A DNA stretch of 64,000 nt, from the IMG/VR virus record IMGVR_UViG_3300042519_000302; one strand, given 5' to 3'. The number at the start of each line of letters is the position of its first letter. Positions within the stretch are counted from its first letter, which is position 1. Origin of the DNA: a virus (taxonomy: Duplodnaviria > Heunggongvirae > Uroviricota > Caudoviricetes). This document shows positions 1 through 64,000 of this stretch, piece by piece. The notes beneath the pieces are model-generated. The model was not told where the DNA came from. It was given only the letters and a program-made list of their open reading frames with translations, and did no database searches. The position numbers and the translations under genes are program-made.

Positions 1-3000
1 TAGAAGTTTTCCATTACAGACAACTTACCATCCCAAACAAGACTTTCTGCCATTGTCTTTCTAACAAATGGTAGGAAGAAAGATGATACAGAGTTTTGAA
101 TAAACCCTTCCTCATTGGCTTTCTTATTAATCTTACTTATAAAATTATATAATGCAAACAGCTCTGGATCACTCTTAATTTTTTTGTAATCAGCTGATTC
201 CCATTTACTTGCAGGATGTCTTTTAATAACATAGTTATTCCAACCATTAAAATCCTTTCTAGTTATATCATACTTACGACTCTCTTGAGAAATTGCTTTC
301 TCTTTCTTTTCTACAATCTCTATATTATCACCAGGAAACTGATCATTTATACGTTTGATGTTTCTTTCTAATATACCATCTGCTTCTTTTTTATAAGCAT
401 CCATATCAATGTTAGCCCTAAGCCATGTTATATCTCCACCTGCATTAGCTTTAGCATCAACCTCTTCAAAGAACTTCTTATCGTATTTGTAAACAAGTTT
501 GTTTATCACTTCTCCTTTGTCATCCTTTTGATATACTTGCTTAATAGTTTTTCTAATGTCTCCACCTTTTTTAACAAACATTTCTCTAATATCCATTAGT
601 TCTTTGATCTCTTCTAGAGAATCAGCGTTAGCATTAGTTCTAGATTGTCTATTTAATTTAGCAAGTATGTTCAAAGACCTTTGTCCAAGATCTTCCAATC
701 CTCTAAAGTTAGAAGATACTCCTTTTGTAACAGCTTCAGGTTTTGTTAAACCTGTTGTTAAATTTCTTTGACCTATATGTTTGTCAGCAAATTTAAATGC
801 AATGTCTATAAGTTCTTGCTTAGACTTGTAAATATTCTTAGCTTCCTTTTCAAGGTTAGTTCTTAGTTCTTTTAACTCATTAAGTAATTTTTTATCTTCA
901 TCAGTTTTTACATCTATCTCCATTTCAGGAGTGTATATAAGATCACCAATTTGTGCATCCACTCTATCAAAGATTTCAGCAGTCTCTATATAGTTTCTTA
1001 ATTCTCCTGCAAATTCAGACAACTCTTCATTAGTAGAATCTTCAGAAGAAGCATCTCTATCTTTGAACAAGGTGTCATAAGTGTTAATAAGTTGTTCTCC
1101 CTTAGCCCTAGTTGTTAGAATTACATTGATTAATTCAGAAATATTACCTGTTCCTTGTGCAATACGAATAGCTCTTTTAAGTTCCATCATACGAGCATAC
1201 TTGAACTGACGTTCTTCTTCATCAACCTCTTGACCTGCTATACGCTCATATAATGTATTTAACTTTGCTAAATATTTATCAAGTTTTTCAAAACCAGTTG
1301 ATTCTGTTTTCTCAGATACAGGAAGTAATCTTAAGTCTGTAATCTCTTTGGGATTTACAGAGCCAATTGATATACCTTTAATGACTTGCTCAGATGACCC
1401 ATCTGATTTATTCTCTGTCTTAATATTAAGCATTATAGGAATAGCTCTAGTCATACCAAAGCTCTTAACTCCATAATAGTTACGTAAAATATCTTTGTAA
1501 GTTCCTAGTTGTATATCATATGCTCCTTGTTTAAACCAAGCTACATCGTCTGAGTCATCTGCAAATTGTAAAAACTTCCAGTCTAATATATGTGCTTTAC
1601 CACTTGGTTCAATAGCTAAGAAGTCAAGTGTACCAGCTTCTTTATCTTTAGGATTGTATATAATTACCTCAGCTCTAATGATTGTATCTTTCTCAAAACT
1701 ATCAATTAGTTTTACATAATACTTTTCAAGAAGTTGATACATCTGTTTAGACTCTAAGTTGTAAGTGGTTGGAGCATCTATAGGTTTTACTCTTCTAGTT
1801 CCATCTTCATTAAAGAATCTATGATGAATATCCTCAAGATCCTGATGTCCTTTAACACCAAACTTTCTTTTTAATTCATTAAAAGTCTTCTCCTGTTCAG
1901 TGAATACTTTACCAGGGAATCTCTTTTTATACCAAGCTTTCACTCTATCAGTAACTCTCTTAGGCACTGTTTCATTGGTACCATCAGGTTTCTGAGCCTC
2001 ATAATAGTTACTTGCTTCTTCTGAGTCTAATAAAATAGGATCTACTTCAGACTGATCTTTATAAACTTTAGTTACAATATCTTTAGTTTGATCTAAGCTA
2101 TCTGTAATTTTCTTCTGAGCATCAGATAGTTGGAAGAATATACCTCCTTGTTTGATGTCAGCTATGTCACCACTAATATCTCCTGATCCTATTTGAGAAG
2201 CTACCTCTGTAAATATATCAATGTTTGCTTTGGTATAAATACCATTAATAAAATCAAGAATGGTATTCCATAAACCTCTTACAAAAGACTGGTTAACTTC
2301 TTCTCTTAGTTCAGGGAATTGATCTGTGTTCTCCATTTGGTTAACAATCAATTCAGTGATTAACTTATCTACAGCTTCCTTCTTTATCTTACGAATATCA
2401 GGTTTGCCATTAGGAAGTGTGTAAGTGTCTTTATATGTATCATATGTTTCTTTATAGATTTTAAATCTATCTATCTTAGAAATCATCTGAGTGATTAAAG
2501 CAGGATTGGTTTGCTCTATCATAGCTGTAGCTATGTGTACCATCTCCTCTGTTAAAGCTTGTCCTTCTTGTTGATTAGCAATAGCTATGACACCTCTACT
2601 AAGATCTGCTACTCCTGTCTTACCTTTTACATCAAGTTCTACACTCTTTGCATAGGTGTATAAGTCTTCTATACTAACTCCCATCTTAGCAAGTACTTCT
2701 TTTATCTTACTTACAGTCTGTGGAGAAGCAATAGAACTTGCCATGTTCTTATCTTGGAAGTAAACACTTGTTGGATCAAAGCTGTATTTAATACCACCCT
2801 CAATAAACTGTACATTGTATGCACCTAGTTCTTCAAGTTCTTGTCTTCTTGCTACCTTACGTGCTACTCCTCCTTCTCCTCCAGCAATAGCTTCTGTTCT
2901 CACTTGTGTATTATCATAACCACCTTTGTCAATAGCAAATGATCCTTCATTAAGTACAGACTTAATCTGATTAGGTCCAGGTGTTACTATATCTGATTGA

Positions 3001-3251
3001 AACTTATCACCATATACTATTAATGGTTCACCATTCTCATCTATCACTTTAGAACCTTTTCCTCTTTCCCAATCACCAAACCAATTCTTAAATGAGTCAG
3101 TATATACCTGTGCCCATAGACGTAGAGCTTGCTCTTTGTCTTTTACAAGATCTTGTAATGTACTATACAGAGTAGAAGGCTGCCCATTAGGAGCCTCTAC
3201 TCTTTCAATTACACCATTATCATCATTTCTAAATACTTGACATTCAGCCAT
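1..3251 (-). CDS. N-terminal ~1083 aa of another very large virion/ejection protein. The start codon is at 3249-3251 and the ORF runs off the window's left edge, so it is partial. It has a PD-(D/E)xK-like 'LDFLAIE...ILDWKF' segment around 1440-1580.
   Basis: I translated the minus strand by hand from the ATG at 3251 and it is open to position 1 with protein-like composition. The ORF track shows no competing ORF in 772-3262. Gene density and strand match the flanking operon. A partial ORF like this would be missed by a complete-ORF finder. Confidence 0.6.
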   Translation of the reverse strand, partial: MAECQVFRNDDNGVIERVEAPNGQPSTLYSTLQDLVKDKEQALRLWAQVYTDSFKNWFGDWERGKGSKVIDENGEPLIVYGDKFQSDIVTPGPNQIKSVLNEGSFAIDKGGYDNTQVRTEAIAGGEGGVARKVARRQELEELGAYNVQFIEGGIKYSFDPTSVYFQDKNMASSIASPQTVSKIKEVLAKMGVSIEDLYTYAKSVELDVKGKTGVADLSRGVIAIANQQEGQALTEEMVHIATAMIEQTNPALITQMISKIDRFKIYKETYDTYKDTYTLPNGKPDIRKIKKEAVDKLITELIVNQMENTDQFPELREEVNQSFVRGLWNTILDFINGIYTKANIDIFTEVASQIGSGDISGDIADIKQGGIFFQLSDAQKKITDSLDQTKDIVTKVYKDQSEVDPILLDSEEASNYYEAQKPDGTNETVPKRVTDRVKAWYKKRFPGKVFTEQEKTFNELKRKFGVKGHQDLEDIHHRFFNEDGTRRVKPIDAPTTYNLESKQMYQLLEKYYVKLIDSFEKDTIIRAEVIIYNPKDKEAGTLDFLAIEPSGKAHILDWKFLQFADDSDDVAWFKQGAYDIQLGTYKDILRNYYGVKSFGMTRAIPIMLNIKTENKSDGSSEQVIKGISIGSVNPKEITDLRLLPVSEKTESTGFEKLDKYLAKLNTLYERIAGQEVDEEERQFKYARMMELKRAIRIAQGTGNISELINVILTTRAKGEQLINTYDTLFKDRDASSEDSTNEELSEFAGELRNYIETAEIFDRVDAQIGDLIYTPEMEIDVKTDEDKKLLNELKELRTNLEKEAKNIYKSKQELIDIAFKFADKHIGQRNLTTGLTKPEAVTKGVSSNFRGLEDLGQRSLNILAKLNRQSRTNANADSLEEIKELMDIREMFVKKGGDIRKTIKQVYQKDDKGEVINKLVYKYDKKFFEEVDAKANAGGDITWLRANIDMDAYKKEADGILERNIKRINDQFPGDNIEIVEKKEKAISQESRKYDITRKDFNGWNNYVIKRHPASKWESADYKKIKSDPELFALYNFISKINKKANEEGFIQNSVSSFFLPFVRKTMAESLVWDGKLSVMENF

Positions 3252-3262
3252 TTGGATTAATT

Positions 3263-6200
3263 TTATGATTTTTTACAGCGTCCATCTTTTTTATTTAACA
3301 CGTCATCTATCTCTGATGCTTCTACAGGAGGAGTTTTTTGAGTGCTCATAAATGCTGAAGCAATAGCTTCATCACTAGCTTCTTTCACCTTCATAAAGCC
3401 ATTATCAATTTTAGATTGGTTAGCTCCATCATAGAACTCATTGGCTCTGAAACTATCACCCCAAGCATTGATTGCTTTATAAACAATGAACTCATATCCT
3501 TTTCTATTATATGTAATCAAAGGATCAACACCATTTTCTGTTACTTTCTTAAACAATCCTTTCTTGATAAAAGAAAAGTCTGATGCTTTGACCATCTCTG
3601 CTCTTGTCTTTCCTTTAGGTATTTCTTCCCAACTATATACAATAATATCCTTAGTACTCTCTCTAGACAACGTTGATATCTTTATAAGTTGAGGTATGGT
3701 ACCTGCTTTCATTGCAATGTTTGCACCAGTGTTTAATATCTTTATTGCTCCATTATCATATCTAGTTTTTAATTTACCATCATCTTGTTTCTCTGTTTTC
3801 CATTGTGCTTTCTTATGTGGAACAATCTCATCATCATTCCAATTGTTTCTTTCAAAAACATTCAATGTAGCAAAGTCCTCTAAGTTAGGTAAAGTTTCTA
3901 ACCTAGACAAAATTTCATTGTATTCTTCTACAAAATCATCATATGGAATAAGAGATGTAAAAGAGATGGGAGATGTAGATAATCCAGATTGTAATATAGC
4001 AAGCTTTACTAGCTTCTTGTACAAAGGAAGATCACCTGTAGAATCCATGTAGTTTCTCAATTCTTCAAAGCCATATATTACTTTGTTCTGATCATACACT
4101 TTATTGTCCTTACCTGTCATATACAAGTTGTTAGGACGTTCTTCTTCTGCCCCTGAAAATTTAGGAGCTAAAGAATTTATAATAACATTATTATGTAAAA
4201 CATGCTCAGGATCATTCTTTATCTTATTAAAGTAATCTGTAATCTGTTTAGCTGTACCATTCTTAGATAACAGGTCTCTTTCCATATTGATCTTAAATGT
4301 TGGGTCAATTTGTACAGCCCAGTCAAAAAGATCATTAACTGCCTTTCTAGCCACCTTAACAAATTGTCTATCAGCCATATTAACATATGGTCTTAGTACA
4401 CGTTGAAGTACAGCTCTTACTCTTCTTGTATCAGAAGTTAAAACTGTATTACCAATAGCATTTCTACTATCACGCAAACCTATTCTAACTCTACCTATAA
4501 AAGAGTTATTTAGTAAGTTGTCTACAGAAGATATCATTGTTTCTCTAGCTTGAGATAACTGCTCTTCTTTCTTAAAGATTAACATTGGGTCATTGAATGA
4601 CGTAGTATCAAAGTTAGATCCTTGCACCACCTTAAACAATTGATTAGCCATCATGCCATACTTCAAGAACTCGTTTAATATGAATTGTTGTTCAGCTTTT
4701 CCAGCAACATCAAAAGACTTCTTACCTATGTTCTTCTCAAGATTAGTAAGATTAGGAATACTATTTAACCCTTGCAACTTGCTTTGGTCCACTTTATATT
4801 TCTCAGATTCTTTAATGGTAGTTACAGTGGAGTCATTAAATAACCAAGTGTATCCACTGTTTTCTAGTTCACGTACATAATCACGAATGATTGGTTGATT
4901 CATAAAGTAGGCAACCTCTTTAATTGGAACACCAATCTTAACTAAGAACAACCACGTAGGAGCTACGTTAGGGTTTGCACCTAATTCCATAATCCAAGGT
5001 CCCTTAGCAATATCCACATATCCATCAATGAACATACCAATAATATCAGATATGTCATTCTTGTTGTTAGCATCTTTAATACCAGATAGACTAGGAACTG
5101 TTCTACTACCAACCTTCACTGTATTGTATTTACCAAACTTAACAATACCATCTCCTAACCACTTTCTGTCAGACTTACTTAATTTAGACATTAATGATCT
5201 ATCAACATACATATTAGAACGTTGATTCTGAGCATGATTAGTTTGAGCTACAGCAGCAAGACCAATAGCATATTTACCACGTACAAATGCTTGTCTAAGT
5301 CTAGACATAAATATCTGATTCAACATATTGTCAGTAGAAGAATAATCAAATGAACCAAGACCTAACTTGTCTGTGATATCAATTGACATGTCTTTTAACA
5401 ACTTAGCATTATTTGGTGTAACTAATCTAGTATAGTTAGCCTCACTTCCAATGATGTTTTCAAGAGATTGAACGTATTGGTTCTCAATAGACTTCTTGTA
5501 TAACAGATTGATTATTTGATCTTTAGCTTTGATGCCTTTAGTAAATTCTTCTGTGATTTCAGTTTCATTAACAAGGCCATTTAAGTTTCCAATCATTGCT
5601 GTAATTAACTTACTTGCATTAGACTTCTCTTGAATCAGGTCTTCTAATAAAACTCTTTCCTCTGCTATGTATCTATCAAGCTCTTGTAATTGCTCTGAAC
5701 TTAAGAACTCTCCTTTATCAAACATTTCTTCAAACTTCTTGATAGCATCCTTTCCTATTCCAAAGTATGGAATCAATTTAGGTTTACCATCTTTCCCTTT
5801 GTAGATGTTCTTGAAATACATAGATAACTTATCTATATCAAAGTCAGATCCAACCTTCTGAACCAATGCAGCTGGTACAACAACAGAGTCTCCAAACTCC
5901 TTAGGAAGGAACTTAGCTATCTTAATTACATCCACAGAGTTTTGCTTCTGTGTAGGAATACGAAACGCTACACCCTTTAATAATGCCTGACCTTCTGGAG
6001 TATCATTTAAATATGTCAATAATTCTTCATCAGACATGTCACTATCAAACCATCTTCCCACCATCACTTCAGCTACACGCTCTCCACCTTTCTCATAAAA
6101 CTTTAATACATTTGATTCATATAATCCATTCTTTCCTACAGGTCTTACTGATTCAAATAGTGTAGAAGGAATCTGTACTTTCAATCCACCATTAATCTTA

Positions 6201-9200
6201 GGACGTACAATGTTCTTATCTACTATAGAGTAAAGAATGTTTCTCACTTGACTGTACATAGGACTAGCTTCAATTAACACTTGACCTTTCTCAAAGCCTA
6301 CAAGTGCAGCCACTATGTTACGATTCACTTCTCTTTTAAATAACTCAGAACGTAATGTCTTAGCTATCTTTTCAGGATCTAAAATTTCAAATCCTTGTTT
6401 AGTTTGTTTGATACCTAACTTATCAAGAAGGTTTTGATAACCTATACTAGCCATTTCTTCTAGCAAGTCTTGGTTTTCCAAGATCTGTTTGAATAATGGA
6501 GATGCATCAGACATAGCTTTTTCATCTTCAAGTGCTTCCCAAGCTTCTAAACGCTTATTAAAATCTTTCTCAGTGGGCATAAAGTCAATAGGTACACCAG
6601 CTTGTAAAAAGTCTAACGTCACTAACTTAGTAATCTGAGAACCTCTTGTTACAATAGCTTCATCTTTAGAAGGCACCTCAGATTGTACACTTATAATACT
6701 AAATGGTACATTAATCTTATCTGCCTTTTTAATAGCACTATCATTAAAATTACCTTGTTCATCATATAACTTAATCAACTTATCAGCACCCACCTTTCTA
6801 CCACTATCAAACACAGCATAATCAATATCAGCTTCTTGCATCTTGTTGTATAACTTGATAGCATTTGAATCTTTATTGATTTCATGTAACACTCTGTAAC
6901 TCAATGGATAAAGGGCAAACTTATCTAATACAACATCATTGTAAGACTTGCTGCTCATCTTAGCTCCAGCTACAATTGGTTTTAATGGAGTGTAGGCACT
7001 CTTCACTTGTGGATTACCTTCTTCTAATAAGTTTAATTCATCATCAGATAGATCTTTTCCCTTCTCTCTTTTTTCAAAGGCAACATCATATCTGTATTGT
7101 CTTTCTTCATTAGAGTTCCAGTTTGCAGCACGTATTCTAAAGTTGCGATAGGCCTTCATAGTAATCATACCACCACCATCAGTTTCAGTGAATGATGAAT
7201 ACTCTTTACTAAATCCTTCTACATCTGCTATACCTTTGACATCATCTAATGTGATTGTTTTGAAATAGTCATCTGTGAATTTAGTAAATCCAATATCTTT
7301 AACATCAGTGTATCCTTCATTATATACATTATTCATTGCAGCATTTAAACCTGCTGAACCATATATAATAGCCTGACGTGGAGATAGGAAACTCTTAATA
7401 CGTTTTAATTCATCCTTATAGAAATATGGATCTGAGTATACAAGTTTATGTAACTCTATGTTATTAATCATGTAGTTAACAGCTAAGTACTTGATGTTTA
7501 CATCAACATTATTCTCACTCAAAGCTGTTTTCTTTTCAAACTCTACACCATTGAAGTTAAATCCTGCATCATCTTCAGAAAGAATATTATAATTAGAATA
7601 AACAGTTTTTCTTCTTTCAACATCTCTTTTAACAAATGCATCTATAGCATTATTTATTCTTGGTTCAAATTGTGCATAAACCTCTTCAAGAGACTTGTCT
7701 TTCTTTGGATCATATGATATAACATCATCATGTAACTTTTGTCCTAATATGTTCTTGAAGAAACGTAAGTCTGTAGTCTTTCTAGTCTTATTCTCATCTT
7801 GTACAATCTTACGACCTTCTCTAGAAACAGCTAACTCTGATAGGAAATATCCTTTGAATATTCTATGTATTGGACTATTATCTTTCTTCAAGCTATTCAA
7901 AGTGATATTGTTACCTACATAGTTTGCCCAATCCAAAGAGGCATCTCCTGGAACAAGGTTCATATAGTATCCTGCTAGGTTAAGATTTAATTCTTCCTTC
8001 AAACGTTCACTAGGTGTAAGACTAGATGGGTCTTTTCTTTTGCCAAGACCATCATCAATCATACCACCTGCATATGCTGTGGTCAAGATGTCATTACCTT
8101 TAGGTAGTTTATTTCCTGAATCCTTATCAAATATCTTGTCCATAAATACAGAACCAGTAGTAAAGTTGTCTGTAAGTAGGTATTCATATCTAGAACCAAC
8201 TAGTTGTTTCTTATTAGTTATCTTAGTTAAGAAGTCACGTAAGCTACTAATAGCATTACCACCTATGAAAGACTGCACCCTATCACCCTCAAGATTGAAA
8301 TAAGTACTTTCAAAGTCAGGGTTTTGAATCTTTGCAAGCATCTCAGCAATCTCTTTAACTCTACCAGCAGTGTTGATTGTCTTGCTAGAAATAAACTTAA
8401 TCTTCTCAGCTTCTAATAAGTTCTTTTTAATACCAGCTACAGCATTATTAAAATCAGTCTCAAATCCAAATTTTCTAATCATTCTAATAGGAATATCCAC
8501 TCCTAAAGACTTCATGAATGCTACACTTCTTTCTAATGTTCCTAAAGGTTGGCTTTCAACATTTTTCTTAATGCTTACGTACATTTTATTAGGAGCATCA
8601 TAACTATAGTATTTACCTAAGTTATTTTGTATAGAACTAATAATGCTACTTTCCATATCATTAGCAATTTGCTTAGATGCTGTACCAACAGACATGTCAG
8701 TTGTTACAACAGTTCCATCTGGAAGTGTATACACTGTAACTACATCAGGAGCTTGTCCTTTCATCACCTTATAGAAAGAATGAATCAATTGAAGATCTGC
8801 ATCAGTTTTTACATTAGCATAAGGATTCAATTTCTCAGAAGATGGTTGTCCTGTAAGTCTTTCATATATTACACCATACTCAGGCTTTTGAGATTCAACA
8901 AACTCACGTAGCTTTTCCATCATATCATCTGCTGTATCTGAGTTATATAAAGCATTCTTAAGGTCTACATACACCTTACTCATTGGTATTAACTTAACAC
9001 CATTGATTGAAGAAAGTTCTCTCTTACCTCTTGCGTTTCTATATGGAATAGTAGCTAACAACAACTTAATAGCAGCGTTAGCCTTCTTAAACATATCTAT
9101 TTTCTCTGACTCTTGATAGTCTCCTTTACCTGTATTATTCTCATTTGTCTTCTGAGTATCATCATTCTCATCAAATTCAATAGAATAAGATAACAATTGT

Positions 9201-12200
9201 TCTTCAAAGATATCAGTTATCTCATCCCAGTTCTTATCTATAATTGCAAACAACTGCTCAGCTTGTGCAACTTCAGGAGCCACATCTTCTTTTGATGCCT
9301 TTCCCTCATTAATCATTTTAGCAGCTACGTTCTTAATTTTACCAACAACAGTGTATCTAAGGTTATCTTTAGCATCTTTATATATTACAGCTCTGCTTTT
9401 AGAAGGGATGTCAAATAAGCTTTGGTTAGTAGCAATAAGATTTGTAAGAGTTGCATATGTCATTTGCTGAATGGTATCATGAACTTGTTCTCCTAAAAGA
9501 CCTTTAGCAATTAAACTATACTCACTAGTTGGATCACCTATAGCATCCTCAACATCAATAATACCTGGCTTAGCTAATGCTAACTTAGATTGGTATGGAG
9601 AAGCATTCTTATAATAACCCTCTCCTATTCTTTTGAATAACTCTTCTGTATTTCTTGCAGCCTGAGGCCCTAAGAAATACTCTTTAATGAAGTTTACCAA
9701 GTCACTAAACATCTTAACAATATAAGGTCTGCCATCAGTAGGCTTAGGTGGAATCTTCTTATCTAATACGTATTCTCTAAACTCCTCTGCTAGTTCTTCC
9801 TTAATTTGTCCAGGAGTTGCTTCTGAGTATTTAATGTCTTGTCCTGTAACTCTATCTGTAAAGCTACCTTTTCTATTCTTGAATTCATTTACAATAGCCT
9901 TGCGTTCTTTAGGATCAGAGAACATATTCCATATAGCATGAAACACTTCATGGTATGCTGTCCCAGCTTCTGCATTAGTGTATATATAGATAGCACCATT
10001 CTTATACATACCCCAAGCTTTCTTTCCTCCTGTAGCTTTGATAACATTCTTCACTCTGTATACAGGAACATTAGGTAGGTTAGCTTTTAACCATTGTTCT
10101 AACTTCTTCCAGTTTTCAGATTTAAATGTTCCTATTTGGTTTTCTAATATCTCACGTAAGTCTCCTTCTTCATCTTCTAATAAAGCTGCTTTGATAGCAC
10201 TGCTTTTTACAGCAGGGCCCTTTGTTGTAACTTGTGGTGGAGTCTTTTTACCACCTTCTAAAGCAGCTAGTTCTGAATTAAGTGCTTTTTCAGCTTTATC
10301 ATAATTTTTACCATCTTCTGTTTCTGGAGCAGCCCAAGAACCAGTAAAAGATGCAAGCCATTTTTGTATTTTTAATATAGTACTACTAGGTACATACTTT
10401 TTATATAAATTAATTACAGCTTCTTTTGTAGCAGCTTCCCCTGATTTATAACTACCGTCAGGTTGTTTCTCAGAAAATAAACTAATGTTACCTTTTCTAT
10501 CTACAGTAAGTAAAAATTCTTTACCAGTATCTCCTATTATTTCTAGTTCAATAAAAGTACCTTGTGCTGCCAAAGAACCTTTTATAGCAGCTTTCTTAGT
10601 TTCTATATCAGAAACTACAGGAGCTAGTGCTTCTTCATCCTCTATTACTATACTATCTGCATCTGCTTCATCAGGAATTGTAAAGCTGTCATCATCTTCT
10701 GTAGTGGTTATTTTCTTTACAGGAACATTTAATAAATTAGCAATAGGAGCCTTTAATGCCCTTCCAATTCCTTCTTTCTTAACACCTGTAGCAAGAATAG
10801 CTTTCTCAGCTTTATCTAAGTCTTCTCCTTTTAATATCTTGATACCCTTATCAATATCTCCTTGAGCTAATAGGTTACGATTAGCTATGAATGCTATCCT
10901 AGTTCCCTTTGGAGTAATAAATATATTCTTAGTCTTACCATCTAATACAAACTTTGAATTAGGTTTTTTCTCTATAGGAGCAACTTTTCCTTCTTCTCCT
11001 ATAACAATAGATTCATCATCATCTTCTTGAGTTACAACTGGTGCAGCTGGTTTAGCTTTAACTCCACCAGGAACTACACTCTTAGGCACAGTTCTAACCA
11101 CTTCTGTAATAGTAAAGTTATCAGCAGCATCCCTAAGTGTAAAGTATACACCCTCTCTATTAGTATCTTCAGGAGATTCTAAAGCAGCAATATCAGTAAA
11201 TAAAGGAATCTCATTAGCTGTTCTTCCTTCATCTGATAATAAATACGTTTGATAGTTTTCCCAATCTTTTGTTTGTGGAACACCATTCTCACCAATACCT
11301 ATGATTTCTTCATATGATAAATTATATTCATCTGTGTTTTGTACCTTTCTAGCATTAACATTGTTGTACATGTTTTGTAGAAGAGTGACAATTGAGTTTT
11401 CCTGAGTTTCCATTCCTTGTGGTGTGAAAGAAAGACTCTCACCTTTACCAGAGAAGAATAATCTTAACTCACCATCTTCTCTTTCAAACCATATACTATT
11501 ATAGCCAGGGTCTTTACCTTCTCTAGGTTTACCCCAGAAAGTAACACTTCTTAACCAGTCAATTAAGTATTCACTTCTAGCTTCTACACCTTTATCATCA
11601 AATACATTTTTAGATAGTTGATTAAGAACTTTATATATAGTGGTAGCTTCTTTGCTATTAAACTTTCTATTCTTTAACTTAACATAAGCATTATCTAATA
11701 CTAAGAATACTCTACCAAGTACATCTGTAAACTCTGTACTTCCTTTACTAATATCTTTTGTAACAGTAGGCACTTCAATTAACTGCTTCTCAATCAAGTC
11801 TTTATCTTCAATCAAACCTGCAGCTTTTACAGACACAGCAGCATTTGGATCTGTAACCTTTTTACCTTCAGCTAATGTAACAGTCACTCTTGTAGGTCTT
11901 CCAAAAGAAGGAGTAATTGATTGTAAGCTAACATCAGGACTTTTTAATGTTTCTTTTCTCCAAGCAATGTATTGTTCTTTTAACTCTTTTCTAGTTTGTT
12001 CAGGAGTGTTGTTTCTAAACATTGTTTCATTTCCAAAATCAGGACCCCATTGTAAACTTTCATCAGGCATCACTTGGAATACAGCATTCTCTAACTTATC
12101 TTGACCTTCTGCAAGAGGTTGACCATTCTGACCTACTAATTTAAAATTACCATTACCTTGATCCTCAACCATTACTAATGCAATAGTTTTAGTTGGATCT

Positions 12201-15200
12201 ATATCTGTATTGTTGTTCTGTAAATAAGATGTAAGTCCAGGTATAACGTTGTCCTCATTTGCTGAGGTAACAATTACACCAAGTATATTATCCTTATTAG
12301 GGAATGAGTTGAACTTGTTACCAAAGAAGTTTGCACGCTCATAGCCTAGTATATTCTTACTAGCAATAGAAGATGTAACTAATATCTTTGGACCTTTCTT
12401 AGAGATAGGTTCATACTTATCACTGTATGGAGCATTGTCTAATTTCTCTTTACTTAATGTACCAATAACTGCATTGATAAGTTTACTATCAGCTTTTAAT
12501 TGTTTCTCTTGCTCTTGTTGTTTTTTGTAAGTTTCTGCCACTGCTTCAAACTTATTGAGAATCAACTCTTTAGCTTGTAGTTCTTGCTCAACTTCTTTAA
12601 GTTGAGTTTGCAATGCTTCTAACTCTCCTCTAAGCTCACCAATTGTACGCTCATTAGGAATAACATCTATTTCATCAATGTTTGCAATATCTCGTTCAAA
12701 CTCAATAAGATCATTTAATAGATCTGGATTAGCTTGTAAATAAGTTTCATAGGTAGATGTTCTATTGCTAGGCTCATACCCTACAACCATTGTAGTGTTT
12801 AAGAAATCTCTAATACCTTGAGGAGTGTATGGCAAGTTTGGATACTTAGCTTCAAACTTCTTAATTAAATCTAAAGCAAAATCAATAGCTGTTTTCAAAG
12901 CACCATCTACAAGATCTATTAACTTAGAGATAGAATTAATATTTAATCCTGTCTCTATAAGCATATCTTGAAGGTCAGTAGTCTGTTCTTTTAAGTCTTG
13001 GATTAACTCTTCTCCACCTGGAACTTCGTCAATGTTCTGAGCCATGTCAGCAACATATGCTTGATTAAACTCAAGTTGTTCTTGTTCTGCTCTTAAACTT
13101 TCAAGTTCACTAGTCAATTGTTCTTTCATTCTTGAAAGCTTAACAGCACTAGCAACAGCTTTGGCTGTAGTTCTCTTGAATGCTTTTGTTTTTGTAAGCT
13201 CTCCTTTACTTATCTTTTCTTCTAACTCAACTAAGTCAGCAACAATTTTATTAAATTGTTCTTGCTTTTGTTTTATTAAATTTGTAGTCTTTTGTAAATT
13301 ACCAGATACCTCATCAAATAACTCACCTAATATCTTAAGTCTACCAGCTCTTTTTGCGTCTACTCTATCATCTACTGCTGCTATAAATTCTTCTTGAGCT
13401 TGTTGTTGAACAGCAGTTAACTTTCCTACAGGCATAATCATAGCCTCGTTGAACCCTGGCTTAGCTACAAACTGATCATTAGTAATCTCAATGGTCTTGA
13501 TTCTACCTTTGGCATCTTTATAAACAAAGTTTAGTACATTGTCTTTTGTAGAGTATTCTAATCTACCAGGTTTCTTTCCACCATTCTTTGCACCAAAGTT
13601 AAATTCATAAGTTACATTAGCATGTTCTAAAAAGTACTTAGCCTTCTTATTATTCAAGGTGTCAGACACTTTGCCTAATTTATAATCAGCTAACTCTTCT
13701 TTAGATACATCTCTTATAACACCATTAGAATCTTTTATCTTAATAGTCCCATCTCCATTATCTCCAAGAATAGTTAATCTAGGAAAGCCATATACCTTTT
13801 CACCACCTTTGCTATACCCCACTCTTCTACCTAAGAAGTATTCAGTACCCACTTCTATGTTTTCTTCACCATCTTTAGTCTTAACTGTAACAGTTTCTTT
13901 TGGAGCTGTTTCATCTATAACAGTTTCATCCATACTCTGTTCAGTGCTATACTTACTAGGATTTTTCTTTATATCACTATATTCAAATAAGAAGTTGTCT
14001 CTACGCAAAGCTAGCTCTGCAACATCTTCTAATGTTTGAATTAATTCATCTTCATTAATAGACTTTGATGCCTTAACTTTTTCAACAGCTGCTATATAAG
14101 AATCACTGTTACCAGTAGTTAAATCATTAACAATACTAGTAGTATCAATACCTACACTATCTAATACTCCCATTAACTGAGGAAGTCTCTCATCATAGTC
14201 TGCTACCTTGGTTGCAGCATATATCATCTGATCCATCACCTTTTGTGAATAGACAGGTTTACCATCAGTATTTATTAATCCACCATAACGTACGTCTAAT
14301 GATTGATATAATGATTTGATGTTCTCAGCAGTTGTTTCTAAATTAGTTAATCTCTGTAAGTATGCTTCTTTAGTATCTGTATCTAATGCTTTACCTTCTG
14401 CTTGTAATTCAGCAAAACCTTCATCAGTTGCTGCTTGTTTTTTATAGTCATTAATGTCACTTTGAACAAGATCAAATCTACCATACTTAATTCTAGGAGT
14501 TAAGTAGTTGATTATATAATCACGCTCTAGGTCTTTGCTTTCTAAAACATCACCTCTTCTCAATGCTTGTTCTCTTTCCTCTTGTATAGTTGTACCTCTA
14601 TTGACAGAACCTCTTAACTCTTTAGTAAAGTCAGATAGATTAGTTTTGTTGAATCCACTAATAGCAGCCTGAGTATTTTTTGAAATTTCTTTTGCTTCAG
14701 AATACTTGCCACGACCTAACATAAGTGCTCCAGACAATCCTCCAATAAGAACATTCTCCATACCCTCATTAGTAGTCAAGGTTTGAGTAATACCTTCAGC
14801 CATACTATCTAACCAACTTGTTGGTTCATTATTGTATTTCTTATTGTAATAATTTTCTGTAGTTTTACCAATTGCATATTGTGCACCTTCTTCAAATGCT
14901 TCAGAAGCAGAGAAGGTATATGGTCTTATCTTGTTTAGAGTAGACAAGATTTTTCCAAATCTATTAGGAGCTGCTATGTATTTACCAGCAGCATCTGTTG
15001 TAACTTCACCAATCTCTTTTGTAAGAGAATTGATAATACCTTTCTCTCCCTTATATGTAGCTCCTAATATTTTAGGAAATTGAATATAGTTAGTAGCAGT
15101 CAATAAACCAACATTAGCAAAATAAGAATTGTTACCTACTTCTTCAGCAGCCTGATTAATTTTTGCTAAGTCTTCTCCTATAGGTTCATCACCACCATTG

Positions 15201-16129
15201 GCAGCTTTGTATTCTTGTATCTTCTTATTTCTAAAATCATTAAGATTATGGTATGCTTCAAAGCCAGCCTCACCCACTGTACCTAATGCAGCAACAGTAA
15301 TTTGTCCTCCTCTACCCAATGAAGAATAAGAAGACAAAAACTTATCAGAAAGACCTTTAAGTTTACCATATGTAGAAGCAGCTTTATCTGCAGCAATTAA
15401 TGCTTCTTCTGAAGCAGCAAGAGCCTCTGCTCCTTTGCCCATTGAAAATAATCTAGCTGTAAGTGGAATTGATTTCAAAGCAGCAGCATATGCTCCTCCA
15501 GATAATGCAGCACCTGCAGCAAAACCTAAATTCTTAACAACACCATCCCAAAGAAAGTTAGCACTAAATAATTTGCTTGGAGAATACCAATTGGCTTCTC
15601 TCTCATCAGTTTTATAATAGTTAGGTAATATATCTTCAGAAGCTTTTACAATCTTTTCATCTAAAAATCTATTCATCTCATTGTCATAAAGACTTGCAAA
15701 TCTTCCATCTTGACCCCATCTAATTATTCCATTTACTAATCCTACAGTAGATTGTAAGAATGTAGTTCCTGTTAGAACTAATCCTTTACCTACACCATTA
15801 ACCATTTTGTTAGCCCATCCTTGTCCTTGGGCATATGCATCTTCATTATTATAATCTCCAGGCATGAAGTTATCAAATCTATTAGAACTAGCTTCTGCTA
15901 ATGTTCTAGATATAGAACCACTAGTTTGTCTTCCTAAAGCATTAGATGGTGTAAGCACTTTATTCTCCCAAGCACTAAGAGCAGAAGGAGTAGGTTCTCC
16001 ATCAAGACTTGGCATACTACTATCTAGTCCTCTGAATGGAACAGAAGGTTGACCTTCTGCTATAGGAGGTCTATAATCGTTGAACTTAGTTTCCAATAAA
16101 GATCTATCTATTAAAGGAGTATCTGCCAT
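3263..16129 (-). CDS. Giant 4288-aa virion cargo/ejection protein. It carries a DFDID motif (aa 3429-3433, nt 5831-5845) of the type in the metal-binding loop of double-psi beta-barrel RNA polymerases, as reported for crAss-like virion RNAPs. It also carries an HEVFH zincin-like motif (aa 2060-2064, nt 9938-9952). There are N-terminal Gly/Ala-rich hydrophobic 'glycine-zipper' segments and long coiled-coil stretches.
   Basis: A single uninterrupted 12.9-kb ORF. I located the motifs by direct back-translation of the DNA. Its position at the distal end of the late operon next to other huge proteins matches the crAss-like cargo/virion-RNAP block. The RNAP assignment is inference from one short motif. 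Confidence 0.6.
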   Translation of the reverse strand: MADTPLIDRSLLETKFNDYRPPIAEGQPSVPFRGLDSSMPSLDGEPTPSALSAWENKVLTPSNALGRQTSGSISRTLAEASSNRFDNFMPGDYNNEDAYAQGQGWANKMVNGVGKGLVLTGTTFLQSTVGLVNGIIRWGQDGRFASLYDNEMNRFLDEKIVKASEDILPNYYKTDEREANWYSPSKLFSANFLWDGVVKNLGFAAGAALSGGAYAAALKSIPLTARLFSMGKGAEALAASEEALIAADKAASTYGKLKGLSDKFLSSYSSLGRGGQITVAALGTVGEAGFEAYHNLNDFRNKKIQEYKAANGGDEPIGEDLAKINQAAEEVGNNSYFANVGLLTATNYIQFPKILGATYKGEKGIINSLTKEIGEVTTDAAGKYIAAPNRFGKILSTLNKIRPYTFSASEAFEEGAQYAIGKTTENYYNKKYNNEPTSWLDSMAEGITQTLTTNEGMENVLIGGLSGALMLGRGKYSEAKEISKNTQAAISGFNKTNLSDFTKELRGSVNRGTTIQEEREQALRRGDVLESKDLERDYIINYLTPRIKYGRFDLVQSDINDYKKQAATDEGFAELQAEGKALDTDTKEAYLQRLTNLETTAENIKSLYQSLDVRYGGLINTDGKPVYSQKVMDQMIYAATKVADYDERLPQLMGVLDSVGIDTTSIVNDLTTGNSDSYIAAVEKVKASKSINEDELIQTLEDVAELALRRDNFLFEYSDIKKNPSKYSTEQSMDETVIDETAPKETVTVKTKDGEENIEVGTEYFLGRRVGYSKGGEKVYGFPRLTILGDNGDGTIKIKDSNGVIRDVSKEELADYKLGKVSDTLNNKKAKYFLEHANVTYEFNFGAKNGGKKPGRLEYSTKDNVLNFVYKDAKGRIKTIEITNDQFVAKPGFNEAMIMPVGKLTAVQQQAQEEFIAAVDDRVDAKRAGRLKILGELFDEVSGNLQKTTNLIKQKQEQFNKIVADLVELEEKISKGELTKTKAFKRTTAKAVASAVKLSRMKEQLTSELESLRAEQEQLEFNQAYVADMAQNIDEVPGGEELIQDLKEQTTDLQDMLIETGLNINSISKLIDLVDGALKTAIDFALDLIKKFEAKYPNLPYTPQGIRDFLNTTMVVGYEPSNRTSTYETYLQANPDLLNDLIEFERDIANIDEIDVIPNERTIGELRGELEALQTQLKEVEQELQAKELILNKFEAVAETYKKQQEQEKQLKADSKLINAVIGTLSKEKLDNAPYSDKYEPISKKGPKILVTSSIASKNILGYERANFFGNKFNSFPNKDNILGVIVTSANEDNVIPGLTSYLQNNNTDIDPTKTIALVMVEDQGNGNFKLVGQNGQPLAEGQDKLENAVFQVMPDESLQWGPDFGNETMFRNNTPEQTRKELKEQYIAWRKETLKSPDVSLQSITPSFGRPTRVTVTLAEGKKVTDPNAAVSVKAAGLIEDKDLIEKQLIEVPTVTKDISKGSTEFTDVLGRVFLVLDNAYVKLKNRKFNSKEATTIYKVLNQLSKNVFDDKGVEARSEYLIDWLRSVTFWGKPREGKDPGYNSIWFEREDGELRLFFSGKGESLSFTPQGMETQENSIVTLLQNMYNNVNARKVQNTDEYNLSYEEIIGIGENGVPQTKDWENYQTYLLSDEGRTANEIPLFTDIAALESPEDTNREGVYFTLRDAADNFTITEVVRTVPKSVVPGGVKAKPAAPVVTQEDDDESIVIGEEGKVAPIEKKPNSKFVLDGKTKNIFITPKGTRIAFIANRNLLAQGDIDKGIKILKGEDLDKAEKAILATGVKKEGIGRALKAPIANLLNVPVKKITTTEDDDSFTIPDEADADSIVIEDEEALAPVVSDIETKKAAIKGSLAAQGTFIELEIIGDTGKEFLLTVDRKGNISLFSEKQPDGSYKSGEAATKEAVINLYKKYVPSSTILKIQKWLASFTGSWAAPETEDGKNYDKAEKALNSELAALEGGKKTPPQVTTKGPAVKSSAIKAALLEDEEGDLREILENQIGTFKSENWKKLEQWLKANLPNVPVYRVKNVIKATGGKKAWGMYKNGAIYIYTNAEAGTAYHEVFHAIWNMFSDPKERKAIVNEFKNRKGSFTDRVTGQDIKYSEATPGQIKEELAEEFREYVLDKKIPPKPTDGRPYIVKMFSDLVNFIKEYFLGPQAARNTEELFKRIGEGYYKNASPYQSKLALAKPGIIDVEDAIGDPTSEYSLIAKGLLGEQVHDTIQQMTYATLTNLIATNQSLFDIPSKSRAVIYKDAKDNLRYTVVGKIKNVAAKMINEGKASKEDVAPEVAQAEQLFAIIDKNWDEITDIFEEQLLSYSIEFDENDDTQKTNENNTGKGDYQESEKIDMFKKANAAIKLLLATIPYRNARGKRELSSINGVKLIPMSKVYVDLKNALYNSDTADDMMEKLREFVESQKPEYGVIYERLTGQPSSEKLNPYANVKTDADLQLIHSFYKVMKGQAPDVVTVYTLPDGTVVTTDMSVGTASKQIANDMESSIISSIQNNLGKYYSYDAPNKMYVSIKKNVESQPLGTLERSVAFMKSLGVDIPIRMIRKFGFETDFNNAVAGIKKNLLEAEKIKFISSKTINTAGRVKEIAEMLAKIQNPDFESTYFNLEGDRVQSFIGGNAISSLRDFLTKITNKKQLVGSRYEYLLTDNFTTGSVFMDKIFDKDSGNKLPKGNDILTTAYAGGMIDDGLGKRKDPSSLTPSERLKEELNLNLAGYYMNLVPGDASLDWANYVGNNITLNSLKKDNSPIHRIFKGYFLSELAVSREGRKIVQDENKTRKTTDLRFFKNILGQKLHDDVISYDPKKDKSLEEVYAQFEPRINNAIDAFVKRDVERRKTVYSNYNILSEDDAGFNFNGVEFEKKTALSENNVDVNIKYLAVNYMINNIELHKLVYSDPYFYKDELKRIKSFLSPRQAIIYGSAGLNAAMNNVYNEGYTDVKDIGFTKFTDDYFKTITLDDVKGIADVEGFSKEYSSFTETDGGGMITMKAYRNFRIRAANWNSNEERQYRYDVAFEKREKGKDLSDDELNLLEEGNPQVKSAYTPLKPIVAGAKMSSKSYNDVVLDKFALYPLSYRVLHEINKDSNAIKLYNKMQEADIDYAVFDSGRKVGADKLIKLYDEQGNFNDSAIKKADKINVPFSIISVQSEVPSKDEAIVTRGSQITKLVTLDFLQAGVPIDFMPTEKDFNKRLEAWEALEDEKAMSDASPLFKQILENQDLLEEMASIGYQNLLDKLGIKQTKQGFEILDPEKIAKTLRSELFKREVNRNIVAALVGFEKGQVLIEASPMYSQVRNILYSIVDKNIVRPKINGGLKVQIPSTLFESVRPVGKNGLYESNVLKFYEKGGERVAEVMVGRWFDSDMSDEELLTYLNDTPEGQALLKGVAFRIPTQKQNSVDVIKIAKFLPKEFGDSVVVPAALVQKVGSDFDIDKLSMYFKNIYKGKDGKPKLIPYFGIGKDAIKKFEEMFDKGEFLSSEQLQELDRYIAEERVLLEDLIQEKSNASKLITAMIGNLNGLVNETEITEEFTKGIKAKDQIINLLYKKSIENQYVQSLENIIGSEANYTRLVTPNNAKLLKDMSIDITDKLGLGSFDYSSTDNMLNQIFMSRLRQAFVRGKYAIGLAAVAQTNHAQNQRSNMYVDRSLMSKLSKSDRKWLGDGIVKFGKYNTVKVGSRTVPSLSGIKDANNKNDISDIIGMFIDGYVDIAKGPWIMELGANPNVAPTWLFLVKIGVPIKEVAYFMNQPIIRDYVRELENSGYTWLFNDSTVTTIKESEKYKVDQSKLQGLNSIPNLTNLEKNIGKKSFDVAGKAEQQFILNEFLKYGMMANQLFKVVQGSNFDTTSFNDPMLIFKKEEQLSQARETMISSVDNLLNNSFIGRVRIGLRDSRNAIGNTVLTSDTRRVRAVLQRVLRPYVNMADRQFVKVARKAVNDLFDWAVQIDPTFKINMERDLLSKNGTAKQITDYFNKIKNDPEHVLHNNVIINSLAPKFSGAEEERPNNLYMTGKDNKVYDQNKVIYGFEELRNYMDSTGDLPLYKKLVKLAILQSGLSTSPISFTSLIPYDDFVEEYNEILSRLETLPNLEDFATLNVFERNNWNDDEIVPHKKAQWKTEKQDDGKLKTRYDNGAIKILNTGANIAMKAGTIPQLIKISTLSRESTKDIIVYSWEEIPKGKTRAEMVKASDFSFIKKGLFKKVTENGVDPLITYNRKGYEFIVYKAINAWGDSFRANEFYDGANQSKIDNGFMKVKEASDEAIASAFMSTQKTPPVEASEIDDVLNKKDGRCKKS

Positions 16130-18741
16130 TATAAAGGTTTTTTAGAAGCTTTTTGTATTTTTTGTAGATCAGCTGCTGTTGCTGGTTTATCAGTCAATAG
16201 TTCAAATATTCCAGCATCTGTTGCTTGTTGCATTGCAGGAACTATTTGATCACGTGGTAATAATCCTTTTCTTGGAAAACTAATCTCAGGACTCCATCCT
16301 CTAGGATAATTGACACCATCAATAGTCATAGGTAAAGGATTAAATAAAGTGTATCTAATTTGATACATTCCAGGACTATTAATTGGATCAGGTTGAATAA
16401 GATTTGCTTTGGTACCAAAACTTTGTACATTAGGAAAATCTATTGGTCCTAAAAATGCATTTTCAGGTGTTGTTCTTCCATTACCATCTGTTGCTGTAGT
16501 GAACCCTCCTGTTTTATTTATTTGATCTATATAAGGAGAAGCTGCTTGTTCTGCAGGAGAATTAAAAGATACACCAAATGTTCCTTGTTTTTGTTCAGGA
16601 GTCATCATAAACTCTGTACTTACTCCTTTGTTTCCTAATACAGAAACCTTATACATAGTTGGTTGTATCTCTGTACCTTGTACAACAGTTATTCTAACAT
16701 TTGGATTATCTTGTGATGCTATGTCGTCTAGTACATCAGCATTAAAATTAGGAGAATTTGCAAAACCTCCCTGCTTTCTTCCAACACTAGCTGCAGAGGT
16801 TAACATATTTACAAGAGATCTTTTTTGTTCAGGTGTGTTTGCAGGTACACTATAACTCATTCCTTGACTTACAGTGAATTTTGTTTTAAGAGCTTCATCT
16901 ATATAGTCATTTACTTGAGTGATAGTCTTGTTATAAGGAAAGTTTACAGCATTGTTATAATTATTTAAATTATCTAAAAGAGATTTTTCTCCACCTACTG
17001 GAGCAACTTTTCCTGTCTTTACTTGGAACAAATGAAATTGTTTTGGAGAAAGTTCTTTACTAGCTCTATCATAATCATAACTTGTACTTGCTCTTCCTCC
17101 AGGTCCTGAAGGAGGAGTAACTTTTAAATACTTACTATATGCACTATTAAAATCAACAAAATCTCTTGGAGTGTATGTATATCTTTCTCCAGTGACTCTA
17201 TTTGCATAATTTACATTTGGAGCATTTTTAGGAATTAACTTATCAATACTACCATATTTATTAACTGCTTCATTTCTTAAGCCTACTAACAAACTCATAT
17301 TAGATTCTGTCTTTCTTCTTAAGGCTTCTGTAGTTTTAAAATATTCTGATATAGATGCATCCACCCCATTAGGACTTTTTTCCCAAGCTACTCTTTGTTG
17401 ATTAAACCAACTAGCATCTCTACCATTATTCTTAATGAATGCACCATCACTGTCATCTATAAATTTCTTATCTATACTAGTGGTTTCAGTTAATGTAGAG
17501 TTGTTTATTTCTGGTAATAAACTTTGATCAATAGTATCAGGAAAACCACCATAAGGTGCATTAGCTAATTTTGCTATTGCATTTGCTTCTCTAGCAATTC
17601 TATTCCCTTCTCTTTGTTCAAAAATATTATCTTTATGAATCTGAAAGGCTTGGTTGAGGGTTGCTCTTCTCATTGCCATGTCTGCCTCAGGACTAGCTTC
17701 TTTAGTTACAGAAGTTTCTGTAAATGAAAATGGTCTAGAGAAATTAATAATAGAATCTGTGCTATAAAGAGTTGCTTTAGCTCCATCCAAATTACCTGCA
17801 TCTACTTGTCCTATAAGTCTACCCTTTTCTCTATCTAAGCTTGTAATTGCTTTATCAAGATCTTTAATCTTACTTTCTATTAGTAACTTTTCACTTCCAG
17901 AATTTGTAGAAGAAAGGGCATTAGTTAGTTTTGTTTTTTGATCTACATAAAAACTTGAGTTATCTATGTATCTATCTTCTATTACTTTTTTAAAGTCTTC
18001 TGGTTTTTTAATATTAGAATATGTGTACAGTCCATCAATTTCCATCTGTCTCATAGCAGCAGGGGTTAACCCAGCTAACAATGCTTGTTGGATTTTGTCA
18101 GGAGATATTCCTGCATATTTTGTACGAGTCATAGCATCTGCTAATACTAAACTAGACTTTCCAGTGTTTGGATCTGTTACAGTGGTAAATGAATTTTCTG
18201 TAATAGTTTCATCTTTTGTAACACCTTTGATAACATCTAATGCTTCTTTTTTCCAATTTGTATAAGGTTCATATCCTCCACTGAATGTTTCTTTTATATC
18301 TCCATTAAACCATTTTTCAGTTTTTTGTTGAAGTAACAAATCATTTGAGGGAGACGTTTTACCTGCCTTTAGATATTCTTCTCTGTCTTTAATTGCCTTT
18401 TTATACTGTTGCGTAGACGAGACAGCATTTCTAACATTTTCATCTTTAATTATTTGCCCTGTCATACCAGCAACAGAATTAACCAATTGTTGATTAGAGA
18501 AGTCACCAGCTGCCACTGTCTTCAAATTGCTACCCAACTCATTAAGTTTGGACTGTAATAATTCTTTATCCTGAGGTCTAGATAGTTCTATGCCACCCAC
18601 TCTATCAATCTGATTCTGGATCTTTTGCACACCTTGGTCATATTGTGCCTGCTTTTGCATGCCAACTTGCACCATAGCCTCCACAGGGAGTTCTTGGATG
18701 TAGGGGTTAAATTGTGATATTTGATCTGTAAACGATGCCAT
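16129..18741 (-). CDS. 870-aa virion/ejection-associated protein, function unknown.
   Basis: Long ORF translationally coupled to the giant gene by a TAATG overlap at 16129. I recognised no motif. Confidence 0.6.
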   Translation of the reverse strand: MASFTDQISQFNPYIQELPVEAMVQVGMQKQAQYDQGVQKIQNQIDRVGGIELSRPQDKELLQSKLNELGSNLKTVAAGDFSNQQLVNSVAGMTGQIIKDENVRNAVSSTQQYKKAIKDREEYLKAGKTSPSNDLLLQQKTEKWFNGDIKETFSGGYEPYTNWKKEALDVIKGVTKDETITENSFTTVTDPNTGKSSLVLADAMTRTKYAGISPDKIQQALLAGLTPAAMRQMEIDGLYTYSNIKKPEDFKKVIEDRYIDNSSFYVDQKTKLTNALSSTNSGSEKLLIESKIKDLDKAITSLDREKGRLIGQVDAGNLDGAKATLYSTDSIINFSRPFSFTETSVTKEASPEADMAMRRATLNQAFQIHKDNIFEQREGNRIAREANAIAKLANAPYGGFPDTIDQSLLPEINNSTLTETTSIDKKFIDDSDGAFIKNNGRDASWFNQQRVAWEKSPNGVDASISEYFKTTEALRRKTESNMSLLVGLRNEAVNKYGSIDKLIPKNAPNVNYANRVTGERYTYTPRDFVDFNSAYSKYLKVTPPSGPGGRASTSYDYDRASKELSPKQFHLFQVKTGKVAPVGGEKSLLDNLNNYNNAVNFPYNKTITQVNDYIDEALKTKFTVSQGMSYSVPANTPEQKRSLVNMLTSAASVGRKQGGFANSPNFNADVLDDIASQDNPNVRITVVQGTEIQPTMYKVSVLGNKGVSTEFMMTPEQKQGTFGVSFNSPAEQAASPYIDQINKTGGFTTATDGNGRTTPENAFLGPIDFPNVQSFGTKANLIQPDPINSPGMYQIRYTLFNPLPMTIDGVNYPRGWSPEISFPRKGLLPRDQIVPAMQQATDAGIFELLTDKPATAADLQKIQKASKKPL

Positions 18742-18817
18742 AGTACAAAATTAATTTAAAATATTAGAATTACCAAGAGCTATAACAATTTTTAGTAATT
18801 CACTATAACTGAAATAG

Positions 18818-21800
18818 TTAGAAGTTTTTTAGAGCTTTTACAATAGAGCTATTTCTAGCCTTTATTTTCTTACCATTTTTACCCAAACCATCTAATTCAT
18901 CTATTGAAGGTTGGCCAGATTTTGGTATCCTTCTAGTTCCAATGATTTGTTGTTGGTCATCATATGTGTATCCTAGACCAGGAGCTAGTCCTCTTTGTGA
19001 TGTTCCTGCCATACTACCTGACATGTTGAATTGAGCAGGGGCATTCATATTAATAGCTCTACCACTTGGAGAGAATCTGAATCCATACATATTCTCCATA
19101 ATAGCTAGCTTTCTATTAGTAGCTCTTTGTTTTGCAGTCTTATCAGCAATAGAACTTAAAGCAGCTTGCGTTTGAGCTTTGGTATTAGATTTAGCTTCTG
19201 ATTGTCTAACGTATTGTTGATCAAGGATTCCTAAGTTTTTAAGTTGAGCATCATTTAACATAGCTCTGTTCTTATCATACACTCCCATCTTATTTGCCTG
19301 ATTGACTCTGGTTTGTTCTCCTAACACTCTGTTCTTAGCTTCTATTGCTTGGGCCATGATTATTGATTGAGCAGCAGGGTTATTACCACCAGCTCTGATA
19401 GCAGCTCTAGCTTGAGAATCAATTGCATTGATTTGATCATTCAAAGAAATATCATATGGAGTATCCAACATTGGTTGGAATTTCTGAGCCTGTACAGGTT
19501 CTAACTGATTCATAGCCATTGCATAATACTCAGGATACAATTGGTCTGGAGGTAAGTCATCATTAGCATTACTAGGTCTTAAGTAAGGTTCTATATTAGA
19601 TAGAAGAGTAGGACCATATTTATTAATGCCTTTTCCTAAAAACTGTAATGCTTTACCAGCAAATGTTTTATCATTACCTATTTCAGAAAATGCTTCAGGA
19701 ACATTACTAGAAGAAACATTAGGCAAAACATTAGAAGAAACATTAGGAAGATCTTGTGGAGTGTTCCATGTATAATTATCCTGACGACTGTCTGTTAAGT
19801 TAACTGCAGTTGGTGGAATATATTCTTGACTTTTTGTTTTTCCTTTTCCTTTTCCTTTAGACGATGAAGATGCTGCTAATTTTGCAGGTGGAGTTTTAGA
19901 TCTATTACTCTCTATGAATGCTTTTGTTAAAGTGTTTTCTTTTGTAAATGGTGTAACAGTAGTAGCTTGTGAAGGACCTTTATACATTTCTTGATTTAAT
20001 AATTGTTGCAACATTTGTGCATTGTAATTATTTGGATCTTCACTAATTGCTTTTGCTCCAAGCATTCTTGCAAATAGAGGAGGTTGAGCATTGTAGCTTT
20101 TTCTAATAACACCATCTAAAGGACCATTTGGAAGCTCTACACCTTTTTGAGCAATCATGCTTGGATCTGTTTCTTTCTCTAACTTACCTTCAGCTAACTT
20201 GTCACTCTTAACACCTAACTGTCTAGCAGTTTGATGAATAGAGTCTTGTACCAATCCTGCTTCTTTAATTTTATCAGCATTGATCTTTTGTTGTGCTTTG
20301 GCACCCATAAGATTAGCCATACCAGAATTCATACCTAATTTATCATATGAACTATTTCCATCATACTCCTCAATTAAGTCAAGTCCTTTTTGAATAGTCT
20401 TCAATTGCTTTGCATCATTCTTAGCTACATCAGCTATGTAAGTTTTAAACTTCTTACCTTTTGCTTTTGGATCTCCCATAAGGTCTGCTATTTCTTTATT
20501 AATTTTAATGTTACCAAACACAACAAGGTTCTCTTTAGATCCACCACCTTCTAGGTTATTGCCATCTTCTGAGCCATTGTCTTCTAGAACAGTAAATGGT
20601 TCACCACCTTCTACCTCTACACCATTCTCACCATACTGAGTTTGTATGCCACCATTGTCATGAGATGCTCCTCTGAACATTCCTATCTCACCACCAGGTA
20701 AGTTAGGATTGTACGATAATGTCTCTGCGTATCCACCATCTCCTATTTGTAACTCTCCACCCAATGCCATCTTTCCACCATGTTCCATAGCACCAAGTAA
20801 CATAGGTGCTTCTTGTAACATGTTCTTTAAACGACTTCTTCCTATCTTATCTATACCATATGCAGCAGCCATATTTAATCCCATCATTGGAGCAGCCATA
20901 GCTAATCCTGCAAAAGCTTTAGGCATGTCTGGTCTACCAGTGAACATAGCTTCTGCACTAGGAGCTGTATAGCCCACTTGTGCAATGTGTCCACCAGCTC
21001 TTAACATGTCTGCATCATGTGGAGGTTTTAAAAGATCTTTAGCATCATACTCACCAAACTTAGCAAACACTTGTGGCTGCCAGTCATGACTCACCCATCC
21101 ACCATGTTCTAGATTAGCATTAAGAGGACCTTGTGATCTAGCTTGTTCAAATCCCATCATGCTTGTATTCAAAGCAGTCTTATCTTTCTGTGCTTGTAAC
21201 TTTCTAGCATCTTTAGCACCACCTAATAAGTTACCTGCTACTTTACCAACTAATTCTCCTACTGCTGGAGGTAATCCAAATCCTTGAGCAACTGCTCCGC
21301 CTACAGCACTACCAATTTGTGCTTGACCTGAGTCTTGGAAGTATTCTCCAAACTCTGCTTTAGGTAAATCTCCACCATATTCATATTTACCACTTGCTAA
21401 CTTTCTCATACCTCCTGGTTCATCACTGTTAAATGGTGAACTTAATAATTGTTTATATTTAGCCAATGAATCTGGTTGTGCTGAAGTGAACCCACCTCTT
21501 CCTCCTACATACGCATTAGGATTACCACTATTAGTATTATATCTTAACATAGCAGTTGGACTATCATAAGCATAGGTTGTATCCTGTGTCATGTTAGGAT
21601 TTTGAAATATATCTCTAAATGCAGTTCCTTGATTACCGTAGGAATCAATATTAATTTTATCTCTAGAAATAAGTTTACCACCTTTCTGAAACTGTTTTAC
21701 ATTACTATCATTTAAAGGCTCATATCCAAGGTCTGAATATAGATCACCAGGATTATACATGTTTTGTATTTCAGTTGGATTACCACCTATCTGAGCTCCA

Positions 21801-22390
21801 TACTGAGCTTGTAAATAGTTTGTACCAGTTCCATAAGGATTACCTAATTGTCCTGGTTGCACTAATGAATCTTCTGGTCTAACATATTGATTCTTAGGTG
21901 GTTTCATTGTTTGTTGAGCTTGTAAAGAAAGTCCTGATAACTCAGCACTTTGTTGTGATTTCTTCTGTGCTTTCTTTTGTGCAGCAATTGCTTCGATACC
22001 ACCAATGACCTTACCTATTCCTTGTAGACCAGCCATACCTGCAGCACCTGCATCAAATCCTCCAGCACTAGATGCTTTAGGAGTTAAAGCTTCTGTATCA
22101 GCTTTGGTAACAAATCCTTTTGCACTATCAAACATTCCTGTAGAAGAATTATATGTAGCTTGTGAGGTTCCTAATCCTGGAACACCACTTAACCAAGTAC
22201 CATCTTGAGCAATAGGAGGATTACCAAAATCAGTTAACTGATGTAACTGATCATTAACCATCTTACTACCCATGGCAGCTTTCTTAAATGCTTTACCATG
22301 AGCTTTCATAAACGCTTCCTCTGATGGATACTTCTTATAGAACTCCTTCTCAGATTTAACTTTAGCTATCTTTAACATTTGGTCTTTCAT
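18818..22390 (-). CDS. 1190-aa Gly/Ala/Gln-rich low-complexity virion protein. It has glycine-zipper-like hydrophobic segments and a KGKGKGK stretch, and is a candidate internal/ejection or tape-measure-like protein.
   Basis: Long ORF in the cargo block. The composition call is from the translation; the function is inferred. Confidence 0.5.
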   Translation of the reverse strand: MKDQMLKIAKVKSEKEFYKKYPSEEAFMKAHGKAFKKAAMGSKMVNDQLHQLTDFGNPPIAQDGTWLSGVPGLGTSQATYNSSTGMFDSAKGFVTKADTEALTPKASSAGGFDAGAAGMAGLQGIGKVIGGIEAIAAQKKAQKKSQQSAELSGLSLQAQQTMKPPKNQYVRPEDSLVQPGQLGNPYGTGTNYLQAQYGAQIGGNPTEIQNMYNPGDLYSDLGYEPLNDSNVKQFQKGGKLISRDKINIDSYGNQGTAFRDIFQNPNMTQDTTYAYDSPTAMLRYNTNSGNPNAYVGGRGGFTSAQPDSLAKYKQLLSSPFNSDEPGGMRKLASGKYEYGGDLPKAEFGEYFQDSGQAQIGSAVGGAVAQGFGLPPAVGELVGKVAGNLLGGAKDARKLQAQKDKTALNTSMMGFEQARSQGPLNANLEHGGWVSHDWQPQVFAKFGEYDAKDLLKPPHDADMLRAGGHIAQVGYTAPSAEAMFTGRPDMPKAFAGLAMAAPMMGLNMAAAYGIDKIGRSRLKNMLQEAPMLLGAMEHGGKMALGGELQIGDGGYAETLSYNPNLPGGEIGMFRGASHDNGGIQTQYGENGVEVEGGEPFTVLEDNGSEDGNNLEGGGSKENLVVFGNIKINKEIADLMGDPKAKGKKFKTYIADVAKNDAKQLKTIQKGLDLIEEYDGNSSYDKLGMNSGMANLMGAKAQQKINADKIKEAGLVQDSIHQTARQLGVKSDKLAEGKLEKETDPSMIAQKGVELPNGPLDGVIRKSYNAQPPLFARMLGAKAISEDPNNYNAQMLQQLLNQEMYKGPSQATTVTPFTKENTLTKAFIESNRSKTPPAKLAASSSSKGKGKGKTKSQEYIPPTAVNLTDSRQDNYTWNTPQDLPNVSSNVLPNVSSSNVPEAFSEIGNDKTFAGKALQFLGKGINKYGPTLLSNIEPYLRPSNANDDLPPDQLYPEYYAMAMNQLEPVQAQKFQPMLDTPYDISLNDQINAIDSQARAAIRAGGNNPAAQSIIMAQAIEAKNRVLGEQTRVNQANKMGVYDKNRAMLNDAQLKNLGILDQQYVRQSEAKSNTKAQTQAALSSIADKTAKQRATNRKLAIMENMYGFRFSPSGRAINMNAPAQFNMSGSMAGTSQRGLAPGLGYTYDDQQQIIGTRRIPKSGQPSIDELDGLGKNGKKIKARNSSIVKALKNF

Positions 22391-22410
22391 ATTATACTCT
22401 ATTGTATGAT

Positions 22411-24363
22411 TTATTTATATTTGTTTAACCAGCCACCACCTTGCATTTTTTGTTTGCTATTAATATAGTCCTGACCATACTTAGGAACTCCCATTCTTTG
22501 ATAGTCTTCTGGTCTTATATATTCTACTGTACCATCTTTCTTTCTAACTCCCACCAATGCACCTCCACCACCACCAGGTGTTTGAGCCATAACAGATTCT
22601 CCTTCATATTCATATAAAGGTTTTGGTTGAGGAGTTGGTTGTTGAGGAATAAATTGTTTTGTAACTACTGGAGCTGGTTCAGGTTTTAGTTCAGGTTTTG
22701 GTGTAGGCTTTGGTATAGGTTTTGAAACTGGTTTCTGTATAGGTTTTGTAACTGTTTCTTTTATACCACTATCTTTTCCATATCTTTTAATTCTAAGTGC
22801 TCTCTCCTCTGGAGTAAGCATACTCACTGGTTTTACTAATACTGGATCATATGTCATTATTTCAACTCCATCTCCTTTCATTGAATCTAATGTATTAATA
22901 TTTTCATAACCTATAGACAAAGTAGGAGTAATTCTTTTATCAAATAATTGCATAGGTGCTCTTGTGTCTAAAATATGTTGTGCAATTTCTCTTTGAAAAT
23001 ATTTGTTTTTATCTATTTCTTTATAATATAAACTTAATGGAAGATTTGTAACCCATCCTGCATCTCCTGTATCTTTGCTATTAGTCATAGGAACCATTCT
23101 CTGATTACTCTTACGATTTAACTCATTAAAAAGACTTACACCACCTTGATTAATTTTTAAAACATACTCATTGAAAATTTTATTATTTCCAAGATAGGAT
23201 TTATCAGTTTCTTTATAATTTTTAGAATTGTAATAATCCATAACTTTTTTAGAATTATCATACAAAGCAAGACTATCTGCTTGTGTAGGAATGTTTTTTC
23301 CTAGTTGAGCCATTGGGTATTCTACTACCTTCTCACCATCAAACTTATAATCTTGACCAGGTTGCATCATCTTTGTATCACCTGTATCAGATACACCAAG
23401 TACAGGATATTCAACTCCCTGCATAGTGATGTCATTAGAACCTATCTCTGTTATCTCACCTGGGTATGCTAACTGACCTCTATCATCTTTGATTACAGAG
23501 CCATTCTGAGCACTGGCTTTTGTCTTCTTAGCATACTTACCATTACTAGGAGCAGGGTCTTGTGTACGTGCGTATGTGAATCCTACAGCACCTGGTAGTG
23601 CACCACCCATTGCCATATCACCATAAAGTCTATCATATTGTTTACTACGTATATCTCTATATTCCTCTTCTAATTTAGGTGCAATAACTGAATGTGCTTC
23701 ATTTTCTACAGTGCCTGGAGTATTATAATTTTTTATGTATGCATCTAACCATCCCTTTTTAGTAAATATATCACTTGAATCTACATTCTTTAAAGTATTT
23801 ATTAAATCTTTACCAACAAAATCTTTTACAAAACCTACATTTCCTTTTTTATTTGCTTGAACTTTATGAGCTAATTCATGTAAAAATAGATCTTCTACTG
23901 GGTTACCATATTCATCACCATATTTTGGAATAGAAATATTCATAGAATCAGTGATAGGGTTATACCAAGCTGTATCCTTTTCTCTAATTGTATTTATTTT
24001 AGGAGCTCCATATTTACTATGCATTTGTTCTAATGCATTATAACCAGCTGTTGGGGTATTCCAATAATATTCATCTTGCCATTTTTCTGCATCTGTTCTA
24101 ACTTTATCAAAATAAGCTTTAGTACTAGGATCTTTATGTCCATATACAATTGCTTCAGGAAGAGTCAACTTACCACCATCCTGAAACTGTCCACCCCATG
24201 CAGGAGAGTAGTCTCTACCTTTAGTATTATATCCTAGTCCTACAAAGTCAGGACCTACAGATGCTTGGACATCATTAGGGTTAGGTCTCTTGCCATAGTT
24301 ATCCTTAGTCTTTTTCTTTAAGACTAAGCCTCCTTGTTCATATTTGTCTAACCAGTTTGCCAT
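22411..24363 (-). CDS. 650-aa protein with an HELAH (HExxH) zincin-like metallopeptidase motif at aa 162-166 (nt 23866-23880). It has a Pro/Lys-rich (PKP)n linker near the C-terminus and a 'WL(D/N)KY..GG' motif at both termini.
   Basis: I verified the motif against the DNA. The terminal motifs are MANWLDKYEQGG and QGGGWLNKYK. The peptidase assignment is tentative because only one motif is seen. Confidence 0.45.
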   Translation of the reverse strand: MANWLDKYEQGGLVLKKKTKDNYGKRPNPNDVQASVGPDFVGLGYNTKGRDYSPAWGGQFQDGGKLTLPEAIVYGHKDPSTKAYFDKVRTDAEKWQDEYYWNTPTAGYNALEQMHSKYGAPKINTIREKDTAWYNPITDSMNISIPKYGDEYGNPVEDLFLHELAHKVQANKKGNVGFVKDFVGKDLINTLKNVDSSDIFTKKGWLDAYIKNYNTPGTVENEAHSVIAPKLEEEYRDIRSKQYDRLYGDMAMGGALPGAVGFTYARTQDPAPSNGKYAKKTKASAQNGSVIKDDRGQLAYPGEITEIGSNDITMQGVEYPVLGVSDTGDTKMMQPGQDYKFDGEKVVEYPMAQLGKNIPTQADSLALYDNSKKVMDYYNSKNYKETDKSYLGNNKIFNEYVLKINQGGVSLFNELNRKSNQRMVPMTNSKDTGDAGWVTNLPLSLYYKEIDKNKYFQREIAQHILDTRAPMQLFDKRITPTLSIGYENINTLDSMKGDGVEIMTYDPVLVKPVSMLTPEERALRIKRYGKDSGIKETVTKPIQKPVSKPIPKPTPKPELKPEPAPVVTKQFIPQQPTPQPKPLYEYEGESVMAQTPGGGGGALVGVRKKDGTVEYIRPEDYQRMGVPKYGQDYINSKQKMQGGGWLNKYK

Positions 24364-25229
24364 TACTTATAAGAGATTTGAGCAGGTGTAATAATGAATT
24401 GAGAAACAATGTGAGCTATAGAACTGTTATCAAGGATATGTCTTACCTTTAAATCTTTAGCTCTTAATGGTTCTTTCTTAAATGATCTTTTTCCATAATC
24501 CATATTCACTTGATTTACAACCTTATCTATTGATAAAGACTCACAACTTGTTGTAAACAAAGGTAATGCTTTATTTTTAACTAACCCCCAGAAAGTATTA
24601 TATTGATAGAAATTATCTGACTTAGTATAAGTGATAGTTTTGCTTTCAGTATTGTAGATTGGATAAGTTAAGTATTGTCTTAAGTTATGCATTGGCTTAG
24701 GTACTAACTCTAACATACCTGTGGACTGTTGGCTATTGTATAATACAGCTTTGTTAAACCATTGATTATCAACAGCTATCTGAGCATTGTCATTAAACAC
24801 ACCATCTAGAATAGGTAGGTAGTTATATACCTTACTATAGTCTTTTACATTCTGAAGTATCTCATCATAGCTCTGATAAGAGAATGGATACTCAATGATA
24901 TAAGGTTCTACATTATCATAGTATTTATTATAGTGTACTACACTTGTTAAGTGTCTCCACATAGATGCTGTATTACATACATTGTATCTTAATGCAGCAA
25001 GGTCTTCTATAGTAGCAGTACCAATTGTAACTTCTAAAACTGTATGACACTTACCCACAGATGTTATAATAATCTTAGTAACAGCATCATCTACACTGAC
25101 AGTATACCCATCAATTAGATTTTGCTTAGTAATGTCAGTGCCCAAGACTGTCCCTAAGTTATCAGTGATATCAAAGGGTCCTGTTCTGCCACCTGAGCAT
25201 GTTAATCTTATTATTACTGTTTTAGACAT
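24363..25229 (-). CDS. 288-aa protein whose N-terminal ~65-aa 'TGPF' domain is paralogous to the N-terminus of the 282-aa protein at 33562-34410. Likely a tail/fibre-associated adaptor.
   Basis: I aligned the two N-termini by eye. They share TGPF(D/N), a K..L..GY(T/S) core, and an II.T.S.G.C pattern. Confidence 0.5.
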   Translation of the reverse strand: MSKTVIIRLTCSGGRTGPFDITDNLGTVLGTDITKQNLIDGYTVSVDDAVTKIIITSVGKCHTVLEVTIGTATIEDLAALRYNVCNTASMWRHLTSVVHYNKYYDNVEPYIIEYPFSYQSYDEILQNVKDYSKVYNYLPILDGVFNDNAQIAVDNQWFNKAVLYNSQQSTGMLELVPKPMHNLRQYLTYPIYNTESKTITYTKSDNFYQYNTFWGLVKNKALPLFTTSCESLSIDKVVNQVNMDYGKRSFKKEPLRAKDLKVRHILDNSSIAHIVSQFIITPAQISYK

Positions 25230-25263
25230 TCTTTTACATATTGTTTTTAACTAATATACATTA

Positions 25264-28200
25264 TCAAGGTGGTGTTAAAGTAGTTGTTGTACTAGTGGTA
25301 CTAGTTGTACTACTAGTAGTTGTTGTAGTAGTTGTACAATCTGTACAAGCTGCTGTTCCTTGTAATATACAAGGAGAATCTGTTACCACTGCTGTACCAG
25401 ATAGGTTACAGTAGTATATTACTGTTGTTGTAGTTGTAGTGGTAGGAGAAGGAATCTCTGTTACAGCCACTGCTGTGATATCACAACCTTCATTTAATCC
25501 TGAATAGAAGAAGTTGTTTTCTCCTATATAGAAGTTAGGTATGTAAGTATGAAAGCTCACCCAACTCTTAGTATTGAAGTTGAAAGATACTGTCCATGAT
25601 TTATTACAGAAATAGTTTAAATCTGTTACTTCAACATACCTTTTAACTGAAGTGTTTCCAGCTACAGGTTGATTTATATAAAACTCTTTAGACACTTCAT
25701 CATAGAATATGTTCTTATCTGGTTGAGGGATATAGTCTAACTTAGTGATAATCACTCTATCATACTTACTATCATACACACCATGAAGACCAATGTTTTT
25801 AAAATGATTGTCTATGTCAACAGTAGGATAGTATCTTAATATCTCAAATGACAAATGGTCTGTAAAGAACCTGTTAAGACCAGAACCATATCCAGATATG
25901 TCAGTTGCTTGGGTACCAGTTATTAAGAATATCTGACCTCTCTTAGCATCTACAGTTATTTGTCCTTGAGGTATCTTAAGTAAAAACTTATTCTGAGATC
26001 CTACATATCCAAGATCTGTTTCAGCATAATCTACAGGAGGTGGATTAATACTACTAAACAATGAAGGATTACCTAAATAAGCTGCTTGAGGATTGCTTGT
26101 ATCCATTGTTAACATGTTACCATATAACAATGTCTTGTTCTCAAATCTAGCTAACGTAGCTCTGTTCTGTATACCATCTAAAGATATTAAATTGCCATAG
26201 TTTTGAGGGAAGTCAAAGAAACTTATTGGACGATATATCAACCAGCTATTTATTCTATTGTCAGAATAACTTTCTTGTCTATCAGAGTATATTGCTCTGA
26301 ATGGAAAGTATGTATAACATAATTGTTGTTTCCAATCTGAAGGCAAATGAGAGAAGAAGTTCTCTGTATTTTGCTTAGAGAATGTTGTATTGTAATAGTA
26401 GGTGTTGTCAAATGTAATAGGCACCACTGATTCTTGGAACCAAGTATCAGGGATACCTGAGCTCACGTGTGGGTAGAAGTCACCTTCTAAGTTATTAAAG
26501 GCTTGACGTAAGTCTACATTGATAGAAGTTTCTACATAGTAGTAAGGAACACCATAAGCAAATGTATACATCTTACCATCATATACATAGTTTTGGTTAC
26601 CAAGTTGTGTAGTACCTGGAGCAGGTGTTGTAGAAGAAGTGGTGGTAGTAGTATTAGGATCATCTACTTTAGTATCATTAGGACAGTCTAGATAATGAGC
26701 TTTTACTGATATAATATTCTTCATCAAAGTACCACCTACATAATAGTCATACAATACAGATCTAGCAGAATACCAATATTGTGGGTATGCTACATTACCT
26801 ATCTCATCATAAAATATATCAGAATCATCTGGAGCTCCCACTCTATTATCAATAAAGAATGGTAGTTTAGTTTTGAATCCAAACTTACCAATAAATGTAT
26901 CTCCACCAAATACTACCTCAGAATCATTAGCAGGCAATGCTGCAAATATTCTTTGGAATCCTGTATCAATAGTTTGATATGAATATATCTGTCCCCATTG
27001 ACCATTGTTAATTGTCTTTATAGAACCATAATATGAAACAACCTTTATAGGTTCTTGAAACTCAGGAGTTCCACAATGTCCTCTTTGTGAAAGTGTAAAT
27101 CTTGAGTTATCACTAATCTGACTTGTTCCTGCTACGACAAGAGAGTTGGTTTGGTTAGGGTATGGTAAAGGTGCCACAAATGCACCATTTCTATTTTCAA
27201 TACTTTTAATGTAAACAGATGATTCTCTGTTCCAGTTATTAAGATCAAGATCATCTCCTACGTTCTGTACACCAGGGAATACGTATTGATATCTATCAAG
27301 GTCTCTTTGTTTAATTCCTTGATTGTTTTGAATATCTGCACTATAGTCATAGCTAGATATAGAGTTGAAAGAATATGCAAAGTTTCTTCTAGTAGCACCA
27401 TTTACATATATCTGTAAATAAGTTTGGTATGCTGTAAACATTGCTGTGGCACTAAATCCACCTAGATCAGCAATCTTTTTACTAGAGTTCAACGCATCTA
27501 TTTGTGCTTGTATAGTAAGAAGTCTATACATTGAATGTTTCTTCACTTGAACAAAGTGAGCTCTACCAGCTCCAAATAATACACTCTCTAGCTTAAGAAC
27601 AGATCCTAATGTAGGTTGTCCAAAAGAAGTTTCTGGTGAATTAAATACTTGTCTATATGGAGATTGAGCATTATTAAATCCATCTAGTTGTTCAGGAAAA
27701 CAATTCATGTTTACACTACTTCCTGAAACTATTGTAAATTTATCACAACCTGATACAAACACAGGAGTACCAATTGAATTAACTGTTGCTGAAGTGTTTC
27801 TGTCTACAACTATAAATTCTGTAACTAATGTAACAGGATTTTGATAACTAAAAGTAGCAGATGGAAAACCTAGACGTACTTGTACACTTATTATAAAAGT
27901 TTCAGGTGTAACATTTTGAAATGTAGCAGCACCAGTATTTACAACAGGAAGCGTAAGAGAACACACTTCAGTGGTTGCTGTAGTAAAGTCAAGACTAGTT
28001 ACTTCTCCTGTATTACAGTTTGTATATTGTAAAGCACCATTAACAGTAGCTGTAACTTTGTATGTATCACATTGAGACATATATGCATTACTATCCTGAA
28101 GTAAGAATGGATCTTTAGCAAGATCATTATATGGATAGTTAGGATAGTAGTATTCTGTTTCTTCTCTTTTATATTTACCTACGTTTCTTAATATACCTTT

Positions 28201-30015
28201 AGCAATAATAGATTTATTTGTAGATCTATTACCTCTAACTATTTTAAATCCAACAATAGCATCTTTCTCAGCATCTGTTAAGCTAGAAGATTGAATAAGA
28301 AATCCTACTTGTTGTACATCTATCTTTACACCTATTGGATAAATAGCGTTAGATGATTGCATCACTGGTTCTATTTGACCTCCAACATATGTAATAGGAG
28401 GAGTCTCAAAATAAGGAGATACTAATACATCAGGAAATTTGTGATGTCTAATTGGTTCACCAGCAAGATCTCCCCATACATCTACATTACAAGGATATGT
28501 ATCTGTGGATTCCCAATAAGAAAAGTCTCCAGATTGATATGGGTAGGCTTCTCCTATTTTACCAGCATCTCCTACAGGAACAGGATATGTAATTAATACA
28601 CTACCTGTATTATATATTTTCCAATAAGGAGCTACAGTTCCTTCTCCAATAAAGTCAGCATTAGTATTATACACAGGAGTTAAATCAGTAGAAAGTGCTG
28701 ATCTACCAGGGATATGGAAACCATCTGTTTGTTTACCATTATCTAACAAGAACACAATCTCAAAGGCATACACTTCATCTCTTAAATAACCTCTAAGATT
28801 AGCAGTGTAGAAACCATCAGCATATGTATTGTTAGCTGGTAACTTATATGTCTCCCATTGAAGTTGAATTTGACTAGCAATGCTTTGATAGTTAACTCTA
28901 TCAATAGAAGTAAGATTGTCCCAAACTATGACATCTTGTACGTTTGTAAGGTCTTGAGCAATTTCATAGTAAGGAAACTTCTCAAGTATATCAGCAAGAC
29001 TTAAAGGAATATTAGTTAAAGCTTGACCTGTATAAGTGATTGTTCTGTCTTTATCTTGGATATTATAAGTACCCATAAGTTCTACAGATGTACCACCATT
29101 TATAGTTTTAATAATAGCTATATTAAAATACTGGAAGTATCCTGTAATATCTATATTATTTATGTTTATTACAATAGATTTTCCTACAGAATATTGAAAG
29201 TCAGGTGTTGTTATTTCTGTGTTTGCAATTGATGTAGGATTAGTAATAGAGTAGTAGGACGTATACGCATCACCTGAAGCATTACAATATTGAATAGCAA
29301 ACTGATAGGTACCAGCTTGGATATCCCCACCTACAACAATATCAATAATGTCCAAGCTAGGAATGCTGAAGTTAGGTTGTACTTTTAACTTATTACAATC
29401 AAGAACAGGAGTAATTTGTGGATCACAGTTTTGATCACTAAGATATGCAGTGATATATGGAACTTGATCAATGTTAATATATCTTCTTGGATTAAGACCA
29501 TCTGTCCAATAAACTTCTGTAGTACAGTTTGTAATTTTATGTACAGCTTTATGAATAGGATAGTCAATGTTAAAGTTCAAACAAGTTGAATTTGCACAAA
29601 CTGTTAAATCTGTATCAGGGATTGGAGTACACAATGTACGATATACACAATCATTGTTTTCCATATATCCTATCTCACTTCCTCCTGTTTCAGGATTAGC
29701 TAAGAAGAATATGTGTTTATTTTTCTCTTGTATGAAATGTGTTCCAATAAGTTGATAGCCTTCAGGAAACTCTAGACAAGCTTCATTACCAGGCTCGTTT
29801 TGATAGTTTACAGAGTTAGCATCAAAGTTTTCTAATGCTGCGTTTAGGGCATAGGAAAGTTTACCCTTCTGTACTTGATTTACAGAAGAGTCCATATCTA
29901 GTCCAATTCTTCCAAGATTAAATTCTTGTTTTATGTTAGATGGTCCTTCTTGGTTATCTGCCATATCTTGAGCTTCTGTTTGGTAATTCATATTGTGCAA
30001 AACGTTGTAAGTCAT
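25264..30015 (-). CDS. 1583-aa large tail structural protein, a candidate tail spike, hub or muzzle-type protein. Its C-terminus is a Cys motif followed by a poly-Thr/Ser tail (CTDCTTTTTTTSSTTSTTSTTTTLTPP).
   Basis: Long ORF in the tail module. The Thr-rich linker is encoded by (ACT/AGT)n-like DNA that also appears in three other fibre genes. The true start may be an internal Met, since the annotated start overlaps the upstream gene by ~60 nt. Confidence 0.5.
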   Translation of the reverse strand: MTYNVLHNMNYQTEAQDMADNQEGPSNIKQEFNLGRIGLDMDSSVNQVQKGKLSYALNAALENFDANSVNYQNEPGNEACLEFPEGYQLIGTHFIQEKNKHIFFLANPETGGSEIGYMENNDCVYRTLCTPIPDTDLTVCANSTCLNFNIDYPIHKAVHKITNCTTEVYWTDGLNPRRYINIDQVPYITAYLSDQNCDPQITPVLDCNKLKVQPNFSIPSLDIIDIVVGGDIQAGTYQFAIQYCNASGDAYTSYYSITNPTSIANTEITTPDFQYSVGKSIVININNIDITGYFQYFNIAIIKTINGGTSVELMGTYNIQDKDRTITYTGQALTNIPLSLADILEKFPYYEIAQDLTNVQDVIVWDNLTSIDRVNYQSIASQIQLQWETYKLPANNTYADGFYTANLRGYLRDEVYAFEIVFLLDNGKQTDGFHIPGRSALSTDLTPVYNTNADFIGEGTVAPYWKIYNTGSVLITYPVPVGDAGKIGEAYPYQSGDFSYWESTDTYPCNVDVWGDLAGEPIRHHKFPDVLVSPYFETPPITYVGGQIEPVMQSSNAIYPIGVKIDVQQVGFLIQSSSLTDAEKDAIVGFKIVRGNRSTNKSIIAKGILRNVGKYKREETEYYYPNYPYNDLAKDPFLLQDSNAYMSQCDTYKVTATVNGALQYTNCNTGEVTSLDFTTATTEVCSLTLPVVNTGAATFQNVTPETFIISVQVRLGFPSATFSYQNPVTLVTEFIVVDRNTSATVNSIGTPVFVSGCDKFTIVSGSSVNMNCFPEQLDGFNNAQSPYRQVFNSPETSFGQPTLGSVLKLESVLFGAGRAHFVQVKKHSMYRLLTIQAQIDALNSSKKIADLGGFSATAMFTAYQTYLQIYVNGATRRNFAYSFNSISSYDYSADIQNNQGIKQRDLDRYQYVFPGVQNVGDDLDLNNWNRESSVYIKSIENRNGAFVAPLPYPNQTNSLVVAGTSQISDNSRFTLSQRGHCGTPEFQEPIKVVSYYGSIKTINNGQWGQIYSYQTIDTGFQRIFAALPANDSEVVFGGDTFIGKFGFKTKLPFFIDNRVGAPDDSDIFYDEIGNVAYPQYWYSARSVLYDYYVGGTLMKNIISVKAHYLDCPNDTKVDDPNTTTTTSSTTPAPGTTQLGNQNYVYDGKMYTFAYGVPYYYVETSINVDLRQAFNNLEGDFYPHVSSGIPDTWFQESVVPITFDNTYYYNTTFSKQNTENFFSHLPSDWKQQLCYTYFPFRAIYSDRQESYSDNRINSWLIYRPISFFDFPQNYGNLISLDGIQNRATLARFENKTLLYGNMLTMDTSNPQAAYLGNPSLFSSINPPPVDYAETDLGYVGSQNKFLLKIPQGQITVDAKRGQIFLITGTQATDISGYGSGLNRFFTDHLSFEILRYYPTVDIDNHFKNIGLHGVYDSKYDRVIITKLDYIPQPDKNIFYDEVSKEFYINQPVAGNTSVKRYVEVTDLNYFCNKSWTVSFNFNTKSWVSFHTYIPNFYIGENNFFYSGLNEGCDITAVAVTEIPSPTTTTTTTVIYYCNLSGTAVVTDSPCILQGTAACTDCTTTTTTTSSTTSTTSTTTTLTPP

Positions 30016-30910
30016 TTCTTACTCTTCTTTGCTTTGTCCATGGATCTTGCTTCTTAATCTCAATGTAAGCCATGATAAAGGCTTCTTCTGAAAGTTGCTT
30101 ATAGTAAGCTAACTTAGCTTGTATTTGATTAAATGTCTCATCATTAATTTGATTAGACAAGGTTTCAAAAACTTTATATTTAAGGAACGCTTCTATATAT
30201 TCTCTTACACGATAGTTATCAGGAATCAATTGATTACCTATAGCATCATAGTCTGTAGCATAAAATATCATGTGAACTATAGCACAGCTAAAGTTAGTGA
30301 CAAACTTATTGTCTCTAATATCAAAGCTATCATAACCAGCACTTCCTGGAGTAAACTCTTTCACAGGAGGAGCACTTGAATAGAATTGCCAAGCATCTGT
30401 ATAACTTACATCACACTTACCTTGACAAGATATATTACCTGGTTTTAATAGATATTCTTTTCTTATACCTCTAGCTACCTGTTGATTGGTTTTATATACA
30501 GCTTGGATGATATCAGGCATACACGTAGGACATCCTGTTGTACAATTAGGCTCTACACAAGGAACTCCACCACTAATTACAGGAGAGACTTGAATAGTAG
30601 TCTGAGAAGCAGCCTGAGCATAGAATGAGTTAGCTGTTTGATATGGACGTTGAGGCATCTCTGTACACATCCAAGCTTCTCTAACAGCAAAGAAGTTGTC
30701 AGGAAGTCTAGCTTCATATCCAGAGATATCTAATGTTTGTTCAGCAATGACATAACTTGACCTACCCATCTTTTGTAGACACTTGTCTAAATAAGTTGGG
30801 AACATCAAATCATCAACAGCTCCTGTGTCAAAATAAGATTTTAATTCTTCTTTAACAATAGAGTAGATTGGCTCAGGAGAGACAAAGTTGTATTTGTAAT
30901 AATATGCCAT
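29954..30910 (-). CDS. 318-aa Cys-rich protein (CVEPNCTTGCPTCMPD), function unknown.
   Basis: ORF in the operon frame series. The Cys cluster suggests metal-binding or disulfide-rich structure. Confidence 0.45.
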   Translation of the reverse strand: MAYYYKYNFVSPEPIYSIVKEELKSYFDTGAVDDLMFPTYLDKCLQKMGRSSYVIAEQTLDISGYEARLPDNFFAVREAWMCTEMPQRPYQTANSFYAQAASQTTIQVSPVISGGVPCVEPNCTTGCPTCMPDIIQAVYKTNQQVARGIRKEYLLKPGNISCQGKCDVSYTDAWQFYSSAPPVKEFTPGSAGYDSFDIRDNKFVTNFSCAIVHMIFYATDYDAIGNQLIPDNYRVREYIEAFLKYKVFETLSNQINDETFNQIQAKLAYYKQLSEEAFIMAYIEIKKQDPWTKQRRVRNDLQRFAQYELPNRSSRYGR

Positions 30911-30916
30911 ATTGTT

Positions 30917-31393
30917 TTAATTTTTCCATTCCCTGTAAAGGTGCTGGTATTTTTCGTCTGTGTTTATGTAATGGGACAACAATCTAGAAGTTGTACGAGA
31001 GGGTTTGAAATACCAAAGATTTATATTTCTGATTCTAGTAGATTCCTTAAACCACATCCAACCAAAGAAGTAACCTTCTGTATGGTAGTTGAAGTTGTAG
31101 ATGATCTTACCTTTTTCTTTGCTTCTTTTCCAATCAACTGGTAAGTTAACCATCTCTTTACCATCAACTGTTTTCATTTTCTTTCTCTTCTTTTTATTGA
31201 TAGAGAACTCACCAAAGCCAAAAGGAAGTCTTGCTTTTTCTCCTGTTTCTAGAATGTAGTTTTTGAAATGTTCATTATATTGATATATAATGTTTTTCCA
31301 CTGATCAAATGTAATTTTTACAGTGGGGGTTTTTTTGCAGAAGTTATTGTAGTTTTCTTTACTGGAGCTTCTCCAATCAATCTTGGTTCGCAT
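30917..31393 (-). CDS. 158-aa basic Lys/Trp-rich protein, function unknown.
   Basis: ORF with a TAATG coupling to the upstream gene at 31393. Confidence 0.45.
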   Translation of the reverse strand: MRTKIDWRSSSKENYNNFCKKTPTVKITFDQWKNIIYQYNEHFKNYILETGEKARLPFGFGEFSINKKKRKKMKTVDGKEMVNLPVDWKRSKEKGKIIYNFNYHTEGYFFGWMWFKESTRIRNINLWYFKPSRTTSRLLSHYINTDEKYQHLYREWKN

Positions 31394-32130
31394 TAACTAG
31401 TTGGTTTAGCATTAGTAGCTTGACCATCTATACCATCAAATGTCATGTCTGTTTTAATGCTAAAGTAAGTAGATAATAGTTTTTGAGATGTTAACTCTAA
31501 CACTTGTTTCTCTAAGTAACCAGGACATCCAAACTCTTTATCTAAAGGATTCATACAGTAATCTTCATTACTTACTGGAGGAGTGGGACCACATGCACAG
31601 TCTGATGGATATAATATATCATTAGGAATATCTTCTTCAAAGAATGCAGCAATTCTTACTGATTGTAAACTAGGATTATTAACATATAAATATCCACCAT
31701 TTGCTATCCAGTAGTATTGCTCTTTCTTAATGATAGGTAGCTTTAATAAATTTAAGTATCTGTTAATTGTGATCTCTTTAAATCTTCTTCCTTTACCACC
31801 CATAGCGTTGATAGAATAAACACCTTGGATAAGATATTGATAGTTTCCTTCACTGATGCGAGGAAGTTTATATTGGCTTCTTGCTACATTGCAAGGATCT
31901 ACATATTCACAGCAATCAGAGATGGGAACCTCTATCATACTTAAACAAGGAAGCGTCTGGAATACTGTATCAGTAGCCCAAAGCTTTCTAAGGTTTGTTT
32001 CCCTCTTTACCAATAAAAATGTATTGTTCTTAATCTCAGACGCAACAACCCTATCAGTGATAAGGTTATCTGTTGTTAGTAGTTTGTGCATTGCACGAAC
32101 GTCTGAAACCATTTTACGTAATGTAGCCAT
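31393..32130 (-). CDS. 245-aa protein, function unknown.
   Basis: ORF with a TAATG coupling to the upstream gene at 32130. Confidence 0.45.
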   Translation of the reverse strand: MATLRKMVSDVRAMHKLLTTDNLITDRVVASEIKNNTFLLVKRETNLRKLWATDTVFQTLPCLSMIEVPISDCCEYVDPCNVARSQYKLPRISEGNYQYLIQGVYSINAMGGKGRRFKEITINRYLNLLKLPIIKKEQYYWIANGGYLYVNNPSLQSVRIAAFFEEDIPNDILYPSDCACGPTPPVSNEDYCMNPLDKEFGCPGYLEKQVLELTSQKLLSTYFSIKTDMTFDGIDGQATNAKPTS

Positions 32131-33380
32131 TATAAATACTGTTTGAATATATTTGTTATTCCATCTTCCCCATCTATTAGGAAGCCTGTCACTTCTGCTT
32201 TGGACATAGTGTGACCATTCTTATCATCCCATAGACTCTTAGAATTAGAGAATGCTGGGATTTGATAAAACTTAATACCATTGAAATCATGACTCACTTC
32301 ATGATGTTTGTCTCCTGTGAAGATATAGAAGTTCTGATGGAAAGACCACCCTTCTCTATATTCTATTGGAAACAATGCAGCAAGCTTTGCAGGCTTAATA
32401 GCATCTCCATGATTAAACATCAATGCTGATCTACCATAGCTTATGTACTTTCTATACTTAGGAGAACAATCAAATGTTAATCTCTCTGTATTTCTAAAGT
32501 AAGTCTGTAACCAATTAACCATATGCCATCCTACAAACTCATCATGATTACCTGCTACATACACAACATTTACATTCTCAGCATATTGTAATAACATTGT
32601 AATCATCAACACCTCGTGTCCACAGATGTATTCAAAAGATGTTTGATATGTGTGAGTGTTTGTTTGAGGAGTGCCCTTTGTGGTCATTCCTGTAAACTCA
32701 CTGTTAAATTCATCAGAACCAATGATATATGTAATTTGATCTAAGTTATTTGAAAGCTGTGCTTGACTAGCAACCACCTCTATCTTATACATGATGTTAG
32801 CCAACCTATCTACAATATTGTTATTACCATCTATATCATACTTATTCAAATGGGAGTCTTGTTTGTTAATCACTAGCATACCATTTGGTTTGCCAAAATC
32901 AACCTTAGGACTCATAACTTCTTGAGACACAGGCTTATATGAATCTAAAAAGTCTACAAACGCATCTTGAAAAACTTGTTCTGTAGACTTCTTCCCTAAC
33001 CATGCTTTGACTTGCCAATGGGGTGTTTCTCCATTTCCCCAATAATTCTGTACGTACTTTGTAATCTCCCACTTATCTGTGTCAATCTTACATTTTATTA
33101 TGAGCTCATCTAAGCTCTTGATTTCATCCTTTGTATTGATGACAATCTCTCCAGTTCCCTTAACAATGTCTTCTTCAAATCTTACTATTGTTTCCTCTAA
33201 CTCAGAAATGTAGTTACCCAGTTCTGCTTCTTGTATAATACTTTCTCTAGTTCTTAACTCTTTTAATAACTCATCAACATCTGATTCTTCAATTCCAAGC
33301 TTATCAGCGTAGAATTTTTTACTCTTTTTCCAGTGCAAAATTTCTTCTAGCTGGTTTAGCAATGCTTGATTCTCAGGCAT
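32130..33380 (-). CDS. 416-aa calcineurin-like metallophosphoesterase, class-III phosphodiesterase-like. The catalytic domain is roughly nt 32243-32873.
   Basis: The motif series DSH ... DIDGN..VDR ... VAGNHDEF ... NHGD ... GDKHH is in the canonical order of metallophosphatase motifs I-V. The N-terminal ~170 aa is a coiled-coil/acidic extension. The gene is preceded by a terminator and an AT-rich promoter-like region. Confidence 0.55.
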   Translation of the reverse strand: MPENQALLNQLEEILHWKKSKKFYADKLGIEESDVDELLKELRTRESIIQEAELGNYISELEETIVRFEEDIVKGTGEIVINTKDEIKSLDELIIKCKIDTDKWEITKYVQNYWGNGETPHWQVKAWLGKKSTEQVFQDAFVDFLDSYKPVSQEVMSPKVDFGKPNGMLVINKQDSHLNKYDIDGNNNIVDRLANIMYKIEVVASQAQLSNNLDQITYIIGSDEFNSEFTGMTTKGTPQTNTHTYQTSFEYICGHEVLMITMLLQYAENVNVVYVAGNHDEFVGWHMVNWLQTYFRNTERLTFDCSPKYRKYISYGRSALMFNHGDAIKPAKLAALFPIEYREGWSFHQNFYIFTGDKHHEVSHDFNGIKFYQIPAFSNSKSLWDDKNGHTMSKAEVTGFLIDGEDGITNIFKQYL

Positions 33381-33490
33381 ATATAGTTTATTTTGGTTAA
33401 AATTATTGTAAAGATAGGAACTATTTCTGAAATTCCCAAAAATAACCTAACTATTTTGGTTATATAGGATAACTTTTTTAGTTAGAGTTT

Positions 33491-33556
33491 AAACAAAAAA
33501 CCCCCAGCCTTGAAAGGCCAGGGGATATCCTGTAAACCAATAAACAGGATTTTTTG
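33491..33556 (-). terminator. Twin-hairpin intrinsic terminator, possibly bidirectional. Hairpin 1 is ccccagcc/ggccagggg at 33501-33524 and is followed on the minus strand by a U-run (complement of the A-run at 33491-33500). Hairpin 2 is atcctgt/acaggat at 33527-33550 and is followed on the plus strand by T5.
   Basis: I paired the stems by eye; hairpin 1 is 9 bp with two G-U wobbles. It sits directly downstream of the stop of the 282-aa gene and upstream of a 120-bp AT-rich gap. Confidence 0.6.
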
Positions 33557-33561
33557 GTATC

Positions 33562-34410
33562 TTAAGCAGTACAAGCTTCAGAGCATGTTGCTCTGCTTGG
33601 TGAGCCAAATAAATCTACATTATAATAAGGTCCAGCTACAGGGTTTAATATTTCATAAACATCAGTGCTTGCAGGTGGATGATAGAAGTAACCAAGGTCT
33701 AACGCATTTGTAGCTCTTCCTATGGCTGTTGTTCCTTCTGCACAGTCTTGTGTACAATCCAATCTTAGTATATTGTAATAGTAATAACTATCATTACAAG
33801 TTGCAACTAGGCTAAATGTACCAGAACCATTATCTCCACAGTCTACTATATCAGTTCTTAAACGATACGTACCTGCAGGTAGAATGTAATTTGTTAAAGT
33901 GGATGTCCATGTTCCTGGATTAGAACCTACTTGGACATAGCTAAATGTATATAATACAATTGTGTTTGCTGCGTCCATGATGTATGCTGAATAGTATCTT
34001 GTACCAGTTCCAGAGTAGTAATATCCACCAGGAGTAATAAATGCTGTATTACCTGCTGTTACTGTAAACAATGCTGATTCACCTCCAGTACATGTAGCAA
34101 GTGCATTTGTATCACCAGTTAAACAACCTAATGGATTTGATGTAGTTGATGTACTTGTTGTAGAAGAAGAAGTTGTTGTAGTGGTTATTGTTCCACTAAT
34201 AAACATATCAATAAAGTTTACACAAACTCCTTCAGATTGTGTTCTAATGATTGTAGCATTATCAGGCACACCTGTAAGGCTATATCCTGCTTCCAAAGCA
34301 GCTTTTGATATACCAGATGCTAGGGCTGTTGAAAATCCATCAGCGTCTGAATAAAGATTGAAAGGTCCTGTATCTATCCCAGCTAAAGTTAACGTTACTA
34401 ATACTGTCAT
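33562..34410 (-). CDS. 282-aa fibre-like protein with the N-terminal 'TGPF' domain (paralogue of 24363-25229), an internal poly-Thr/Ser linker, and a Cys-containing C-terminus.
   Basis: Hand alignment to the 288-aa protein. The TTTTSSSTTSTSTT linker matches the linkers in the other fibre genes. Confidence 0.5.
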   Translation of the reverse strand: MTVLVTLTLAGIDTGPFNLYSDADGFSTALASGISKAALEAGYSLTGVPDNATIIRTQSEGVCVNFIDMFISGTITTTTTSSSTTSTSTTSNPLGCLTGDTNALATCTGGESALFTVTAGNTAFITPGGYYYSGTGTRYYSAYIMDAANTIVLYTFSYVQVGSNPGTWTSTLTNYILPAGTYRLRTDIVDCGDNGSGTFSLVATCNDSYYYYNILRLDCTQDCAEGTTAIGRATNALDLGYFYHPPASTDVYEILNPVAGPYYNVDLFGSPSRATCSEACTA

Positions 34411-34428
34411 TTTATATTTGGTTTTATT

Positions 34429-36042
34429 TTAAATTTTAATCCAACTAGAGCCACCATTATTAGACCTCCACAATTCATTAGTATTATTACTATAATAATT
34501 ACATGTGCCAGCTAATATGTATTGACCATCATCTGATGCTGAAATAGTCCACCATTGCTTATTACCAGGTCCTGTCACTGCTGTCAGTGGCGTTGCAAAA
34601 CTAGCTCCACTTTGATAAATTGGATAAACAGTACTAGCACTATAATAAAGAGTATAAAATCTATTTGAGCCATCATTAAATACAGCAATACCACGATTAG
34701 GCGATGCTACAAAAGTAGAAAAACTACTACCTGAATTAGTAGAGGTATATATATCTGCACCTATTAATCCAATCACTGCACCACTTGATGTCATTGATAT
34801 TCCTCTTTTAGAAATGCCTTGTGTTCCAAAAACAACAGATGTCCAACTAGCACCATTATTAACAGATTTAGAAATTCCTGTTTGAGTGCTGATAACCATT
34901 AAAGAGCCATCTGAATTTATCTCACTAACAAAAAAACTATTTTGTTCATTTTGTTCATCTTCATCAATAGCAAGAGAAAATGATGCTCCAAAGTCATTGG
35001 ATAAATAACTTCTAGATGTTGGAGTACTAGCACTACATAATGAAGGGAAAAGACATACTATAATATGCTCTCCATCTCCTGAAATAGATACATTGCTTAT
35101 AGCTAATGGATTAGGGTAATCACAGGAAGGGATATTGCTTGTTATATCTGTAAAACTAGCACCATAATCACTAGAGAAAATAAGTTTACCATATTGTTCA
35201 CCTGCTACTACATACTCTCCAGTATCTGATATAGCAATTGAACTCCAATATCCAATTAATGTAGATTGTTGTCCTCCAACCTTTTGGAAATTAACACCAT
35301 AATCAATAGAACGATATATATATCCTTGTAAATTATCAAGAAATTGAGGTCCCGCTTTTGCTGAAGCTACCACTTGATATTGTCCTGTTGTTCTACTAAT
35401 AGCTACTGATGAAATTGGGAATTTTACATCAACAACTCCATTGTTAATTCCTCCATCTTCTACTACTACTCTAATAGCACTTGGAGCATATATATCATAA
35501 GGGAAAGATAATAATACATATTGTGGACCACTTGGAAAGAATATATCAGATTGGTCTACTATTTGATCATTTGAATATATAGTAATATGAGCATAACTAG
35601 ATGGACTACTAACTGTGCCATCTATATGTAATTCAAATCCAAATCCAGTTCCATTATCTGCATATACTTGAAAATCATAATTAATTGTAGTAATAGTAGT
35701 TACAGGATATGAAAACGCAGCAAGATTCCCATTAGTTGAACTTGTAAAATAAATACCATAAGCAGGCTCCATAGTTATTGTTCCTGTAGTATATATATCA
35801 CTTTTTACAACAAGTTGATTTGTAGTTTTATTTGCAAAAGGAGGGTACGCTGCTATAGTTGGATATGTTATAGAAAGAGGACCAAGTATATAATCTTCAA
35901 ATTCTTGTTTAGTTATTTGTTTTGTACTAACAGGAATTGGATTAGAAGGAAATGCTATTAGATAAAATGGAGGATTAACAGTTGCATCTTGTAAATTATT
36001 ACAAGACACACATTGATTATCAGCTATACTTGCAAAACTCAT
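34429..36042 (-). CDS. 537-aa tail receptor-binding protein with BNR/Asp-box (S-x-D-x-G-x-T/S-W/F) repeats. A sialidase-like beta-propeller is predicted in the C-terminal ~300 aa.
   Basis: There are at least five Asp-box-like motifs: SIDYGVNF, SSDYGASF, SNDFGASF, SVNNGASW and SNNGGSSW. Confidence 0.55.
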   Translation of the reverse strand: MSFASIADNQCVSCNNLQDATVNPPFYLIAFPSNPIPVSTKQITKQEFEDYILGPLSITYPTIAAYPPFANKTTNQLVVKSDIYTTGTITMEPAYGIYFTSSTNGNLAAFSYPVTTITTINYDFQVYADNGTGFGFELHIDGTVSSPSSYAHITIYSNDQIVDQSDIFFPSGPQYVLLSFPYDIYAPSAIRVVVEDGGINNGVVDVKFPISSVAISRTTGQYQVVASAKAGPQFLDNLQGYIYRSIDYGVNFQKVGGQQSTLIGYWSSIAISDTGEYVVAGEQYGKLIFSSDYGASFTDITSNIPSCDYPNPLAISNVSISGDGEHIIVCLFPSLCSASTPTSRSYLSNDFGASFSLAIDEDEQNEQNSFFVSEINSDGSLMVISTQTGISKSVNNGASWTSVVFGTQGISKRGISMTSSGAVIGLIGADIYTSTNSGSSFSTFVASPNRGIAVFNDGSNRFYTLYYSASTVYPIYQSGASFATPLTAVTGPGNKQWWTISASDDGQYILAGTCNYYSNNTNELWRSNNGGSSWIKI

Positions 36043-36043
36043 A

Positions 36044-38476
36044 TTATTTTAATTTAGCTTCTAGTTCAGCAATTCTTTTTTCTAAAGCTGCAATCTTTAA
36101 TGTATGCACATCCATGTAATTTACAGATAATTTTTCATTTCCTGAAACTGCATCTGGTAGTACTGATTGTACTTGTTGTGCAGAATAACCATATCTAATT
36201 GCATTACTGTCTTCATCTGTTCTTGTAAATTTAATTACATCTAGTGGCAAATCTATAGATGGGTTTGTTTCTAATACATTTTTAAATCTAATATCTGATG
36301 TTTCAAAATAACCAGCAGCATTTAAATAAATTCCACTAGAAATATAAACTCCTGTATTTGCTGTTGCACTATTAGATGTACCATTAGCTGTAAGTACAGC
36401 TTCTGCAGTGGTTGGAGATATAGAAGTAAATCCTGTTCCTGATGTACCACTAGCACCATTGGCTCCAGAGGTTCCTGAAGACCCAGGAGTACCAGTATTT
36501 CCAGATGTTCCAGAAGATCCATTTCCTCCATTCGCACCAGATGTACCTGCAGTTCCAGAAGAACCACTTGCACCACTTGTTCCACTTGTTCCACTGCTAC
36601 CATTCCCTCCGTTAGCTCCACTTGTACCACTAGAACCATTTCCTCCAGGACTACCAGTAGCACCAGATGTTCCAGAAGATCCAGAAGAACCACTAGAACC
36701 AGACGACCCACTTGTTCCTGGTGATCCAGGACCACCAGTAGCACCAGATGTTCCAGAGGAACCATTACCACCATTAGCTCCAGATGTTCCTGAAGATCCA
36801 GAAGAGCCACTAGAACCAGAACTACCAGATGATCCAGATGTACCACTAGCTCCAGATGTTCCACTTGATCCACTTGATCCACTTGATCCTGAAGAACCAC
36901 TTGTACCAGATGCTCCAGAAGTACCAGATGAACCATTTGCTCCATTAGCACCACTAGTTCCACTTGAACCAGAAGATCCAGAAGATCCAGATGAACCACT
37001 TGTTCCATTAGCTCCACTTGTTCCTGAAGATCCTGAAGATCCTGATGTTCCTGAAGAACCAACAGCACCATTAGCTCCAGCTGTTCCACTTGACCCACTA
37101 GAACCAGATGATCCACTTGATCCACTTGAACCAGAAGAAGCAGAAGTACCTGAAGATCCAGAAGATCCAGAGGAGCCTGATGATCCTGATGACCCTGAGG
37201 TACCTGAAGATCCTGAAGGACCTGTCACACTCGCTCCGCTTGTACCTGCAGTTCCAGAAGAACCATTTATACCTGCAGTTCCTGAAGTTGCATTTACACC
37301 ACTTGTACCACTTGTACCAGTACTTGTACCAGAAGTGGCAGCAGTACCTGATGTACCTGTTGATCCTGAGCTACCTGAACTTCCTGAGCTACCTGAAGAA
37401 GCAGATGTTCCAGATGTACCTGTGGTACCTGAAGTACCAGATGACCCTGAAGAACCAGATGAACCTGAAGAAGCAGACGTACCAGCTGTGCCAGAAGTAC
37501 CAGCTATTCCAGAAGTACCATTACCACCAGATGCACCAAACAGATTTACTGTCCATACAGCATAGGTTCCTGCACCTGCTGTGGTGGTGACATTAATTAC
37601 AATAGCACCTGTTCCACTATTATAAGAGGTAACAGTTCCTTGCATTGTATTACTTACATCATATACTATGATAGCTGTCTGTGCAACACTATATGCTAAC
37701 CCTGTTCCTACTGTTAAACTTTTTGATCCTGTTCCTATTAATAAAGAAGTTGTAGAACTTGTTAAATATCTATCTCCATCTTGACCTGCAGTTCCAGAAG
37801 ATGCTGATGTGCCAGATGTTCCAGATGTTCCAGCTGTACCAGTTAATCCACTAGAAGCAGAGGTACCAGAACTTGCACTTGTACCAGATGTTCCATCTTG
37901 ACCAGATGTTCCTGCTGTGGCATCTCTACCACTAGTTCCACTACTTCCATCTGTTCCAGAAGTAGCAGAAGTTCCATTTGAACCATCAGTACCTGAAGTA
38001 CCACTAGTAGCAGAAGTACCTGAAGTACCACTTGTACCACCTGTGCCACTCACACCAGCAGAACCACTAGTGCCATTTGAACCAGCTCTACCAGAAGAGC
38101 CACTAGTACCACTAGAACCACTTGATGATGTTCCAGATGTACCTGTAATTCCAGATGAACCAGAAGTACCATTTGTTCCAGAAGGACCTGTAACACCAGA
38201 AGTTGCAGATGTTCCATTGGTTCCAGATATGCCAGACGAGCCAGATATACCTGAAGTACCAGAGGTACCATTAAGACCAACAACACCATTACAAAGAGCA
38301 TCATCTATTTTTGATAGAGCACAGTCTAAGTTTTCTCCAGTTTGAATTCCTGAACAAGGAAGGTTAGGTCCATTATATATAACACGATCTGCTGTAGTTT
38401 CACAAGGGATAGAACCACAGTTTTCACTAGGTTGATAATATGCGTTATAACAAGGATCGCCAGGATTGCAAGCCAT
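36044..38476 (-). CDS. 810-aa tail fibre. It has a Cys-rich N-terminal anchor, a long collagen-like Gly-X-Y region (G-S-S/G-T-S triplets), and a C-terminal intramolecular-chaperone / peptidase S74 autoproteolytic domain (SDIRFK ... YGYSAQQV ... coiled coil).
   Basis: Gly falls at every third residue across more than 500 aa. The C-terminal ~120 aa matches the endosialidase-chaperone (S74) pattern, with the Ser-Asp ... Lys dyad context and a terminal LEKRIAELEAKLK helix. Confidence 0.85.
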   Translation of the reverse strand: MACNPGDPCYNAYYQPSENCGSIPCETTADRVIYNGPNLPCSGIQTGENLDCALSKIDDALCNGVVGLNGTSGTSGISGSSGISGTNGTSATSGVTGPSGTNGTSGSSGITGTSGTSSSGSSGTSGSSGRAGSNGTSGSAGVSGTGGTSGTSGTSATSGTSGTDGSNGTSATSGTDGSSGTSGRDATAGTSGQDGTSGTSASSGTSASSGLTGTAGTSGTSGTSASSGTAGQDGDRYLTSSTTSLLIGTGSKSLTVGTGLAYSVAQTAIIVYDVSNTMQGTVTSYNSGTGAIVINVTTTAGAGTYAVWTVNLFGASGGNGTSGIAGTSGTAGTSASSGSSGSSGSSGTSGTTGTSGTSASSGSSGSSGSSGSTGTSGTAATSGTSTGTSGTSGVNATSGTAGINGSSGTAGTSGASVTGPSGSSGTSGSSGSSGSSGSSGSSGTSASSGSSGSSGSSGSSGSSGTAGANGAVGSSGTSGSSGSSGTSGANGTSGSSGSSGSSGSSGTSGANGANGSSGTSGASGTSGSSGSSGSSGSSGTSGASGTSGSSGSSGSSGSSGSSGTSGANGGNGSSGTSGATGGPGSPGTSGSSGSSGSSGSSGTSGATGSPGGNGSSGTSGANGGNGSSGTSGTSGASGSSGTAGTSGANGGNGSSGTSGNTGTPGSSGTSGANGASGTSGTGFTSISPTTAEAVLTANGTSNSATANTGVYISSGIYLNAAGYFETSDIRFKNVLETNPSIDLPLDVIKFTRTDEDSNAIRYGYSAQQVQSVLPDAVSGNEKLSVNYMDVHTLKIAALEKRIAELEAKLK
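36556..38281 (-). repeat. Highly repetitive tandem 9/18-bp DNA units that encode the collagen-like Gly-X-Y triplets.
   Basis: Repeated units such as ccagaagaaccact and ccagatgatcc are visible. The repeat region generates long spurious ORFs in the other five frames. Confidence 0.8.
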
Positions 38477-38497
38477 TTTATTATTAGTTTAGATAAA

Positions 38498-39679
38498 TTA
38501 AGGAATATACATTATATAATACGCAGCAATAACAGGTTGGATGTTTGCGTGAGCTTGTCCACTACCTGTATTGTCAATTCCAATAGATACGTTACCAGGA
38601 GTATTAGAAGTAACTGTTATTCCAGTTGTACTAGTTGTTGTTGCATAATTTTGAGGAAGGTTTTTAGATAAACCTATACTTCCACTTGCTCCACCAAAAT
38701 CATTTGTTTTTCCACCAAAATGGAAGTGACCAGGATCATTTAATGTAACATTTGTTGTTCCTACTGCAGTGTGTGAGTGAGAAGGCAATTGTGATGTAAT
38801 AAGTGTTACACTATTTGCACCTGCTGTGGTGAATAATGCATAGTTTGGATTTCCAACAAAAGCAGGATTTACAGAAGCATCAAGGCCAATATTAATAGGA
38901 GGAACATTATCAATAGCTCCAACAGCAACACGTCCTCTTTTATCAGGAGTGGCATTAAGACCATTACATAGATACACCTTATAGAAACCAAGACTTGGAA
39001 AACCAACACCTGATCCATCAAAGTTACTCAATGGTCCATAATATTCATATGCTACAAATGGAACCATTTTTAAATATTGTTGTATGCTTCCACTTCCTGC
39101 TTGACTAGCTAAATAAGCTGCAATCAAAGCATCAAGATCTGATAGTTTAACATAGTTTGTAGCTACATCAAGTTCAAGAGCAGCAAGATCAGCTATAGTA
39201 TCACATAACCTTGTTATAATAGCTTGGACAATAGCATGCGTATCTGAGCTAGTTGTTACACCAGTCAAACAATCAATATCATAGTCAGCATTTAGTATAG
39301 TTATTTCAGCATCAATTGCATCAATCTGAGCTTGTAAATCACAAACTACTTGTACTAAAGCATTAAACAACTGTGCAGATGTCCAAGTATCTGCTTCACT
39401 TGGAGTAGGTAAATAACCATTTATAATTGCACAACGTATACTTTCTAATATAAGAATCTTATCTCCTTCTCCAGTTAAGAGAGGGACTAAGTTATTAATT
39501 ATATTATCTAATACAAGCTGAAGGTTATCTCCATATGTTATATCTAAAGGAATGCTGTCAAGACCTGTATATCTGACACATTGATCAGATACAATTTGTA
39601 CACATCCATTATAACAGGCATCACAAGGTCTTGTTGTTGTAATGGTAGAAGTTGTACTTGTAGTGGTATCTTCTGGCAT
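38498..39679 (-). CDS. 393-aa tail fibre with an N-terminal poly-Thr plus Cys-rich anchor domain, a central coiled coil, and a C-terminal phage tail-collar-type receptor-binding domain (..ALFTTAG..TSQLPSHSHT..). The anchor domain is paralogous to the N-terminus of the 810-aa fibre.
   Basis: The LPSHSH motif and surrounding context match the tail-collar pattern (...LP.H.H) of T4 gp12 and MdpB-type domains. By hand alignment, the N-terminal G(D/E)NL..(V/A)L..I(N/D)..L block is shared with 36044-38476. Confidence 0.55.
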   Translation of the reverse strand: MPEDTTTSTTSTITTTRPCDACYNGCVQIVSDQCVRYTGLDSIPLDITYGDNLQLVLDNIINNLVPLLTGEGDKILILESIRCAIINGYLPTPSEADTWTSAQLFNALVQVVCDLQAQIDAIDAEITILNADYDIDCLTGVTTSSDTHAIVQAIITRLCDTIADLAALELDVATNYVKLSDLDALIAAYLASQAGSGSIQQYLKMVPFVAYEYYGPLSNFDGSGVGFPSLGFYKVYLCNGLNATPDKRGRVAVGAIDNVPPINIGLDASVNPAFVGNPNYALFTTAGANSVTLITSQLPSHSHTAVGTTNVTLNDPGHFHFGGKTNDFGGASGSIGLSKNLPQNYATTTSTTGITVTSNTPGNVSIGIDNTGSGQAHANIQPVIAAYYIMYIP

Positions 39680-39687
39680 TTTATAAT

Positions 39688-39963
39688 TTATTTATTAATT
39701 AACACTATAACTCTACTTATAATCTGAGAATCAGTAGGAACACCACATACCATAGCATAGGTTGTGTTACAAAGTCTGTATGTTAATATTTGTTTGTAAG
39801 TTAATAGATCATCAATTACTTCTCCAGGAATATAATTATTCATAGAGAATATAATATTGTTATACTGGCGATTTGCCCAGTAAGTCAGTCTTTCATCAAT
39901 TTTTGTCAATGTAGCTGGAATACTACCATTGATTACACAATTTGTTAATCTTGGTGATAACAT
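39688..39963 (-). CDS. 91-aa protein, function unknown.
   Basis: ORF in the operon. Confidence 0.4.
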   Translation of the reverse strand: MLSPRLTNCVINGSIPATLTKIDERLTYWANRQYNNIIFSMNNYIPGEVIDDLLTYKQILTYRLCNTTYAMVCGVPTDSQIISRVIVLINK

Positions 39964-40079
39964 CTTTTATTCTATTTGTAGCAGTTTTAAGTTTGTTGTT
40001 GCATGCTGAACATAGGCCATTAATCAATTGACAGCCACATCCCACCTTCATGCCACAGCTTCTACAGTTTGCCATATTA
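39930..40079 (-). CDS. Candidate 49-aa zinc-ribbon mini-protein, MANCRSCGMKVGCGCQLINGLCSACNNK.... It is below the 60-aa cutoff of the ORF track.
   Basis: I translated the 114-bp 'gap' by hand. It has a CxxC ... CxC ... CxxC pattern and fills an otherwise non-coding hole in a densely packed operon. It overlaps the next ORF by ~34 nt in another frame. Confidence 0.35.
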
Positions 40080-40634
40080 AGGAAAATTAATTATATAGTT
40101 GTTTCCTGTACAACCACATTGGTTTGCAATAAAATAATCTAATTGTCTGTTAGCTTGCATGTATAATTTGTTGGCTGTATCAATAGCACAGTTATTAGCT
40201 GCTGCTATGGAGCCTTGAATCATAAAGTTGATACTACTTAAAACTACTTTTGCTTGGGTTCTTATAGCTGAATCACATTCCATCATGTCAAGTTTCATAA
40301 ATGCACTATCAAACTTTTCTTGTATAGCTGCTGTACGCATGATATTTTTCTCTACATAATTTACAGTAGCAGGAGCAACTGAATATCTCATGAAATATAC
40401 ACCATCAGGTAAAGGAGCTGTAGCAGGAAAAACAGTCAAACCCAATATAGTTGAGTTATAAGTATTTATTTGTTGAACATTAAAAGGAATAGCAACAGGA
40501 GAAGTGTAACCAGGTACAGTGATTTGCATAGTGGGAGCACTAACAACTGGTGGATCTGTATCATATACAGAAGTATCAGCTATTGCTAATGTCTCAGTGG
40601 TGTAAGTATTAATTACTAAAAAATCTAATGTCAT
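40077..40634 (-). CDS. 185-aa structural protein, function unknown.
   Basis: ORF in the operon. Confidence 0.45.
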   Translation of the reverse strand: MTLDFLVINTYTTETLAIADTSVYDTDPPVVSAPTMQITVPGYTSPVAIPFNVQQINTYNSTILGLTVFPATAPLPDGVYFMRYSVAPATVNYVEKNIMRTAAIQEKFDSAFMKLDMMECDSAIRTQAKVVLSSINFMIQGSIAAANNCAIDTANKLYMQANRQLDYFIANQCGCTGNNYIINFP

Positions 40635-40639
40635 GATTT

Positions 40640-40690
40640 TTTTTAATAAAAATGCCAGAGGATTTGAGATATCCTCTCACCCTCTGGCAT
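40640..40690 (-). terminator. Intrinsic terminator after the 386-aa gene. It is a compound hairpin, with an outer stem gccagagg/cctctggc (40654-40661 / 40681-40688) and an inner stem agaggat/atcctct, followed on the minus strand by UUUUUAUU.
   Basis: I paired the stems by eye. The element is directly downstream of the stop at 40717. Confidence 0.55.
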
Positions 40691-40716
40691 AGGTTAATAT
40701 GATGCTACCTTTTTCC

Positions 40717-41877
40717 TTAAGGGATCAAAGTAGTTGTTGTTGAAGTGCTAGGCCATACAGTAGTTGTAGTACTAGTAGTAGTAAGACAAGCTGTGTCACC
40801 TGCAACAGTTCCTAAACCAGCTTCTAATATAGCTTCGATACCAGTTGTTTGGTTGTTAGGAACAGCAATGATTACAGTTGAATCTTCCATGATGTAATCA
40901 CCCCATTGGTAAGCACTCTTGTCATACTCATTGAATTTGATGTAATACAAATCATAGATTGTACCATCAGTTACCCAAGACTCAAAGTTCTCGTTGTAAC
41001 CATTCATTCTGTATAAATGCTTTAAGTAACCAGCTTGGTAGCTATAGAAGTTCTTTTCTAATTGTTGAACCTCAGCAGAAGTACCAGCAGGATAGTTAGA
41101 ACGTTGAGTGATTACAGGTTGAGCAACTCTGTTACAAGGATCGTCAACAATAAAGTCAGCAGTTGTAGCTGGACCAGAGAAGATGAAAGTTCTAAAGTAG
41201 AATCTGTCATACTCCCAAGGGAATGCAGCAACGTCACAAGGTTGTCCATAAGCAGTCAAAGGTTTACCAGTGATACGTAACAACGCAGATGAATCGTTAC
41301 CAATTCTTTGGAACTGATAGAACTGAGTCAAATAAATGTTGTCTGGGTTATCACCAGGTGCATGCTCCTCTAACTTGATGATTAATGAATCAATCAAAGC
41401 AGGAACATCAGTATCTGTACAAGGATCTCCACCACAATCACAACAAGGTGCATTAACAGTTACACTACGAGTGAAACCATTGAAGTACAATGTGTTTAAA
41501 TAGCTAGAGAAACCACGTAAAGTTAATGTAACAATTTCACCACATTTTACAGTGAAATCAACTACATCAGTTACTTGGTTTACAACAGTAGCACAGCCAT
41601 TAGACTTGTACCATTCAGTTACGTTTGTCTTACAAGAAGATCCACCAGGACATCCAGAGATTTTGTCTGAACGCTTAGAACCTTGTAAGTAGGTGTTTGT
41701 TCTACCTTGAGCTACATAAAAATAAGGGGCAGCAGCAATGTTACCAGCTGTGGCAACACTATAGTCATTTAGGAATATTCCTACTTGACCTGCTGTTAAA
41801 TTCTGTGTTGATCCAGAGCTAGGTAATGTATTTCCTACTGGTACAACAAAGAGGGTGGTTAGGGAAAAATCAGCCAT
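40717..41877 (-). CDS. 386-aa abundant-looking virion protein with a Cys-rich core and a C-terminal poly-Thr tail. Possibly a head-fibre, auxiliary capsid or tail-tube-type protein.
   Basis: It is followed by its own terminator, which suggests high expression. The C-terminus reads TTTSTTTTVWPSTSTTTTLIP. Confidence 0.45.
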   Translation of the reverse strand: MADFSLTTLFVVPVGNTLPSSGSTQNLTAGQVGIFLNDYSVATAGNIAAAPYFYVAQGRTNTYLQGSKRSDKISGCPGGSSCKTNVTEWYKSNGCATVVNQVTDVVDFTVKCGEIVTLTLRGFSSYLNTLYFNGFTRSVTVNAPCCDCGGDPCTDTDVPALIDSLIIKLEEHAPGDNPDNIYLTQFYQFQRIGNDSSALLRITGKPLTAYGQPCDVAAFPWEYDRFYFRTFIFSGPATTADFIVDDPCNRVAQPVITQRSNYPAGTSAEVQQLEKNFYSYQAGYLKHLYRMNGYNENFESWVTDGTIYDLYYIKFNEYDKSAYQWGDYIMEDSTVIIAVPNNQTTGIEAILEAGLGTVAGDTACLTTTSTTTTVWPSTSTTTTLIP

Positions 41878-41903
41878 TTTGCTTTATATTTAATTGTTAA
41901 AAA

Positions 41904-42635
41904 TTATTCGTTTGTTTGTATTCTATAAATTGAGCTTTGAACAGCACTTTGGTTTTCTGTATACATAGCCAAGTTTTGTACTGTCAGATCTAATAGTTCA
42001 TCTTCTAGGTATAGTTCAAGTTCACAATCCTGATCAAAAGATGGTAAGCCATCAAGCATGATATATCCTGTCTTATTTATATATTGAGGATATCTCATGT
42101 AAGACATATATATATCCTTAGGTGTAAATGTACCATCTGTAAATATGGAGATCTCATCAGAAGATATAAAGTTGAATGTCTCTTGGTATTCAAAAGAAGG
42201 TCTATAGTGAGTGTTGTTTAAGCAAAACTGTAAGTCACCATGCTTAGCAAGATCTCTATTAATCCAAACCTTTCTATCTATACATCTTCCTTTATCAGCT
42301 AATATATAACTATCTATATAGAACATGTACTGAGGTACAAGAAGATGGATATTTGCAAACCATTGATTTAGTTCAGCATTCTTCAATACTAGAGGAAGAG
42401 GTTGGTGGTTGTAGGGCTGTACAAGACTTTGTAAGTCTTCGTAACGCTTCTTAAACGCATCCATACCTAATCCAGAAACTGTACTAAACCCATCAACCTT
42501 TTGCTTTATAAGCTTAATTTGAGCTTCATTCAATGCTAAGATCTTATCTTCTACAGGAATCTCTTGATGCTCATTAGTGGATAGTTTATTTAGTTTCTGA
42601 TCAATCTTATATAATAAACTATCTACTGGGATCAT
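41904..42635 (-). CDS. 243-aa structural protein, function unknown.
   Basis: ORF in the operon. Confidence 0.45.
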   Translation of the reverse strand: MIPVDSLLYKIDQKLNKLSTNEHQEIPVEDKILALNEAQIKLIKQKVDGFSTVSGLGMDAFKKRYEDLQSLVQPYNHQPLPLVLKNAELNQWFANIHLLVPQYMFYIDSYILADKGRCIDRKVWINRDLAKHGDLQFCLNNTHYRPSFEYQETFNFISSDEISIFTDGTFTPKDIYMSYMRYPQYINKTGYIMLDGLPSFDQDCELELYLEDELLDLTVQNLAMYTENQSAVQSSIYRIQTNE

Positions 42636-43597
42636 ATTGCAGCTATTTTTTTACCTTTCAATTTACCTTCTAAAACTAACAATTGGTCTTGGTTATCTTC
42701 ATCTGCTAAGAACTTCACTAATTCATCCTCATCAGCAGCTATTTCAAATTCACCTTCATAGACTCTTCCATTAGGTCTAACTCTATAAACTGAATGAGCA
42801 ACAGCTTGTTTAACCAAGTCTTTAATATGGAGTAAGTTTTCTTTCATATCTGCAAATCTGTTGAATACCTCAATTGGATTCAAACCTTGATATTTGCCAT
42901 TCTTGAATTCAGTTTGTTTCAATATGTTATCCACTTGATTGTAAACTGATTCTTCTTTGGAATCATCTGATACTGGAAGACCAAGTAGACGAGCCACTTT
43001 CTTCTTCTTTTCAGGAGTCATACTATCAAACTTAACAATTGCTTTATTAATAAGTTGCTTCTTCTTAAACATTACCTTGTTCTCAATATCATCATCAGCA
43101 ACGTAGTACTGAATATCAGCAGGGAATTCACCACGCTCCCAAGCTTGGTAGCTAGAAGCAATTGTTGGATGAACTCTCAACCATGAGAATGCTAATTCTT
43201 GCAATGGCAATGTAAAGTCAAAATAGTTATCACCATCTAACAACTTAACTGGTTGAACGTGCAATGAATCATCAACAGAAGTTGATAAGCCATAATTCCA
43301 GAATGTAGAACGAGGACCTAAGTCAGCATTTAATGCTGCTTCAAGTTTTTCCTTTAACTCTGTTACTCTTTCAGTTTCTAATTCCCTTTCTAAAGGATCT
43401 TGGATTCTTCTAATGTAAGCAGCTTTAGGATCTAAGCCTGTTCTATACTGTCCATCTAACTCTTTGTAAGGATACTTAAATACACCTGTTCCAGGGATTC
43501 TTGTATAACCTTTCATAGCCAGTCCACCTTGCATTGTTTGCAATTGTGAGTTGTTGTACTCTTTCTTAATAGTAGAGATTTTTCCTATCTTACCCAT
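42632..43597 (-). CDS. 321-aa structural protein, function unknown.
   Basis: ORF immediately downstream of the capsid-gene terminator. Confidence 0.45.
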   Translation of the reverse strand: MGKIGKISTIKKEYNNSQLQTMQGGLAMKGYTRIPGTGVFKYPYKELDGQYRTGLDPKAAYIRRIQDPLERELETERVTELKEKLEAALNADLGPRSTFWNYGLSTSVDDSLHVQPVKLLDGDNYFDFTLPLQELAFSWLRVHPTIASSYQAWERGEFPADIQYYVADDDIENKVMFKKKQLINKAIVKFDSMTPEKKKKVARLLGLPVSDDSKEESVYNQVDNILKQTEFKNGKYQGLNPIEVFNRFADMKENLLHIKDLVKQAVAHSVYRVRPNGRVYEGEFEIAADEDELVKFLADEDNQDQLLVLEGKLKGKKIAAI

Positions 43598-43689
43598 ATG
43601 TAGTTAATTTTTGTTGGTTTATTTGCAGATGGTTCCCATCGAAGGGAACACTGTAAGGCATGGAGCCTGTACATGTCCATCTGTGTAAA

Positions 43690-43720
43690 GAAGACTCCCC
43701 CACTTGGAAGTGGGGGGGAA
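43690..43720 (-). terminator. GC-rich hairpin cccccact-tgga-agtggggg (43697-43716), flanked by U-rich tracts on both strands. Likely the terminator of the capsid gene.
   Basis: A perfect 8-bp stem in the 170-bp gap downstream of the stop at 43769. A further imperfect inverted repeat (cagatgg ... ccatctg with an inner gttccc/gggaac) lies at 43622-43680. Confidence 0.55.
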
Positions 43721-43768
43721 TTCTTCTTTGTATTTGTAGAGCGTAGTTCTAACCTTGCTCTAGGTTTT

Positions 43769-45322
43769 TTAGAATTGTGGTATTTCCTCAATCAAGACTG
43801 TACGAGACAAATCTTCAATGAACACATCACAACGATCTTTCATCCAAATCTCATATCCAGGGAATTTGTTCGCAGAACTCATACCTTGAGACTTAGCAAA
43901 GCCTAAGTGGTGACGAGTACCATCGATATAACCCCAAGTCATAGAAGGTGCACCCTTCATACGTACTTCACGAATATTGTTGATCATAGAACCATCAGAC
44001 ATTGGAGATACATCAAACACCATAAATACTGGAGTTGACTTCTTGTTTTGTCCAAATTCTAAGTTTGTTTGAGGTAAGTCTAATTCTTTCAAGTGAATTA
44101 ATTCAACACGACCAGTCTCACGAGTTACCATTGCATCGAATGCAAAGTTGTAAGTGATATGTTGACCTTCACCTTGCATGTATCTGTTACCAGAATCAGC
44201 CATGAAAGTAAGACCAGAATTCAAAGCATCTGTTTTTAAAGCTTGTTGGAATACATCAAAGCCAGCTTCATTAGTGTACATTTTAACACGTCTGTCTTTA
44301 ACATCCACACGTCTGTAGAATAAGTCACCAAATACAGAACGAATCAAGTTAGCTGTAAACTCACCACGATTGTATTGTACTAAGTTACCATTGTTACGCA
44401 TTCTGTGATATACACCAGCAGAAGTACGCTTTAATTCTTGCTTAGAACCATTAGTCTTCACAGTTCCAGGACGAGCCCAGATCATACGCTTAACTTTTAA
44501 TTCTAACATAGACTTACGCATCCAGAACTCAATAAATGGTTCCCACTTAACATCGTTACGAGTTAAAGGTAATTGGTTACGTCTTTGAGGAGCATATACT
44601 AAGATGTCTAAAGGTTTGCCAGAAGCATCTCTCATCATCTTGTCATCAGCCCACTCAGTAATTTTGTGCTCATAACCATATGCAGAACCTAAAGATTCAA
44701 ACATTGTGATTTGCTCACCCAAACGAGGAAGACCTAATAAGTCTTGATCGAACTCACCAATAGCAGCATCAACTAACTCTAATTCAACACCCACTTGCAA
44801 GAAGATAGGGCTTACGAAATCAACAGTTGGGTTGTCACTCACTAAAGTTACAGTGTATAAGTATCCAACATTCCAAGGAACTGGATCTTTTACTACGTAG
44901 AAACGTGGACCATATTGACGTGTACCAACAGATACAATTGCGTTCTTAGAAAATTCATTAGTGTCAACGATGATTTGAAACTCTTGTCCATCAATACCAG
45001 GCTTGTTTAATTCCTGTGTTGAAGTTGGAACGTCAATGATTTTTGGGAACTTGTAAGGTACTTGTACTTGCCATTTCCAAGCATCACTATTATTGTCGAT
45101 ATAGTAAGGTGTGCTCTTGTTAATCATATCCAAGAAGTCATTACTATAAAGAGAACTCTGAGTGTACAAGCTGATGATTTTTTTATCATAATCAGCAGGC
45201 TCAGTTGAGTGAAAGCTCTCTAGATGGTTCGAGTCAGTCAATTTACCTACTGCACGCTTGTCCATAGAAGCTACTCTAGCATAGGTAAAACCAGTTAAAC
45301 CTGGGATTGTTTGAATTGCCAT
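43769..45322 (-). CDS. 517-aa putative major capsid protein.
   Basis: Size and position match the MCP slot (scaffold-like gene upstream, strong terminator downstream). I made no motif-level confirmation. Confidence 0.5.
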   Translation of the reverse strand: MAIQTIPGLTGFTYARVASMDKRAVGKLTDSNHLESFHSTEPADYDKKIISLYTQSSLYSNDFLDMINKSTPYYIDNNSDAWKWQVQVPYKFPKIIDVPTSTQELNKPGIDGQEFQIIVDTNEFSKNAIVSVGTRQYGPRFYVVKDPVPWNVGYLYTVTLVSDNPTVDFVSPIFLQVGVELELVDAAIGEFDQDLLGLPRLGEQITMFESLGSAYGYEHKITEWADDKMMRDASGKPLDILVYAPQRRNQLPLTRNDVKWEPFIEFWMRKSMLELKVKRMIWARPGTVKTNGSKQELKRTSAGVYHRMRNNGNLVQYNRGEFTANLIRSVFGDLFYRRVDVKDRRVKMYTNEAGFDVFQQALKTDALNSGLTFMADSGNRYMQGEGQHITYNFAFDAMVTRETGRVELIHLKELDLPQTNLEFGQNKKSTPVFMVFDVSPMSDGSMINNIREVRMKGAPSMTWGYIDGTRHHLGFAKSQGMSSANKFPGYEIWMKDRCDVFIEDLSRTVLIEEIPQF

Positions 45323-45357
45323 TTTTATCCTTTTTTAATTTTTGTTATATAAATTGT

Positions 45358-46635
45358 TTATTGAAACCAAGAATTGGGTTTAGTTGATGGTTTAGATTTC
45401 ACTGAACTCTTCTGGGCTTGTCTGGCAACTTCACCAAATAATTCATTAGACTTTTTGGTGATACCTGTCTTTTGAATAGTAGATAATGTAGGATCTTTCT
45501 CCATTATCTTCATGATCAACGCAAGCTTTACTTTGGTTGCATGATTCTCAGGACGTTTCAGCTCCAGAATTGTACGATCAAAATCAGTGAGAGTCTCACC
45601 TGAATTTGTTTTATACTTATCTGTTACTAGGAAATCTTGTAGTTCACCAGCTAATTTAGGGTTAATTGGTATGCCATCAAATTCTTTAGCTTTAATCTTC
45701 TCTTGTAAAACGTTGTTTACATTTTGATGATATTGTTGCTTGATGGCTTGTTGCTGTTGTAATTGGACCTCTTTTTGTTGCTCCATTTGTTGAAGCTTTT
45801 GGCCTTCTTTCTTTATTAGGACTTTATGATGTTTAGTAGCAACACTTTCTAAATCACCATAGTTTTTTAATCTTTCTACTTCTGTTATAACATCTTCAGG
45901 CTCAAATCCTTGATCAGTCAAAGCTTGTTTAATAACAGCCACTTGATTGTTCTCTTGAGTTAAGTCCATTTCAGCAAAAGATTGTATTTGGCTAAATGCA
46001 CCAAAGTAATCTTTAGGATCAACTCCTTTTACAAATATGGCATCAAATGCTTTTTGATAATCTTCTCCAAACTGTCCAATGAAATTATCTACAATTTCAA
46101 TAGCTCCTTTTTTCTTTTCTGCTTGGAAGCGTTCTAAGAATGCTTCAGGAGTATCTATTGCAGTTTCTTCTTCTTCGTCTTCTTTAGAGAAAACACCTAG
46201 TTTGAAAAGGTCATTTGATAATGCAGTGAATTGACTCTCAGGAGCTCCTTCTTCATCATCATCATTATCTTTACTATCTTCTTGATTATCAGCAGGTTGC
46301 GTAGCTTTCTTAGCTGGTGCAGTTGCTGGTTCGTCATTATCTTCACCATCCTCGTCATCTTCACCATATAAGAAATCTTGAATCCCTTTAACAGGTTCGT
46401 CTTTCTTATCGTCTGCAGGTTCTGCAGGATCTGGGATAGCTTGTTGTTTAGAAGTAGTTTTCTTTGTTGGAGCAGGTGCAGGTTCATCTTTGATGTCATG
46501 AATGTCATCAGGATTAGATGTAGCACTTTCAGGAGACATTAAATCATTTAATAACTCTTGGTTACCCATACCCATGTCCATAGTATCTTGAATACTAAAG
46601 TTGCCTATTTGAGGCATATCTAGATTTTCAGCCAT
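45358..46635 (-). CDS. 425-aa highly acidic, low-complexity protein with a Q-rich coiled-coil C-terminus. Putative scaffolding protein.
   Basis: Composition is D/E-rich with a QQMEQQKEVQLQQQQ stretch, and it lies between the portal and capsid genes. Confidence 0.45.
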   Translation of the reverse strand: MAENLDMPQIGNFSIQDTMDMGMGNQELLNDLMSPESATSNPDDIHDIKDEPAPAPTKKTTSKQQAIPDPAEPADDKKDEPVKGIQDFLYGEDDEDGEDNDEPATAPAKKATQPADNQEDSKDNDDDEEGAPESQFTALSNDLFKLGVFSKEDEEEETAIDTPEAFLERFQAEKKKGAIEIVDNFIGQFGEDYQKAFDAIFVKGVDPKDYFGAFSQIQSFAEMDLTQENNQVAVIKQALTDQGFEPEDVITEVERLKNYGDLESVATKHHKVLIKKEGQKLQQMEQQKEVQLQQQQAIKQQYHQNVNNVLQEKIKAKEFDGIPINPKLAGELQDFLVTDKYKTNSGETLTDFDRTILELKRPENHATKVKLALIMKIMEKDPTLSTIQKTGITKKSNELFGEVARQAQKSSVKSKPSTKPNSWFQ

Positions 46636-46753
46636 ATGTAGTTGTATTTATTTGGTTTTCAATGTAAAAGTATATCAAGTTAAATTAACAGCAAAGAGAC
46701 TAGGCTCTATATAGGCTATTATTCAATATAATATAGCATTAATATTTTTTACT

Positions 46754-47284
46754 CTAATCTAATTTGTTAAGAAAATTGTCATTTATAAGCCTATAGCTTC
46801 TTATTGGAGCAAGATCTGTAAGCGTAACTTGTTGAACTTCAACTCCCCACTTACGTGCTTCCACCCTAACTTTCTTTGTCAAAATATTATCAAGTTCAGA
46901 ATCTGTACATTCTTCTAAGGTCATAGACATAATAATATTTTTTATAATACTTTGAGACATATCTGATAGGGCATCCTGTGCGTCATAGACTTCTAATAGG
47001 AATATCTTAACATCTGCTATCTTATATTTGACAAGTCCTTTAACTACAATGTTTTGCTTATCTTTAGTGTATAAGGATTGAGCATCAAGACTAAGTGTTG
47101 TAACTACTACATGCTGATCAATTGCCTCATCAAAGAAAGGTATCTTAAAATGTATACCTGGTAATAGCACTCGATTAAACTTTCCAAATCTAAGGAGTAC
47201 AGCTTGTTCATAGTCTCTGATAATGATGAATGGTAGAATATGATTCCACCATTCAATCAATACATCAATTAGTTTATCAAACAT
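46754..47284 (-). CDS. 176-aa SPFH/band-7 (stomatin/prohibitin/HflK-like) domain protein.
   Basis: I judged a close match to the SPFH core: ...IIRDYEQAVLLRFGKFNRVLLPGIHFKIPFFDEA ... TKDKQNIVVKGLVKYKI ... MTLEECT... The reference pattern is the band-7 consensus ...EYERGVIFRLGRF.RVL.PGLHFIIPFIDRV ... TKDNV.V.VDAVVYYRV. Confidence 0.7.
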   Translation of the reverse strand: MFDKLIDVLIEWWNHILPFIIIRDYEQAVLLRFGKFNRVLLPGIHFKIPFFDEAIDQHVVVTTLSLDAQSLYTKDKQNIVVKGLVKYKIADVKIFLLEVYDAQDALSDMSQSIIKNIIMSMTLEECTDSELDNILTKKVRVEARKWGVEVQQVTLTDLAPIRSYRLINDNFLNKLD

Positions 47285-47286
47285 TA

Positions 47287-49878
47287 TTATTTAGTTTTAG
47301 GCTTAGCCTTTGCTCTTCCTTTTGCGTTCTCTTTAGCAATTGCTAAATCATTTGTTTGGTTTTCTCTAGATACTTGTATCTTTTCTCTCTCAACTTGTAA
47401 CTTTTCAGAAGCAAGTCTGTTTTTACTTTGAGCATCTTGTAGCTTCATTCTATAGTCCATAGATGCTCCTTCTTTTTGCATTGCTATTTTTTCAATTTCT
47501 AATACATCAGGATCACCACTTGCATCAATGTCTGATAAAGGACCTGACTTAGATTCTGCTGCAATTAAAGCAATTTCCTTTTTATTAATTCTATCAAGTT
47601 CAGCATTATAGTTCTCATTAGCTACTTTTTCTGCTGCTTGTTGTTGAGTTGATTCAATTTGAGCTTGAGCTATTTGTTGTTGTTGTTGAAGTTCTTGTTG
47701 CTTTTGTTGCATTTGTTGATCCTGCAATTGTTCTTGTCTATCCTTAAGAGTCTTAAATACTCTCTTCATTTGTCTAATAGAGTTAGTACTGTAAAGCTCA
47801 ATTACATCATGTAAAGATCCACCATTTTGTATAACAGCTTGAGACAATCCTCTAATTTCATTAAACATTTGTTTATCTTCAGGTCTATTAGTCAAGTAAA
47901 CTTTTAAATCTCTGAATCTAAGATCTGTACCATTTACAGATACAAATGCAGACTCTCCTTCAGAAGTAATATAAGATATAGTAGACTGTGGTTTAGCACT
48001 CTCAACATATAGAGCTGCATCAATAACAGCTTGATATAACTGACCCATGATGTATTCATGAGCTACAAATAAAGGTTCTGTTTGAGCATAAGATTGTGTG
48101 ATGGCAGCTTGCGTACCTGTAGCTGATTCACTAGCTTGTACAGATCCAAGTCTTTGTCTAGACATACCTATAAGTTCCCAACATTCATTCTTTATTTGTT
48201 GAGCTAGAGTATATCTTGCTTGGATCTCCTGTGTACGTGTAAGGTCAAGACTTGTGAATTGATTGAAGCTAGATGGACTCTTTAAGTTCTCTGGACTATC
48301 ATCAATAAATACCACTCCTCTATTACGTGCTTCCATTTCCCAGATATCTAATGCATCTTGAGCATCACCATCCTTAGGAATAGGAATATGTCTGATAGAC
48401 ATTAACTGCACCTTACCCACTTCCTTCTCAAGTAACTTATACAATTGGTTCATACAAACATTGTATATAACTTGGAAAGGTTTCATCATATCTACTAAGC
48501 TCTTAGCCTCTGTATTCTTAACTTCAAACGTTTGACCAATGATTGGACAATAAGGTAATAACTTATAAGGTTTGATATGGTAGATATCTGGACCAATCTT
48601 AATACCTTGGTACCATTGGTTAATCCATCCCCACTCTAATGATTCTTGTGTAGGAATAGTTCCAGACTTATAATTCTCATCTACTAACATAGATTGCTCA
48701 TTACCCATCTCATCTGTATATATTACTTTACCTATCTTCTTTTTAGAAATCCAATACGCTCTTACCACTACATATTTGTAACCAAACGAAGATACATTAG
48801 ATGTAAGTCCTAAGAAGTCCTTAAGACCATCATTGTTCTCTTTCATTTCTGATTCAATAAGCATTCTAGTTTGTAAAACTAATGGATCAAATGTATCATA
48901 CTGGATAGAGTCGTTACCTGGAACAGCATTAGGATTACCTAAGTTAGATTCACGTACATTGATCAATCCATAGTCTTGTAATGAACTACGTAAGTGATCT
49001 ATTTCATCTTTAGTTAAATCTGGAATAGACTCAATGATTTCAGATAATTCTAACACTTGTACAGTACCAGCAGCATAAGCTCCTTGTGCACGTCCTGTAG
49101 TATCAGATATCCACTTTCTATCTGGAGTAGTTAAGAACCAAGTGTTTTTAGGATTGGCTACCTCTACATTAAATCCAAGCTTGGAGTTGTCCTCATAGAT
49201 ATGAAAGAACTCTCTAGCAGATATTAAAAGGTCTCTAAATGAATCTTCACCTTTTTCTTTAAGATTAAACTCCATCTTCTGAGCTGTAAGAATATGATTT
49301 GCCCACTTCTCTGCTGTAGATGTATAACTATCTAACTCATCCTTAACTTCATCTAAAGTCATTTGATTTATCTCCTCATCATCAAGTTCTTCTCCAGACA
49401 TAGCAGCATCTTCCATTATTTTCTGCTTAGCCTTATTAACAACATAATCATTTAATATCTGAGTCTTAAATTCTAACTCCTCAGATTTACTATCATCATC
49501 AAATGCTTTGACACGAAATGCATCAGGTCTTTTGCTGATCTCTCCTATTAATTCATTGATAGGAGTGGTCATTATAGAATAATGTTTTACATAAGCAGGA
49601 AGCTCAAGATCTGATGTAAGCACATCTGTAAAACTTCTAACTTCTGGTTCTACATAGAAATCTTCTCTTCTTAAAATACCTTTAATAAGGTCATAGTTTT
49701 TTACAAATGTATCTCTAGCTTTGACATACTCAGCATAAGCTTTGTTTGCAAAGTAGTCCATTGAATTCTTTATCCAGCTTTCATCCATCTTTTCCTTCTC
49801 AGTTTTAAACTGATCAGGGAAGATATTCAGATAAGCATATCTTATTGTTGCGTCTTTCGTGTACCTTATAATTGCCAT
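47287..49878 (-). CDS. 863-aa portal protein.
   Basis: Large ORF immediately downstream of the terminase with a TAATG overlap at 49878. It has a Q-rich coiled coil and a basic C-terminal tail, and its size fits crAss-like portals. Confidence 0.6.
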   Translation of the reverse strand: MAIIRYTKDATIRYAYLNIFPDQFKTEKEKMDESWIKNSMDYFANKAYAEYVKARDTFVKNYDLIKGILRREDFYVEPEVRSFTDVLTSDLELPAYVKHYSIMTTPINELIGEISKRPDAFRVKAFDDDSKSEELEFKTQILNDYVVNKAKQKIMEDAAMSGEELDDEEINQMTLDEVKDELDSYTSTAEKWANHILTAQKMEFNLKEKGEDSFRDLLISAREFFHIYEDNSKLGFNVEVANPKNTWFLTTPDRKWISDTTGRAQGAYAAGTVQVLELSEIIESIPDLTKDEIDHLRSSLQDYGLINVRESNLGNPNAVPGNDSIQYDTFDPLVLQTRMLIESEMKENNDGLKDFLGLTSNVSSFGYKYVVVRAYWISKKKIGKVIYTDEMGNEQSMLVDENYKSGTIPTQESLEWGWINQWYQGIKIGPDIYHIKPYKLLPYCPIIGQTFEVKNTEAKSLVDMMKPFQVIYNVCMNQLYKLLEKEVGKVQLMSIRHIPIPKDGDAQDALDIWEMEARNRGVVFIDDSPENLKSPSSFNQFTSLDLTRTQEIQARYTLAQQIKNECWELIGMSRQRLGSVQASESATGTQAAITQSYAQTEPLFVAHEYIMGQLYQAVIDAALYVESAKPQSTISYITSEGESAFVSVNGTDLRFRDLKVYLTNRPEDKQMFNEIRGLSQAVIQNGGSLHDVIELYSTNSIRQMKRVFKTLKDRQEQLQDQQMQQKQQELQQQQQIAQAQIESTQQQAAEKVANENYNAELDRINKKEIALIAAESKSGPLSDIDASGDPDVLEIEKIAMQKEGASMDYRMKLQDAQSKNRLASEKLQVEREKIQVSRENQTNDLAIAKENAKGRAKAKPKTK

Positions 49879-51917
49879 TATGAAAACAATTTATTTCGTT
49901 TATATTTATTTTTTGATTGTCCAAACATGTTGTTTCTAGAGTCAGTGAAGAGTATGTTTCCTCTCTTCTTCTTAAACATAGAAGCAACTCGTTCATCACC
50001 TGTTCCACCTATCTTACCCATTATTGGGTCCATCTTTAAAGCTTGTGCTATGGCTAACTCTGCAGCTATGATTCTATCAAAGTTACCTGAATCATTATAT
50101 TGAATAATCTCTTCAAGCAATACAGGATCAAATATCTTACTCACACCTAACACTTCTCTAATCACTTCTCCTGCATCATTCTTTTCTACAAAGATTGGAG
50201 CTTCCATATACTTCTTTAAACAAGTGTGAAGATAGTCAATTATCTTCTGACTTGAACGATGAATACCATAATCTCTTTTTACAGTAGTGTTAGGAACAAT
50301 TTCCTTAAGCCACTCAGGTTGTCTTTCTAAAAAGTGAGCATCTCCTTTAGCTTTCATATATTCAATAAAGGATATATCATCATTCTCACAAAGAGCTCTA
50401 GCGTTATAATACTTTATAAGAAGTCTAGCTTGTTCTTCCCAAGTTTCTTTCTTATCAGGTCTTGCACAATACGAAGCTACAAACATATCTTGATACTTCT
50501 CACCACTAATTTCATGCATCCTTTTATATATGTATACAGATCCAAGCGAAGTTGAATATGCAGACTTACCTTGTCTATATGGATCGACTCCTGCTACATA
50601 CAATCCATAAGGTGGATTATCTATAGGAAATTCATATATAACAATAGGTGCTTCTTTTAAGTCTGAGTTCTTTAGAGGGAAGTTAGATATAGGTAGTTTA
50701 TCTGTAAACTCATGAGCTATCTTCTCTCCATCATTAAACAATATAACAGGAGTTCCTGTTCTTTCTTGTTGTAACAGTCTAGTCTTCTGTCTCTTAGCAC
50801 TCTCAATGTCAAATATATTTGTGTCCTCGTTCAAGAAGATATCATCTACTTCTTGAGGATAGTACATCTTTTCTTTTAAATAGGCTATACGATCACCAGC
50901 TTTCTTAAGTCTTTCTAGGTTTTTGTTAGTAATTTCTGTAGCCTTATCTTCATTACTTACAAGCATTTTAACATTATGTAAGTCTGAACTAGTTGGCTCG
51001 TTTAAATATTCTCCTAGTGTAGAATCCTCCTTTGCCTCCATTCTATATTTATGGGAGATAAACAAACCATGTATACGTTTGTCATCTTTAGCATTATTAT
51101 ATGTAAGGAAATTAAAGTTGTCTACGTCAAACATTAAACTTTTGGCATCCATGAATTTCTTCATGTCCCCACCTGTACCAGTAAGAATGGGACTACATCC
51201 CCAGCCATAGGGTGTAGTGAAACCTGGAATAGCAGCCTGTAAGCCTCTAAGAAAATTCCCTTTACCAATCTCATCTATAATTAATTTACGTGGTTTTGTA
51301 CCTGCAATTGCCTCTTCATTATTACCTTCATCAAGGTTACGTATTAGAATGGAAGAGAATGGGATACGTTCACCAGACTTGGTCTTTATACCTAGAGTCA
51401 CTTGGTTCTTCCAGTTATCCTCAATTCTCTGCCACCTCCAATACTCAGGAATGAAATTCAATCCTTTGTCAATCTTATCAGTAATCAGTTTTATATCTGG
51501 GGCATTTAAGCCTGCTATGATATTCTGACTGTTTTCATCAAAGGTCGCACCCCATGCAATATAGGATGCTTCAAGAACAGACTTGGCAAAACGTCTAATA
51601 CCTAGAATGACTAAGCCCCTCTTTTCTTGTTGAGCTCTGTCAATTTCGTTCGTCACAAGCCATTCATTATCTCTCAATAGGGGATTGGCATATTTCTGTG
51701 CAATCCTCCCATAACTATCTATTATATCTACTTCTGTATGCCATATATTAAGGTGCCAGTAAAGGAAAGGGTTAATATATGTACCTCCCATCATAGCTCC
51801 ATTTAAGCATAGCTCTCTGTGGAAGTCAAAGAATGGCTTACACTCCTGAGATTCTTTATCAGGAATACGCTTCTGATTTATAAACCAGTCTTTGTAGTCT
51901 ATACTTTGTAGTTCCAT
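49878..51917 (-). CDS. terL: 679-aa terminase large subunit.
   Basis: It has a deviant Walker A (GIRRFAKSV), a Walker B (KLIIDEIG), and a C-terminal RNaseH-like nuclease segment (VAGVDPYRQGKS). It sits adjacent to the portal. Confidence 0.8.
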   Translation of the reverse strand: MELQSIDYKDWFINQKRIPDKESQECKPFFDFHRELCLNGAMMGGTYINPFLYWHLNIWHTEVDIIDSYGRIAQKYANPLLRDNEWLVTNEIDRAQQEKRGLVILGIRRFAKSVLEASYIAWGATFDENSQNIIAGLNAPDIKLITDKIDKGLNFIPEYWRWQRIEDNWKNQVTLGIKTKSGERIPFSSILIRNLDEGNNEEAIAGTKPRKLIIDEIGKGNFLRGLQAAIPGFTTPYGWGCSPILTGTGGDMKKFMDAKSLMFDVDNFNFLTYNNAKDDKRIHGLFISHKYRMEAKEDSTLGEYLNEPTSSDLHNVKMLVSNEDKATEITNKNLERLKKAGDRIAYLKEKMYYPQEVDDIFLNEDTNIFDIESAKRQKTRLLQQERTGTPVILFNDGEKIAHEFTDKLPISNFPLKNSDLKEAPIVIYEFPIDNPPYGLYVAGVDPYRQGKSAYSTSLGSVYIYKRMHEISGEKYQDMFVASYCARPDKKETWEEQARLLIKYYNARALCENDDISFIEYMKAKGDAHFLERQPEWLKEIVPNTTVKRDYGIHRSSQKIIDYLHTCLKKYMEAPIFVEKNDAGEVIREVLGVSKIFDPVLLEEIIQYNDSGNFDRIIAAELAIAQALKMDPIMGKIGGTGDERVASMFKKKRGNILFTDSRNNMFGQSKNKYKRNKLFS

Positions 51918-52279
51918 TATTTTCTATTTGCTAAGAACTCAGCAGCAGCTCCTGACAACTCACCTTTACCTCTCACTTCTACCTTAGCTTCTTCCATGTT
52001 TCTTAGCTTATCTACCACCTCTATCAATGCTAGATAGTTTTTCATTGTCTCTTGGACAAATTTACCTTGAGCTTCAATAGATGCTATCACCATAGGTAAT
52101 AGTCCTCCTTTTGCTGTAGGTTTCCACTCAATCCTATCTTTCAATTCATGTAGTGGGTTAGCATTTACATAAGCTTTCCATGAAACGAGTTGTGACTCAG
52201 CCCATTCAAGCTCTGTATTTACATATGTAGTTTTTTTAATAGTTGCCATCTTCTTCCTCCTCCTTAAGGATATTATCAA
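51917..52279 (-). CDS. 120-aa protein, function unknown. The likely true start is the internal Met at ~52249.
   Basis: ORF in the operon. The annotated start overlaps the upstream gene by 44 nt. Confidence 0.4.
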   Translation of the reverse strand: MIISLRRRKKMATIKKTTYVNTELEWAESQLVSWKAYVNANPLHELKDRIEWKPTAKGGLLPMVIASIEAQGKFVQETMKNYLALIEVVDKLRNMEEAKVEVRGKGELSGAAAEFLANRK

Positions 52280-52520
52280 GGTCCATGCCCTCTTTAATTA
52301 TTTTTTCAAGTTCAGAGTCATCTGTGTGTGGGACATCCATCTCAATCTCGCTCTTATATTTGCTTAGAGCAAATGCAAGTTCTTTATCTGTTATTCCCCA
52401 AATATCACCATAATCTGCAAGAGCTGTAGCTAGGTGTCTTCCAATATTGTATGTTGGAAAATCACTATGTAGTTCTTGTAGTATATTAATGACTTCTGTA
52501 TAGTGAGTCTTTTTACTCAT
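52236..52520 (-). CDS. 94-aa acidic protein, function unknown.
   Basis: ORF in the operon. Confidence 0.4.
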   Translation of the reverse strand: MSKKTHYTEVINILQELHSDFPTYNIGRHLATALADYGDIWGITDKELAFALSKYKSEIEMDVPHTDDSELEKIIKEGMDLDNILKEEEEDGNY

Positions 52521-52525
52521 TAGTT

Positions 52526-52780
52526 TTATATTAATTCATTTAAATCATCATCTGTTAGCTTTGAAGATGTAATCTCTAAGTCAACACCTATTTCTCCAAA
52601 GTTTTCTTTTCCATGTTCTGTCATATAGTCTTTTGTAAAGGCTATACCCATTCTATCAAACTCAACCCCAGGAACTCCCACTATATCAACATAGTCTATA
52701 CCTTTATTATATAAGTCAACAAGCGTATCAATTAGCCTGTCCAGTGGAATCTTCTCTATTTTCACTTCCCTGTTTTCCAT
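52526..52780 (-). CDS. 84-aa acidic protein, function unknown.
   Basis: ORF in the operon. It overlaps the upstream ORF by 53 nt in a different frame. Confidence 0.4.
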   Translation of the reverse strand: MENREVKIEKIPLDRLIDTLVDLYNKGIDYVDIVGVPGVEFDRMGIAFTKDYMTEHGKENFGEIGVDLEITSSKLTDDDLNELI

Positions 52781-53075
52781 ATATTGTTTGTATTAATTGA
52801 TCTTCATCTTCCTTAGATTCCATTTCTGGTCCCCATTTGTCTATAGGACAGCTACAAGATAAACACTTAGTTTTGGCTGATAGGACACATCCACAATGGG
52901 TGCAATGCTTATCAAATCTACGAGGCTTCTTAGGTTTGTTCTCAGAACACCATTCGCATTGATCACAAATGGCCATACGTTCCTGGCTCACTTGTCTAAT
53001 CTGTTCTTTTATTTCATCAGCTGGAAAGAGGTTGTTCTTCCACCCCTCGTATATCTGAGAGAAGTTGATCTTCAT
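52728..53075 (-). CDS. 115-aa zinc-finger protein (CDQCEWC ... CTHCGC ... CLSCSC). The start may be the internal Met at ~52979.
   Basis: There are four CxxC-type pairs. The annotated start overlaps the HU-like gene by 59 nt. Confidence 0.5.
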   Translation of the reverse strand: MKINFSQIYEGWKNNLFPADEIKEQIRQVSQERMAICDQCEWCSENKPKKPRRFDKHCTHCGCVLSAKTKCLSCSCPIDKWGPEMESKEDEDQLIQTIYGKQGSENREDSTGQAN

Positions 53076-53418
53076 ATATAGTTTTTGTTGTTAGCAAATT
53101 GATCAGAGCTTCTGTTTTCTCTAGTGTCACCTTAGATGAACGTTTCTTTTGTTCAGATGTAGTTTCATCTATTATTATCCTTTCCATTGCCTGCTTCTTA
53201 GCATTCAACTGTCCTAGTCGTTTTACAGCTTTCTTCTCATTAAAATAGAACTTACCAAAGCCAGATATCTCCAGACTATTGTTAAGATCCATTGCCTCAT
53301 TGGCAGACTGAAACTGATGGTTCACCACAGCTTCAATCATCTTTTCACTCATCATCATCTTAACTGCAAGGGTCCTAACTAGGAAGTCTTTGACAGACAT
53401 GCTTATAGGCTTATCCAT
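53017..53418 (-). CDS. 133-aa HU/IHF-family histone-like DNA-binding protein.
   Basis: It has an HU-type beta-arm signature, GFGKFYFNEKKAVKRLG (compare GFG(T/K)F of HupA/IHF), preceded by a helix-turn and followed by a C-terminal extension. An IHF-like gene in the packaging module is typical of crAss-like phages. Confidence 0.65.
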   Translation of the reverse strand: MDKPISMSVKDFLVRTLAVKMMMSEKMIEAVVNHQFQSANEAMDLNNSLEISGFGKFYFNEKKAVKRLGQLNAKKQAMERIIIDETTSEQKKRSSKVTLEKTEALINLLTTKTIYEDQLLSDIRGVEEQPLSS

Positions 53419-53785
53419 GTATTAGACTTATTTGTAATACAATATCCTTGTCGAAGTTGAGCAGAATAAGAGGATTGACCTTCACCTTTGTCCCATCCTT
53501 TACAAACACACCCATCTTCTTCAGCTTACTAATAATGTTATTGATTGCAGGAGATGTGCTGTCGTATTTCTCACAAAACTCCTTACGTATGTTAGCATAG
53601 GATATATTACCCTTCATAGCAGCAAACGCAATAAGCTGTATCTCCCTGTTTGTCAACTTAAGGTCGTTGACAGATGACAAGATCCTGTAATACTTCTCAG
53701 CCAGGACGTAACTGTCCTCCACTGATTTTTTCAGTCGTTGTACAATGGGAGATTTAGGTTTGGTTTCCATAATTAGTTGATACAA
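53411..53785 (-). CDS. 124-aa protein, function unknown.
   Basis: ORF in the operon. Confidence 0.4.
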   Translation of the reverse strand: MYQLIMETKPKSPIVQRLKKSVEDSYVLAEKYYRILSSVNDLKLTNREIQLIAFAAMKGNISYANIRKEFCEKYDSTSPAINNIISKLKKMGVFVKDGTKVKVNPLILLNFDKDIVLQISLIHG

Positions 53786-53848
53786 AGGTATGTATATCTT
53801 ACCTATCTACAAATAACAATTTTAGTTATTATAAAACTTAATGCTATA

Positions 53849-54094
53849 TTATGCATCAAATCTCCTAAACAGGAAAATAAAGCTAAATAACAACAGTCCT
53901 ATCCTAAGCTCTTGTTCTAATCCTCCATCGTCTAGCTTGTAGTTTCTATTAGACACTCCTAGTTCAAAACTGTTATAGTCTTTAGGGAGAAACTCTATAC
54001 CTATCTCATACTCCTCAAAGCAGACTAACCCCCATACAATCACTGCCATACTAAGCAATATCACTATTGTCAACAACACATTTACTACTACCAT
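53849..54094 (-). CDS. 81-aa small membrane protein with an N-terminal TM helix and a second C-terminal hydrophobic segment. It is the first gene of the minus-strand operon.
   Basis: Hydrophobic stretches VVNVLLTIVILLSMAVIVWGLV and IGLLLFSFIFLF. Confidence 0.45.
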   Translation of the reverse strand: MVVVNVLLTIVILLSMAVIVWGLVCFEEYEIGIEFLPKDYNSFELGVSNRNYKLDDGGLEQELRIGLLLFSFIFLFRRFDA

Positions 54095-54472
54095 ATATCT
54101 AAGCTTTGTTTACAGGGAGGAATTAACAGGGCCCCCCCTAAATCCCCCCCAAAGATACTGCTAAATAAATTTACCAGCCAAATTTATTTTTTCCTATTAT
54201 CAAAACTTGCAGGATTTTCTAGTTTTGATACAACAGGTTATTATAATCATGGATATGCACGATAACCTGAATTATCGTTATTATACACGATAGGGTATAA
54301 TGTCCCATATATGCTATAACATATAATATGTAAGATGATTCCATCATTATATGTAAATCCATATCATAATGTGTCATAAAAGCAACATTGTTAAGCTGAG
54401 CGTGTCCCTTATAAGACACATTATGTAAAGCTATAGATTGACTTTTGGCAGAATATAATCAAGCTATAACTT

Positions 54473-54591
54473 GCCAAATCAGGAAGTGAAACACAGCCAA
54501 ACCAGGAAGTCTTTGTTACCTATATATATAAATCTGTAACAAATACCTATATAAATATGTCACAAATATTTGAAAAACTGTGACACAATAT
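54473..54591. promoter_or_regulatory. Iteron-like direct repeats in the divergent control region. There are 2 copies of CCAAA(T/C)CAGGAAGT at 54475 and 54497, and 3 copies of TGTNACA(A/C)AATA at 54535, 54558 and 54579. All are spaced ~21-23 bp apart.
   Basis: Read directly from the sequence. The periodicity is about two helical turns. Confidence 0.55.
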
Positions 54592-54672
54592 GCATGAAAC
54601 TTTTGGAAAAATTCATGCAAACGTTCCTTGTGGAACTATCCTGTGCTTTGACTATGTACACAATTTTCTATA

Positions 54673-54737
54673 TGCCCCCAGTCTTATCAGCCCATCCCCT
54701 CTAGCCCCCCAAAATTTTACATAGCCCCCAGTCTTAT
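54673..54737. repeat. A 14-bp GC-rich direct repeat GCCCCCAGTCTTAT (54673-54686 and 54724-54737), followed by an imperfect GC-rich hairpin (ggaggagggta ... tacccctcc, 54748-54782).
   Basis: Read from the sequence. The GC-rich islands stand out against an otherwise AT-rich intergenic region. Confidence 0.6.
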
Positions 54738-54839
54738 TGTATCCATGGGGGAGGAGGGTACTTCCAGTTGGCTACCCCTCCTGCAAATGGGGGATTGGGT
54801 CAGTCCCCCACTATTAATAAAGCCTAAAACACAATTAAC

Positions 54840-55247
54840 ATGGCAAATTTAACATTGAACAAAGTTCAGTATCAATCTTCAAGCGAAGATTACAATTGGG
54901 AAACTGCAGGAACAGTAGCCTCTAATTTCAAAGGTCACACAATGAGATTCACTAACAACAACATTGCTAATGACAAAAAGCGTCTCACTATCATTACCAA
55001 GAAAGGTAAGGATGAGTTCACTCTTTCTTGTAGTGGTCCATTGTCCATCAAAGTAAGAAAGGCTTTGAAAGAAGGATTGAGTAAGAAGAGTGCATTAAGT
55101 GCATTAGTTCAACTTGATTTGAATGTTGACCCTGAAGATAACACGCGTTACTTCATCTTCCAACCTAAAGGCGATGCAAATGATGCCTTCACTGTTGCTG
55201 ACTTGACAGAAGAAGCTATCACCTATGATGAGCTTGCTGCTTATTAG
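54840..55247 (+). CDS. 135-aa early protein, function unknown.
   Basis: First plus-strand ORF after the divergent region, followed by a strong terminator. Confidence 0.5.
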   Translation: MANLTLNKVQYQSSSEDYNWETAGTVASNFKGHTMRFTNNNIANDKKRLTIITKKGKDEFTLSCSGPLSIKVRKALKEGLSKKSALSALVQLDLNVDPEDNTRYFIFQPKGDANDAFTVADLTEEAITYDELAAY

Positions 55248-55254
55248 TAGCATA

Positions 55255-55290
55255 AAGAGAGCAGTCTTAATTGATTGCTCTCTTTTTCTT
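55255..55290 (+). terminator. Intrinsic terminator with a stem aagagagca/tgctctctt (55255-55263 / 55276-55284), a 12-nt loop, and a TTTTTCTT tail.
   Basis: A perfect 9-bp stem plus a T-run, 8 nt after the stop codon. Confidence 0.7.
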
Positions 55291-55627
55291 ATATAGGGTG
55301 GGCTGAAGGCTTTAGGGTGGGGACTATTGACTAACTAACTCATTGATTATCAACATTTTGTTTGTGATTGAGAGAGGTGGTGTGTACTCTTTACCCACTT
55401 ATTACCACATTTTGACACATCATTAATAACAGCTATACAATACAATATATATAGCATTAAATAGCATTTATATGTACAACGTTAAAAGATTTCATATACA
55501 GCTTACTAAAGATAGTGAGTGGACTATTGAGTTAGGGCATTCATTAGCTCATGTTATGCAGACATTAGTATTAGACTATTCTGCTACACCATATTCATAT
55601 TTTATCACTGAGTATTAAATAACATTT

Positions 55628-55825
55628 ATGACTACGAGAACAAAGATATCTAACTGTGATGTTAGAATTAAAGCAGTGGCTGAACCTTATGGTTTTAAGA
55701 CTCTTGGTACATTTCATAAGTTCCTTAAGCAATGTAATCCTTCTGCTAAGCTCTATTATGGTATTAGTCATATTAGAGTGACAGAGATGTTAAGGTTTGT
55801 TGAAAGATTTTATTTAACCAATTAA
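55628..55825 (+). CDS. 65-aa early protein, function unknown.
   Basis: ORF. Confidence 0.35.
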   Translation: MTTRTKISNCDVRIKAVAEPYGFKTLGTFHKFLKQCNPSAKLYYGISHIRVTEMLRFVERFYLTN

Positions 55826-55836
55826 ATCATATTTAT

Positions 55837-56040
55837 ATGAGAAACTACAAAGTTACATACTTACAAGAAGATTATTCTATTAGAGTTAAATTCATTGCTG
55901 CTAATAGTGCTGATGAAGCTAGATTATTAGTCTATAATGATATAGTTGATTGTATTCAGACGTTAAGTGCTGAATGTACACAATCAATATCTATATTGAA
56001 TGGTGATATGGCTAATGAGTTTAATGACACACATTATTAA
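55837..56040 (+). CDS. 67-aa early protein, function unknown.
   Basis: ORF. Confidence 0.35.
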   Translation: MRNYKVTYLQEDYSIRVKFIAANSADEARLLVYNDIVDCIQTLSAECTQSISILNGDMANEFNDTHY

Positions 56041-56085
56041 CCAAGCCTCTTATTTTTATTCACACACATATTAAATAAAAAACAC

Positions 56086-56598
56086 ATGAAGAAGATTAAA
56101 GTCTTAATAGACAATGGATTTATTACATTACAAGATGTATTCGATTATGTTGATTCAGGAGCTTATCTTAATTCAAGAGCACCTGAAAACAATGCTGATC
56201 AAATGGCTAGAGATGATGATAATGATCAAATGGAATGGTCTGATGACTATTACAAACAACTAGCTGCTGAAAATGAGGCTGCAGAACAATTAGCTCATGA
56301 GCTTAATCGTACAGATTATATTGACGCTCATCCAGAGTATGTTCTTGCTTCTACAAGTGATCTTATGGAAGAGACAATGGTATTTCCTTCTAATAAAGAT
56401 GGAGATATCACTGATTTGGGTGATCTTGCCTGTTTAGCATTAAGATATGGCTCTGATAATTGGGAAGATCCTATAGCTGCTATTATTCAATTAAACACTG
56501 ATGAGTATAAGTATATACATGTCAAGACGCTTAATGGTGGTAACAACATACACAATCTATTCAAAAGAATCACAGTTTCAGATATCGTAGTCATTTAA
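56086..56598 (+). CDS. 170-aa strongly acidic early protein. Candidate DNA-mimic / anti-restriction-type protein.
   Basis: The composition has a very high D/E content and an A/C-rich leader before the ATG. Confidence 0.4.
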   Translation: MKKIKVLIDNGFITLQDVFDYVDSGAYLNSRAPENNADQMARDDDNDQMEWSDDYYKQLAAENEAAEQLAHELNRTDYIDAHPEYVLASTSDLMEETMVFPSNKDGDITDLGDLACLALRYGSDNWEDPIAAIIQLNTDEYKYIHVKTLNGGNNIHNLFKRITVSDIVVI

Positions 56599-56696
56599 AC
56601 ACACAATATATATATCTCTGTCATTAGCCTTTAGCGTACCAAAGGCGATATATATTATATAACACATTATTAATCAATCATTTAACACACAATCAC

Positions 56697-56990
56697 ATGA
56701 AACTAGAACTTATTAGAGATGACAACAACAACTTGAGTGGTTATAAAATCATTCGAGAGACAGAAGATGAACTTGAAGCCATTGAGATGGTTAGAGATAT
56801 GTACTTTTGGGGACATTTAGGTAAGCTTAAGTATGGTGGACGCTGTTCTGAACCAGGAACAGATAACACTATGGAGCTTAAGTTTGTCACTCAAGAGTAT
56901 GCAGACCAACAAAAAGAGAAGATTAATAGATTGGTAGAAGAGTATAAACAACAGAAATTAGCTAACACAAACAAAATCAATCAGTTATGA
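56697..56990 (+). CDS. 97-aa early protein, function unknown.
   Basis: ORF. Confidence 0.4.
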   Translation: MKLELIRDDNNNLSGYKIIRETEDELEAIEMVRDMYFWGHLGKLKYGGRCSEPGTDNTMELKFVTQEYADQQKEKINRLVEEYKQQKLANTNKINQL

Positions 56991-57208
56991 ACAAATTATT
57001 TAACAGAATTGAATGGACAGGCTGGTGCTTGTTCATTGTTTTAATTATGCCAGTTGTATTATTAACAATGGCTGAACCAACATTTGATGATGAACCACAA
57101 CAAAATCTTCCTAATTGGATAGCATTGAGTTGGGTGGGATTAACAGTATTTAGCGTATTTCTCATTATAATAGGAAACAAATTGAACAAAACACACAAAA
57201 CCAATTAG
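56987..57208 (+). CDS. 73-aa small membrane protein with two predicted TM helices.
   Basis: Hydrophobic segments. A 4-nt overlap with the upstream gene. Confidence 0.45.
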   Translation: MNKLFNRIEWTGWCLFIVLIMPVVLLTMAEPTFDDEPQQNLPNWIALSWVGLTVFSVFLIIIGNKLNKTHKTN

Positions 57209-57212
57209 TTAT

Positions 57213-57404
57213 ATGAAACTATTTAATTTATTTATGGCCATTATGATGACTTTAATTACGACAACTCTTATCCTATGGATATTATATACCTTTGAAGAGA
57301 GTAATCTTGGATGGAGTATGCTTACATTTGTATCTTCTGTAGGATATATATTAGCAGCATTATTTGTTTACAATTACAAACACAACACAAAAAAGATTGG
57401 CTAG
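57213..57404 (+). CDS. 63-aa small membrane protein with two predicted TM helices.
   Basis: Hydrophobic segments. Confidence 0.45.
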   Translation: MKLFNLFMAIMMTLITTTLILWILYTFEESNLGWSMLTFVSSVGYILAALFVYNYKHNTKKIG

Positions 57405-57488
57405 TTGGTAATATGTGTGTTAGATTTAGGACTCTGCTTCCCCTAGCAGGGTCCTTATTTACACCTCTAGCTGCAAAAACAAACAATT

Positions 57489-58064
57489 ATGTTTATATTA
57501 GCAAAACTTATATTTAAATCATATATGCCCAAGCAATTGGAAATAGGTATGTGGTTTAAAAGAGATCACAGTGATGTGGTCTATGGTAAGGTATATAATT
57601 ATATCACCATATATGAATTAAAAGAAATACCATATGACATGTATCATTACATGTCTATTAGTGGTGCACCTGTTGAGCCATACATTATTCAACCAATGCG
57701 TAATTCTGATGAACCAGAAGAAATACTTGTACGTCCTGAGCACATAGGTTGGTGGGAAGATAACCTTGCTGAAGAGAATGAAGATGGTACATGGACAGAT
57801 CACACTACATTGGAAGACATTAGTCCCAAGATTATCAATGATTGGTTATATGGTGAGAATGGTGATAATGATGGTCTCATAGCCCTTGAGGTAGATGATG
57901 AGACTAGAGAGCCATTGTTATATGAAGACACCAATAAGGTGATGATTAAACAAGCTGACTTTGTAGATGAGGATGAAGATGGTTCTATGGATATAGAAGA
58001 TGAAGAACCTTGGGACGATATGGATGATTTAACTGAATACGACTCAGATCATGAAACAGAATAA
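57489..58064 (+). CDS. 191-aa protein with an extremely acidic C-terminal tail (DFVDEDEDGSMDIEDEEPWDDMDDLTEYDSDHETE).
   Basis: ORF; the call is from composition. Confidence 0.45.
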   Translation: MFILAKLIFKSYMPKQLEIGMWFKRDHSDVVYGKVYNYITIYELKEIPYDMYHYMSISGAPVEPYIIQPMRNSDEPEEILVRPEHIGWWEDNLAEENEDGTWTDHTTLEDISPKIINDWLYGENGDNDGLIALEVDDETREPLLYEDTNKVMIKQADFVDEDEDGSMDIEDEEPWDDMDDLTEYDSDHETE

Positions 58065-58248
58065 TAAACCCTTTAAAACCAAAGAGATGAAGAAGTTATA
58101 TGAAATTTTATTTGAAGATAAAAAGCCTGAACAACAACCATTAAAGCTTGAGATAAAGCTTATGTCTACTGCTACACCTGATGAGCAATTAGATGAAAAT
58201 GAATGGTATAAATTGATTTATGATTTAAATAATAAGAGATTAGGTTAG
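58051..58248 (+). CDS. 65-aa protein, function unknown.
   Basis: ORF. Confidence 0.35.
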   Translation: MKQNNKPFKTKEMKKLYEILFEDKKPEQQPLKLEIKLMSTATPDEQLDENEWYKLIYDLNNKRLG

Positions 58249-58250
58249 AT

Positions 58251-58670
58251 GTGTGTGTGGTTAGTAAACGAGAAAGCCCTGCAGAAATGTGGGGCTTTTC
58301 TTATTTAATTATTCAATTATCAATTATGCCTACAGTAATTATACCTAACAAGATATGTCCTCACTGTAATGGGACTAAATGGTATGTTAATCAAAAAACT
58401 GGTCAATATGTATGTTATCAAAGATTATTAGAATCTACTAAAAGGTATCATACATCAAAAGCAGGTAAAGCTGCTCTTAAACGTGCAAAGAATAAACAAT
58501 CTGAAAAGCTCACTGATTATTATATTGTAAATAATTATTATATTAATGCATATGTATCAGAAGGTGTAAAGATAGATCGCAAACACGTAACAAAAGAATA
58601 TATAGAATTACAAAGAAACAAAATCAAATTACAAAGACAATTAAATTTAACAAGTTATGGCAACAGCTAA
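58251..58670 (+). CDS. 139-aa protein with a zinc-ribbon motif (CPHCNGTKWYV ... QYVCYQ) and a basic C-terminal half.
   Basis: A CxxC ... CxxC-like pattern. Possibly nucleic-acid binding. Confidence 0.4.
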   Translation: MCVVSKRESPAEMWGFSYLIIQLSIMPTVIIPNKICPHCNGTKWYVNQKTGQYVCYQRLLESTKRYHTSKAGKAALKRAKNKQSEKLTDYYIVNNYYINAYVSEGVKIDRKHVTKEYIELQRNKIKLQRQLNLTSYGNS

Positions 58671-58890
58671 AAAACAAACAATCAAGACAATTAACGTAAC
58701 AGATGTAATTAATGTAACAAGAGATATGGGTGATAGTCTTGCTACGATGTATTACAGTAACAAAGATTTAAAAGTGGCAGGATTAGCCTTATCAGGTTAT
58801 AAAACTGCTATTAGTGCTGCAAAAGCTCAAATCATATATAAGAAACTTACAGGTAGTCCAGAAACCATTGACTTCTTTGAAAACAAATAG
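58657..58890 (+). CDS. 77-aa protein, function unknown.
   Basis: ORF. Confidence 0.35.
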   Translation: MATAKKQTIKTINVTDVINVTRDMGDSLATMYYSNKDLKVAGLALSGYKTAISAAKAQIIYKKLTGSPETIDFFENK

Positions 58891-58919
58891 TAATTTATTA
58901 ACAATCAAAAATAGAACAC

Positions 58920-59207
58920 ATGAAAAACATGAAAATGTACTCTCAAGCAGAGTTATCAACAATGCAAGAAATGGCTAAGAAGCCTATTTCAACAACTAGA
59001 TTAGCTAAAAGACTAGCTAAACAGTTCAACAGAACATTTGGTGGGGTGTATGCTAAACTATTAATTATGCGTAAGCAGATAAAAGTGGAGCCTGTTATCA
59101 CCAACACTGTGCGTACTAAAACAGTAGTGGAAGGTAAGAAACACACAATTAGTAGTAGACCAACCAAGATAGAGATATCTGATCAAGGTATGACATTCTA
59201 TTTCTAA
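58920..59207 (+). CDS. 95-aa basic protein, a possible HTH-type DNA-binding regulator.
   Basis: The ISTTRLAKRLAKQF..GGVYAKLL segment is a helix-turn-helix-like pattern. Weak evidence. Confidence 0.3.
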   Translation: MKNMKMYSQAELSTMQEMAKKPISTTRLAKRLAKQFNRTFGGVYAKLLIMRKQIKVEPVITNTVRTKTVVEGKKHTISSRPTKIEISDQGMTFYF

Positions 59208-59225
59208 CTAATAAACTAACACATC

Positions 59226-59474
59226 ATGTCTTACAGCCTAGTCTACAGTGCAAAACCACATTGCACACATACAATCCAGGTTTACGAACCAAACCAACAA
59301 GATTCTCCTTATGTTAGGGGACTTAAAGCGTGCTCTAAACTAATAGATGTTATATTTGCTACCAAAGCACATTACACACCATCTAAACGTTTACACATTA
59401 AAGGACGCAAATATATGTACATCAGTTCTGATACATATCAGTTACTAATCAGAGTAAAAAACTTTGACAAATGA
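59226..59474 (+). CDS. 82-aa protein, function unknown.
   Basis: ORF. Confidence 0.35.
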   Translation: MSYSLVYSAKPHCTHTIQVYEPNQQDSPYVRGLKACSKLIDVIFATKAHYTPSKRLHIKGRKYMYISSDTYQLLIRVKNFDK

Positions 59475-59588
59475 TATATTTAGTTATATTTGTGTTACTA
59501 TCAATCTTTGCATGGATGTCCTATGAAATTCATAGGGCTCCATTCATGGATAGAGATGGCAACATAATTAAAAAGAAAAAACAACAAC

Positions 59589-59891
59589 ATGGCAACAAGT
59601 AAAATTCCAAAGGTAAAAGATTTAAGTGGGTATTTCTTTATGAGTATAGAGGGTAACACTGTAGATATAATTTATCATGATAACACAGACAATGGTTTAG
59701 CAATTGGTGCTGCATTTGCAAGTGCATTAGAAAAAGATGAAAAGCTATTTAACATATTAAGTGCTGCATTTATTACAGTTCTTGATGCAAAAGAGAAAGA
59801 TAGTTCTAAAAAGAAACCTAATCCTAAGCAAATGAATGGTGTTAAGAGTGATGCTCCATTTGTAAAGACTAGAAAAACTACAAAGAAATAG
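59589..59891 (+). CDS. 100-aa protein with a Lys-rich tail, function unknown.
   Basis: ORF. Confidence 0.4.
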   Translation: MATSKIPKVKDLSGYFFMSIEGNTVDIIYHDNTDNGLAIGAAFASALEKDEKLFNILSAAFITVLDAKEKDSSKKKPNPKQMNGVKSDAPFVKTRKTTKK

Positions 59892-60043
59892 CTGCAGCAT
59901 TAAAAATAAATTAATCTACACATTATGAATGAATATTTTAGTTATTATGAGAGCTTACATAAGCTCCCTAAATCAAAACAGAGGTATTACATTTGGGACA
60001 TGATCAAATGGTGCATCAAAGCATACATTAAAACATATAAATA

Positions 60044-60250
60044 ATGGAGACATACATATCAGAAATAGACATAATGATAGCTATTAAAAAACATAGAGAT
60101 ACATTATCATATGATGACAAGTTTGATTTTGAAATAGAAACTAGTAAGTTAAACCTTACTGATAAAACAAGAGACAAACTTAATGGTAAACAATCTGCAT
60201 TAGAATTTAGGTTGAAGAAGTATGGTATACATAAAGATAAAAACAAATAA
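60044..60250 (+). CDS. 68-aa protein, function unknown.
   Basis: ORF. Confidence 0.35.
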   Translation: METYISEIDIMIAIKKHRDTLSYDDKFDFEIETSKLNLTDKTRDKLNGKQSALEFRLKKYGIHKDKNK

Positions 60251-60253
60251 CCT

Positions 60254-60640
60254 ATGAACAAAGAATTTATTCCTTATGAACAAGCGTTAGAACTTAAAGA
60301 ATTAGGTTTTAATGAGCCATGTATGTTTCCTTACCATAGAAATAATACAAATTATATTGATGATGCACACATTGAATTAGCTAATTACAACGCTACTGAA
60401 AAACTTGTATCCGCAGTTTTATACCAACAAGCATTTAGATGGTTTAGAGAGAAGTATTTTCTTGATGCAGAAATTTATCTTAATCATGAACTTGGTCATA
60501 AATTTTATCATTATTTAATACTTCAATTAGTAAGAGAAAATATTGAATGGAAAAGTAGAAATATTACTAAGTTTAAAACATACGAAGAAGCAGAACTTGC
60601 TTGTCTTAAAAAATTAATTGAAATAGTTAAAAACAAATAA
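60254..60640 (+). CDS. 128-aa protein, function unknown.
   Basis: ORF. Confidence 0.4.
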   Translation: MNKEFIPYEQALELKELGFNEPCMFPYHRNNTNYIDDAHIELANYNATEKLVSAVLYQQAFRWFREKYFLDAEIYLNHELGHKFYHYLILQLVRENIEWKSRNITKFKTYEEAELACLKKLIEIVKNK

Positions 60641-60643
60641 ACT

Positions 60644-60877
60644 ATGAGAAAGAAAACACCAGCTCACTTAGTTAAAGAACTATCAACAGCTAAACAAAAA
60701 CAATATGTTGTAATGTATGAAAATACAGAAGCATGGGTAGTAGGTACAAAAAAGGACATAATTAATGATTTCAATGAAAATCCTGATACATATTTAGATG
60801 CTAAGAATAAGATTAAAATTTATGAATTAGGTGAGCCTATAAAATTCAGTTTTGTTACACCACAAATAACATTTTAA
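60644..60877 (+). CDS. 77-aa protein, function unknown.
   Basis: ORF. Confidence 0.35.
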   Translation: MRKKTPAHLVKELSTAKQKQYVVMYENTEAWVVGTKKDIINDFNENPDTYLDAKNKIKIYELGEPIKFSFVTPQITF

Positions 60878-61000
60878 TTATGTTAAGTTTATTAGAATGG
60901 ATAACAGAAAACAATTATGTCAGGTACAAGGATGATAAATGGTACAAACCAGCACAATTTCCCACTGTGTATTTAAAAGTTGAACAATTAATAGAATTAT

Positions 61001-62953
61001 ATGAACGTACTCATCTATGATATTGAAACACTGAAAGAACTGTTTCTTATTGTTATATACAATCCAGAGAGTGATGTAACATACGAGTTTCAGGTGAGTA
61101 GGTGGACCAATCAATTAGATGGATTCATGAGATTCACTGAACAACACGATGAACATTATTGGGTGGGCTACAATAACTTACGCTTTGATAGTCAGGTTGT
61201 TGAGCATATAATTAGGAACTATGAGAATTGGCATGAGTTGAGTGGGCTAGAGATATGTGCTATGATAGCACAGAAGGCTGCAGACACAATACATGATGCT
61301 AATTATGATGTATTCCCTGAATATAGAGAGGAATGGTTATCACTAAAACAGTTAGACCTATTCAAGATTAATCATTATGATAACAAGAATAGAATGGTCT
61401 CACTAAAAAGGTTAGAGTTTGAGATGGATCTGGAGAACATTGAAGAGATGCCCATCCATCATACTAAAGAGAACATGACTCAGGATGATATATCTATAAC
61501 AATAGACTACTGTCGTAATGATGTTATGGCTACGTATGAATTCTATAAGGTAACAACAGGTAACACTAACCATCCACTATACAAGGGTAATAATCAGATA
61601 GAGCTTAGACAAGATATATACGAAGAGTTTGGCATACCATGCTTAAACTATTCAGATAGTAAGATAGGTGATGAGATGATTAAGAAATACTACTGTCAGG
61701 AGAAAGGTATACAATACTCTGATTTACCAAAGAAAGGATTGTTTAGAACAGAGGTAAAGGTGAGAGATTGTATTGCTGATTACATATCATTCCAGACACC
61801 AGAGCTACAAGCATTCTTAAAGAAGGTTAGTAAGGAGCGTTTAACAATGAAGGATGAATTCAAAGAATCATTAGTGTTTTATGAAAATACCTACACGTTT
61901 GCAAAGGGAGGTCTTCATACAGAGAATAAACCAAAGGTTTTCGAATGTGATGAGGATCATGAGATTATTGATTGGGATGTGTCTAGCTATTATCCTGCTA
62001 TTATTATTAGCAATGGCAGATACCCTGGTCACCTGGGTAAGGAGTTCTTACTTGGATATAAAGCAATGTTTGAAAAAAGGTTGGAACTTAAACCAATGGC
62101 TAAAAAGGATAAGAAGATAGCAGGTATTGTTGGTGCTCTTAAGCTTGCAGTTAACTCTGTGTATGGTAAAAGTAGTGACATGCAGTCTTGGATATATGAT
62201 AGACAGCTTACTATGTTCACCACTATTACAGGTGAATTGAGTCTTCTTATGCTCATCGAAGCATATGAATTAGCTGATATACATGTTATATCTGCAAATA
62301 CAGATGGTGTAACTATTATGGTTAATAAATCACTAATAGATAAGATGCATGAGATAAACAAGTGGTGGATGAATATAACTAGCTATGAGCTAGAGCGTAC
62401 AGACTATGCTAAGATTATATTCTCTACAGTAAATGACTATTTAGCAATTAAAACCAATGGAGAAATTAAAAAGAAAGGAGATTTCCTTACTGACTTTGAG
62501 TTACACAAAAATAAGAGTGCTAGGATTGTACCTATTGCATTGGAGCAGTTTTTTGTTAATGATGTGCCTGTGGCTACCACTATTTGTAATCACACAAATA
62601 TTTATGACTATTGTCTCAGGCAGAAAGCTAGTAAAGACTTTCACTATGAAGGACACTCGAAAGAAAACAGAACAGTCTACAATAAACTTATCAGATATTA
62701 TGTAAGTAATACAGGTGAGAAGTTATTGAAGGTTAAGAATGAGAATTCAGATAGCACAGCTGTTGATGTATCACAAGTTGAAGCAGGTGAATGGGTGATG
62801 AAAGTATGTAATCATCTATTGCCAGATCATCCTTTGGATAACATCAATCATGCATATTATATAGAGCGTGCTGAGAGAATCATGCACAAAATACAGTATG
62901 AAGGTAGAAAGCGTAAAATTATTATTAACCCAAATCAATTAAATTTATTCTAA
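61001..62953 (+). CDS. 650-aa compact family-B DNA polymerase with both 3'-5' exonuclease and polymerase motifs.
   Basis: The motifs are Exo I YDIET (aa 6-10), Exo II YNNLRFDSQVV (aa 57-67), Exo III YCRND (aa 170-174), motif A DWDVSSYYPAIII (aa ~324-336), motif B KLAVNSVYGK (aa 381-390), and motif C as SANTDG (aa 431-436). I counted the positions by hand. Confidence 0.8.
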   Translation: MNVLIYDIETLKELFLIVIYNPESDVTYEFQVSRWTNQLDGFMRFTEQHDEHYWVGYNNLRFDSQVVEHIIRNYENWHELSGLEICAMIAQKAADTIHDANYDVFPEYREEWLSLKQLDLFKINHYDNKNRMVSLKRLEFEMDLENIEEMPIHHTKENMTQDDISITIDYCRNDVMATYEFYKVTTGNTNHPLYKGNNQIELRQDIYEEFGIPCLNYSDSKIGDEMIKKYYCQEKGIQYSDLPKKGLFRTEVKVRDCIADYISFQTPELQAFLKKVSKERLTMKDEFKESLVFYENTYTFAKGGLHTENKPKVFECDEDHEIIDWDVSSYYPAIIISNGRYPGHLGKEFLLGYKAMFEKRLELKPMAKKDKKIAGIVGALKLAVNSVYGKSSDMQSWIYDRQLTMFTTITGELSLLMLIEAYELADIHVISANTDGVTIMVNKSLIDKMHEINKWWMNITSYELERTDYAKIIFSTVNDYLAIKTNGEIKKKGDFLTDFELHKNKSARIVPIALEQFFVNDVPVATTICNHTNIYDYCLRQKASKDFHYEGHSKENRTVYNKLIRYYVSNTGEKLLKVKNENSDSTAVDVSQVEAGEWVMKVCNHLLPDHPLDNINHAYYIERAERIMHKIQYEGRKRKIIINPNQLNLF

Positions 62954-63141
62954 TGGACAATAAACATAAAGCAGCAGAATTAGTATTGGAATTCCTACCA
63001 ATTGTAGGACAAGATCCATATACAGGTATAGATGTAGCTAAGAAATGTGGTAAAGTAGTTGCAAAGCTATTAATGAAAGCACAACAAGAAGGAGATACGT
63101 ATGACTACGATGAAATAGTTAAACTTATAGACACATTCTAA
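62953..63141 (+). CDS. 62-aa protein, function unknown.
   Basis: ORF with a TAATG coupling to the polymerase gene. Confidence 0.4.
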   Translation: MDNKHKAAELVLEFLPIVGQDPYTGIDVAKKCGKVVAKLLMKAQQEGDTYDYDEIVKLIDTF

Positions 63142-63395
63142 TGGCAAAGATAAATAGAGAAACAATAGCTGAACATTTAATTGATTATCAATTAGGTATG
63201 ATAGATAAGTCTATGCAAGAAGCATATATGACAAAAGAATGGTATAGTAAATGGACCATGACAACAGAACAACATGAAGTGTTCAAAGCTTATGCATTAC
63301 CACTAATTAAAAAAGTGTTTAAATGCAATAAATCAAAAGCTGAGAATACATTTGATTGGTTTGATTTACAATTTGGTTTACGTATAAAAGATTAA
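63141..63395 (+). CDS. 84-aa protein, function unknown.
   Basis: ORF with a TAATG coupling. Confidence 0.4.
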   Translation: MAKINRETIAEHLIDYQLGMIDKSMQEAYMTKEWYSKWTMTTEQHEVFKAYALPLIKKVFKCNKSKAENTFDWFDLQFGLRIKD

Positions 63396-63399
63396 AATC

Positions 63400-63780
63400 A
63401 TGTCAATAAATATATTAAGAGATTACATGGAAATGATTGAGGATAAGTATATAGATAATAAAGGTATTTTTACAATAGAAATTAATAAACTACAAGAAGA
63501 ACTCAAGCAACCAATGTCTGCTATGGATGGATTACGCATTATAGATAATCTTCACTCATATAAAAGAGTTCTTGATATGAAAATTAATTTTCAAAATGTA
63601 ACAAATAAAAGATATCCTGATAAGGTTTATATACACGCAAGAGGTTCTTTAGTTCTTGGTACAAATAGAAGACTTTGGATTAGTCATTATACAGGAAAAG
63701 AAAATAAAGTTACAAATAAGATGAAAGAACAAGCAAAATTAGATGTAATGAAAAAAGCAATTAAAACAGTATTAAAATAA
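63400..63780 (+). CDS. 126-aa protein, function unknown.
   Basis: ORF. Confidence 0.4.
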   Translation: MSINILRDYMEMIEDKYIDNKGIFTIEINKLQEELKQPMSAMDGLRIIDNLHSYKRVLDMKINFQNVTNKRYPDKVYIHARGSLVLGTNRRLWISHYTGKENKVTNKMKEQAKLDVMKKAIKTVLK

Positions 63781-63786
63781 TTAATT

Positions 63787-64000
63787 ATGGGAGCATGTCA
63801 ATTTAAAGAAAGAGGCACTGGTAAAACAGCACAAGAAGTATATAGAAAACTTTGTGAAATAGCTGAAGAAGAATATGGTCATCAAGATGGATATAATGGT
63901 ACAATTAGTACTACTGATGGATTTAGAGATGAAACAGAACTATATAATAAAAGTAAGTTTAATGATACATCTGCTTATATACATAATAGATTTGATAGTC
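63787..64000 (+). CDS. Partial ORF (MGACQFKERGTGKTAQEVYRKL...) running off the right edge of the window.
   Basis: Hand translation, open to the window end. Confidence 0.4.
   Translation, partial: MGACQFKERGTGKTAQEVYRKLCEIAEEEYGHQDGYNGTISTTDGFRDETELYNKSKFNDTSAYIHNRFDS

Follow-up and report, generated by a model that had tools for sequence, protein, structure and literature searches.

One 4288-residue open reading frame unites a gp47-like cargo protein with a virion RNA polymerase of the crAss-like type

Organization of the giant ORF and its neighbours

The giant ORF of the analysed window (the whole stretch of 64,000 nucleotides of virus DNA) very probably encodes a virion-packaged, crAss-like polyprotein that joins two of the three cargo proteins of the 'transcription block'. 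According to the ORF list and its translation, it is a single ATG-to-stop frame of 4288 aa on the minus strand (3263..16129), and the frame, the DFDID and HEVFH motifs and the segment LGFAAGAALSGGAYAAALKSI all lie where an earlier note had placed them. The N-terminal ~2175 aa begin with a region rich in Gly, continue as an extended helical body and close with a probable metal-site domain of the HExx[H/E] type, and the C-terminal ~2080 aa are a two-barrel DNA-dependent RNA polymerase (RNAP) equivalent to phi14:2 gp66 and crAss001 gp50. With the whole protein as the query, no Pfam or PHROG match was obtained.

The phage is crAss-like and belongs to an environmental low-GC clade. Judged by terminase, no isolate is closer than Leptolyngbya phage Lbo-JY46; the Cellulophaga phi4:1 group comes second and Crassvirales third. 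Upstream of the giant ORF lies a Cys-free ORF of 870 aa on the same strand (16129..18741), whose stop codon overlaps the giant's start codon. This ORF matches phrog_32131 ('virion structural protein'), is 30% identical to an 891-aa protein of the relative L002, and is probably a smaller cargo protein. The giant ORF had been thought to end the late operon; in fact, the operon continues past it, and only 11 nt separate the giant's stop from a further minus-strand ORF, whose start is at nt 3251. This downstream ORF (1..3251), which encodes at least 1083 aa before leaving the window at the left edge, is a member of the third cargo protein family, the gp49-like one: it shares 45% identity with a 1614-aa protein of L002, and the latter matches crAss001 gp49 (E 6e-6). 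The gene order gp47-like, RNAP, gp49-like is identical in L002, where the genes are separate, and in phi14:2. Another candidate for the real RNAP, a 1583-aa ORF (25264..30015), was rejected because it is Cys-rich and has no PDB or RNAP match; it matches large 'virion structural protein' PHROGs and a 1654-aa structural protein of Lbo-JY46.

Since the giant is collinear with gp47 and then homologous to gp50, it is a fusion of a gp47-like and a gp50-like protein. The presence of the two halves as separate genes in L002 would also fit a trivial origin, in which an error of assembly or sequencing merged two neighbouring genes and the motifs arose by chance; indeed, 1.3 occurrences of DxDxD are expected from the giant's size and composition, so this motif by itself is not significant. 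Such an artefact is highly improbable, and it is refuted by the following observations. Two contigs that are independent of the window's (P0001, P0002) carry an identical or 97%-identical sequence. The continuous architecture and fused domain order recur in more than 110 cluster representatives, whose lengths are 3700-5167 aa, with the HExx[H/E] and DFDID motifs conserved ~1385 aa apart. Finally, the join of the two halves sits within conserved sequence and not at a gene boundary.

The RNA polymerase module

The earlier note had read the DFDID motif as the metal-binding motif of an RNAP. This call is correct: homology to phi14:2 gp66 (PDB 6VR4; Drobysheva et al. 2021), in sequence as well as in predicted fold, gives it strong support. 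The module (aa 2208-4265; 3335..9508, minus strand) is the counterpart of phi14:2 gp66, crAss001 gp50 and the 2155-aa RNAP of L002, to which it is 45% identical over 2094 aa (blastp). In blastp searches, the giant also matched gp66 (E 1.6e-28 over 1040 aa) and gp50 (E 5e-15); in tblastn searches, it matched phi14:2 g066, 'catalytic RNA polymerase subunit' (E 5e-19), as well as the RNAP of IAS virus and numerous genes of crAss-like phages annotated as 'putative RNA polymerase'. A phmmer search of the PDB with the whole giant missed 6VR4, which only a profile recovered: with a 40-sequence profile, 6VR4 was the sole match in the whole PDB (E 5.4e-37). The homology to gp66 and gp50 is significant over about 1000-1300 residues, although the identity to gp66 is only ~23%.

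An AF2 model of aa 2900-4050 (pLDDT 80.6, pTM 0.77) matches 6VR4_A, the sole significant PDB match in a Foldseek search (E 1.9e-28, TM 0.61, 1268 columns). The model contains a beta region at aa 3051-3161, helices at aa 3190-3308 and a second beta region, with DFDID, at aa 3311-3452. The predicted fold thus fits the two-DPBB fold that the earlier note had said should be looked for, which in 6VR4 has both DPBB domains on a single chain and a helical connector of ~140 residues between them. In the first beta-rich barrel region (aa ~3050-3162; 6644..6982, minus strand), the strands occupy model residues 152-262, and alignment A2 shows no variation at K213, V214 and G215; they correspond to K3112-V-G in SGRKVGA, which aligns with 'DGVKVGA' of gp66. 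In the second barrel region (aa ~3385-3455; 5765..5977, minus strand), R3390-x-P-x-Q-x-x-x-S3398 and G-S-D3429-F-D-I-D3433-K-L are invariant in the same alignment, and 'RIPTQKQNS' of the giant aligns with 'RIPNQGQSS' of gp66. RxPxQxxxS and KVG are kept in both proteins, and in each of them the chain runs on for ~820-860 residues after the DFDID motif.

The DFDID motif itself (aa 3429-3433; nt 5831-5845) is identical in gp66 and aligned with its residues 1361-1365. It is kept in 119 of 120 homologues, with identities down to 32%. In gp66, alanine at any one of the three aligned residues (D1361/D1363/D1365) abolishes activity, and gp66 is packaged, injected and responsible for early-gene transcription (Drobysheva et al.). 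The module is also set in a transcription/cargo gene block, with the gp47-like part fused upstream and the gp49-like ORF downstream; gp66 has the same genomic place, between gp67/gp47-like and gp65/gp49-like genes. On the other hand, the giant's polymerase has no N-terminus of its own and continues from about 2200 gp47-like residues, and the ~60-residue Cys-bearing N-terminal domain of the unfused polymerases is absent from it.

The N-terminal cargo half

The earlier note was also right to propose a fusion of the polymerase with cargo/ejection domains: the N-terminal half is, by sequence homology, a member of the crAss001 gp47 / phi14:2 gp67 virion protein family. A conserved N-terminal region (aa 78-754; 13868..15898, minus strand) is homologous to both proteins: blastp aligned the giant with gp67 aa 47-409 (E 1e-9 to 2e-12) and with gp47 aa 92-847 (E 8e-33), and the tblastn matches of this region are 'putative RNA-polymerase subunit' genes of crAss-like phages. 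The gp47/gp67-like body extends over aa 5-1676 (11102..16117, minus strand) and corresponds to a separate 2110-aa gene in L002, whose product (aa 27-1686) is 42% identical to it (blastp). Collinearity with gp47 spans aa ~80-2175 over three segments, the HExxH domain included, and is partly seen with gp67. The body is followed over aa ~1690-1985 (10175..11062, minus strand) by a poorly conserved variable region of acidic linkers and small inserted domains, which has no counterpart in the L002 proteins and patchy coverage among the homologues. As in the giant, gp47 and gp67 ('RNA-polymerase-associated' cargo; Bayfield et al. 2023) have a Gly-rich N-terminal region and a helical body. Both are found in virions, and gp47, gp49 and gp50 of crAss001 have been detected there by mass spectrometry; however, both are free-standing proteins with a C-terminal Cys, whereas the giant continues into the polymerase.

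The N-terminal part had also been said to carry glycine-zipper membrane segments, and the two halves of this claim fared differently. Gly/Ala-rich, weakly hydrophobic, zipper-like segments are present within aa 100-520 (14570..15832, minus strand), at aa 118-136, 201-221 (LGFAAGAALSGGAYAAALKSI), 277-293 and 459-474, and a three-way alignment shows that their conserved Gly positions are common to gp67 and the L002 homologue. The hydropathy, on the other hand, stays below the usual transmembrane cut-off (a Kyte-Doolittle 19-residue mean of ~1.6): the maximum is 1.26, the LGFAAGAALSGGAYAAALKSI segment reaches 1.18, and no transmembrane helices are predicted in the N-terminal segments, which therefore cannot be called transmembrane helices. 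The homologues behave alike, with a median maximum of 1.25 (n=112), and only 3 of them attain 1.6. Consequently, the predicted transmembrane helices of membrane-inserting ejection proteins of the T7 gp14-16, P22 gp7/16/20 and N4 gp51/52 type are lacking here. Up to residue 520, small-xxx-small motifs have a density of 3.85 per 100 aa, compared with 0.66 in the rest of the protein; this enrichment is genuine, but it is not a criterion of membership among membrane-inserting ejection proteins.

The HExx[H/E] module

The module at the fusion point (aa 1986-2175; 9605..10174, minus strand) has a homologue in the C-terminal domain of crAss001 gp47, which has the same GTxYHExFH followed by LAE[EG]F. 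A 142-sequence profile of the module aligned with gp47 aa 2088-2295 at an hhalign probability of 98.4% (E 8e-15), and blastp gave an E value of 3.5e-11. HEVFH occupies aa 2060-2064 (nt 9938-9952), and E2111-x-x-A-E2115 follows it (nt 9785-9799). The HExxH motif is expected only 0.004 times by chance in the giant because the protein has just 14 His residues. HExxH...ExxA[E/D] is the gluzincin signature of thermolysin and neprilysin (MEROPS clan MA(E)). H2060 and E2061 occur in 142/142 sequences where the module was located, a count that is not independent of the search, since the locating pattern demands H-E. In the downstream ExxA[E/D], E2111 is found in 142/142 sequences, A2114 in 138/142, and E or D at position 2115 in 141/142. 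The domain most likely binds a metal.

Based on these features, the domain may be an active gluzincin-type metallopeptidase whose cleavage in cis frees the RNAP, in the capsid or after ejection. We regard this as a tentative reading, less likely than not. The AF2 model of the module predicts, locally, the order strand-strand-helix(HExxH)-helix-hairpin-helix(Glu) at pLDDT 72-89, with the ExxA[E/D] residues within a helix (fragment residues 157-174), and this secondary structure agrees with the MPTase core as Iyer et al. 2017 defined it. In addition, the domain is placed exactly where the two halves join, and N4-type virion RNAPs likewise always carry a fused zincin-like domain. However, the second His is replaced by Glu in 95 of the 142 homologues (67%), with His in the other 47; the earlier note, which had proposed a zincin here, had itself counted a His that is not conserved as refuting the proposal, and by that measure the His is not conserved, although the HExxH and a gluzincin-like ExxA[E/D] with an invariant Glu are present. 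The zincin proposal is borne out only in part. Neither a profile nor a fold match of the module to any zincin was obtained: no zincin family was among the Pfam matches with E values up to 10, and a profile search of the PDB gave no match up to the same value. Moreover, gp47 of crAss001 has the same domain with no fusion to an RNAP, L002 has the fused partners as separate genes and lacks the domain altogether, and N4 vRNAP is packaged unprocessed in spite of its zincin-like domain (Iyer et al.).

The lack of a detectable relation to known peptidases would fit a non-proteolytic, structural or metal-binding module in an uncleaved, tethered machine, with its N-terminus at the envelope or channel and its polymerase in the cytoplasm. 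We regard this arrangement as slightly less probable still than cleavage. Position 2064 covaries in charge with position 2110: E2064 pairs with K/R in 95 of 95 sequences and H2064 with E in 36 of 47, which resembles a structural contact or salt bridge more than a strict catalytic requirement. The fused state is also stable over the more than 110 divergent clusters. Against this stand the H-E pair in all located modules and the invariant Glu of ExxA[E/D], which are more typical of a catalytic metal site, as well as the cleavage that the authors of the gp66 study (Drobysheva et al.) expected for such polyproteins.

The HExxH motif of phi14:2 is a distinct one. Its gp67 has no HExxH, and the HEIMH motif is located in gp65; the module and the HEIMH region gave an hhalign probability below 1%, and a homologue search with gp65 residues 101-430 gave no matches. 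'Stand-alone' HExxE proteins of ~320-360 aa (P0124-P0126) were rejected as evidence of a free-standing module; P0124 is probably a fragment because it is located in a frameshifted stretch of its contig.

Terminal cysteines of the cargo proteins

The cargo proteins are nearly Cys-free, with 1-3 Cys per 1400-5000 residues, and conserved Cys residues flank each gene junction. The gp47-like protein has a Cys at its C-terminal end, the RNAP has one at position 3-6 and another in the last 12 residues, and the gp49-like protein has one at position 3-5. This pattern is seen in phi14:2, crAss001, IAS virus, cr108_1, L002, L003, Lbo-JY46 and the present window, and no mention of it was found in the papers on the gp66 and crAss001 structures. 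In the giant, the sole cysteine is Cys4285, four residues from the C-terminus (3275..3277, minus strand), and of the homologues whose C-terminus is complete, 122 of 122 carry a Cys inside their last 12 residues. The downstream gp49-like ORF begins with MAECQ, whose position 4 is the sole Cys within its at least 1083 aa. An N-terminal Cys is found in none of 111 fused proteins, in contrast to 4 of 6 proteins that begin at the HExx[H/E] module.

One conceivable explanation, which we put forward with considerable reserve, is that the three cargo proteins are linked head to tail through their terminal Cys residues into one physical chain, and that in the giant a peptide bond has taken the place of the first Cys-Cys joint. 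The links might be disulfides or a shared metal, made in the virion and undone in the reducing cytoplasm, and the HExx[H/E] domain would then be positioned at the peptide-bonded joint.

Comparison with known systems

The earlier note had held that this architecture goes beyond what is known, which was an overstatement. Drobysheva et al. (bioRxiv 10.1101/2020.03.07.982082) reported that, in some crAss-like phages, the RNAP and two neighbouring virion proteins form one huge polyprotein, and that one of these fused neighbours carries a zincin-like domain. As far as the citation in Drobysheva et al. conveys them, the 'huge polyprotein' fusions of transcription-block proteins go back to Yutin et al. 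2018 and unite three proteins, and the giant differs from them in joining only two of the three. A fusion of the gp47-like protein and the RNAP is also found in the RefSeq crassvirus cr108_1, in which a gp47-like part runs on into the RNAP across gp054 and gp053 taken together; in contrast to the giant, cr108_1 has an insertion of ~290 nt between GSD and FDIDK of the motif and no HExx[H/E] recognisable by pattern search. The fused arrangement is already known in outline and is common in environmental relatives, and the finding as first stated largely re-identifies a known system.

Two further systems are similar in outline. The virion RNAP gp50 of N4-like phages (Schitoviridae) is likewise an ejected polypeptide (~3500 aa) that combines a virion RNAP with an HExxH domain (zincin-like MPTase), and the roles considered here, self-processing or action after injection, have been proposed for the peptidase domains of N4 gp50 and polyvalent proteins (Iyer, Burroughs and Aravind 2017). 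However, the polymerase of N4 belongs to the T7-like single-subunit enzymes and has no homology to the two-barrel enzyme of the giant, and no sequence relation was detected between the two HExxH domains. Thermus phage P23-45 also ejects into its host a very long virion protein to which a two-barrel RNAP is fused; there, the partner is the tail tape measure protein, the RNAP is N-terminal, and the phage is a siphovirus. No sequence relation was detected between its fused RNAP and the giant.

Proposed mechanism and implications

By analogy with the experiments on its homologues, the giant would be packaged, ejected and active in early transcription. Encoded by the last gene but one of the late operon in the window, it would be synthesized late and packed into the capsid as cargo. 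During infection, the chain would be extruded through the tail with its N-terminus leading and partly unfolded, and its Gly-rich N-terminal part may contact the envelope or the ejection conduit. The polymerase would refold in the cytoplasm, where D3429/D3431/D3433 would form the Mg2+ site for early-gene transcription of the incoming DNA. The HExx[H/E] domain might cut the chain to release the polymerase, or might act on envelope or host targets; proteolysis, like membrane insertion, is speculative.

The results carry the virion RNA polymerase system of crAss-like phages far outside the gut Crassvirales, into a large environmental clade in which polymerase and partner cargo protein are routinely fused in polypeptides of 4000-5000 residues. 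Because the fusion is routine there, this clade provides a natural test case for how the cargo is packed, threaded through a short tail and activated. In addition, new experimental handles are offered by the HExx[H/E] domain that lies where the two proteins are fused, together with its charge-compensating position, and by the terminal cysteines at the junctions of the cargo genes.

Polymerase part of the giant ORF

The window contains an uninterrupted 4288-aa ORF (3263..16129, minus strand; the giant), in which DFDID lies at aa 3429-3433 (nt 5831-5845), HEVFH at aa 2060-2064 (nt 9938-9952) and LGFAAGAALSGGAYAAALKSI at aa 201-221, all three where the earlier note had placed them. Given the giant's own composition, DxDxD is expected 1.3 times by chance, so this motif by itself carries little weight; for HExxH the expectation is 0.004, as the giant contains just 14 His residues.

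For the final 1289 aa of the giant, 188 metagenomic homologues were found; DFDID is kept in 119/120 homologues among the matches listed, at identities down to 32%. Aligning 40 sequences shows two invariant motifs, R3390-x-P-x-Q-x-x-x-S3398 and G-S-D-F-D-I-D-K-L. Among annotated phages, tblastn matches g066 of Cellulophaga phage phi14:2, a 'catalytic RNA polymerase subunit' (E 5e-19), the RNA polymerase of IAS virus and many crAss-like 'putative RNA polymerase' genes, and blastp aligns phi14:2 gp66 over 1040 residues (E 1.6e-28). A PDB search with the family profile matched a single sequence, 6VR4 (gp66), with an E value of 5.4e-37 over ~1300 positions. Similarly, the AlphaFold2 model of giant aa 2900-4050 is confident (pLDDT 80.6, pTM 0.77), and a Foldseek search of the PDB with this model gave 6VR4_A as the sole significant match (E 1.9e-28, TM 0.61, 1268 columns). 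In the pairwise alignment, 'FRIPTQKQNS...GSDFDIDKLSMY' of the giant lies opposite 'YRIPNQGQSS...GSDFDIDKMYVM' of gp66, so that D3429, D3431 and D3433 correspond to D1361, D1363 and D1365; in the upstream beta region, 'SGRKVGA' lies opposite 'DGVKVGA'. According to Drobysheva et al., gp66 is packaged in the virion and injected, and acts as an Mg2+-dependent DNA-dependent RNA polymerase; its single chain holds two double-psi beta-barrels, and it is inactive after Ala substitution at any one of the three Asp residues. The homology, the predicted fold and the aligned, conserved Asp triad thus show that the RNA polymerase assignment made by the earlier note is correct.

Cargo part and gene fusion

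The proposal that the polymerase is fused to cargo domains is likewise supported, since the N-terminal half of the giant matches virion cargo proteins. By blastp, giant aa 78-480 resemble phi14:2 gp67, and crAss001 gp47 is matched by three collinear segments, among them aa 103-754 (gp47 aa 92-847, E 8e-33) and aa 1986-2154 (gp47 aa 2077-2231, E 3.5e-11). The three 'RNA-polymerase-associated' cargo proteins gp47, gp49 and gp50 were detected in crAss001 virions by mass spectrometry, and the phi14:2 counterparts of this trio are gp65, gp66 and gp67. In L002, a related 113-kb metagenomic contig, the equivalent material is divided among separate, abutting genes: a 2110-aa protein equivalent to giant aa 5-1676 (42% identity), a 2155-aa RNA polymerase equivalent to aa 2208-4265 (45%), and a 1614-aa protein equivalent to the ORF downstream of the giant (45%), which also matches crAss001 gp49 (E 6e-6). 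The gp67, gp47 and L002 matches indicate that the giant is a fusion of gp47-like and gp50-like proteins, with a gp49-like gene next to it.

The giant was said to end the operon, which is wrong, since this further minus-strand ORF begins at nt 3251, 11 nt past the giant stop. It starts MAECQVF, occupies 1-3251 (at least 1083 codons) and exits the window at the left edge; it shows a relationship to the L002 1614-aa protein and a weak one to gp49. The stretch of ~60 residues at its start is similar to the gp66 N-terminus (E 6e-4), and from this likeness the two may have a Cys-bearing N-terminal 'junction' domain in common.

An exhaustive profile search, counted as representatives of 50% identity clusters, returned >110 representatives of 3700-5167 aa, in each of which HExx[H/E] lies ~1385 residues upstream of DFDID. 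This equivalent layout rules out the giant as an artefact, and the fusion is not rare. In the RefSeq crassvirus cr108_1, the gp47-like part is also continuous with the RNA polymerase, and a ~290-nt insertion (15311-15602) falls exactly inside the catalytic motif, between GSD and FDIDK (...GSD, then [L]YDIDK...), in keeping with reports of introns in crAss-like RNA polymerase genes. Drobysheva et al., with reference to Yutin et al. 2018, state that in some crAss-like phages the RNA polymerase and two neighbouring virion proteins form one huge polyprotein, and that one of the three proteins has a zincin-like domain. The earlier claim of an architecture beyond what is known is therefore overstated, and such fusions are common in environmental relatives. 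The giant belongs to a system already known, that of the crAss-like virion RNA polymerase with its partner cargo proteins.

In L003, another relative, the gene after the RNA polymerase (18675-20216) encodes a 513-aa protein with MSC at its start and a Pfam ART-PolyVal (ADP-ribosyltransferase) domain, and YbiA/NADAR (PF08719) or histidine phosphatase domains occur in other homologues of the polymerase module; the cargo chain thus appears to acquire variable effector domains. In Leptolyngbya phage Lbo-JY46 (4355-17261), a gp47-like 1552-aa protein is followed by a 2748-aa protein with neither a DFDxD motif nor BLAST similarity to the polymerase module, and the polymerase may have been replaced here or have diverged beyond recognition.

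Gene neighbourhood

The genes near the giant, likewise on the minus strand, make up a late module of crAss-like type, comprising the large terminase (49878-51917), portal (47287-49878), major head protein (43769-45322), tail fibre proteins (36044-39679) and a 1583-aa structural protein; the giant itself lies beyond several large unannotated ORFs that come after these genes. Among isolates, the terminase is closest to that of Lbo-JY46 (39.6% identity); the Cellulophaga phi4:1 group ranks second and crAss-like phages third, which places this phage within the wider crAss-like assemblage, outside any described Crassvirales family.

The three ORFs just upstream of the giant (16129-24363, minus strand; 870, 1190 and 650 aa) contain zero cysteines and are probably additional ejected cargo proteins; the structural and tail proteins upstream of them contain 1-3% Cys. 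An 810-aa collagen-like tail fibre protein (36044-38476, minus strand) has 7/7 of its cysteines in the first 62 residues (MACNPGDPC...), and GC content peaks at 0.43 in the 2-kb stretch around its gene, versus ~0.34 elsewhere in the window.

HExx[H/E] module

The module at giant aa ~1986-2175 has its homologue in the C-terminal domain of crAss001 gp47 ('GTTYHEAFH' at 2157; hhalign probability 98.4%, E 8e-15) and was found by tblastn in 62 crAss-like phage records; it is entirely absent from L002. The earlier note had called it an HExxH zincin, a description that is only partly supported. The consensus in 142 homologues is G-T-x-Y-H-E-x-F-[H/E], with H2060 and E2061 in 142/142, partly by construction because the locating pattern demands H-E; the position of the second His of HExxH, 2064, is Glu in 95/142 (67%) and His in just 47. 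Downstream, E2111 is invariant, 138/142 keep A2114 and 141/142 have E or D at 2115, which gives the family signature HExx[H/E]...E-x-x-A-[E/D]. In MEROPS, the gluzincin signature is HExxH...ExxxD in thermolysin and HExxH...ExxAD in neprilysin. Judged by sequence, the family signature with His at 2064 is the classical gluzincin one.

Position 2064 (in HEVFH, window 9938-9952) covaries strongly (mutual information 0.72 bits) with position 2110, which immediately precedes the invariant E2111 (aa 2110-2111, window 9797-9802): Glu at 2064 accompanies Lys/Arg at 2110 in 95/95, and His accompanies Glu in 36/47. This implies that two helices touch at the putative metal site, as in a zincin. Modelled with AF2, aa 1950-2330 are predicted poorly overall (pLDDT 54), with a better core at aa 2059-2150 (pLDDT 72-89), whose order, strand-strand-helix(HExxH)-helix-hairpin-helix(Glu), is that which Iyer et al. 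give for the MPTase core. No zincin match was obtained among Pfam families (E up to 10) or by PDB profile search, and comparison with the HEIMH region of phi14:2 gp65 gave no support for zincin membership. A metal site is likely, and a peptidase function is plausible but unproven.

Terminal cysteines

The giant has a single cysteine, Cys4285 (window 3275-3277), four residues from its C-terminus, and the part of the downstream ORF within the window also has one, Cys4 (window 3240-3242). The large cargo proteins are nearly Cys-free, but each gene junction is flanked on either side by conserved terminal cysteines, within the last 1-12 residues of the upstream protein and at position 3-6 of the downstream one. 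The arrangement recurs in every case of separate cargo proteins. In phi14:2, gp67 ends ...NTIC, gp66 starts MAC and ends ...QECK, and gp65 starts MSC, and these are the sole cysteines of the three proteins. In crAss001, the sole Cys of gp47 is at -3, gp50 has Cys at 5 and -9, and the sole Cys of gp49 is at 5. The pattern recurs in IAS virus, cr108_1, L002, L003 and Lbo-JY46, where the sole Cys is the final residue of the 1552-aa protein and position 4 of the 2748-aa protein. A Cys occurs in the last 12 residues of 122/122 homologues with a complete C-terminus, at 1-3 Cys per ~4300 residues; in the first 10 residues it occurs in 0/111 fused proteins and in 4/6 proteins starting with the HExx[H/E] module.

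This pattern of residues suggests that the cargo proteins may be linked head-to-tail by a disulfide or a shared metal. Since intermolecular disulfides are known elsewhere in the crAss001 particle, such a link is a testable idea, with gene fusion as its covalent alternative; the literature searched, including the gp66 and crAss001 structure papers, contains no mention of it.

Proposed mechanism and significance

From the homologies, fold, motifs and synteny shown in this analysis, we infer the following mechanism as the one best supported. The giant would be a cargo polyprotein, expressed late and packed in the capsid, and would exit via the tail partly unfolded with its N-terminus leading, as has been proposed for crAss001 cargo. 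The Gly-rich N-terminal region may then engage the envelope or conduit. In the first 520 aa, small-xxx-small-xxx-small motifs are ~six-fold enriched (3.85 vs 0.66 per 100 aa), with Gly positions conserved in gp67 and the L002 homologue, in line with the glycine zippers of the earlier note; its membrane claim needs to be qualified, the maximum KD19 of 1.26 being below transmembrane level. The median maximum in 112 homologues is 1.25, with 1.6 reached by three only, and the equivalent gp67 segments have values of 1.47-1.72. Conditional membrane insertion after ejection is possible. Finally, the C-terminal two-barrel polymerase would refold and transcribe early genes via the DFDID Mg2+ site, and the domain at the junction may serve in chain processing or another metal-dependent role. 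N4-type virion RNA polymerases always carry a fused zincin-like domain (Iyer et al.), but these enzymes are unrelated to that of the giant, and the likeness is one of design, with no homology.

As a known system in fused form, the giant as originally posed is of moderate to low interest; what is worth following up is the terminal-cysteine pattern, together with the covariation in the HExx[H/E] module.

Follow-up and report, generated by a model that had tools for sequence, protein, structure and literature searches.

Why does a crAss-like phage from freshwater encode an SPFH/Band 7 protein among its head genes? The gene sits in a long minus-strand operon of the window, i.e., the whole stretch of 64,000 nucleotides from the IMG/VR virus record IMGVR_UViG_3300042519_000302 that we analysed. 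Cellular SPFH proteins are membrane organisers. To our knowledge these proteins are universal and their roles in bacteria are still poorly understood. We give roughly even odds (a probability of about 0.5) to the following reading, taken as a whole: the gene is cargo of a hypervariable slot, optional and exchanged horizontally, it is made late, and its product probably acts on a host membrane-associated complex. Below we establish what the protein is, where the gene stands in this phage and its relatives, and which other roles have to be weighed.

The ORF starts with ATG, stops with TAG and encodes 176 aa. A first-pass annotation had reported an ORF of this length, leaving its strand (minus) unstated, and both peptides that it quoted are within the translation. 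It had also assigned the product to the SPFH/Band 7 proteins, and the Pfam search recovered Band_7 (PF01145) with an E-value of 2.1e-27 and 96.8 bits (gathering score 23.6), which is far above chance. The match spans residues 21-160 of the protein and positions 2-147 of 176 of the profile, and it was the only significant one in the Pfam scan of the protein, with no protease family recovered. The AlphaFold2 model, for which the input was a 55-sequence family alignment, agrees with this assignment (mean pLDDT 92.9, pTM 0.82). It consists of a helix at residues 2-16, a beta-rich SPFH1 and an alpha/beta SPFH2 region across residues 19-160, and a 16-residue tail of low confidence. Foldseek matched the model to human stomatin, HflK/C, QmcA and prohibitin in the PDB (E-values from 4e-14 to 1e-9, TMq ~0.7-0.78). 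The best match was human stomatin (E 4e-14, TMq 0.77, ~22% identity), erlin and flotillin were matched as well, and identity was ~20% throughout. The top 50 matches were all SPFH structures except for the major vault protein at rank 50. The family profile scored highest with stomatin (89 bits), followed by QmcA (79) and HflK (72). Membership of the SPFH/Band 7 superfamily is confirmed.

The gene is functional and under strong purifying selection where it is present. Its Nei-Gojobori dN/dS relative to the window is ~0.084 (60 orthologue pairs), and the same comparison gave 0.085 for the terminase large subunit (TerL), 0.106 for the portal, 0.053 for the major capsid protein (MCP) and 0.19 for p425. 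We could rule out a pseudogene or a chance ORF from the dN/dS of ~0.08 and from the constant length of 176 aa across hundreds of contigs.

The architecture of the protein departs from that of its cellular homologues. It is a truncated, "cage-less" mini-SPFH in which the core was kept, whereas the anchor and the cage-forming coiled coil were lost. In the N-terminal helix (Table 1), positions 2, 5, 6, 8, 9, 12, 13 and 16 are hydrophobic and positions 3, 4, 7, 11, 14 and 15 are polar, mostly acidic, across the 55 family members; P18, directly after the helix, is nearly invariant in the same set. The hydrophobic moment is 0.56-0.61 and the net charge ~-2. In the family-profile alignment the counterpart of the helix in stomatin is the second arm of the intramembrane hairpin. 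Kyte-Doolittle analysis revealed no transmembrane (TM) segment in the protein or in the 55-member family: the best score over 19 residues was 1.28 for the protein of the window and 1.07 for the family (median; range 0.53-2.07), against 2.17 for long TM-bearing viral SPFH proteins. The N-terminus, MFDKLIDVLIEWWNHILPFIII, is without Cys, i.e., without a lipobox, and is not a signal peptide. Of the membrane-associated N-termini for which a check had been proposed, the amphipathic helix was therefore found, in an acidic and conserved form, and the TM segment was not. Among the PHROGs, phrog_200 ("lipoprotein") matched with an E-value of 4e-10, in the SPFH core only (profile positions 103-258 of 379), and we rejected its label for this protein, which has neither cysteine nor lipobox. 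Since there is no signal peptide, the mini-SPFH is predicted to be cytoplasmic and would face the cytoplasm. Its acidic helix is not of the usual cationic membrane-binding type, which calls for caution before direct binding to anionic bacterial membranes is assumed; it may pack on a protein surface.

The C-terminal tail has a conserved S-x-R-L motif in which R165 is nearly invariant, and the pLDDT drops there to 67 and then to 50. The protein ends 16 residues past the last SPFH2 strand, close to the point at which cellular SPFH proteins start their first coiled-coil helix (CC1), so that the region of the cage wall and cap is absent. SPFH proteins form rings, and the coiled coil lets the cellular ones close into cages of 16 to 24 subunits. 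A C-terminal coiled coil for ring or cage oligomerisation was absent from the alignment and the model. The Foldseek alignments with solved SPFH structures covered 146-168 columns, with targets 80-120 residues longer. Cage formation by the mini-SPFH is not expected.

Table 1. Features of the SPFH gene, its product and its neighbours (positions in the window).
Feature	Positions	Strand	Basis
Terminase large subunit, head of the TerL-portal-SPFH string	49878..51917	minus	phrog_6681 (E 2.9e-84)
Portal	47287..49878	minus	P22_portal (E 1e-14); phrog_6547 (E 3e-100)
Mini-SPFH coding sequence	46754..47284	minus	ORF, Band_7, AlphaFold2 model, fold matches, dN/dS
Conserved acidic amphipathic N-terminal helix MFDKLIDVLIEWWNHIL, residues 1-17	47234..47284	minus	Model, 55-member alignment
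SPFH1+SPFH2 alpha/beta core, residues 19-160	46805..47230	minus	Pfam match, model, fold alignment
Short low-confidence tail, residues 161-176	46757..46804	minus	pLDDT, alignment, lengths of solved targets
Conserved intergenic region, 118 nt between SPFH stop and p425	46636..46753	minus	Alignment of all slot states
p425, scaffold-like, 425 aa	45358..46635	minus	Homology to pre-MCP genes, phrog_16294
crAss-type MCP	43769..45322	minus	Crass_capsid PF23898 (E 1.2e-27); phrog_11589

Compared with known systems, the mini-SPFH is most like stomatin and QmcA, which face the cytoplasm. They have the same SPFH1/SPFH2 core and gave the best profile and fold matches, and the "RDYEQAVLLRFGKF" of the phage protein resembles the stomatin-type "KEYERAIIFRLGRI". 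However, stomatin and QmcA have 255-305 aa, whereas the mini-SPFH lacks the hydrophobic hairpin or TM segment, the coiled coil, the C-terminal cap and the NfeD/YbbJ partner gene, and is encoded in a phage late operon. HflK and HflC share the SPFH core as well. HflK was the best NCBIfam match (E 2.8e-21), and the JGI annotation names relatives of the mini-SPFH HflC or HflK. Yet, the scores are well under the equivalog cut-offs (76.1 bits against 159.4 for HflK, TIGR01933; 54.3 against 134.4 for HflC, TIGR01932). The phage protein is also devoid of the N-terminal TM segment, i.e., it is not periplasmic, and of the coiled coil that builds the 24-mer cage around FtsH, and it is encoded by a single gene, not by an HflK+HflC pair. 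We thus rejected an HflK/HflC orthologue on account of the cut-offs and the wrong topology.

Other phages encode long SPFH/Band 7 proteins, e.g., the T4-like 44RR (ORF098c), Aeh1 (ORF064c) and RB43 (ORF139c), the Vi01-like PhiSH19 and Sajous1 (gp200), and the N4-like Agrobacterium phage OLIVR1 (gp51c) (PMC1524935, PMC3220722, PMC10892097). Rhizobium phage B1VFA_024 and the "lipoprotein" family phrog_200 are further cases. Like the mini-SPFH, these proteins are phage-borne, belong to accessory regions and are known as annotations. They differ from it in having ~260-345 aa, an N-terminal TM segment or lipoprotein signal and a C-terminal extension. In isolated phages their genes occupy early or auxiliary regions, whereas the truncated form of the window, free of TM segment and lipobox, lies inside a string of head genes; the first-pass annotation was therefore right to call this position unusual. 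Among predicted viral structures the best match was A0A6J7WFI0 (173 aa), named "HflK protein" in an uncultured Caudovirales phage, with the same length range and architecture (TMq 0.86, TMt 0.88, 28% identity). Proteins of this type carry an automatic name only, with no described position, function or population behaviour. Our literature search for SPFH, Band 7 and prohibitin in phages returned annotation-level mentions and no functional study. One preprint speculates on a BACPHLIP-flagged cd03408 domain (SPFH-type) in a gut Crassvirales genome.

We then considered the locus itself. The stop codon of the portal gene and the ATG of the SPFH gene are 2 nt apart (TAA-TA-ATG), which leaves no room for a promoter of its own. 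The scan for consensus promoters and terminators around the gene gave nothing above shuffled sequence; an AT-rich inverted repeat past the SPFH stop was read by eye. The intergenic region on the other side contains, in order, an invariant TTAATGCTATATTAT (46728-46742), a TTTG (46695-46692), a 19-nt spacer and TACTTTTA (46672-46665). The TTTG/TACTTTTA pair resembles a -33/-7 promoter of the Bacteroidota type and is a putative promoter for p425 and the MCP gene. In the protein p425 the N-terminal third is acidic and of low complexity, and the middle is Q-rich and of coiled-coil-like character. The protein is homologous to the pre-MCP genes of Leptolyngbya phage Lbo-JY46 (E 9e-7) and gut crAssphage cr10_1 (E 3e-6). 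It is reasonable to regard it as a probable scaffold; family searches returned no assignment bearing on its function, and the literature library that we searched gave no support for p425 as a scaffold in crAss001-type phages. The earlier placement of the SPFH gene between portal and scaffold agrees with these data, with the portal gene just before it, p425 ~118 nt after it, and "scaffold" understood as a predicted role. Farther downstream are genes for tail ring proteins 2 and 1 of the crAss type, for the muzzle protein and for a collagen-repeat protein, as well as an ORF of 4288 aa. A Pfam scan of the 27 largest ORFs in the window found no member of a protease family, consistent with the earlier remark that no protease-like ORF was evident. 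It gave no match to the NfeD family either, and the neighbours of the SPFH gene are the portal gene and p425. No defence-system model of PADLOC was matched.

Is the gene a fixed part of the head module? Our first locus set included 80 IMG/VR loci chosen by the SPFH protein itself. All 80 have the order TerL-portal-SPFH-p425-MCP-p321-p243-p386, with the SPFH gene immediately after the portal gene (identities of 71-100% for SPFH and 93-100% for the MCP). L148, a lineage farther away (identities of 65% for the portal, 88% for the MCP and 45% for the SPFH protein), keeps this position as well. Because this set had been chosen by the SPFH protein, we repeated the search with the MCP, which is present in at least 600 viral contigs of IMG/VR. 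We took the best 80 loci (MCP at least 95% identical), of which 67 had enough upstream sequence to be scored. These 67 loci showed four states of the interval after the portal gene. The window-type SPFH gene (71-100% identical) was found in 54, and a 175-aa mini-SPFH only 31% identical to it (140 bits with the family profile, 55.8 bits with Band_7) in three. Five loci had two unrelated ORFs of 79 and 89 aa instead, and five were empty, with the portal gene directly followed by the upstream region of p425. Hence, a mini-SPFH of either allele follows the portal gene in 57 of the 67 loci (~85%). The other ten have no SPFH gene in the slot (portal ~80% identical), in spite of an MCP at least 95% identical. 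The gene is optional within the clade.

Several observations bear on how these states arose. Neither the 79-aa nor the 89-aa ORF could be taken as a degraded SPFH gene, since the profile did not match them even when all filters were switched off. The 31% allele is more similar to P0235, another representative of the family (41%), than to the window type, which suggests that it was acquired independently. When the empty loci were compared by nucleotide identity of portal and MCP genes, each of the four that could be tested was nearest to SPFH-bearing loci and not to the others, so the distribution is patchy. The ~120 nt upstream of p425 are conserved in the SPFH-bearing loci, in those with the divergent SPFH, in those with the 79-aa and 89-aa ORFs, and in the empty ones. 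Given this conservation across all four states, the SPFH gene sits in a defined cargo slot that runs from the end of the portal cistron to the regulatory region of scaffold and MCP. Beyond the clade, the nearest isolate (Lbo-JY46, portal 28% identical) has the order TerL-portal-scaffold-like-MCP and an empty interval, and the gut Suoliviridae have other small genes between portal and scaffold. The SPFH gene is absent from gut Crassvirales, and the content of the slot varies across Crassvirales. Conservation at the same position in crAss-like relatives, which had been proposed as a check, was thus found in the 54 loci with the window type, but not in the ten loci without SPFH nor in Lbo-JY46.

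The mini-SPFH is not restricted to this clade. Searching 1.84 billion cluster representatives gave 4992 SPFH relatives. The lengths of the best 150 of these (representatives of 50%-identity clusters) were 157-200 aa with few exceptions, and their alignments began at residue 1. The mini-SPFH is therefore a large and coherent family, present in databases but never characterised. All members with an examined context are on phage or viral contigs. In bacterial and archaeal assemblies we found only cellular SPFH proteins (~30% identity) and one binned contig of the same phage. With a degenerate DNA pattern for PG[LI]H[FW]KxPF we retrieved viral SPFH genes of both the mini and the long type; of the distant representatives used for single-protein scans, P0124 and P0212 gave nothing and P0159 only two weak matches.

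The genomic contexts of the family are diverse. A distant crAss-like phage (L147) encodes a 60%-identical mini-SPFH between ring protein 1 and the muzzle protein, and the flanking proteins there are 23-32% identical to those of the window. In a T7-like podovirus the late region ends with the gene, which comes after TerL; a lambda-like head module has it ahead of TerS-TerL, and a further phage encodes it divergently from the terminase block. Two contexts involve lysis genes: the start of the gene overlaps the stop of an Amidase_2 endolysin gene, upstream of which two small TM proteins (68 and 81 aa) are encoded (L213), or the gene closes a late operon with an amidase (L209). One member is in an island with the anti-CBASS Acb1 and the anti-Gabija Gad2 (L211), and others adjoin DNA primase, exonuclease and ligase genes, or Prim-Pol and PolA. 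The PHROG and Pfam annotation of neighbours in distant mini-SPFH loci was mostly empty. Taken together, these contexts are the pattern of a mobile accessory gene and not of a structural gene specific to one module.

These results affect the roles that its position would suggest. Many tailed phages encode the prohead protease between portal and scaffold, and the remark of the first-pass annotation on this position leads to the idea that the SPFH protein replaces or regulates this enzyme. The lack of protease families among the scanned ORFs and the established regulation of FtsH by cellular HflK/C would both fit. However, the protein has no protease fold or catalytic motif, whether S49/ClpP-like, HK97 S78 or U9/U35, Band_7 being its sole significant match, it scores under the HflK/HflC cut-offs, ten of the 67 MCP-matched relatives do without the gene, and Lbo-JY46 has no gene at all in the interval. 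Essentially the same capsid is built with and without it, and we therefore excluded a protease substitute, a scaffold and an essential assembly factor. The dispensability of the gene largely refutes a replacement or regulator of the prohead protease, to which we attach almost no weight. Modulation of a host protease by the mini-SPFH is possible. The gene could instead encode a non-essential helper of morphogenesis, e.g., a platform or chaperone for portal-ring or prohead assembly that might work at the membrane, or a minor protein associated with the capsid. Its place 2 nt past the portal gene in all SPFH-selected loci and after the portal gene in ~85% of the MCP-selected ones, kept out to the 65% portal identity of L148, would fit such a role, as would its proximity to TerL or TerS in three unrelated phages and the ring-forming habit of SPFH proteins. 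We nevertheless consider it very unlikely. The slot is empty or filled with unrelated ORFs in ten sister phages with nearly the same MCP, the nearest isolate and the gut Crassvirales lack the gene, and the coiled coil needed for ring closure is missing. The family member of another crAss-like phage is in the tail module, and others are in replication, lysis and anti-defence regions. The same absences and the tail-module copy speak against the earlier proposal of an organiser of head assembly at the membrane.

Two accessory roles deserve consideration. The mini-SPFH might be cargo of an arms race, i.e., a counter-defence or superinfection-exclusion factor that acts as inhibitor or decoy against host or prophage immunity, e.g., immunity triggered by the late portal or terminase, and that does not tune housekeeping SPFH/protease complexes. 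For such a gene one would expect near-identical phages to differ in one slot by its presence, absence or allelic replacement, and to have alternative small cargo there, as they do; in addition, one family member shares its island with Acb1 and Gad2, and the long SPFH gene of the Vi01-like PhiSH19 adjoins a gene annotated as superinfection exclusion. We regard this role as unlikely, because no defence system was matched by PADLOC, selection is uniformly purifying with no diversifying change seen, the timing of a late operon is poorly suited against early-acting defences, and the link to immunity comes from one neighbourhood and one annotation. Less probable still is a late inner-membrane protein of the lysis pathway, which would set the timing of lysis or keep the membrane energised until holin triggering. 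The overlap with the endolysin gene in L213, the amidase-containing operon of L209, the late-operon position in the window and the established membrane-organising activity of cellular SPFH proteins are in its favour. But only these two of about a dozen contexts involve lysis, no lysis gene is adjacent in the window, the protein has neither a TM segment nor a cationic membrane-binding helix, and phages that lack the gene presumably still lyse.

We thus return to the reading of an optional cargo gene whose product acts on a host complex. It is carried by the SPFH identity and fold, the loss of TM segment and coiled coil, the dispensability of the gene, the alternative cargo, the mobility, the purifying selection and the coupling to the portal gene. 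Like morons and other cargo of hypervariable slots, the gene is dispensable, shows presence/absence and replacement between conserved flanks, and is exchanged horizontally. Unlike them, it seems to have no promoter or terminator of its own, follows the portal cistron so closely, is kept in most of the clade and is under purifying selection; with apparently no promoter of its own, it is probably not a classical moron. In this phage the mini-SPFH gene, as the cistron that ends the TerL-portal string, would be expressed late. Its product would remain cytoplasmic, either free or at the periphery of the inner membrane, and would use its SPFH surface and amphipathic helix to dock onto a membrane-associated complex of the host. 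Candidate targets are a cytoplasm-facing assembly of the stomatin/QmcA/flotillin type, an FtsH-type protease or a channel. Docking would alter the activity of the target, to the benefit of the phage in some hosts, and would be dispensable in others.

Some observations weigh against parts of this scheme. Without the coiled coil the protein may be unable to join host SPFH assemblies, HflK/C face the periplasm, beyond the reach of a cytoplasmic protein, and there is no NfeD-type partner gene nearby. The high frequency of the gene in the clade and its recurrence beside packaging genes in three other lineages leave room for a non-essential link to head or packaging. A broader proposal would make the mini-SPFH a distinct class of viral effectors, shared by unrelated phages, which would cap or enter host SPFH assemblies, imitate them, or bind the proteases or channels that are their clients, and so disable membrane quality control or immunity late in infection. 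On this proposal, the arrival of two unrelated alleles in the same slot would suggest that expression from the portal-proximal position is itself selected. We consider the proposal unlikely.

Phage SPFH genes were already known as annotations, and the preprint mentioned above had flagged an SPFH-type domain in a gut Crassvirales genome. Three things are added here. A cage-less mini-SPFH architecture is recognised as distinct and widespread, it is placed in a cargo slot next to the portal gene of an abundant crAss-like clade, and natural plus, minus and swapped variants show that the gene is optional. The analysis thus adds a compact viral form of SPFH, made of the core and an acidic amphipathic helix, that is widespread and conserved where present, and yet optional. 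The abundance of the clade and its natural variants provide a comparative and experimental handle on the minimal SPFH domain and its host target. The result also corrects a tempting misreading, as a gene between portal and scaffold need not be morphogenetic: the portal-scaffold junction of crAss-like phages is a cargo slot. As for the host, a Sediminibacterium MAG includes a 59-kb contig of the same phage clade. This contig, together with the promoter-like motif of the Bacteroidota type, weakly suggests a freshwater member of the Bacteroidota, although binning does not prove a host.

The mini-SPFH, a truncated SPFH/Band_7 protein, is one of several occupants of the slot between the portal gene and the upstream region of p425 (the inferred scaffold-like gene). 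In three sister phages (L253, L277 and L281), the slot holds an acidic 79-aa ORF overlapped by a second ORF of 84-89 aa. Both are unrelated to SPFH, and neither had a match in Pfam. The second ORF has a conserved LHEHFHLKHPDWSE (HExxH) motif, on the strength of which it may encode a miniature zinc metallopeptidase. The gut crAssphage cr10_1 has a gene annotated "peptidase" in the corresponding interval. This annotation looks unsupported, because the Pfam search returned no peptidase family for its product, only a sub-threshold match to an atypical Rib domain.

The 15-mer TTAATGCTATATTAT upstream of p425 is invariant across all slot states of the clade, i.e., the phages that share the window-type major capsid protein (MCP) and the order TerL-portal-slot-p425-MCP. 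The two exact copies in the window are oppositely oriented, one upstream of p425 and the other near the late-operon start, and near-matches were no more frequent than in shuffled sequence. This 15-mer is a candidate terminator stem, operator or recombination site. Closer to p425, a promoter-like element (TTTG, a 19-nt spacer and TACTTTTA) fits the Bacteroidota-type -33/-7 consensus and is kept across the clade. The predicted promoter suggests that scaffold and MCP form a separate, strong transcription unit, and its match to this consensus suggests a Bacteroidota host.

Features of the window and of related loci
Feature	Locus	Coordinates	Strand	Location or content
15-mer TTAATGCTATATTAT	window	46728-46742	-	upstream of p425
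15-mer TTAATGCTATATTAT, second exact copy	window	53838-53852	+	intergenic, near late-operon start
Promoter-like TTTG, 19-nt spacer, TACTTTTA	window	46665-46695	-	about 30 nt upstream of p425 start
MCP gene	window	43769-45322	-	
4288-aa single ORF	window	3263-16129	-	distal end of late operon
810-aa ORF	window	36044-38476	-	collagen triple-helix repeats, seven stretches, E 4e-59
79-aa and 84-89-aa ORF pair	L253	4085-4550		slot equivalent to window 46754-47284
79-aa and 84-89-aa ORF pair	L277	4098-4563		same slot
79-aa and 84-89-aa ORF pair	L281	4104-4569		same slot
432-aa "peptidase" gene	L083 (cr10_1)	9646-10944		between portal and scaffold-like gene
Tail locus with mini-SPFH	L147 (IMGVR_UViG_3300025678_000025)	1-5742		
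Lysis-like cassette	L213	2602-4055		
Accessory island	L211	5678-10507		

Mini-SPFH genes also occur in other contexts. In the distant crAss-like phage of L147, the gene lies between those for tail ring protein 1 and the muzzle protein. Its product is 60% identical to that of the window, whereas the ring and muzzle proteins are just 23-32% identical, a contrast that implies either horizontal exchange of the mini-SPFH between crAss-like lineages or its unusually strong conservation. Locus L213 resembles a lysis cassette: genes for two TM proteins (68 aa, then 81 aa) are followed by one for an Amidase_2 endolysin, and the stop of the latter is overlapped by the start of a mini-SPFH gene. In L211, the mini-SPFH (P0249) belongs to an accessory island with Acb1 (anti-CBASS), Gad2 (anti-Gabija), DUF6433 and a metallophosphatase; this phage also encodes RNR and SegE-type homing endonucleases.

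The clade is a very abundant environmental crAss-like group, apparently uncultured. Searching IMG/VR with the window MCP retrieved at least 600 contigs, with 95-100% identity among the best 80 of these, and contigs carrying this MCP reach 105-118 kb. Among isolates, the cyanophage Leptolyngbya phage Lbo-JY46 has the closest portal, at 28% identity. One 59-kb contig of the clade (L293, JBBAJX010000014.1; MCP 96% and SPFH 84% identical to the window, gene order unchanged) was deposited within a MAG named Sediminibacterium sp. EUL_022; this either hints weakly at the host or reflects a binning artefact.

Two other large ORFs stand out in the late operon. The 4288-aa ORF had no Pfam match at E 1e-3 and, judging by its position, may be the counterpart of the giant proteins, virion or cargo, that crAss-like phages encode. 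The 810-aa collagen-repeat ORF presumably encodes a fibre protein, and overlapping ORFs are listed within it on both strands.

Follow-up and report, generated by a model that had tools for sequence, protein, structure and literature searches.

An uncultured crAss-like phage carries a gap of 745 bp between an open reading frame (ORF) on the minus strand (53849-54094) and one on the plus strand (54840-55247), and the question raised by this locus is whether the gap serves to start replication or to start transcription in the two directions. The original prediction, made from the letters of the window (the whole 64,000-nucleotide stretch analyzed here), had named the gap a candidate origin or early-promoter hub, and all five elements that it listed were found where it had placed them. 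When over 200 related metagenomic loci were compared, with 47 distinct relatives spanning the gap providing the presence counts given below, this reading changed: a divergent promoter hub was supported, comprising a leftward host-type promoter and a rightward block, but an origin was not. Specifically, a conserved -33/-7 promoter faces left, while a promoter-like block of non-host type, together with its leader, abuts the first early ORF, in agreement with the divergent control region that had been proposed. We conclude that the gap is mainly a transcription control region rather than a demonstrated replication origin, and we favor, with somewhat better than even confidence, a compound divergent control region with a conserved core in two parts and a middle that is optional.

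As a whole, the 745-nt stretch from position 54101 contained 20 local inverted-repeat seeds, the maximum in the 64-kb window (median 1, 99th percentile 12), and 14 direct-repeat seeds against a window median of 0. Compared with its shuffles, the gap had a far better fold on either strand (plus, z = -4.85; minus, z = -8.0), and since the fold was even better on the minus strand, the palindromes could act either as DNA or in a leftward RNA. Small ORFs within the gap were not conserved among relatives, because of indels and differences in whole modules between them, and between 77 and 705 nt separated the leftward promoter from the rightward block. Searches with blastn of positions 53000-56500 against the phage collection returned no match, a scan of the whole window at Rfam 15 gathering thresholds returned no hit above the gathering score, and an Rfam scan of 53500-55500 by E-value returned chance-level hits only (E of 1 or less). 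Additionally, ARAGORN reported no tRNA or tmRNA gene, and the hits of a sigma-70 consensus scan of the gap were within shuffle expectation.

The left part of the core comprised the following features.

54150..54191, minus strand: predicted leftward promoter of the Bacteroidota sigma-A type (pattern match and conservation)
54191-54183, minus strand: conserved A/T-rich upstream block AAAAATAAA, directly 5' of the -33 element, a candidate third part of the tripartite motif
54182-54179, minus strand: -33 element TTTG, with a 21-nt spacer to the -7 box
54157-54150, minus strand: -7 box TATCTTTG, matching TAnnTTTG
54132..54150, minus strand: G7-ATTTA-G7, directly 3' of the -7 box (on the plus strand, two C7 tracts at 54132-54138 and 54144-54150)

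In Bacteroides promoters, a -33 TTTG lies about 19-21 nt 5' of the -7 element. The window contained an exact match to TTTG-N21-TAnnTTTG (consensus TAnnTTTG/TTTG quoted in PMC2483708), and this promoter was kept in 45 of the 47 distinct relatives although their flanks diverge, as was CAAAGnTA, the plus-strand reading of the -7 box (45/47). The original prediction had instead paired TTTG at 54204-54201 with TAAATTTG at 54186-54179 over a 14-nt spacer. That pair was misassigned: the TTTG inside TAAATTTG is the true -33 element, and the -7 box is TATCTTTG at 54157-54150, across the 21-nt spacer. The promoter has the correct orientation, and its -7 box ends 55 nt upstream of the start codon (ATG 54094) where the first leftward ORF begins; a second promoter match was located at 53813-53783, ahead of the next gene. 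The host sigma-A promoter would drive an operon that begins with an 81-aa ORF and extends through an HU/IHF-like gene to the large terminase.

Base 54150 is common to the -7 box and the G-rich tract, and a C-rich tract on the plus strand adjoined CAAAG in 44 of the 47 relatives, having the exact form C7-TAAAT-C7 in 12 and the alternative form CCCACCCnnCACCC in 33. Three C7 runs were present in the window against 0.55 expected (5 of 100 shuffles reached three), and two of these lie 12 nt apart. Because leftward transcription would begin in the G7-ATTTA-G7 tract, the C7 tracts can be read as promoter-proximal transcribed sequence; we infer that the tract is the initial transcribed region and that the start lies within a G run. 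The proposal that the C7 tracts are hotspots of slippage was not supported, since tract length was 7/7 in 30 of the 31 loci having the C7-TAAAT-C7 form. A G-quadruplex reading of the G-rich tracts was also rejected, several variants having only three G-runs.

Promoters of the same form as the leftward one exist in the crAss-like Cellulophaga phage phi14:2, where middle promoters were mapped by primer extension and use host RNA polymerase, and where a promoter motif class lies upstream of IHF-subunit genes, while no common motif was found 5' of early transcripts (bioRxiv 10.1101/2020.03.07.982082, Drobysheva et al.). Specifically, P070, P075, P108, and P110 (upstream of g070, g075, g108, and g110) have the form (T)TTG-N19-20-TA(TA/CT/GT/TC)TTTG preceded by an A-rich block, compared with a spacer of 21 nt in the window. 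P110 has an identical -7 box (TATCTTTG) and stands at the head of the leftward genes, within the corresponding divergent gap, and the HU/IHF-like gene in the leftward operon of the window parallels the location of the phi14:2 motif near IHF-subunit genes. In contrast, the conserved G-rich tract (G7-ATTTA-G7 or GGGTGGAGGGTGGGG) directly 3' of the -7 box in the window has no counterpart in the four phi14:2 promoters, and those promoters were mapped experimentally whereas that of the window is known from sequence. The two phages are also distant: in a tblastn search of the terminase against the phage collection no match was above 60% identity (the best reached 39.6%), and the 15 matches listed did not include phi14:2. 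By analogy with P110, the leftward promoter would be of the middle class and used by host RNA polymerase, and the operon that had been called late would then be a middle operon.

The right part of the core, from the A/T tract to the start of the first early ORF, contained the following.

54709..54761, plus strand: promoter-like block with fixed, conserved geometry, a candidate early promoter or initiation region
54711-54718, plus strand: A/T tract AAAATTTT, followed by a spacer of ~17-18 nt
54737-54742, plus strand: TTGTAT, followed by CC and then ATGGGGGAGGAGGGTAC at 54745-54761
54747..54781, plus strand: H1, an imperfect GC hairpin that folds in the window, with the G-rich arm GGAGGAGGGTA / TACCCCTCC
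54788..54810, plus strand: H2, TGGGGGA / TCCCCCA with loop TTGGGTCAG, identified by folding and by covariation of its outer stem
54825-54829, plus strand: TAAAA, a ribosome-binding motif of the Flavobacterium type, 10 nt 5' of ATG 54840

This GC-rich right end (54709-54816) was single-copy and proceeded from the A/T tract through N17, TTnTAT, NN, and ATGGGAGnGGAG..TAC to a hairpin. Exactly one copy of the block was found by nhmmer at each of 224 loci, window included, and the exact block pattern matched once in each contig, eight of them being 102-119 kb long; the gapless, TAC-anchored consensus was aAAa.TTTtT...a..ccc.....c..tt.TaT..ATGGGaG.gGAGg.TACT.C. The presence of a single copy counts against a promoter reading, as polymerase-specific phage promoters are usually multiple, and the ~20 nt that are strongly conserved 3' of the presumed start fit a protein-level or an RNA-level signal no less well than a promoter. 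Lacking TAnnTTTG, the block is not of the host sigma-A type, and it matched neither the host consensus nor any known promoter, nor was it flagged in the sigma-70 scan. A shared start motif, TATA..GGG(A/T)GG, was considered and rejected because it was not enriched in the window.

The first early ORF begins at ATG 54840 and encodes 135 aa in the window. Among the 45 relatives with a called ORF, the ATG was 86-128 nt past the GGGAG anchor of the block in 35, and the ORF was 115-149 aa long in 36. An IMG/VR search for relatives, made using the 135-aa protein as query, found nothing. The TAAAA motif preceding the ATG is as described in PMC2483708. Judged from its sequence and placement, the block would control the early operon or serve as its initiation region, presumably acting as a promoter. 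A rightward transcript would begin near the G-rich 20-mer of the block and would carry H2 about 30 nt 5' of the first early start codon. Counting against this, metagenome contigs scanned for transcript-like starts did not pile up at the GGGAG anchor, the nearest ends being 45-57 nt upstream.

The two hairpins of this leader differed in the evidence behind them. The imperfect GC hairpin proposed at 54748-54782, H1, was present with arms at ~54750-54760 and 54773-54781; however, it showed no covariation (cognate -12.8 versus chimeric -12.3 kcal/mol), and its 3' arm in relatives was CCCCGTG, CCCCACG, or CCCCCCA without a compensating change. H1 is conserved as sequence and is not shown to be conserved as structure. 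H2 was at the same position in all block-bearing sequences inspected, and in most relatives consisted of an inner GGGG/CCCC hairpin plus a variable outer stem, the extended stem reaching up to 15 bp and loops having 3-11 nt. Its covariation was scored by comparing cognate with permuted duplex energies, because the 3' arms were out of register in the MAFFT alignment; RNAalifold on the MAFFT alignment of 43 block sequences gave zero pairs and no consensus structure, and the MAFFT seed alignment for the H2 covariance model was shifted by one base between subfamilies. For the flank duplex, 35 distinct pairs had a cognate energy of -4.85 against a permuted -3.11 +/- 0.30 kcal/mol (0/20000), and 98 distinct pairs, which included 27 distinct strongly paired 5' arms, had -4.40 against -3.43 +/- 0.18 kcal/mol (0/20000). 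The H2 stem is thus kept by compensatory changes. The plus strand folded better in 80 of 124 H2 sequences (Wilcoxon p = 4e-5, the sequences not being independent), and in the window alone H1 and H2 together folded no better than shuffles (z = -1.65). The H2 stem ends ~30 nt 5' of ATG 54840, and H2 probably acts as a hairpin in the RNA leader that governs stability or translation.

The gap between g110 and g111 of phi14:2 (NC_021806 97753-98110) has the same layout as that of the window, including the leftward host-type promoter. It also has a hairpin, TTGGGG-AGTAT-CCCCAA, followed by AATTAATTAATC and located ~70 nt 5' of the first rightward ORF, and apart from the predicted tmRNA no other GGGG..CCCC hairpin occurred within the 55 kb examined. 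The phi14:2 gap had no significant similarity to the window block (nhmmer E = 7), and neither a GGGAG block nor arrays were seen in it; the resemblance is a lead and not a test.

Phages of the T7-like and N4-like groups have promoters clustered at the early-gene end of the genome. T7 transcripts start with a G-rich sequence (TATA-GGGAGA) and the hairpins are RNase III sites, while in N4 hairpin promoters for the injected RNA polymerase form on the template strand, in several copies, with a 5-7 bp stem and a 3-nt loop. Neither the T7 nor the N4 polymerase is related to the crAss-like virion enzyme, which is of the two-barrel type. The window shares with these early regions a predicted G-rich transcript start, hairpins near early transcription, and location at the early end, but the block is single-copy as compared with at least three promoter copies in T7-like and N4-like phages. 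An N4-type hairpin promoter was rejected for H2, which is single-copy, has a stem of up to 15 bp and loops of 3-11 nt, and folds better on the non-template strand.

In crAss-like phages, an injected giant RNA polymerase transcribes the early genes, and no early promoter motif is known (bioRxiv 10.1101/2020.03.07.982082). A 4288-aa ORF of the phage studied here has the DFDID motif, as in crAss-like virion RNA polymerases, at residue 3429. Given a block without a host -7 box and a DFDID-bearing protein of this size, the crAss-like virion RNA polymerase would be the most likely user of the rightward block. The narrower proposal that the block and H2 together form the recognition and initiation site of the virion-packaged enzyme appears unlikely. 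Still less likely is that the G-rich tracts following both divergent promoters form R-loops that prime replication, making the core a transcription-primed origin.

Between the two parts of the core, the middle of the gap was occupied by a cassette of repeats and palindromes, listed here from left to right.

54198-54207 / 54221-54230: inverted repeat TATCAAAACT / AGTTTTGATA, from the repeat finder, in 8 of 47 relatives
54230-54247: conserved motif ACAACAGGTTATTATAAT; a ACAGGnnnTTATAAT-like motif in 15 of 47 relatives
54248..54310: window-specific insertion of ~63 nt, bounded on either side by TATAAT and holding direct and inverted repeats of its own
54365-54387 and 54403-54425: two palindromic sites, ATAATGT(G/C)(T/C)C-TTATAA-G(R)(S)ACATTAT, with 23-nt arms that are 83% complementary
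54425-54442 and 54458-54475, plus strand: 18-nt boxes GTAAAGCTATAGATTGAC and ATCAAGCTATAACTTGCC, a direct repeat, 33 nt apart
54474-54487 and 54497-54510, plus strand: two CCAAAYCAGGAAGT boxes (GGAAGT boxes), a direct repeat
54512-54519 / 54536-54543: inverted repeat TTTGTTAC / GTAACAAA with a (TA)n center, in 6 of 47 relatives
54558-54564 / 54579-54585: inverted repeat TGTCACA / TGTGACA, in 12 of 47 relatives
54591-54603 / 54607-54619: inverted repeat TGCATGAA... / ...TTCATGCA, in 14 of 47 relatives
54623-54636: inverted repeat GTTCC-N4-GGAAC, in 23 of 47 relatives
54674-54687 and 54724-54737, plus strand: GCCCCCAGTCTTAT, two exact copies 50 nt apart, flanking the A/T tract

The palindromic sites and the 18-nt boxes, which are the two best-conserved array elements, had been missed in the original prediction. 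The palindromic sites were present in 23 of 47 relatives and were among the best-conserved columns of the gap, with 0.67-0.85 identity to the window against ~0.5 in flanking coding DNA. Each arm was self-palindromic in relatives (TGTCCCTTATAAAGGACA) and no covariation existed between the two; the sites are candidate operators for a dimeric DNA-binding protein. The 18-mer had the consensus GTAAAGCTATAGCTTGAC with a palindromic core AAGCTATAGCTT; at least two copies were present in 28 of the 47 relatives, the canonical neighboring pair being 32-33 nt apart in 27 of the 28, and the exact 18-mer occurred at a single locus per IMG/VR contig, including one contig of 107 kb. The GGAAGT boxes were CCAAATCAGGAAGT at 54474-54487 and CCAAACCAGGAAGT at 54497-54510, and the CCAAAYCNNGAAGT box was found in 17 of 47 relatives, in which the pair was conserved as ...AGGAAGTGAAACACAGCCAAACCNGGAAGTC.

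Several repeats were refined relative to their first description. The two CCAAA(T/C) repeats described as 22 bp apart were present, but are spaced 23 nt start-to-start with a 9-nt gap. The three direct repeats TGTNACAAATA were also present, as TGTAACAAATA at 54535, TGTCACAAATA at 54558, and TGTGACACAATA at 54579, yet are better seen as forming two inverted repeats; owing to one extra base in the third copy (TGTGACACAATA), this copy alone matches the 12-letter pattern literally. In 8 of 47 relatives, TGTCCAG...CTGGACA replaced TGTCACA...TGTGACA at the same position. The two GCCCCCAGTCTTAT copies were exact and 50 nt apart, as described, and the second falls in the spacer of the promoter-like block; the 14-mer was found in only 9 of 47 relatives (at most 3 mismatches); a C-rich block spacer is common, but the exact GCCCCCAGTCTTAT repeat is clade-specific. 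None of the repeat motifs described at first, nor the 18-mer, had a further copy in the window (0-1 mismatch). A match to the -7 box, TAGTTTTG at 54220-54227 on the plus strand, had no -33 partner.

The cassette as a whole proved to be optional. The arrays were absent from 15 of the 47 relatives, in which the core elements are only 77-166 nt apart, and these 15 loci (166 nt or less) had no second 18-mer box and no palindromic operator site, except for one site in locus L049. Because both cores are kept in these relatives, the arrays are accessory, and the repeats are conserved in part of the clade but not throughout. Individual modules were present in 6-28 of the 47 loci, near-identical genomes swapped alternative forms (for example locus L001 versus the window), and the ~63-nt insertion was absent from all aligned relatives, even those ~94% identical elsewhere. 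The middle cassette would supply palindromes and phased direct repeats in this phage and part of its clade, and, as far as sequence can indicate, the arrays are most likely operators by which phage-encoded DNA-binding proteins tune both promoters. The search for a protein that binds the arrays identified none, the neighboring 119-aa ORF having sub-threshold winged-helix-like hits only; searches of the flanking small proteins against PDB, Pfam, PHROGs, and NCBIfam yielded the HU/IHF-like hit and otherwise sub-threshold winged-helix and zinc-ribbon hints. Associations between gene content and the presence of arrays merely tracked clade structure.

The inverted repeats could alternatively be hairpins of an RNA, with ~54230-54830 transcribed rightward as one structured leader or long non-coding RNA, comparable to the early non-coding RNAs of phi14:2. 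At least six inverted repeats stand in series, the plus strand folds well (z = -4.85), H2 covaries and favors that strand, TGTCACA..TGTGACA is exchanged for TGTCCAG..CTGGACA in other clades, and phi14:2 makes abundant early RNAs from long intergenic regions (bioRxiv 10.1101/2020.03.07.982082). However, modules come and go independently and the entire middle can be missing, both operator arms are self-palindromic without mutual covariation, and the minus strand folds better overall. Moreover, no Rfam family was found, and the phi14:2 non-coding region, which in part resembles a tmRNA, was not similar in sequence. We consider a single long RNA improbable.

Slightly less probable in our judgment is an iteron-type origin, in which the 18-mers (33 nt), GGAAGT boxes (23 nt), and palindromes would bind a phage initiator, the (TA)n-centered stretch at 54517-54557 would be the unwinding element, and replication would proceed bidirectionally from the strand switch. 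The direct repeats are phased at ~2-3 helical turns beside the most AT-rich stretch of the gap, and the repeat elements occur nowhere else in the genome. Phasing of direct repeats by whole helical turns beside AT-rich DNA is likewise found in lambda ori, P1 oriR, and plasmid oriV, but the window differs from such origins in having two copies per box, no DnaA boxes, and no linked initiator, and in that a third of relatives lack the arrays. Specifically, 15 of 47 relatives have no arrays and keep both promoter cores, only two good copies exist per box where an iteron origin would carry at least three phased copies of a 17-22 bp repeat, and 46 of the 47 loci have at most two copies of the 18-mer, with a degenerate third in some relatives. 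The DnaA box TTATCCACA was absent from the window gap (at most 1 mismatch) and occurred at most once in any relative, within a subclade, and no Rep-, RepL-, or O-like gene was present among the flanking ORFs tested (Pfam, PHROGs, NCBIfam). The iteron reading of the arrays was thus not upheld, the arrays being dispensable and accompanied by neither a DnaA cluster nor a recognizable initiator gene nearby.

The GC-skew analysis that had been suggested as a check placed the cumulative minimum at 54-56 kb, as an origin would, but gene orientation is a confounder: skew and gene direction switch at exactly the same place, so the skew switch is uninformative on an origin, and over 24-32 kb, within the leftward block, the skew stayed close to zero. 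The predicted origins of Carjivirus communis, together with its direct terminal repeat (DTR), occupy the equivalent position, at the start of the forward block and the GC-skew switch (PMC10983915). The origins there were predicted from a neighboring repL gene together with OriFinder and read coverage (PMC10983915), whereas no repL-like gene was found in the flanking ORFs tested in the window.

Finally, it is improbable to a similar degree that the gap is a genome terminus or packaging site (DTR or pac), with repeats as small-terminase sites and early genes entering first. The terminase genes are 2.2 kb away, crAss001 has short DTRs, and C. communis has a DTR signal at the strand switch (PMC10983915). 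Moreover, a contig end was located within 7 kb upstream of the terminase operon in ~48 of 80 loci against 5 of 80 downstream, and nine contig ends fell in the gap, five at the C-rich tract or leftward promoter and four at the GC-rich block. These ends are not coincident to the nucleotide, however; they lie at the edges of conserved blocks, where assembly graphs break when related strains co-occur, and the hypervariable early region has contig ends scattered across ~4.5 kb. In two near-full-length contigs beginning here (103,660 and 113,936 nt), the first 34-36 nt are not repeated and for both occur once in IMG/VR, arguing against a DTR, and the arrays are dispensable.

The compound control region favored here belongs to a freshwater clade that is probably hosted by Bacteroidota; 6 of 10 MAG bins with relatives of the terminase were Bacteroidota or Kapaibacterium, including two Sediminibacterium bins. 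For origin calls based on phased repeats and GC skew alone where gene orientation switches, the optional nature of the repeat arrays is a tempering result. For the start of crAss-like infection, the block is a sharply defined and deeply sampled candidate that precedes a fast-evolving first early gene. In vitro transcription and the mapping of transcription start sites in metatranscriptomes thereby have a concrete template, in which the back-to-back host-type promoter can act as an internal control for the non-host block. If the less likely proposal of a recognition site for the virion-packaged polymerase were true, the block would be the first sequence-defined early promoter for the crAss-like class of virion polymerases.

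The window derives from a crAss-like phage. Its 4288-aa ORF (3263-16129, minus strand) contains DFDID once, at residue 3429, and DFDID is the catalytic motif in the virion RNA polymerase of the Cellulophaga crAss-like phage phi14:2 (bioRxiv 10.1101/2020.03.07.982082). The large terminase (49878-51917) matched PHROG 6681 (E = 3e-84), and cultured relatives are distant, the top terminase identity being 39.6%, to Leptolyngbya phage Lbo-JY46. Terminase relatives were encoded on 513 IMG/VR contigs, the best 80 of which (83-100% identity) were fetched. We aligned the gap between the two opposite-facing gene blocks across 28 relatives and scored motifs across 47 distinct spanning loci (L-numbers denote loci fetched for comparison). 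Six of the ten MAG bins carrying relatives were Bacteroidota or Kapaibacterium, and these six include two Sediminibacterium bins, one with a 111,986-nt contig. Lbo-JY46 (L116, PP438436), whose terminase makes it the nearest cultured relative, has a linear record that terminates some 8.4 kb upstream of its terminase operon. Roughly 20 tRNA genes are packed into the stretch between (1-8400), along with a homing endonuclease; the window has no tRNA genes.

In the window, 745 bp separate the first leftward ORF (53849-54094) from the first rightward ORF (54840-55247). Local inverted-repeat density reaches its window maximum here (20 seeds, where the median over the 64 kb is 1), folding far exceeds shuffled controls on both strands, and no tRNA, tmRNA or Rfam family was detected in the gap. 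The original prediction had proposed an origin or early-promoter hub at 54100-54840; all of its listed elements were recovered, after small adjustments of spacing and of the third TGTNACA copy, and the hub reading is supported and sharpened into a conserved leftward host-type promoter and a conserved rightward promoter-like block.

Features of the gap, with positions in the window
54150-54191, minus strand: leftward promoter by pattern match, with TTTG at 54182-54179, 21 nt, TATCTTTG at 54157-54150, followed at 54150-54132 by G7-ATTTA-G7
54248-54310: 63-nt insertion private to the window
54365-54425: two palindromic sites
54425-54475: two 18-mers, 33 nt apart
54474-54510: two GGAAGT boxes
54512-54636: four inverted repeats
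Further array element: GCCCCCAGTCTTAT pair
54709-54761, plus strand: rightward block, with GGGAG anchor
54747-54781: potential hairpin H1
54788-54810: potential hairpin H2

Elsewhere in the window, an 810-aa ORF (36044-38476, minus strand) has extensive in-frame tandem repeats at 36400-38230, with periods of 9, 18, 27, 36 and 63, and the 2 kb around them are the GC-richest part of the window (42.7%).

The leftward promoter is near-universal, being present in 45/47 loci as AAAAATAAATTTGG, N19 and TAnCTTTG on the minus strand, with a G-rich tract directly after. The TTTG / TAnnTTTG form is the Bacteroidota -33/-7 consensus (PMC2483708); the -33/-7 pair proposed originally had taken the true -33 element for the -7 box. 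Host-polymerase 'middle' promoters were mapped by primer extension upstream of phi14:2 g070, g075, g108 and g110 (bioRxiv 10.1101/2020.03.07.982082), and all four of these upstream sequences share the form of the window's promoter. The promoter of g110, located in the phi14:2 divergent gap, has a -7 box identical to the window's. By sequence, the leftward promoter belongs to the phi14:2-type class of host-dependent crAss-like middle promoters, so the two C7 tracts would be G-rich sequence at the promoter end of the leftward transcript. This tract has two interchangeable forms, C7-TAAAT-C7 (12/47 loci) and CCCACCCnnCACCC (33/47), which are swapped even among near-identical genomes. The C7 tracts had been suggested as slippage hotspots, and a run length that is constant at 7/7 in 30/31 loci with the C7 form argues against slipped-strand variation.

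The window's sole other 7-nt homopolymer G/C run lies at 43680-43725, in a 171-nt gap between two minus-strand ORFs. It contributes to a hairpin that reads CCCCCAC-TTCCAA-GTGGGGG on the gene strand and has TCTTCTTT after it; the arrangement is terminator-like. A second exact promoter match, TTTG-N19-TACCTTTG at 53783-53813 (minus strand), lies directly upstream of a 124-aa ORF, whose annotated TTG start (53785) falls within the match; translation more probably begins at the ATG at 53770, implying a very short leader. In one subclade only (L041, L043, L051, L052, L056-L060, L062 and L075), a single perfect DnaA box, TGTGGATAA, adjoins the -33 element just right of the leftward promoter; at that position the window instead carries the inverted repeat TATCAAAACT/AGTTTTGATA.

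The distance between the two cores, that is, the leftward promoter and the rightward block, ranges from 77 to 705 nt across the 47 loci. It is at most 166 nt in 15 of them, which lack the paired 18-mer boxes and, save for one site in L049, the palindromic sites too; L068 has its -33 element directly against the A/T tract of the rightward block. Each of the window's array elements was present in between 6 and 28 of the 47 loci, with combinations differing from locus to locus, and the 18-mer is restricted to one locus per contig, a 107-kb contig included. Being unique, phased and in part palindromic, these sites would fit candidate operators bound by phage proteins. The operon adjacent to the arrays includes an HU/IHF-like gene, and two neighbouring ORFs gave sub-threshold winged-helix-like and zinc-ribbon hints; no array-binding protein was identified among the neighbouring small proteins searched. 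A 57-nt module, GTTCACAAATAAAGCTTGTTCACGAATACGTGAACAGAAGGAAAATGTGAACAATAT, with GTTCAC/GTGAAC inverted repeats separates the second palindromic site from the first 18-mer box in four diverged loci (L009, L019, L022 and L041), not in their near relatives, and looks like a small inserted cassette.

Two other readings of the gap were weighed. A genome terminus might be suspected from contig ends, which cluster upstream of the terminase operon, nine of them inside the gap. However, these nine sit at the edges of conserved blocks without nucleotide-level coincidence, and two near-complete contigs that start in the gap have no terminal repeat; a terminus is thus not supported, and the pattern is more simply explained if assemblies of mixed strain populations break where conserved and variable sequence meet. 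Nor is an iteron-type replication origin supported, as there is no DnaA-box cluster in the gap, none of the flanking ORFs tested is an initiator gene, and there are only two copies of each box, in arrays that are dispensable; a GC-skew minimum was indeed found at the strand switch, but it coincides with the switch in gene orientation and so cannot discriminate for an origin.

For the rightward core, a profile of 54705-54815 found exactly one copy per locus in 224 loci, the window included, and exact-pattern scans gave a single match per contig, eight contigs of 102-119 kb among them. The TAC-anchored alignment is gapless, with the consensus aAAa.TTTtT, about 17 nt, tt.TaT, NN, ATGGGaG.gGAGg.TACT.C.

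Behind this block lie H1 and H2. For H1, the GC hairpin of the original prediction, no covariation was found: cognate and chimeric halves fold equally well, and its 3′ arm varies without compensatory change. At the H2 site, a G-run/C-run hairpin occurs in every sequence inspected, mostly extended by a variable outer stem (GCCATGG/CATGGC, GACAAG/CTTGTC, TTACGCA/TGCGTAA, GCGGTGG/CACCGT). In pairing energy, cognate 5′ and 3′ flanks of H2 beat all 20,000 permutations in each of two data sets (-4.85 vs -3.11 ± 0.30 kcal/mol and -4.40 vs -3.43 ± 0.18 kcal/mol), and the region folds better on the plus strand in 80/124 distinct sequences. RNAalifold saw no structure on the MAFFT alignment, in which the 3′ arms are misregistered and so escape it, and in the window alone H1 and H2 fold no better than shuffles; support for H2 thus comes from comparison between sequences. 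The phi14:2 g110-g111 gap likewise combines a leftward host-type promoter with a G/C hairpin (TTGGGG-AGTAT-CCCCAA) before the first rightward ORF, while its sequence similarity to the rightward block is not significant.

Separately, phi14:2 (L083, NC_021806) carries an ARAGORN-predicted tmRNA at 4031-4502 (plus strand; tag GSSVQKLAMVA*), with a full-length match to Rfam RF00023 (46 bits, gathering score 47; E = 1.4e-16). It falls in the long g004-g006 gap, which has no RefSeq CDS. The phi14:2 preprint describes this stretch as an lncRNA, abundant early in infection and of no known function, and mentions tmRNA prediction for other genomes only (bioRxiv 10.1101/2020.03.07.982082).

In most loci the first early ORF starts 86-128 nt past the GGGAG anchor and encodes 115-149 aa; a TAAAA motif precedes it in the window. 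It belongs to at least three families unlinked by BLASTP, and gave no Pfam, PHROG, NCBIfam or PDB matches. In the five sequences compared, drawn from two of these families, the C-terminus is acidic and closes with a hydrophobic or aromatic residue (YDELAAY, YEDVAF, YDELVAY, AEELIAF, LEELAGA). A second long intergenic region follows (55248-55627), containing an intrinsic-terminator-like hairpin (55254-55285), two plus-strand GGGTGGG motifs (55296 and 55315), a near-consensus TTGACA-18-TACAAT (55412-55441) and a palindrome, GCTATA..TATAGC, that echoes the 18-mer box core. Within it, 55336-55479 is conserved in many relatives although the flanking ORFs are not.

The rightward block, a candidate promoter, has the fixed geometry that would be expected of one, although it lacks the host -7 box and gave no good match to sigma-70. 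No described family matched the block or H2. Room should be left for other roles, as the block is single-copy and strongly conserved downstream of the presumed start. No common upstream motif was detectable for the early transcripts of the virion polymerase (bioRxiv 10.1101/2020.03.07.982082), and the rightward block may therefore be put forward as a concrete, testable candidate for that missing early motif.
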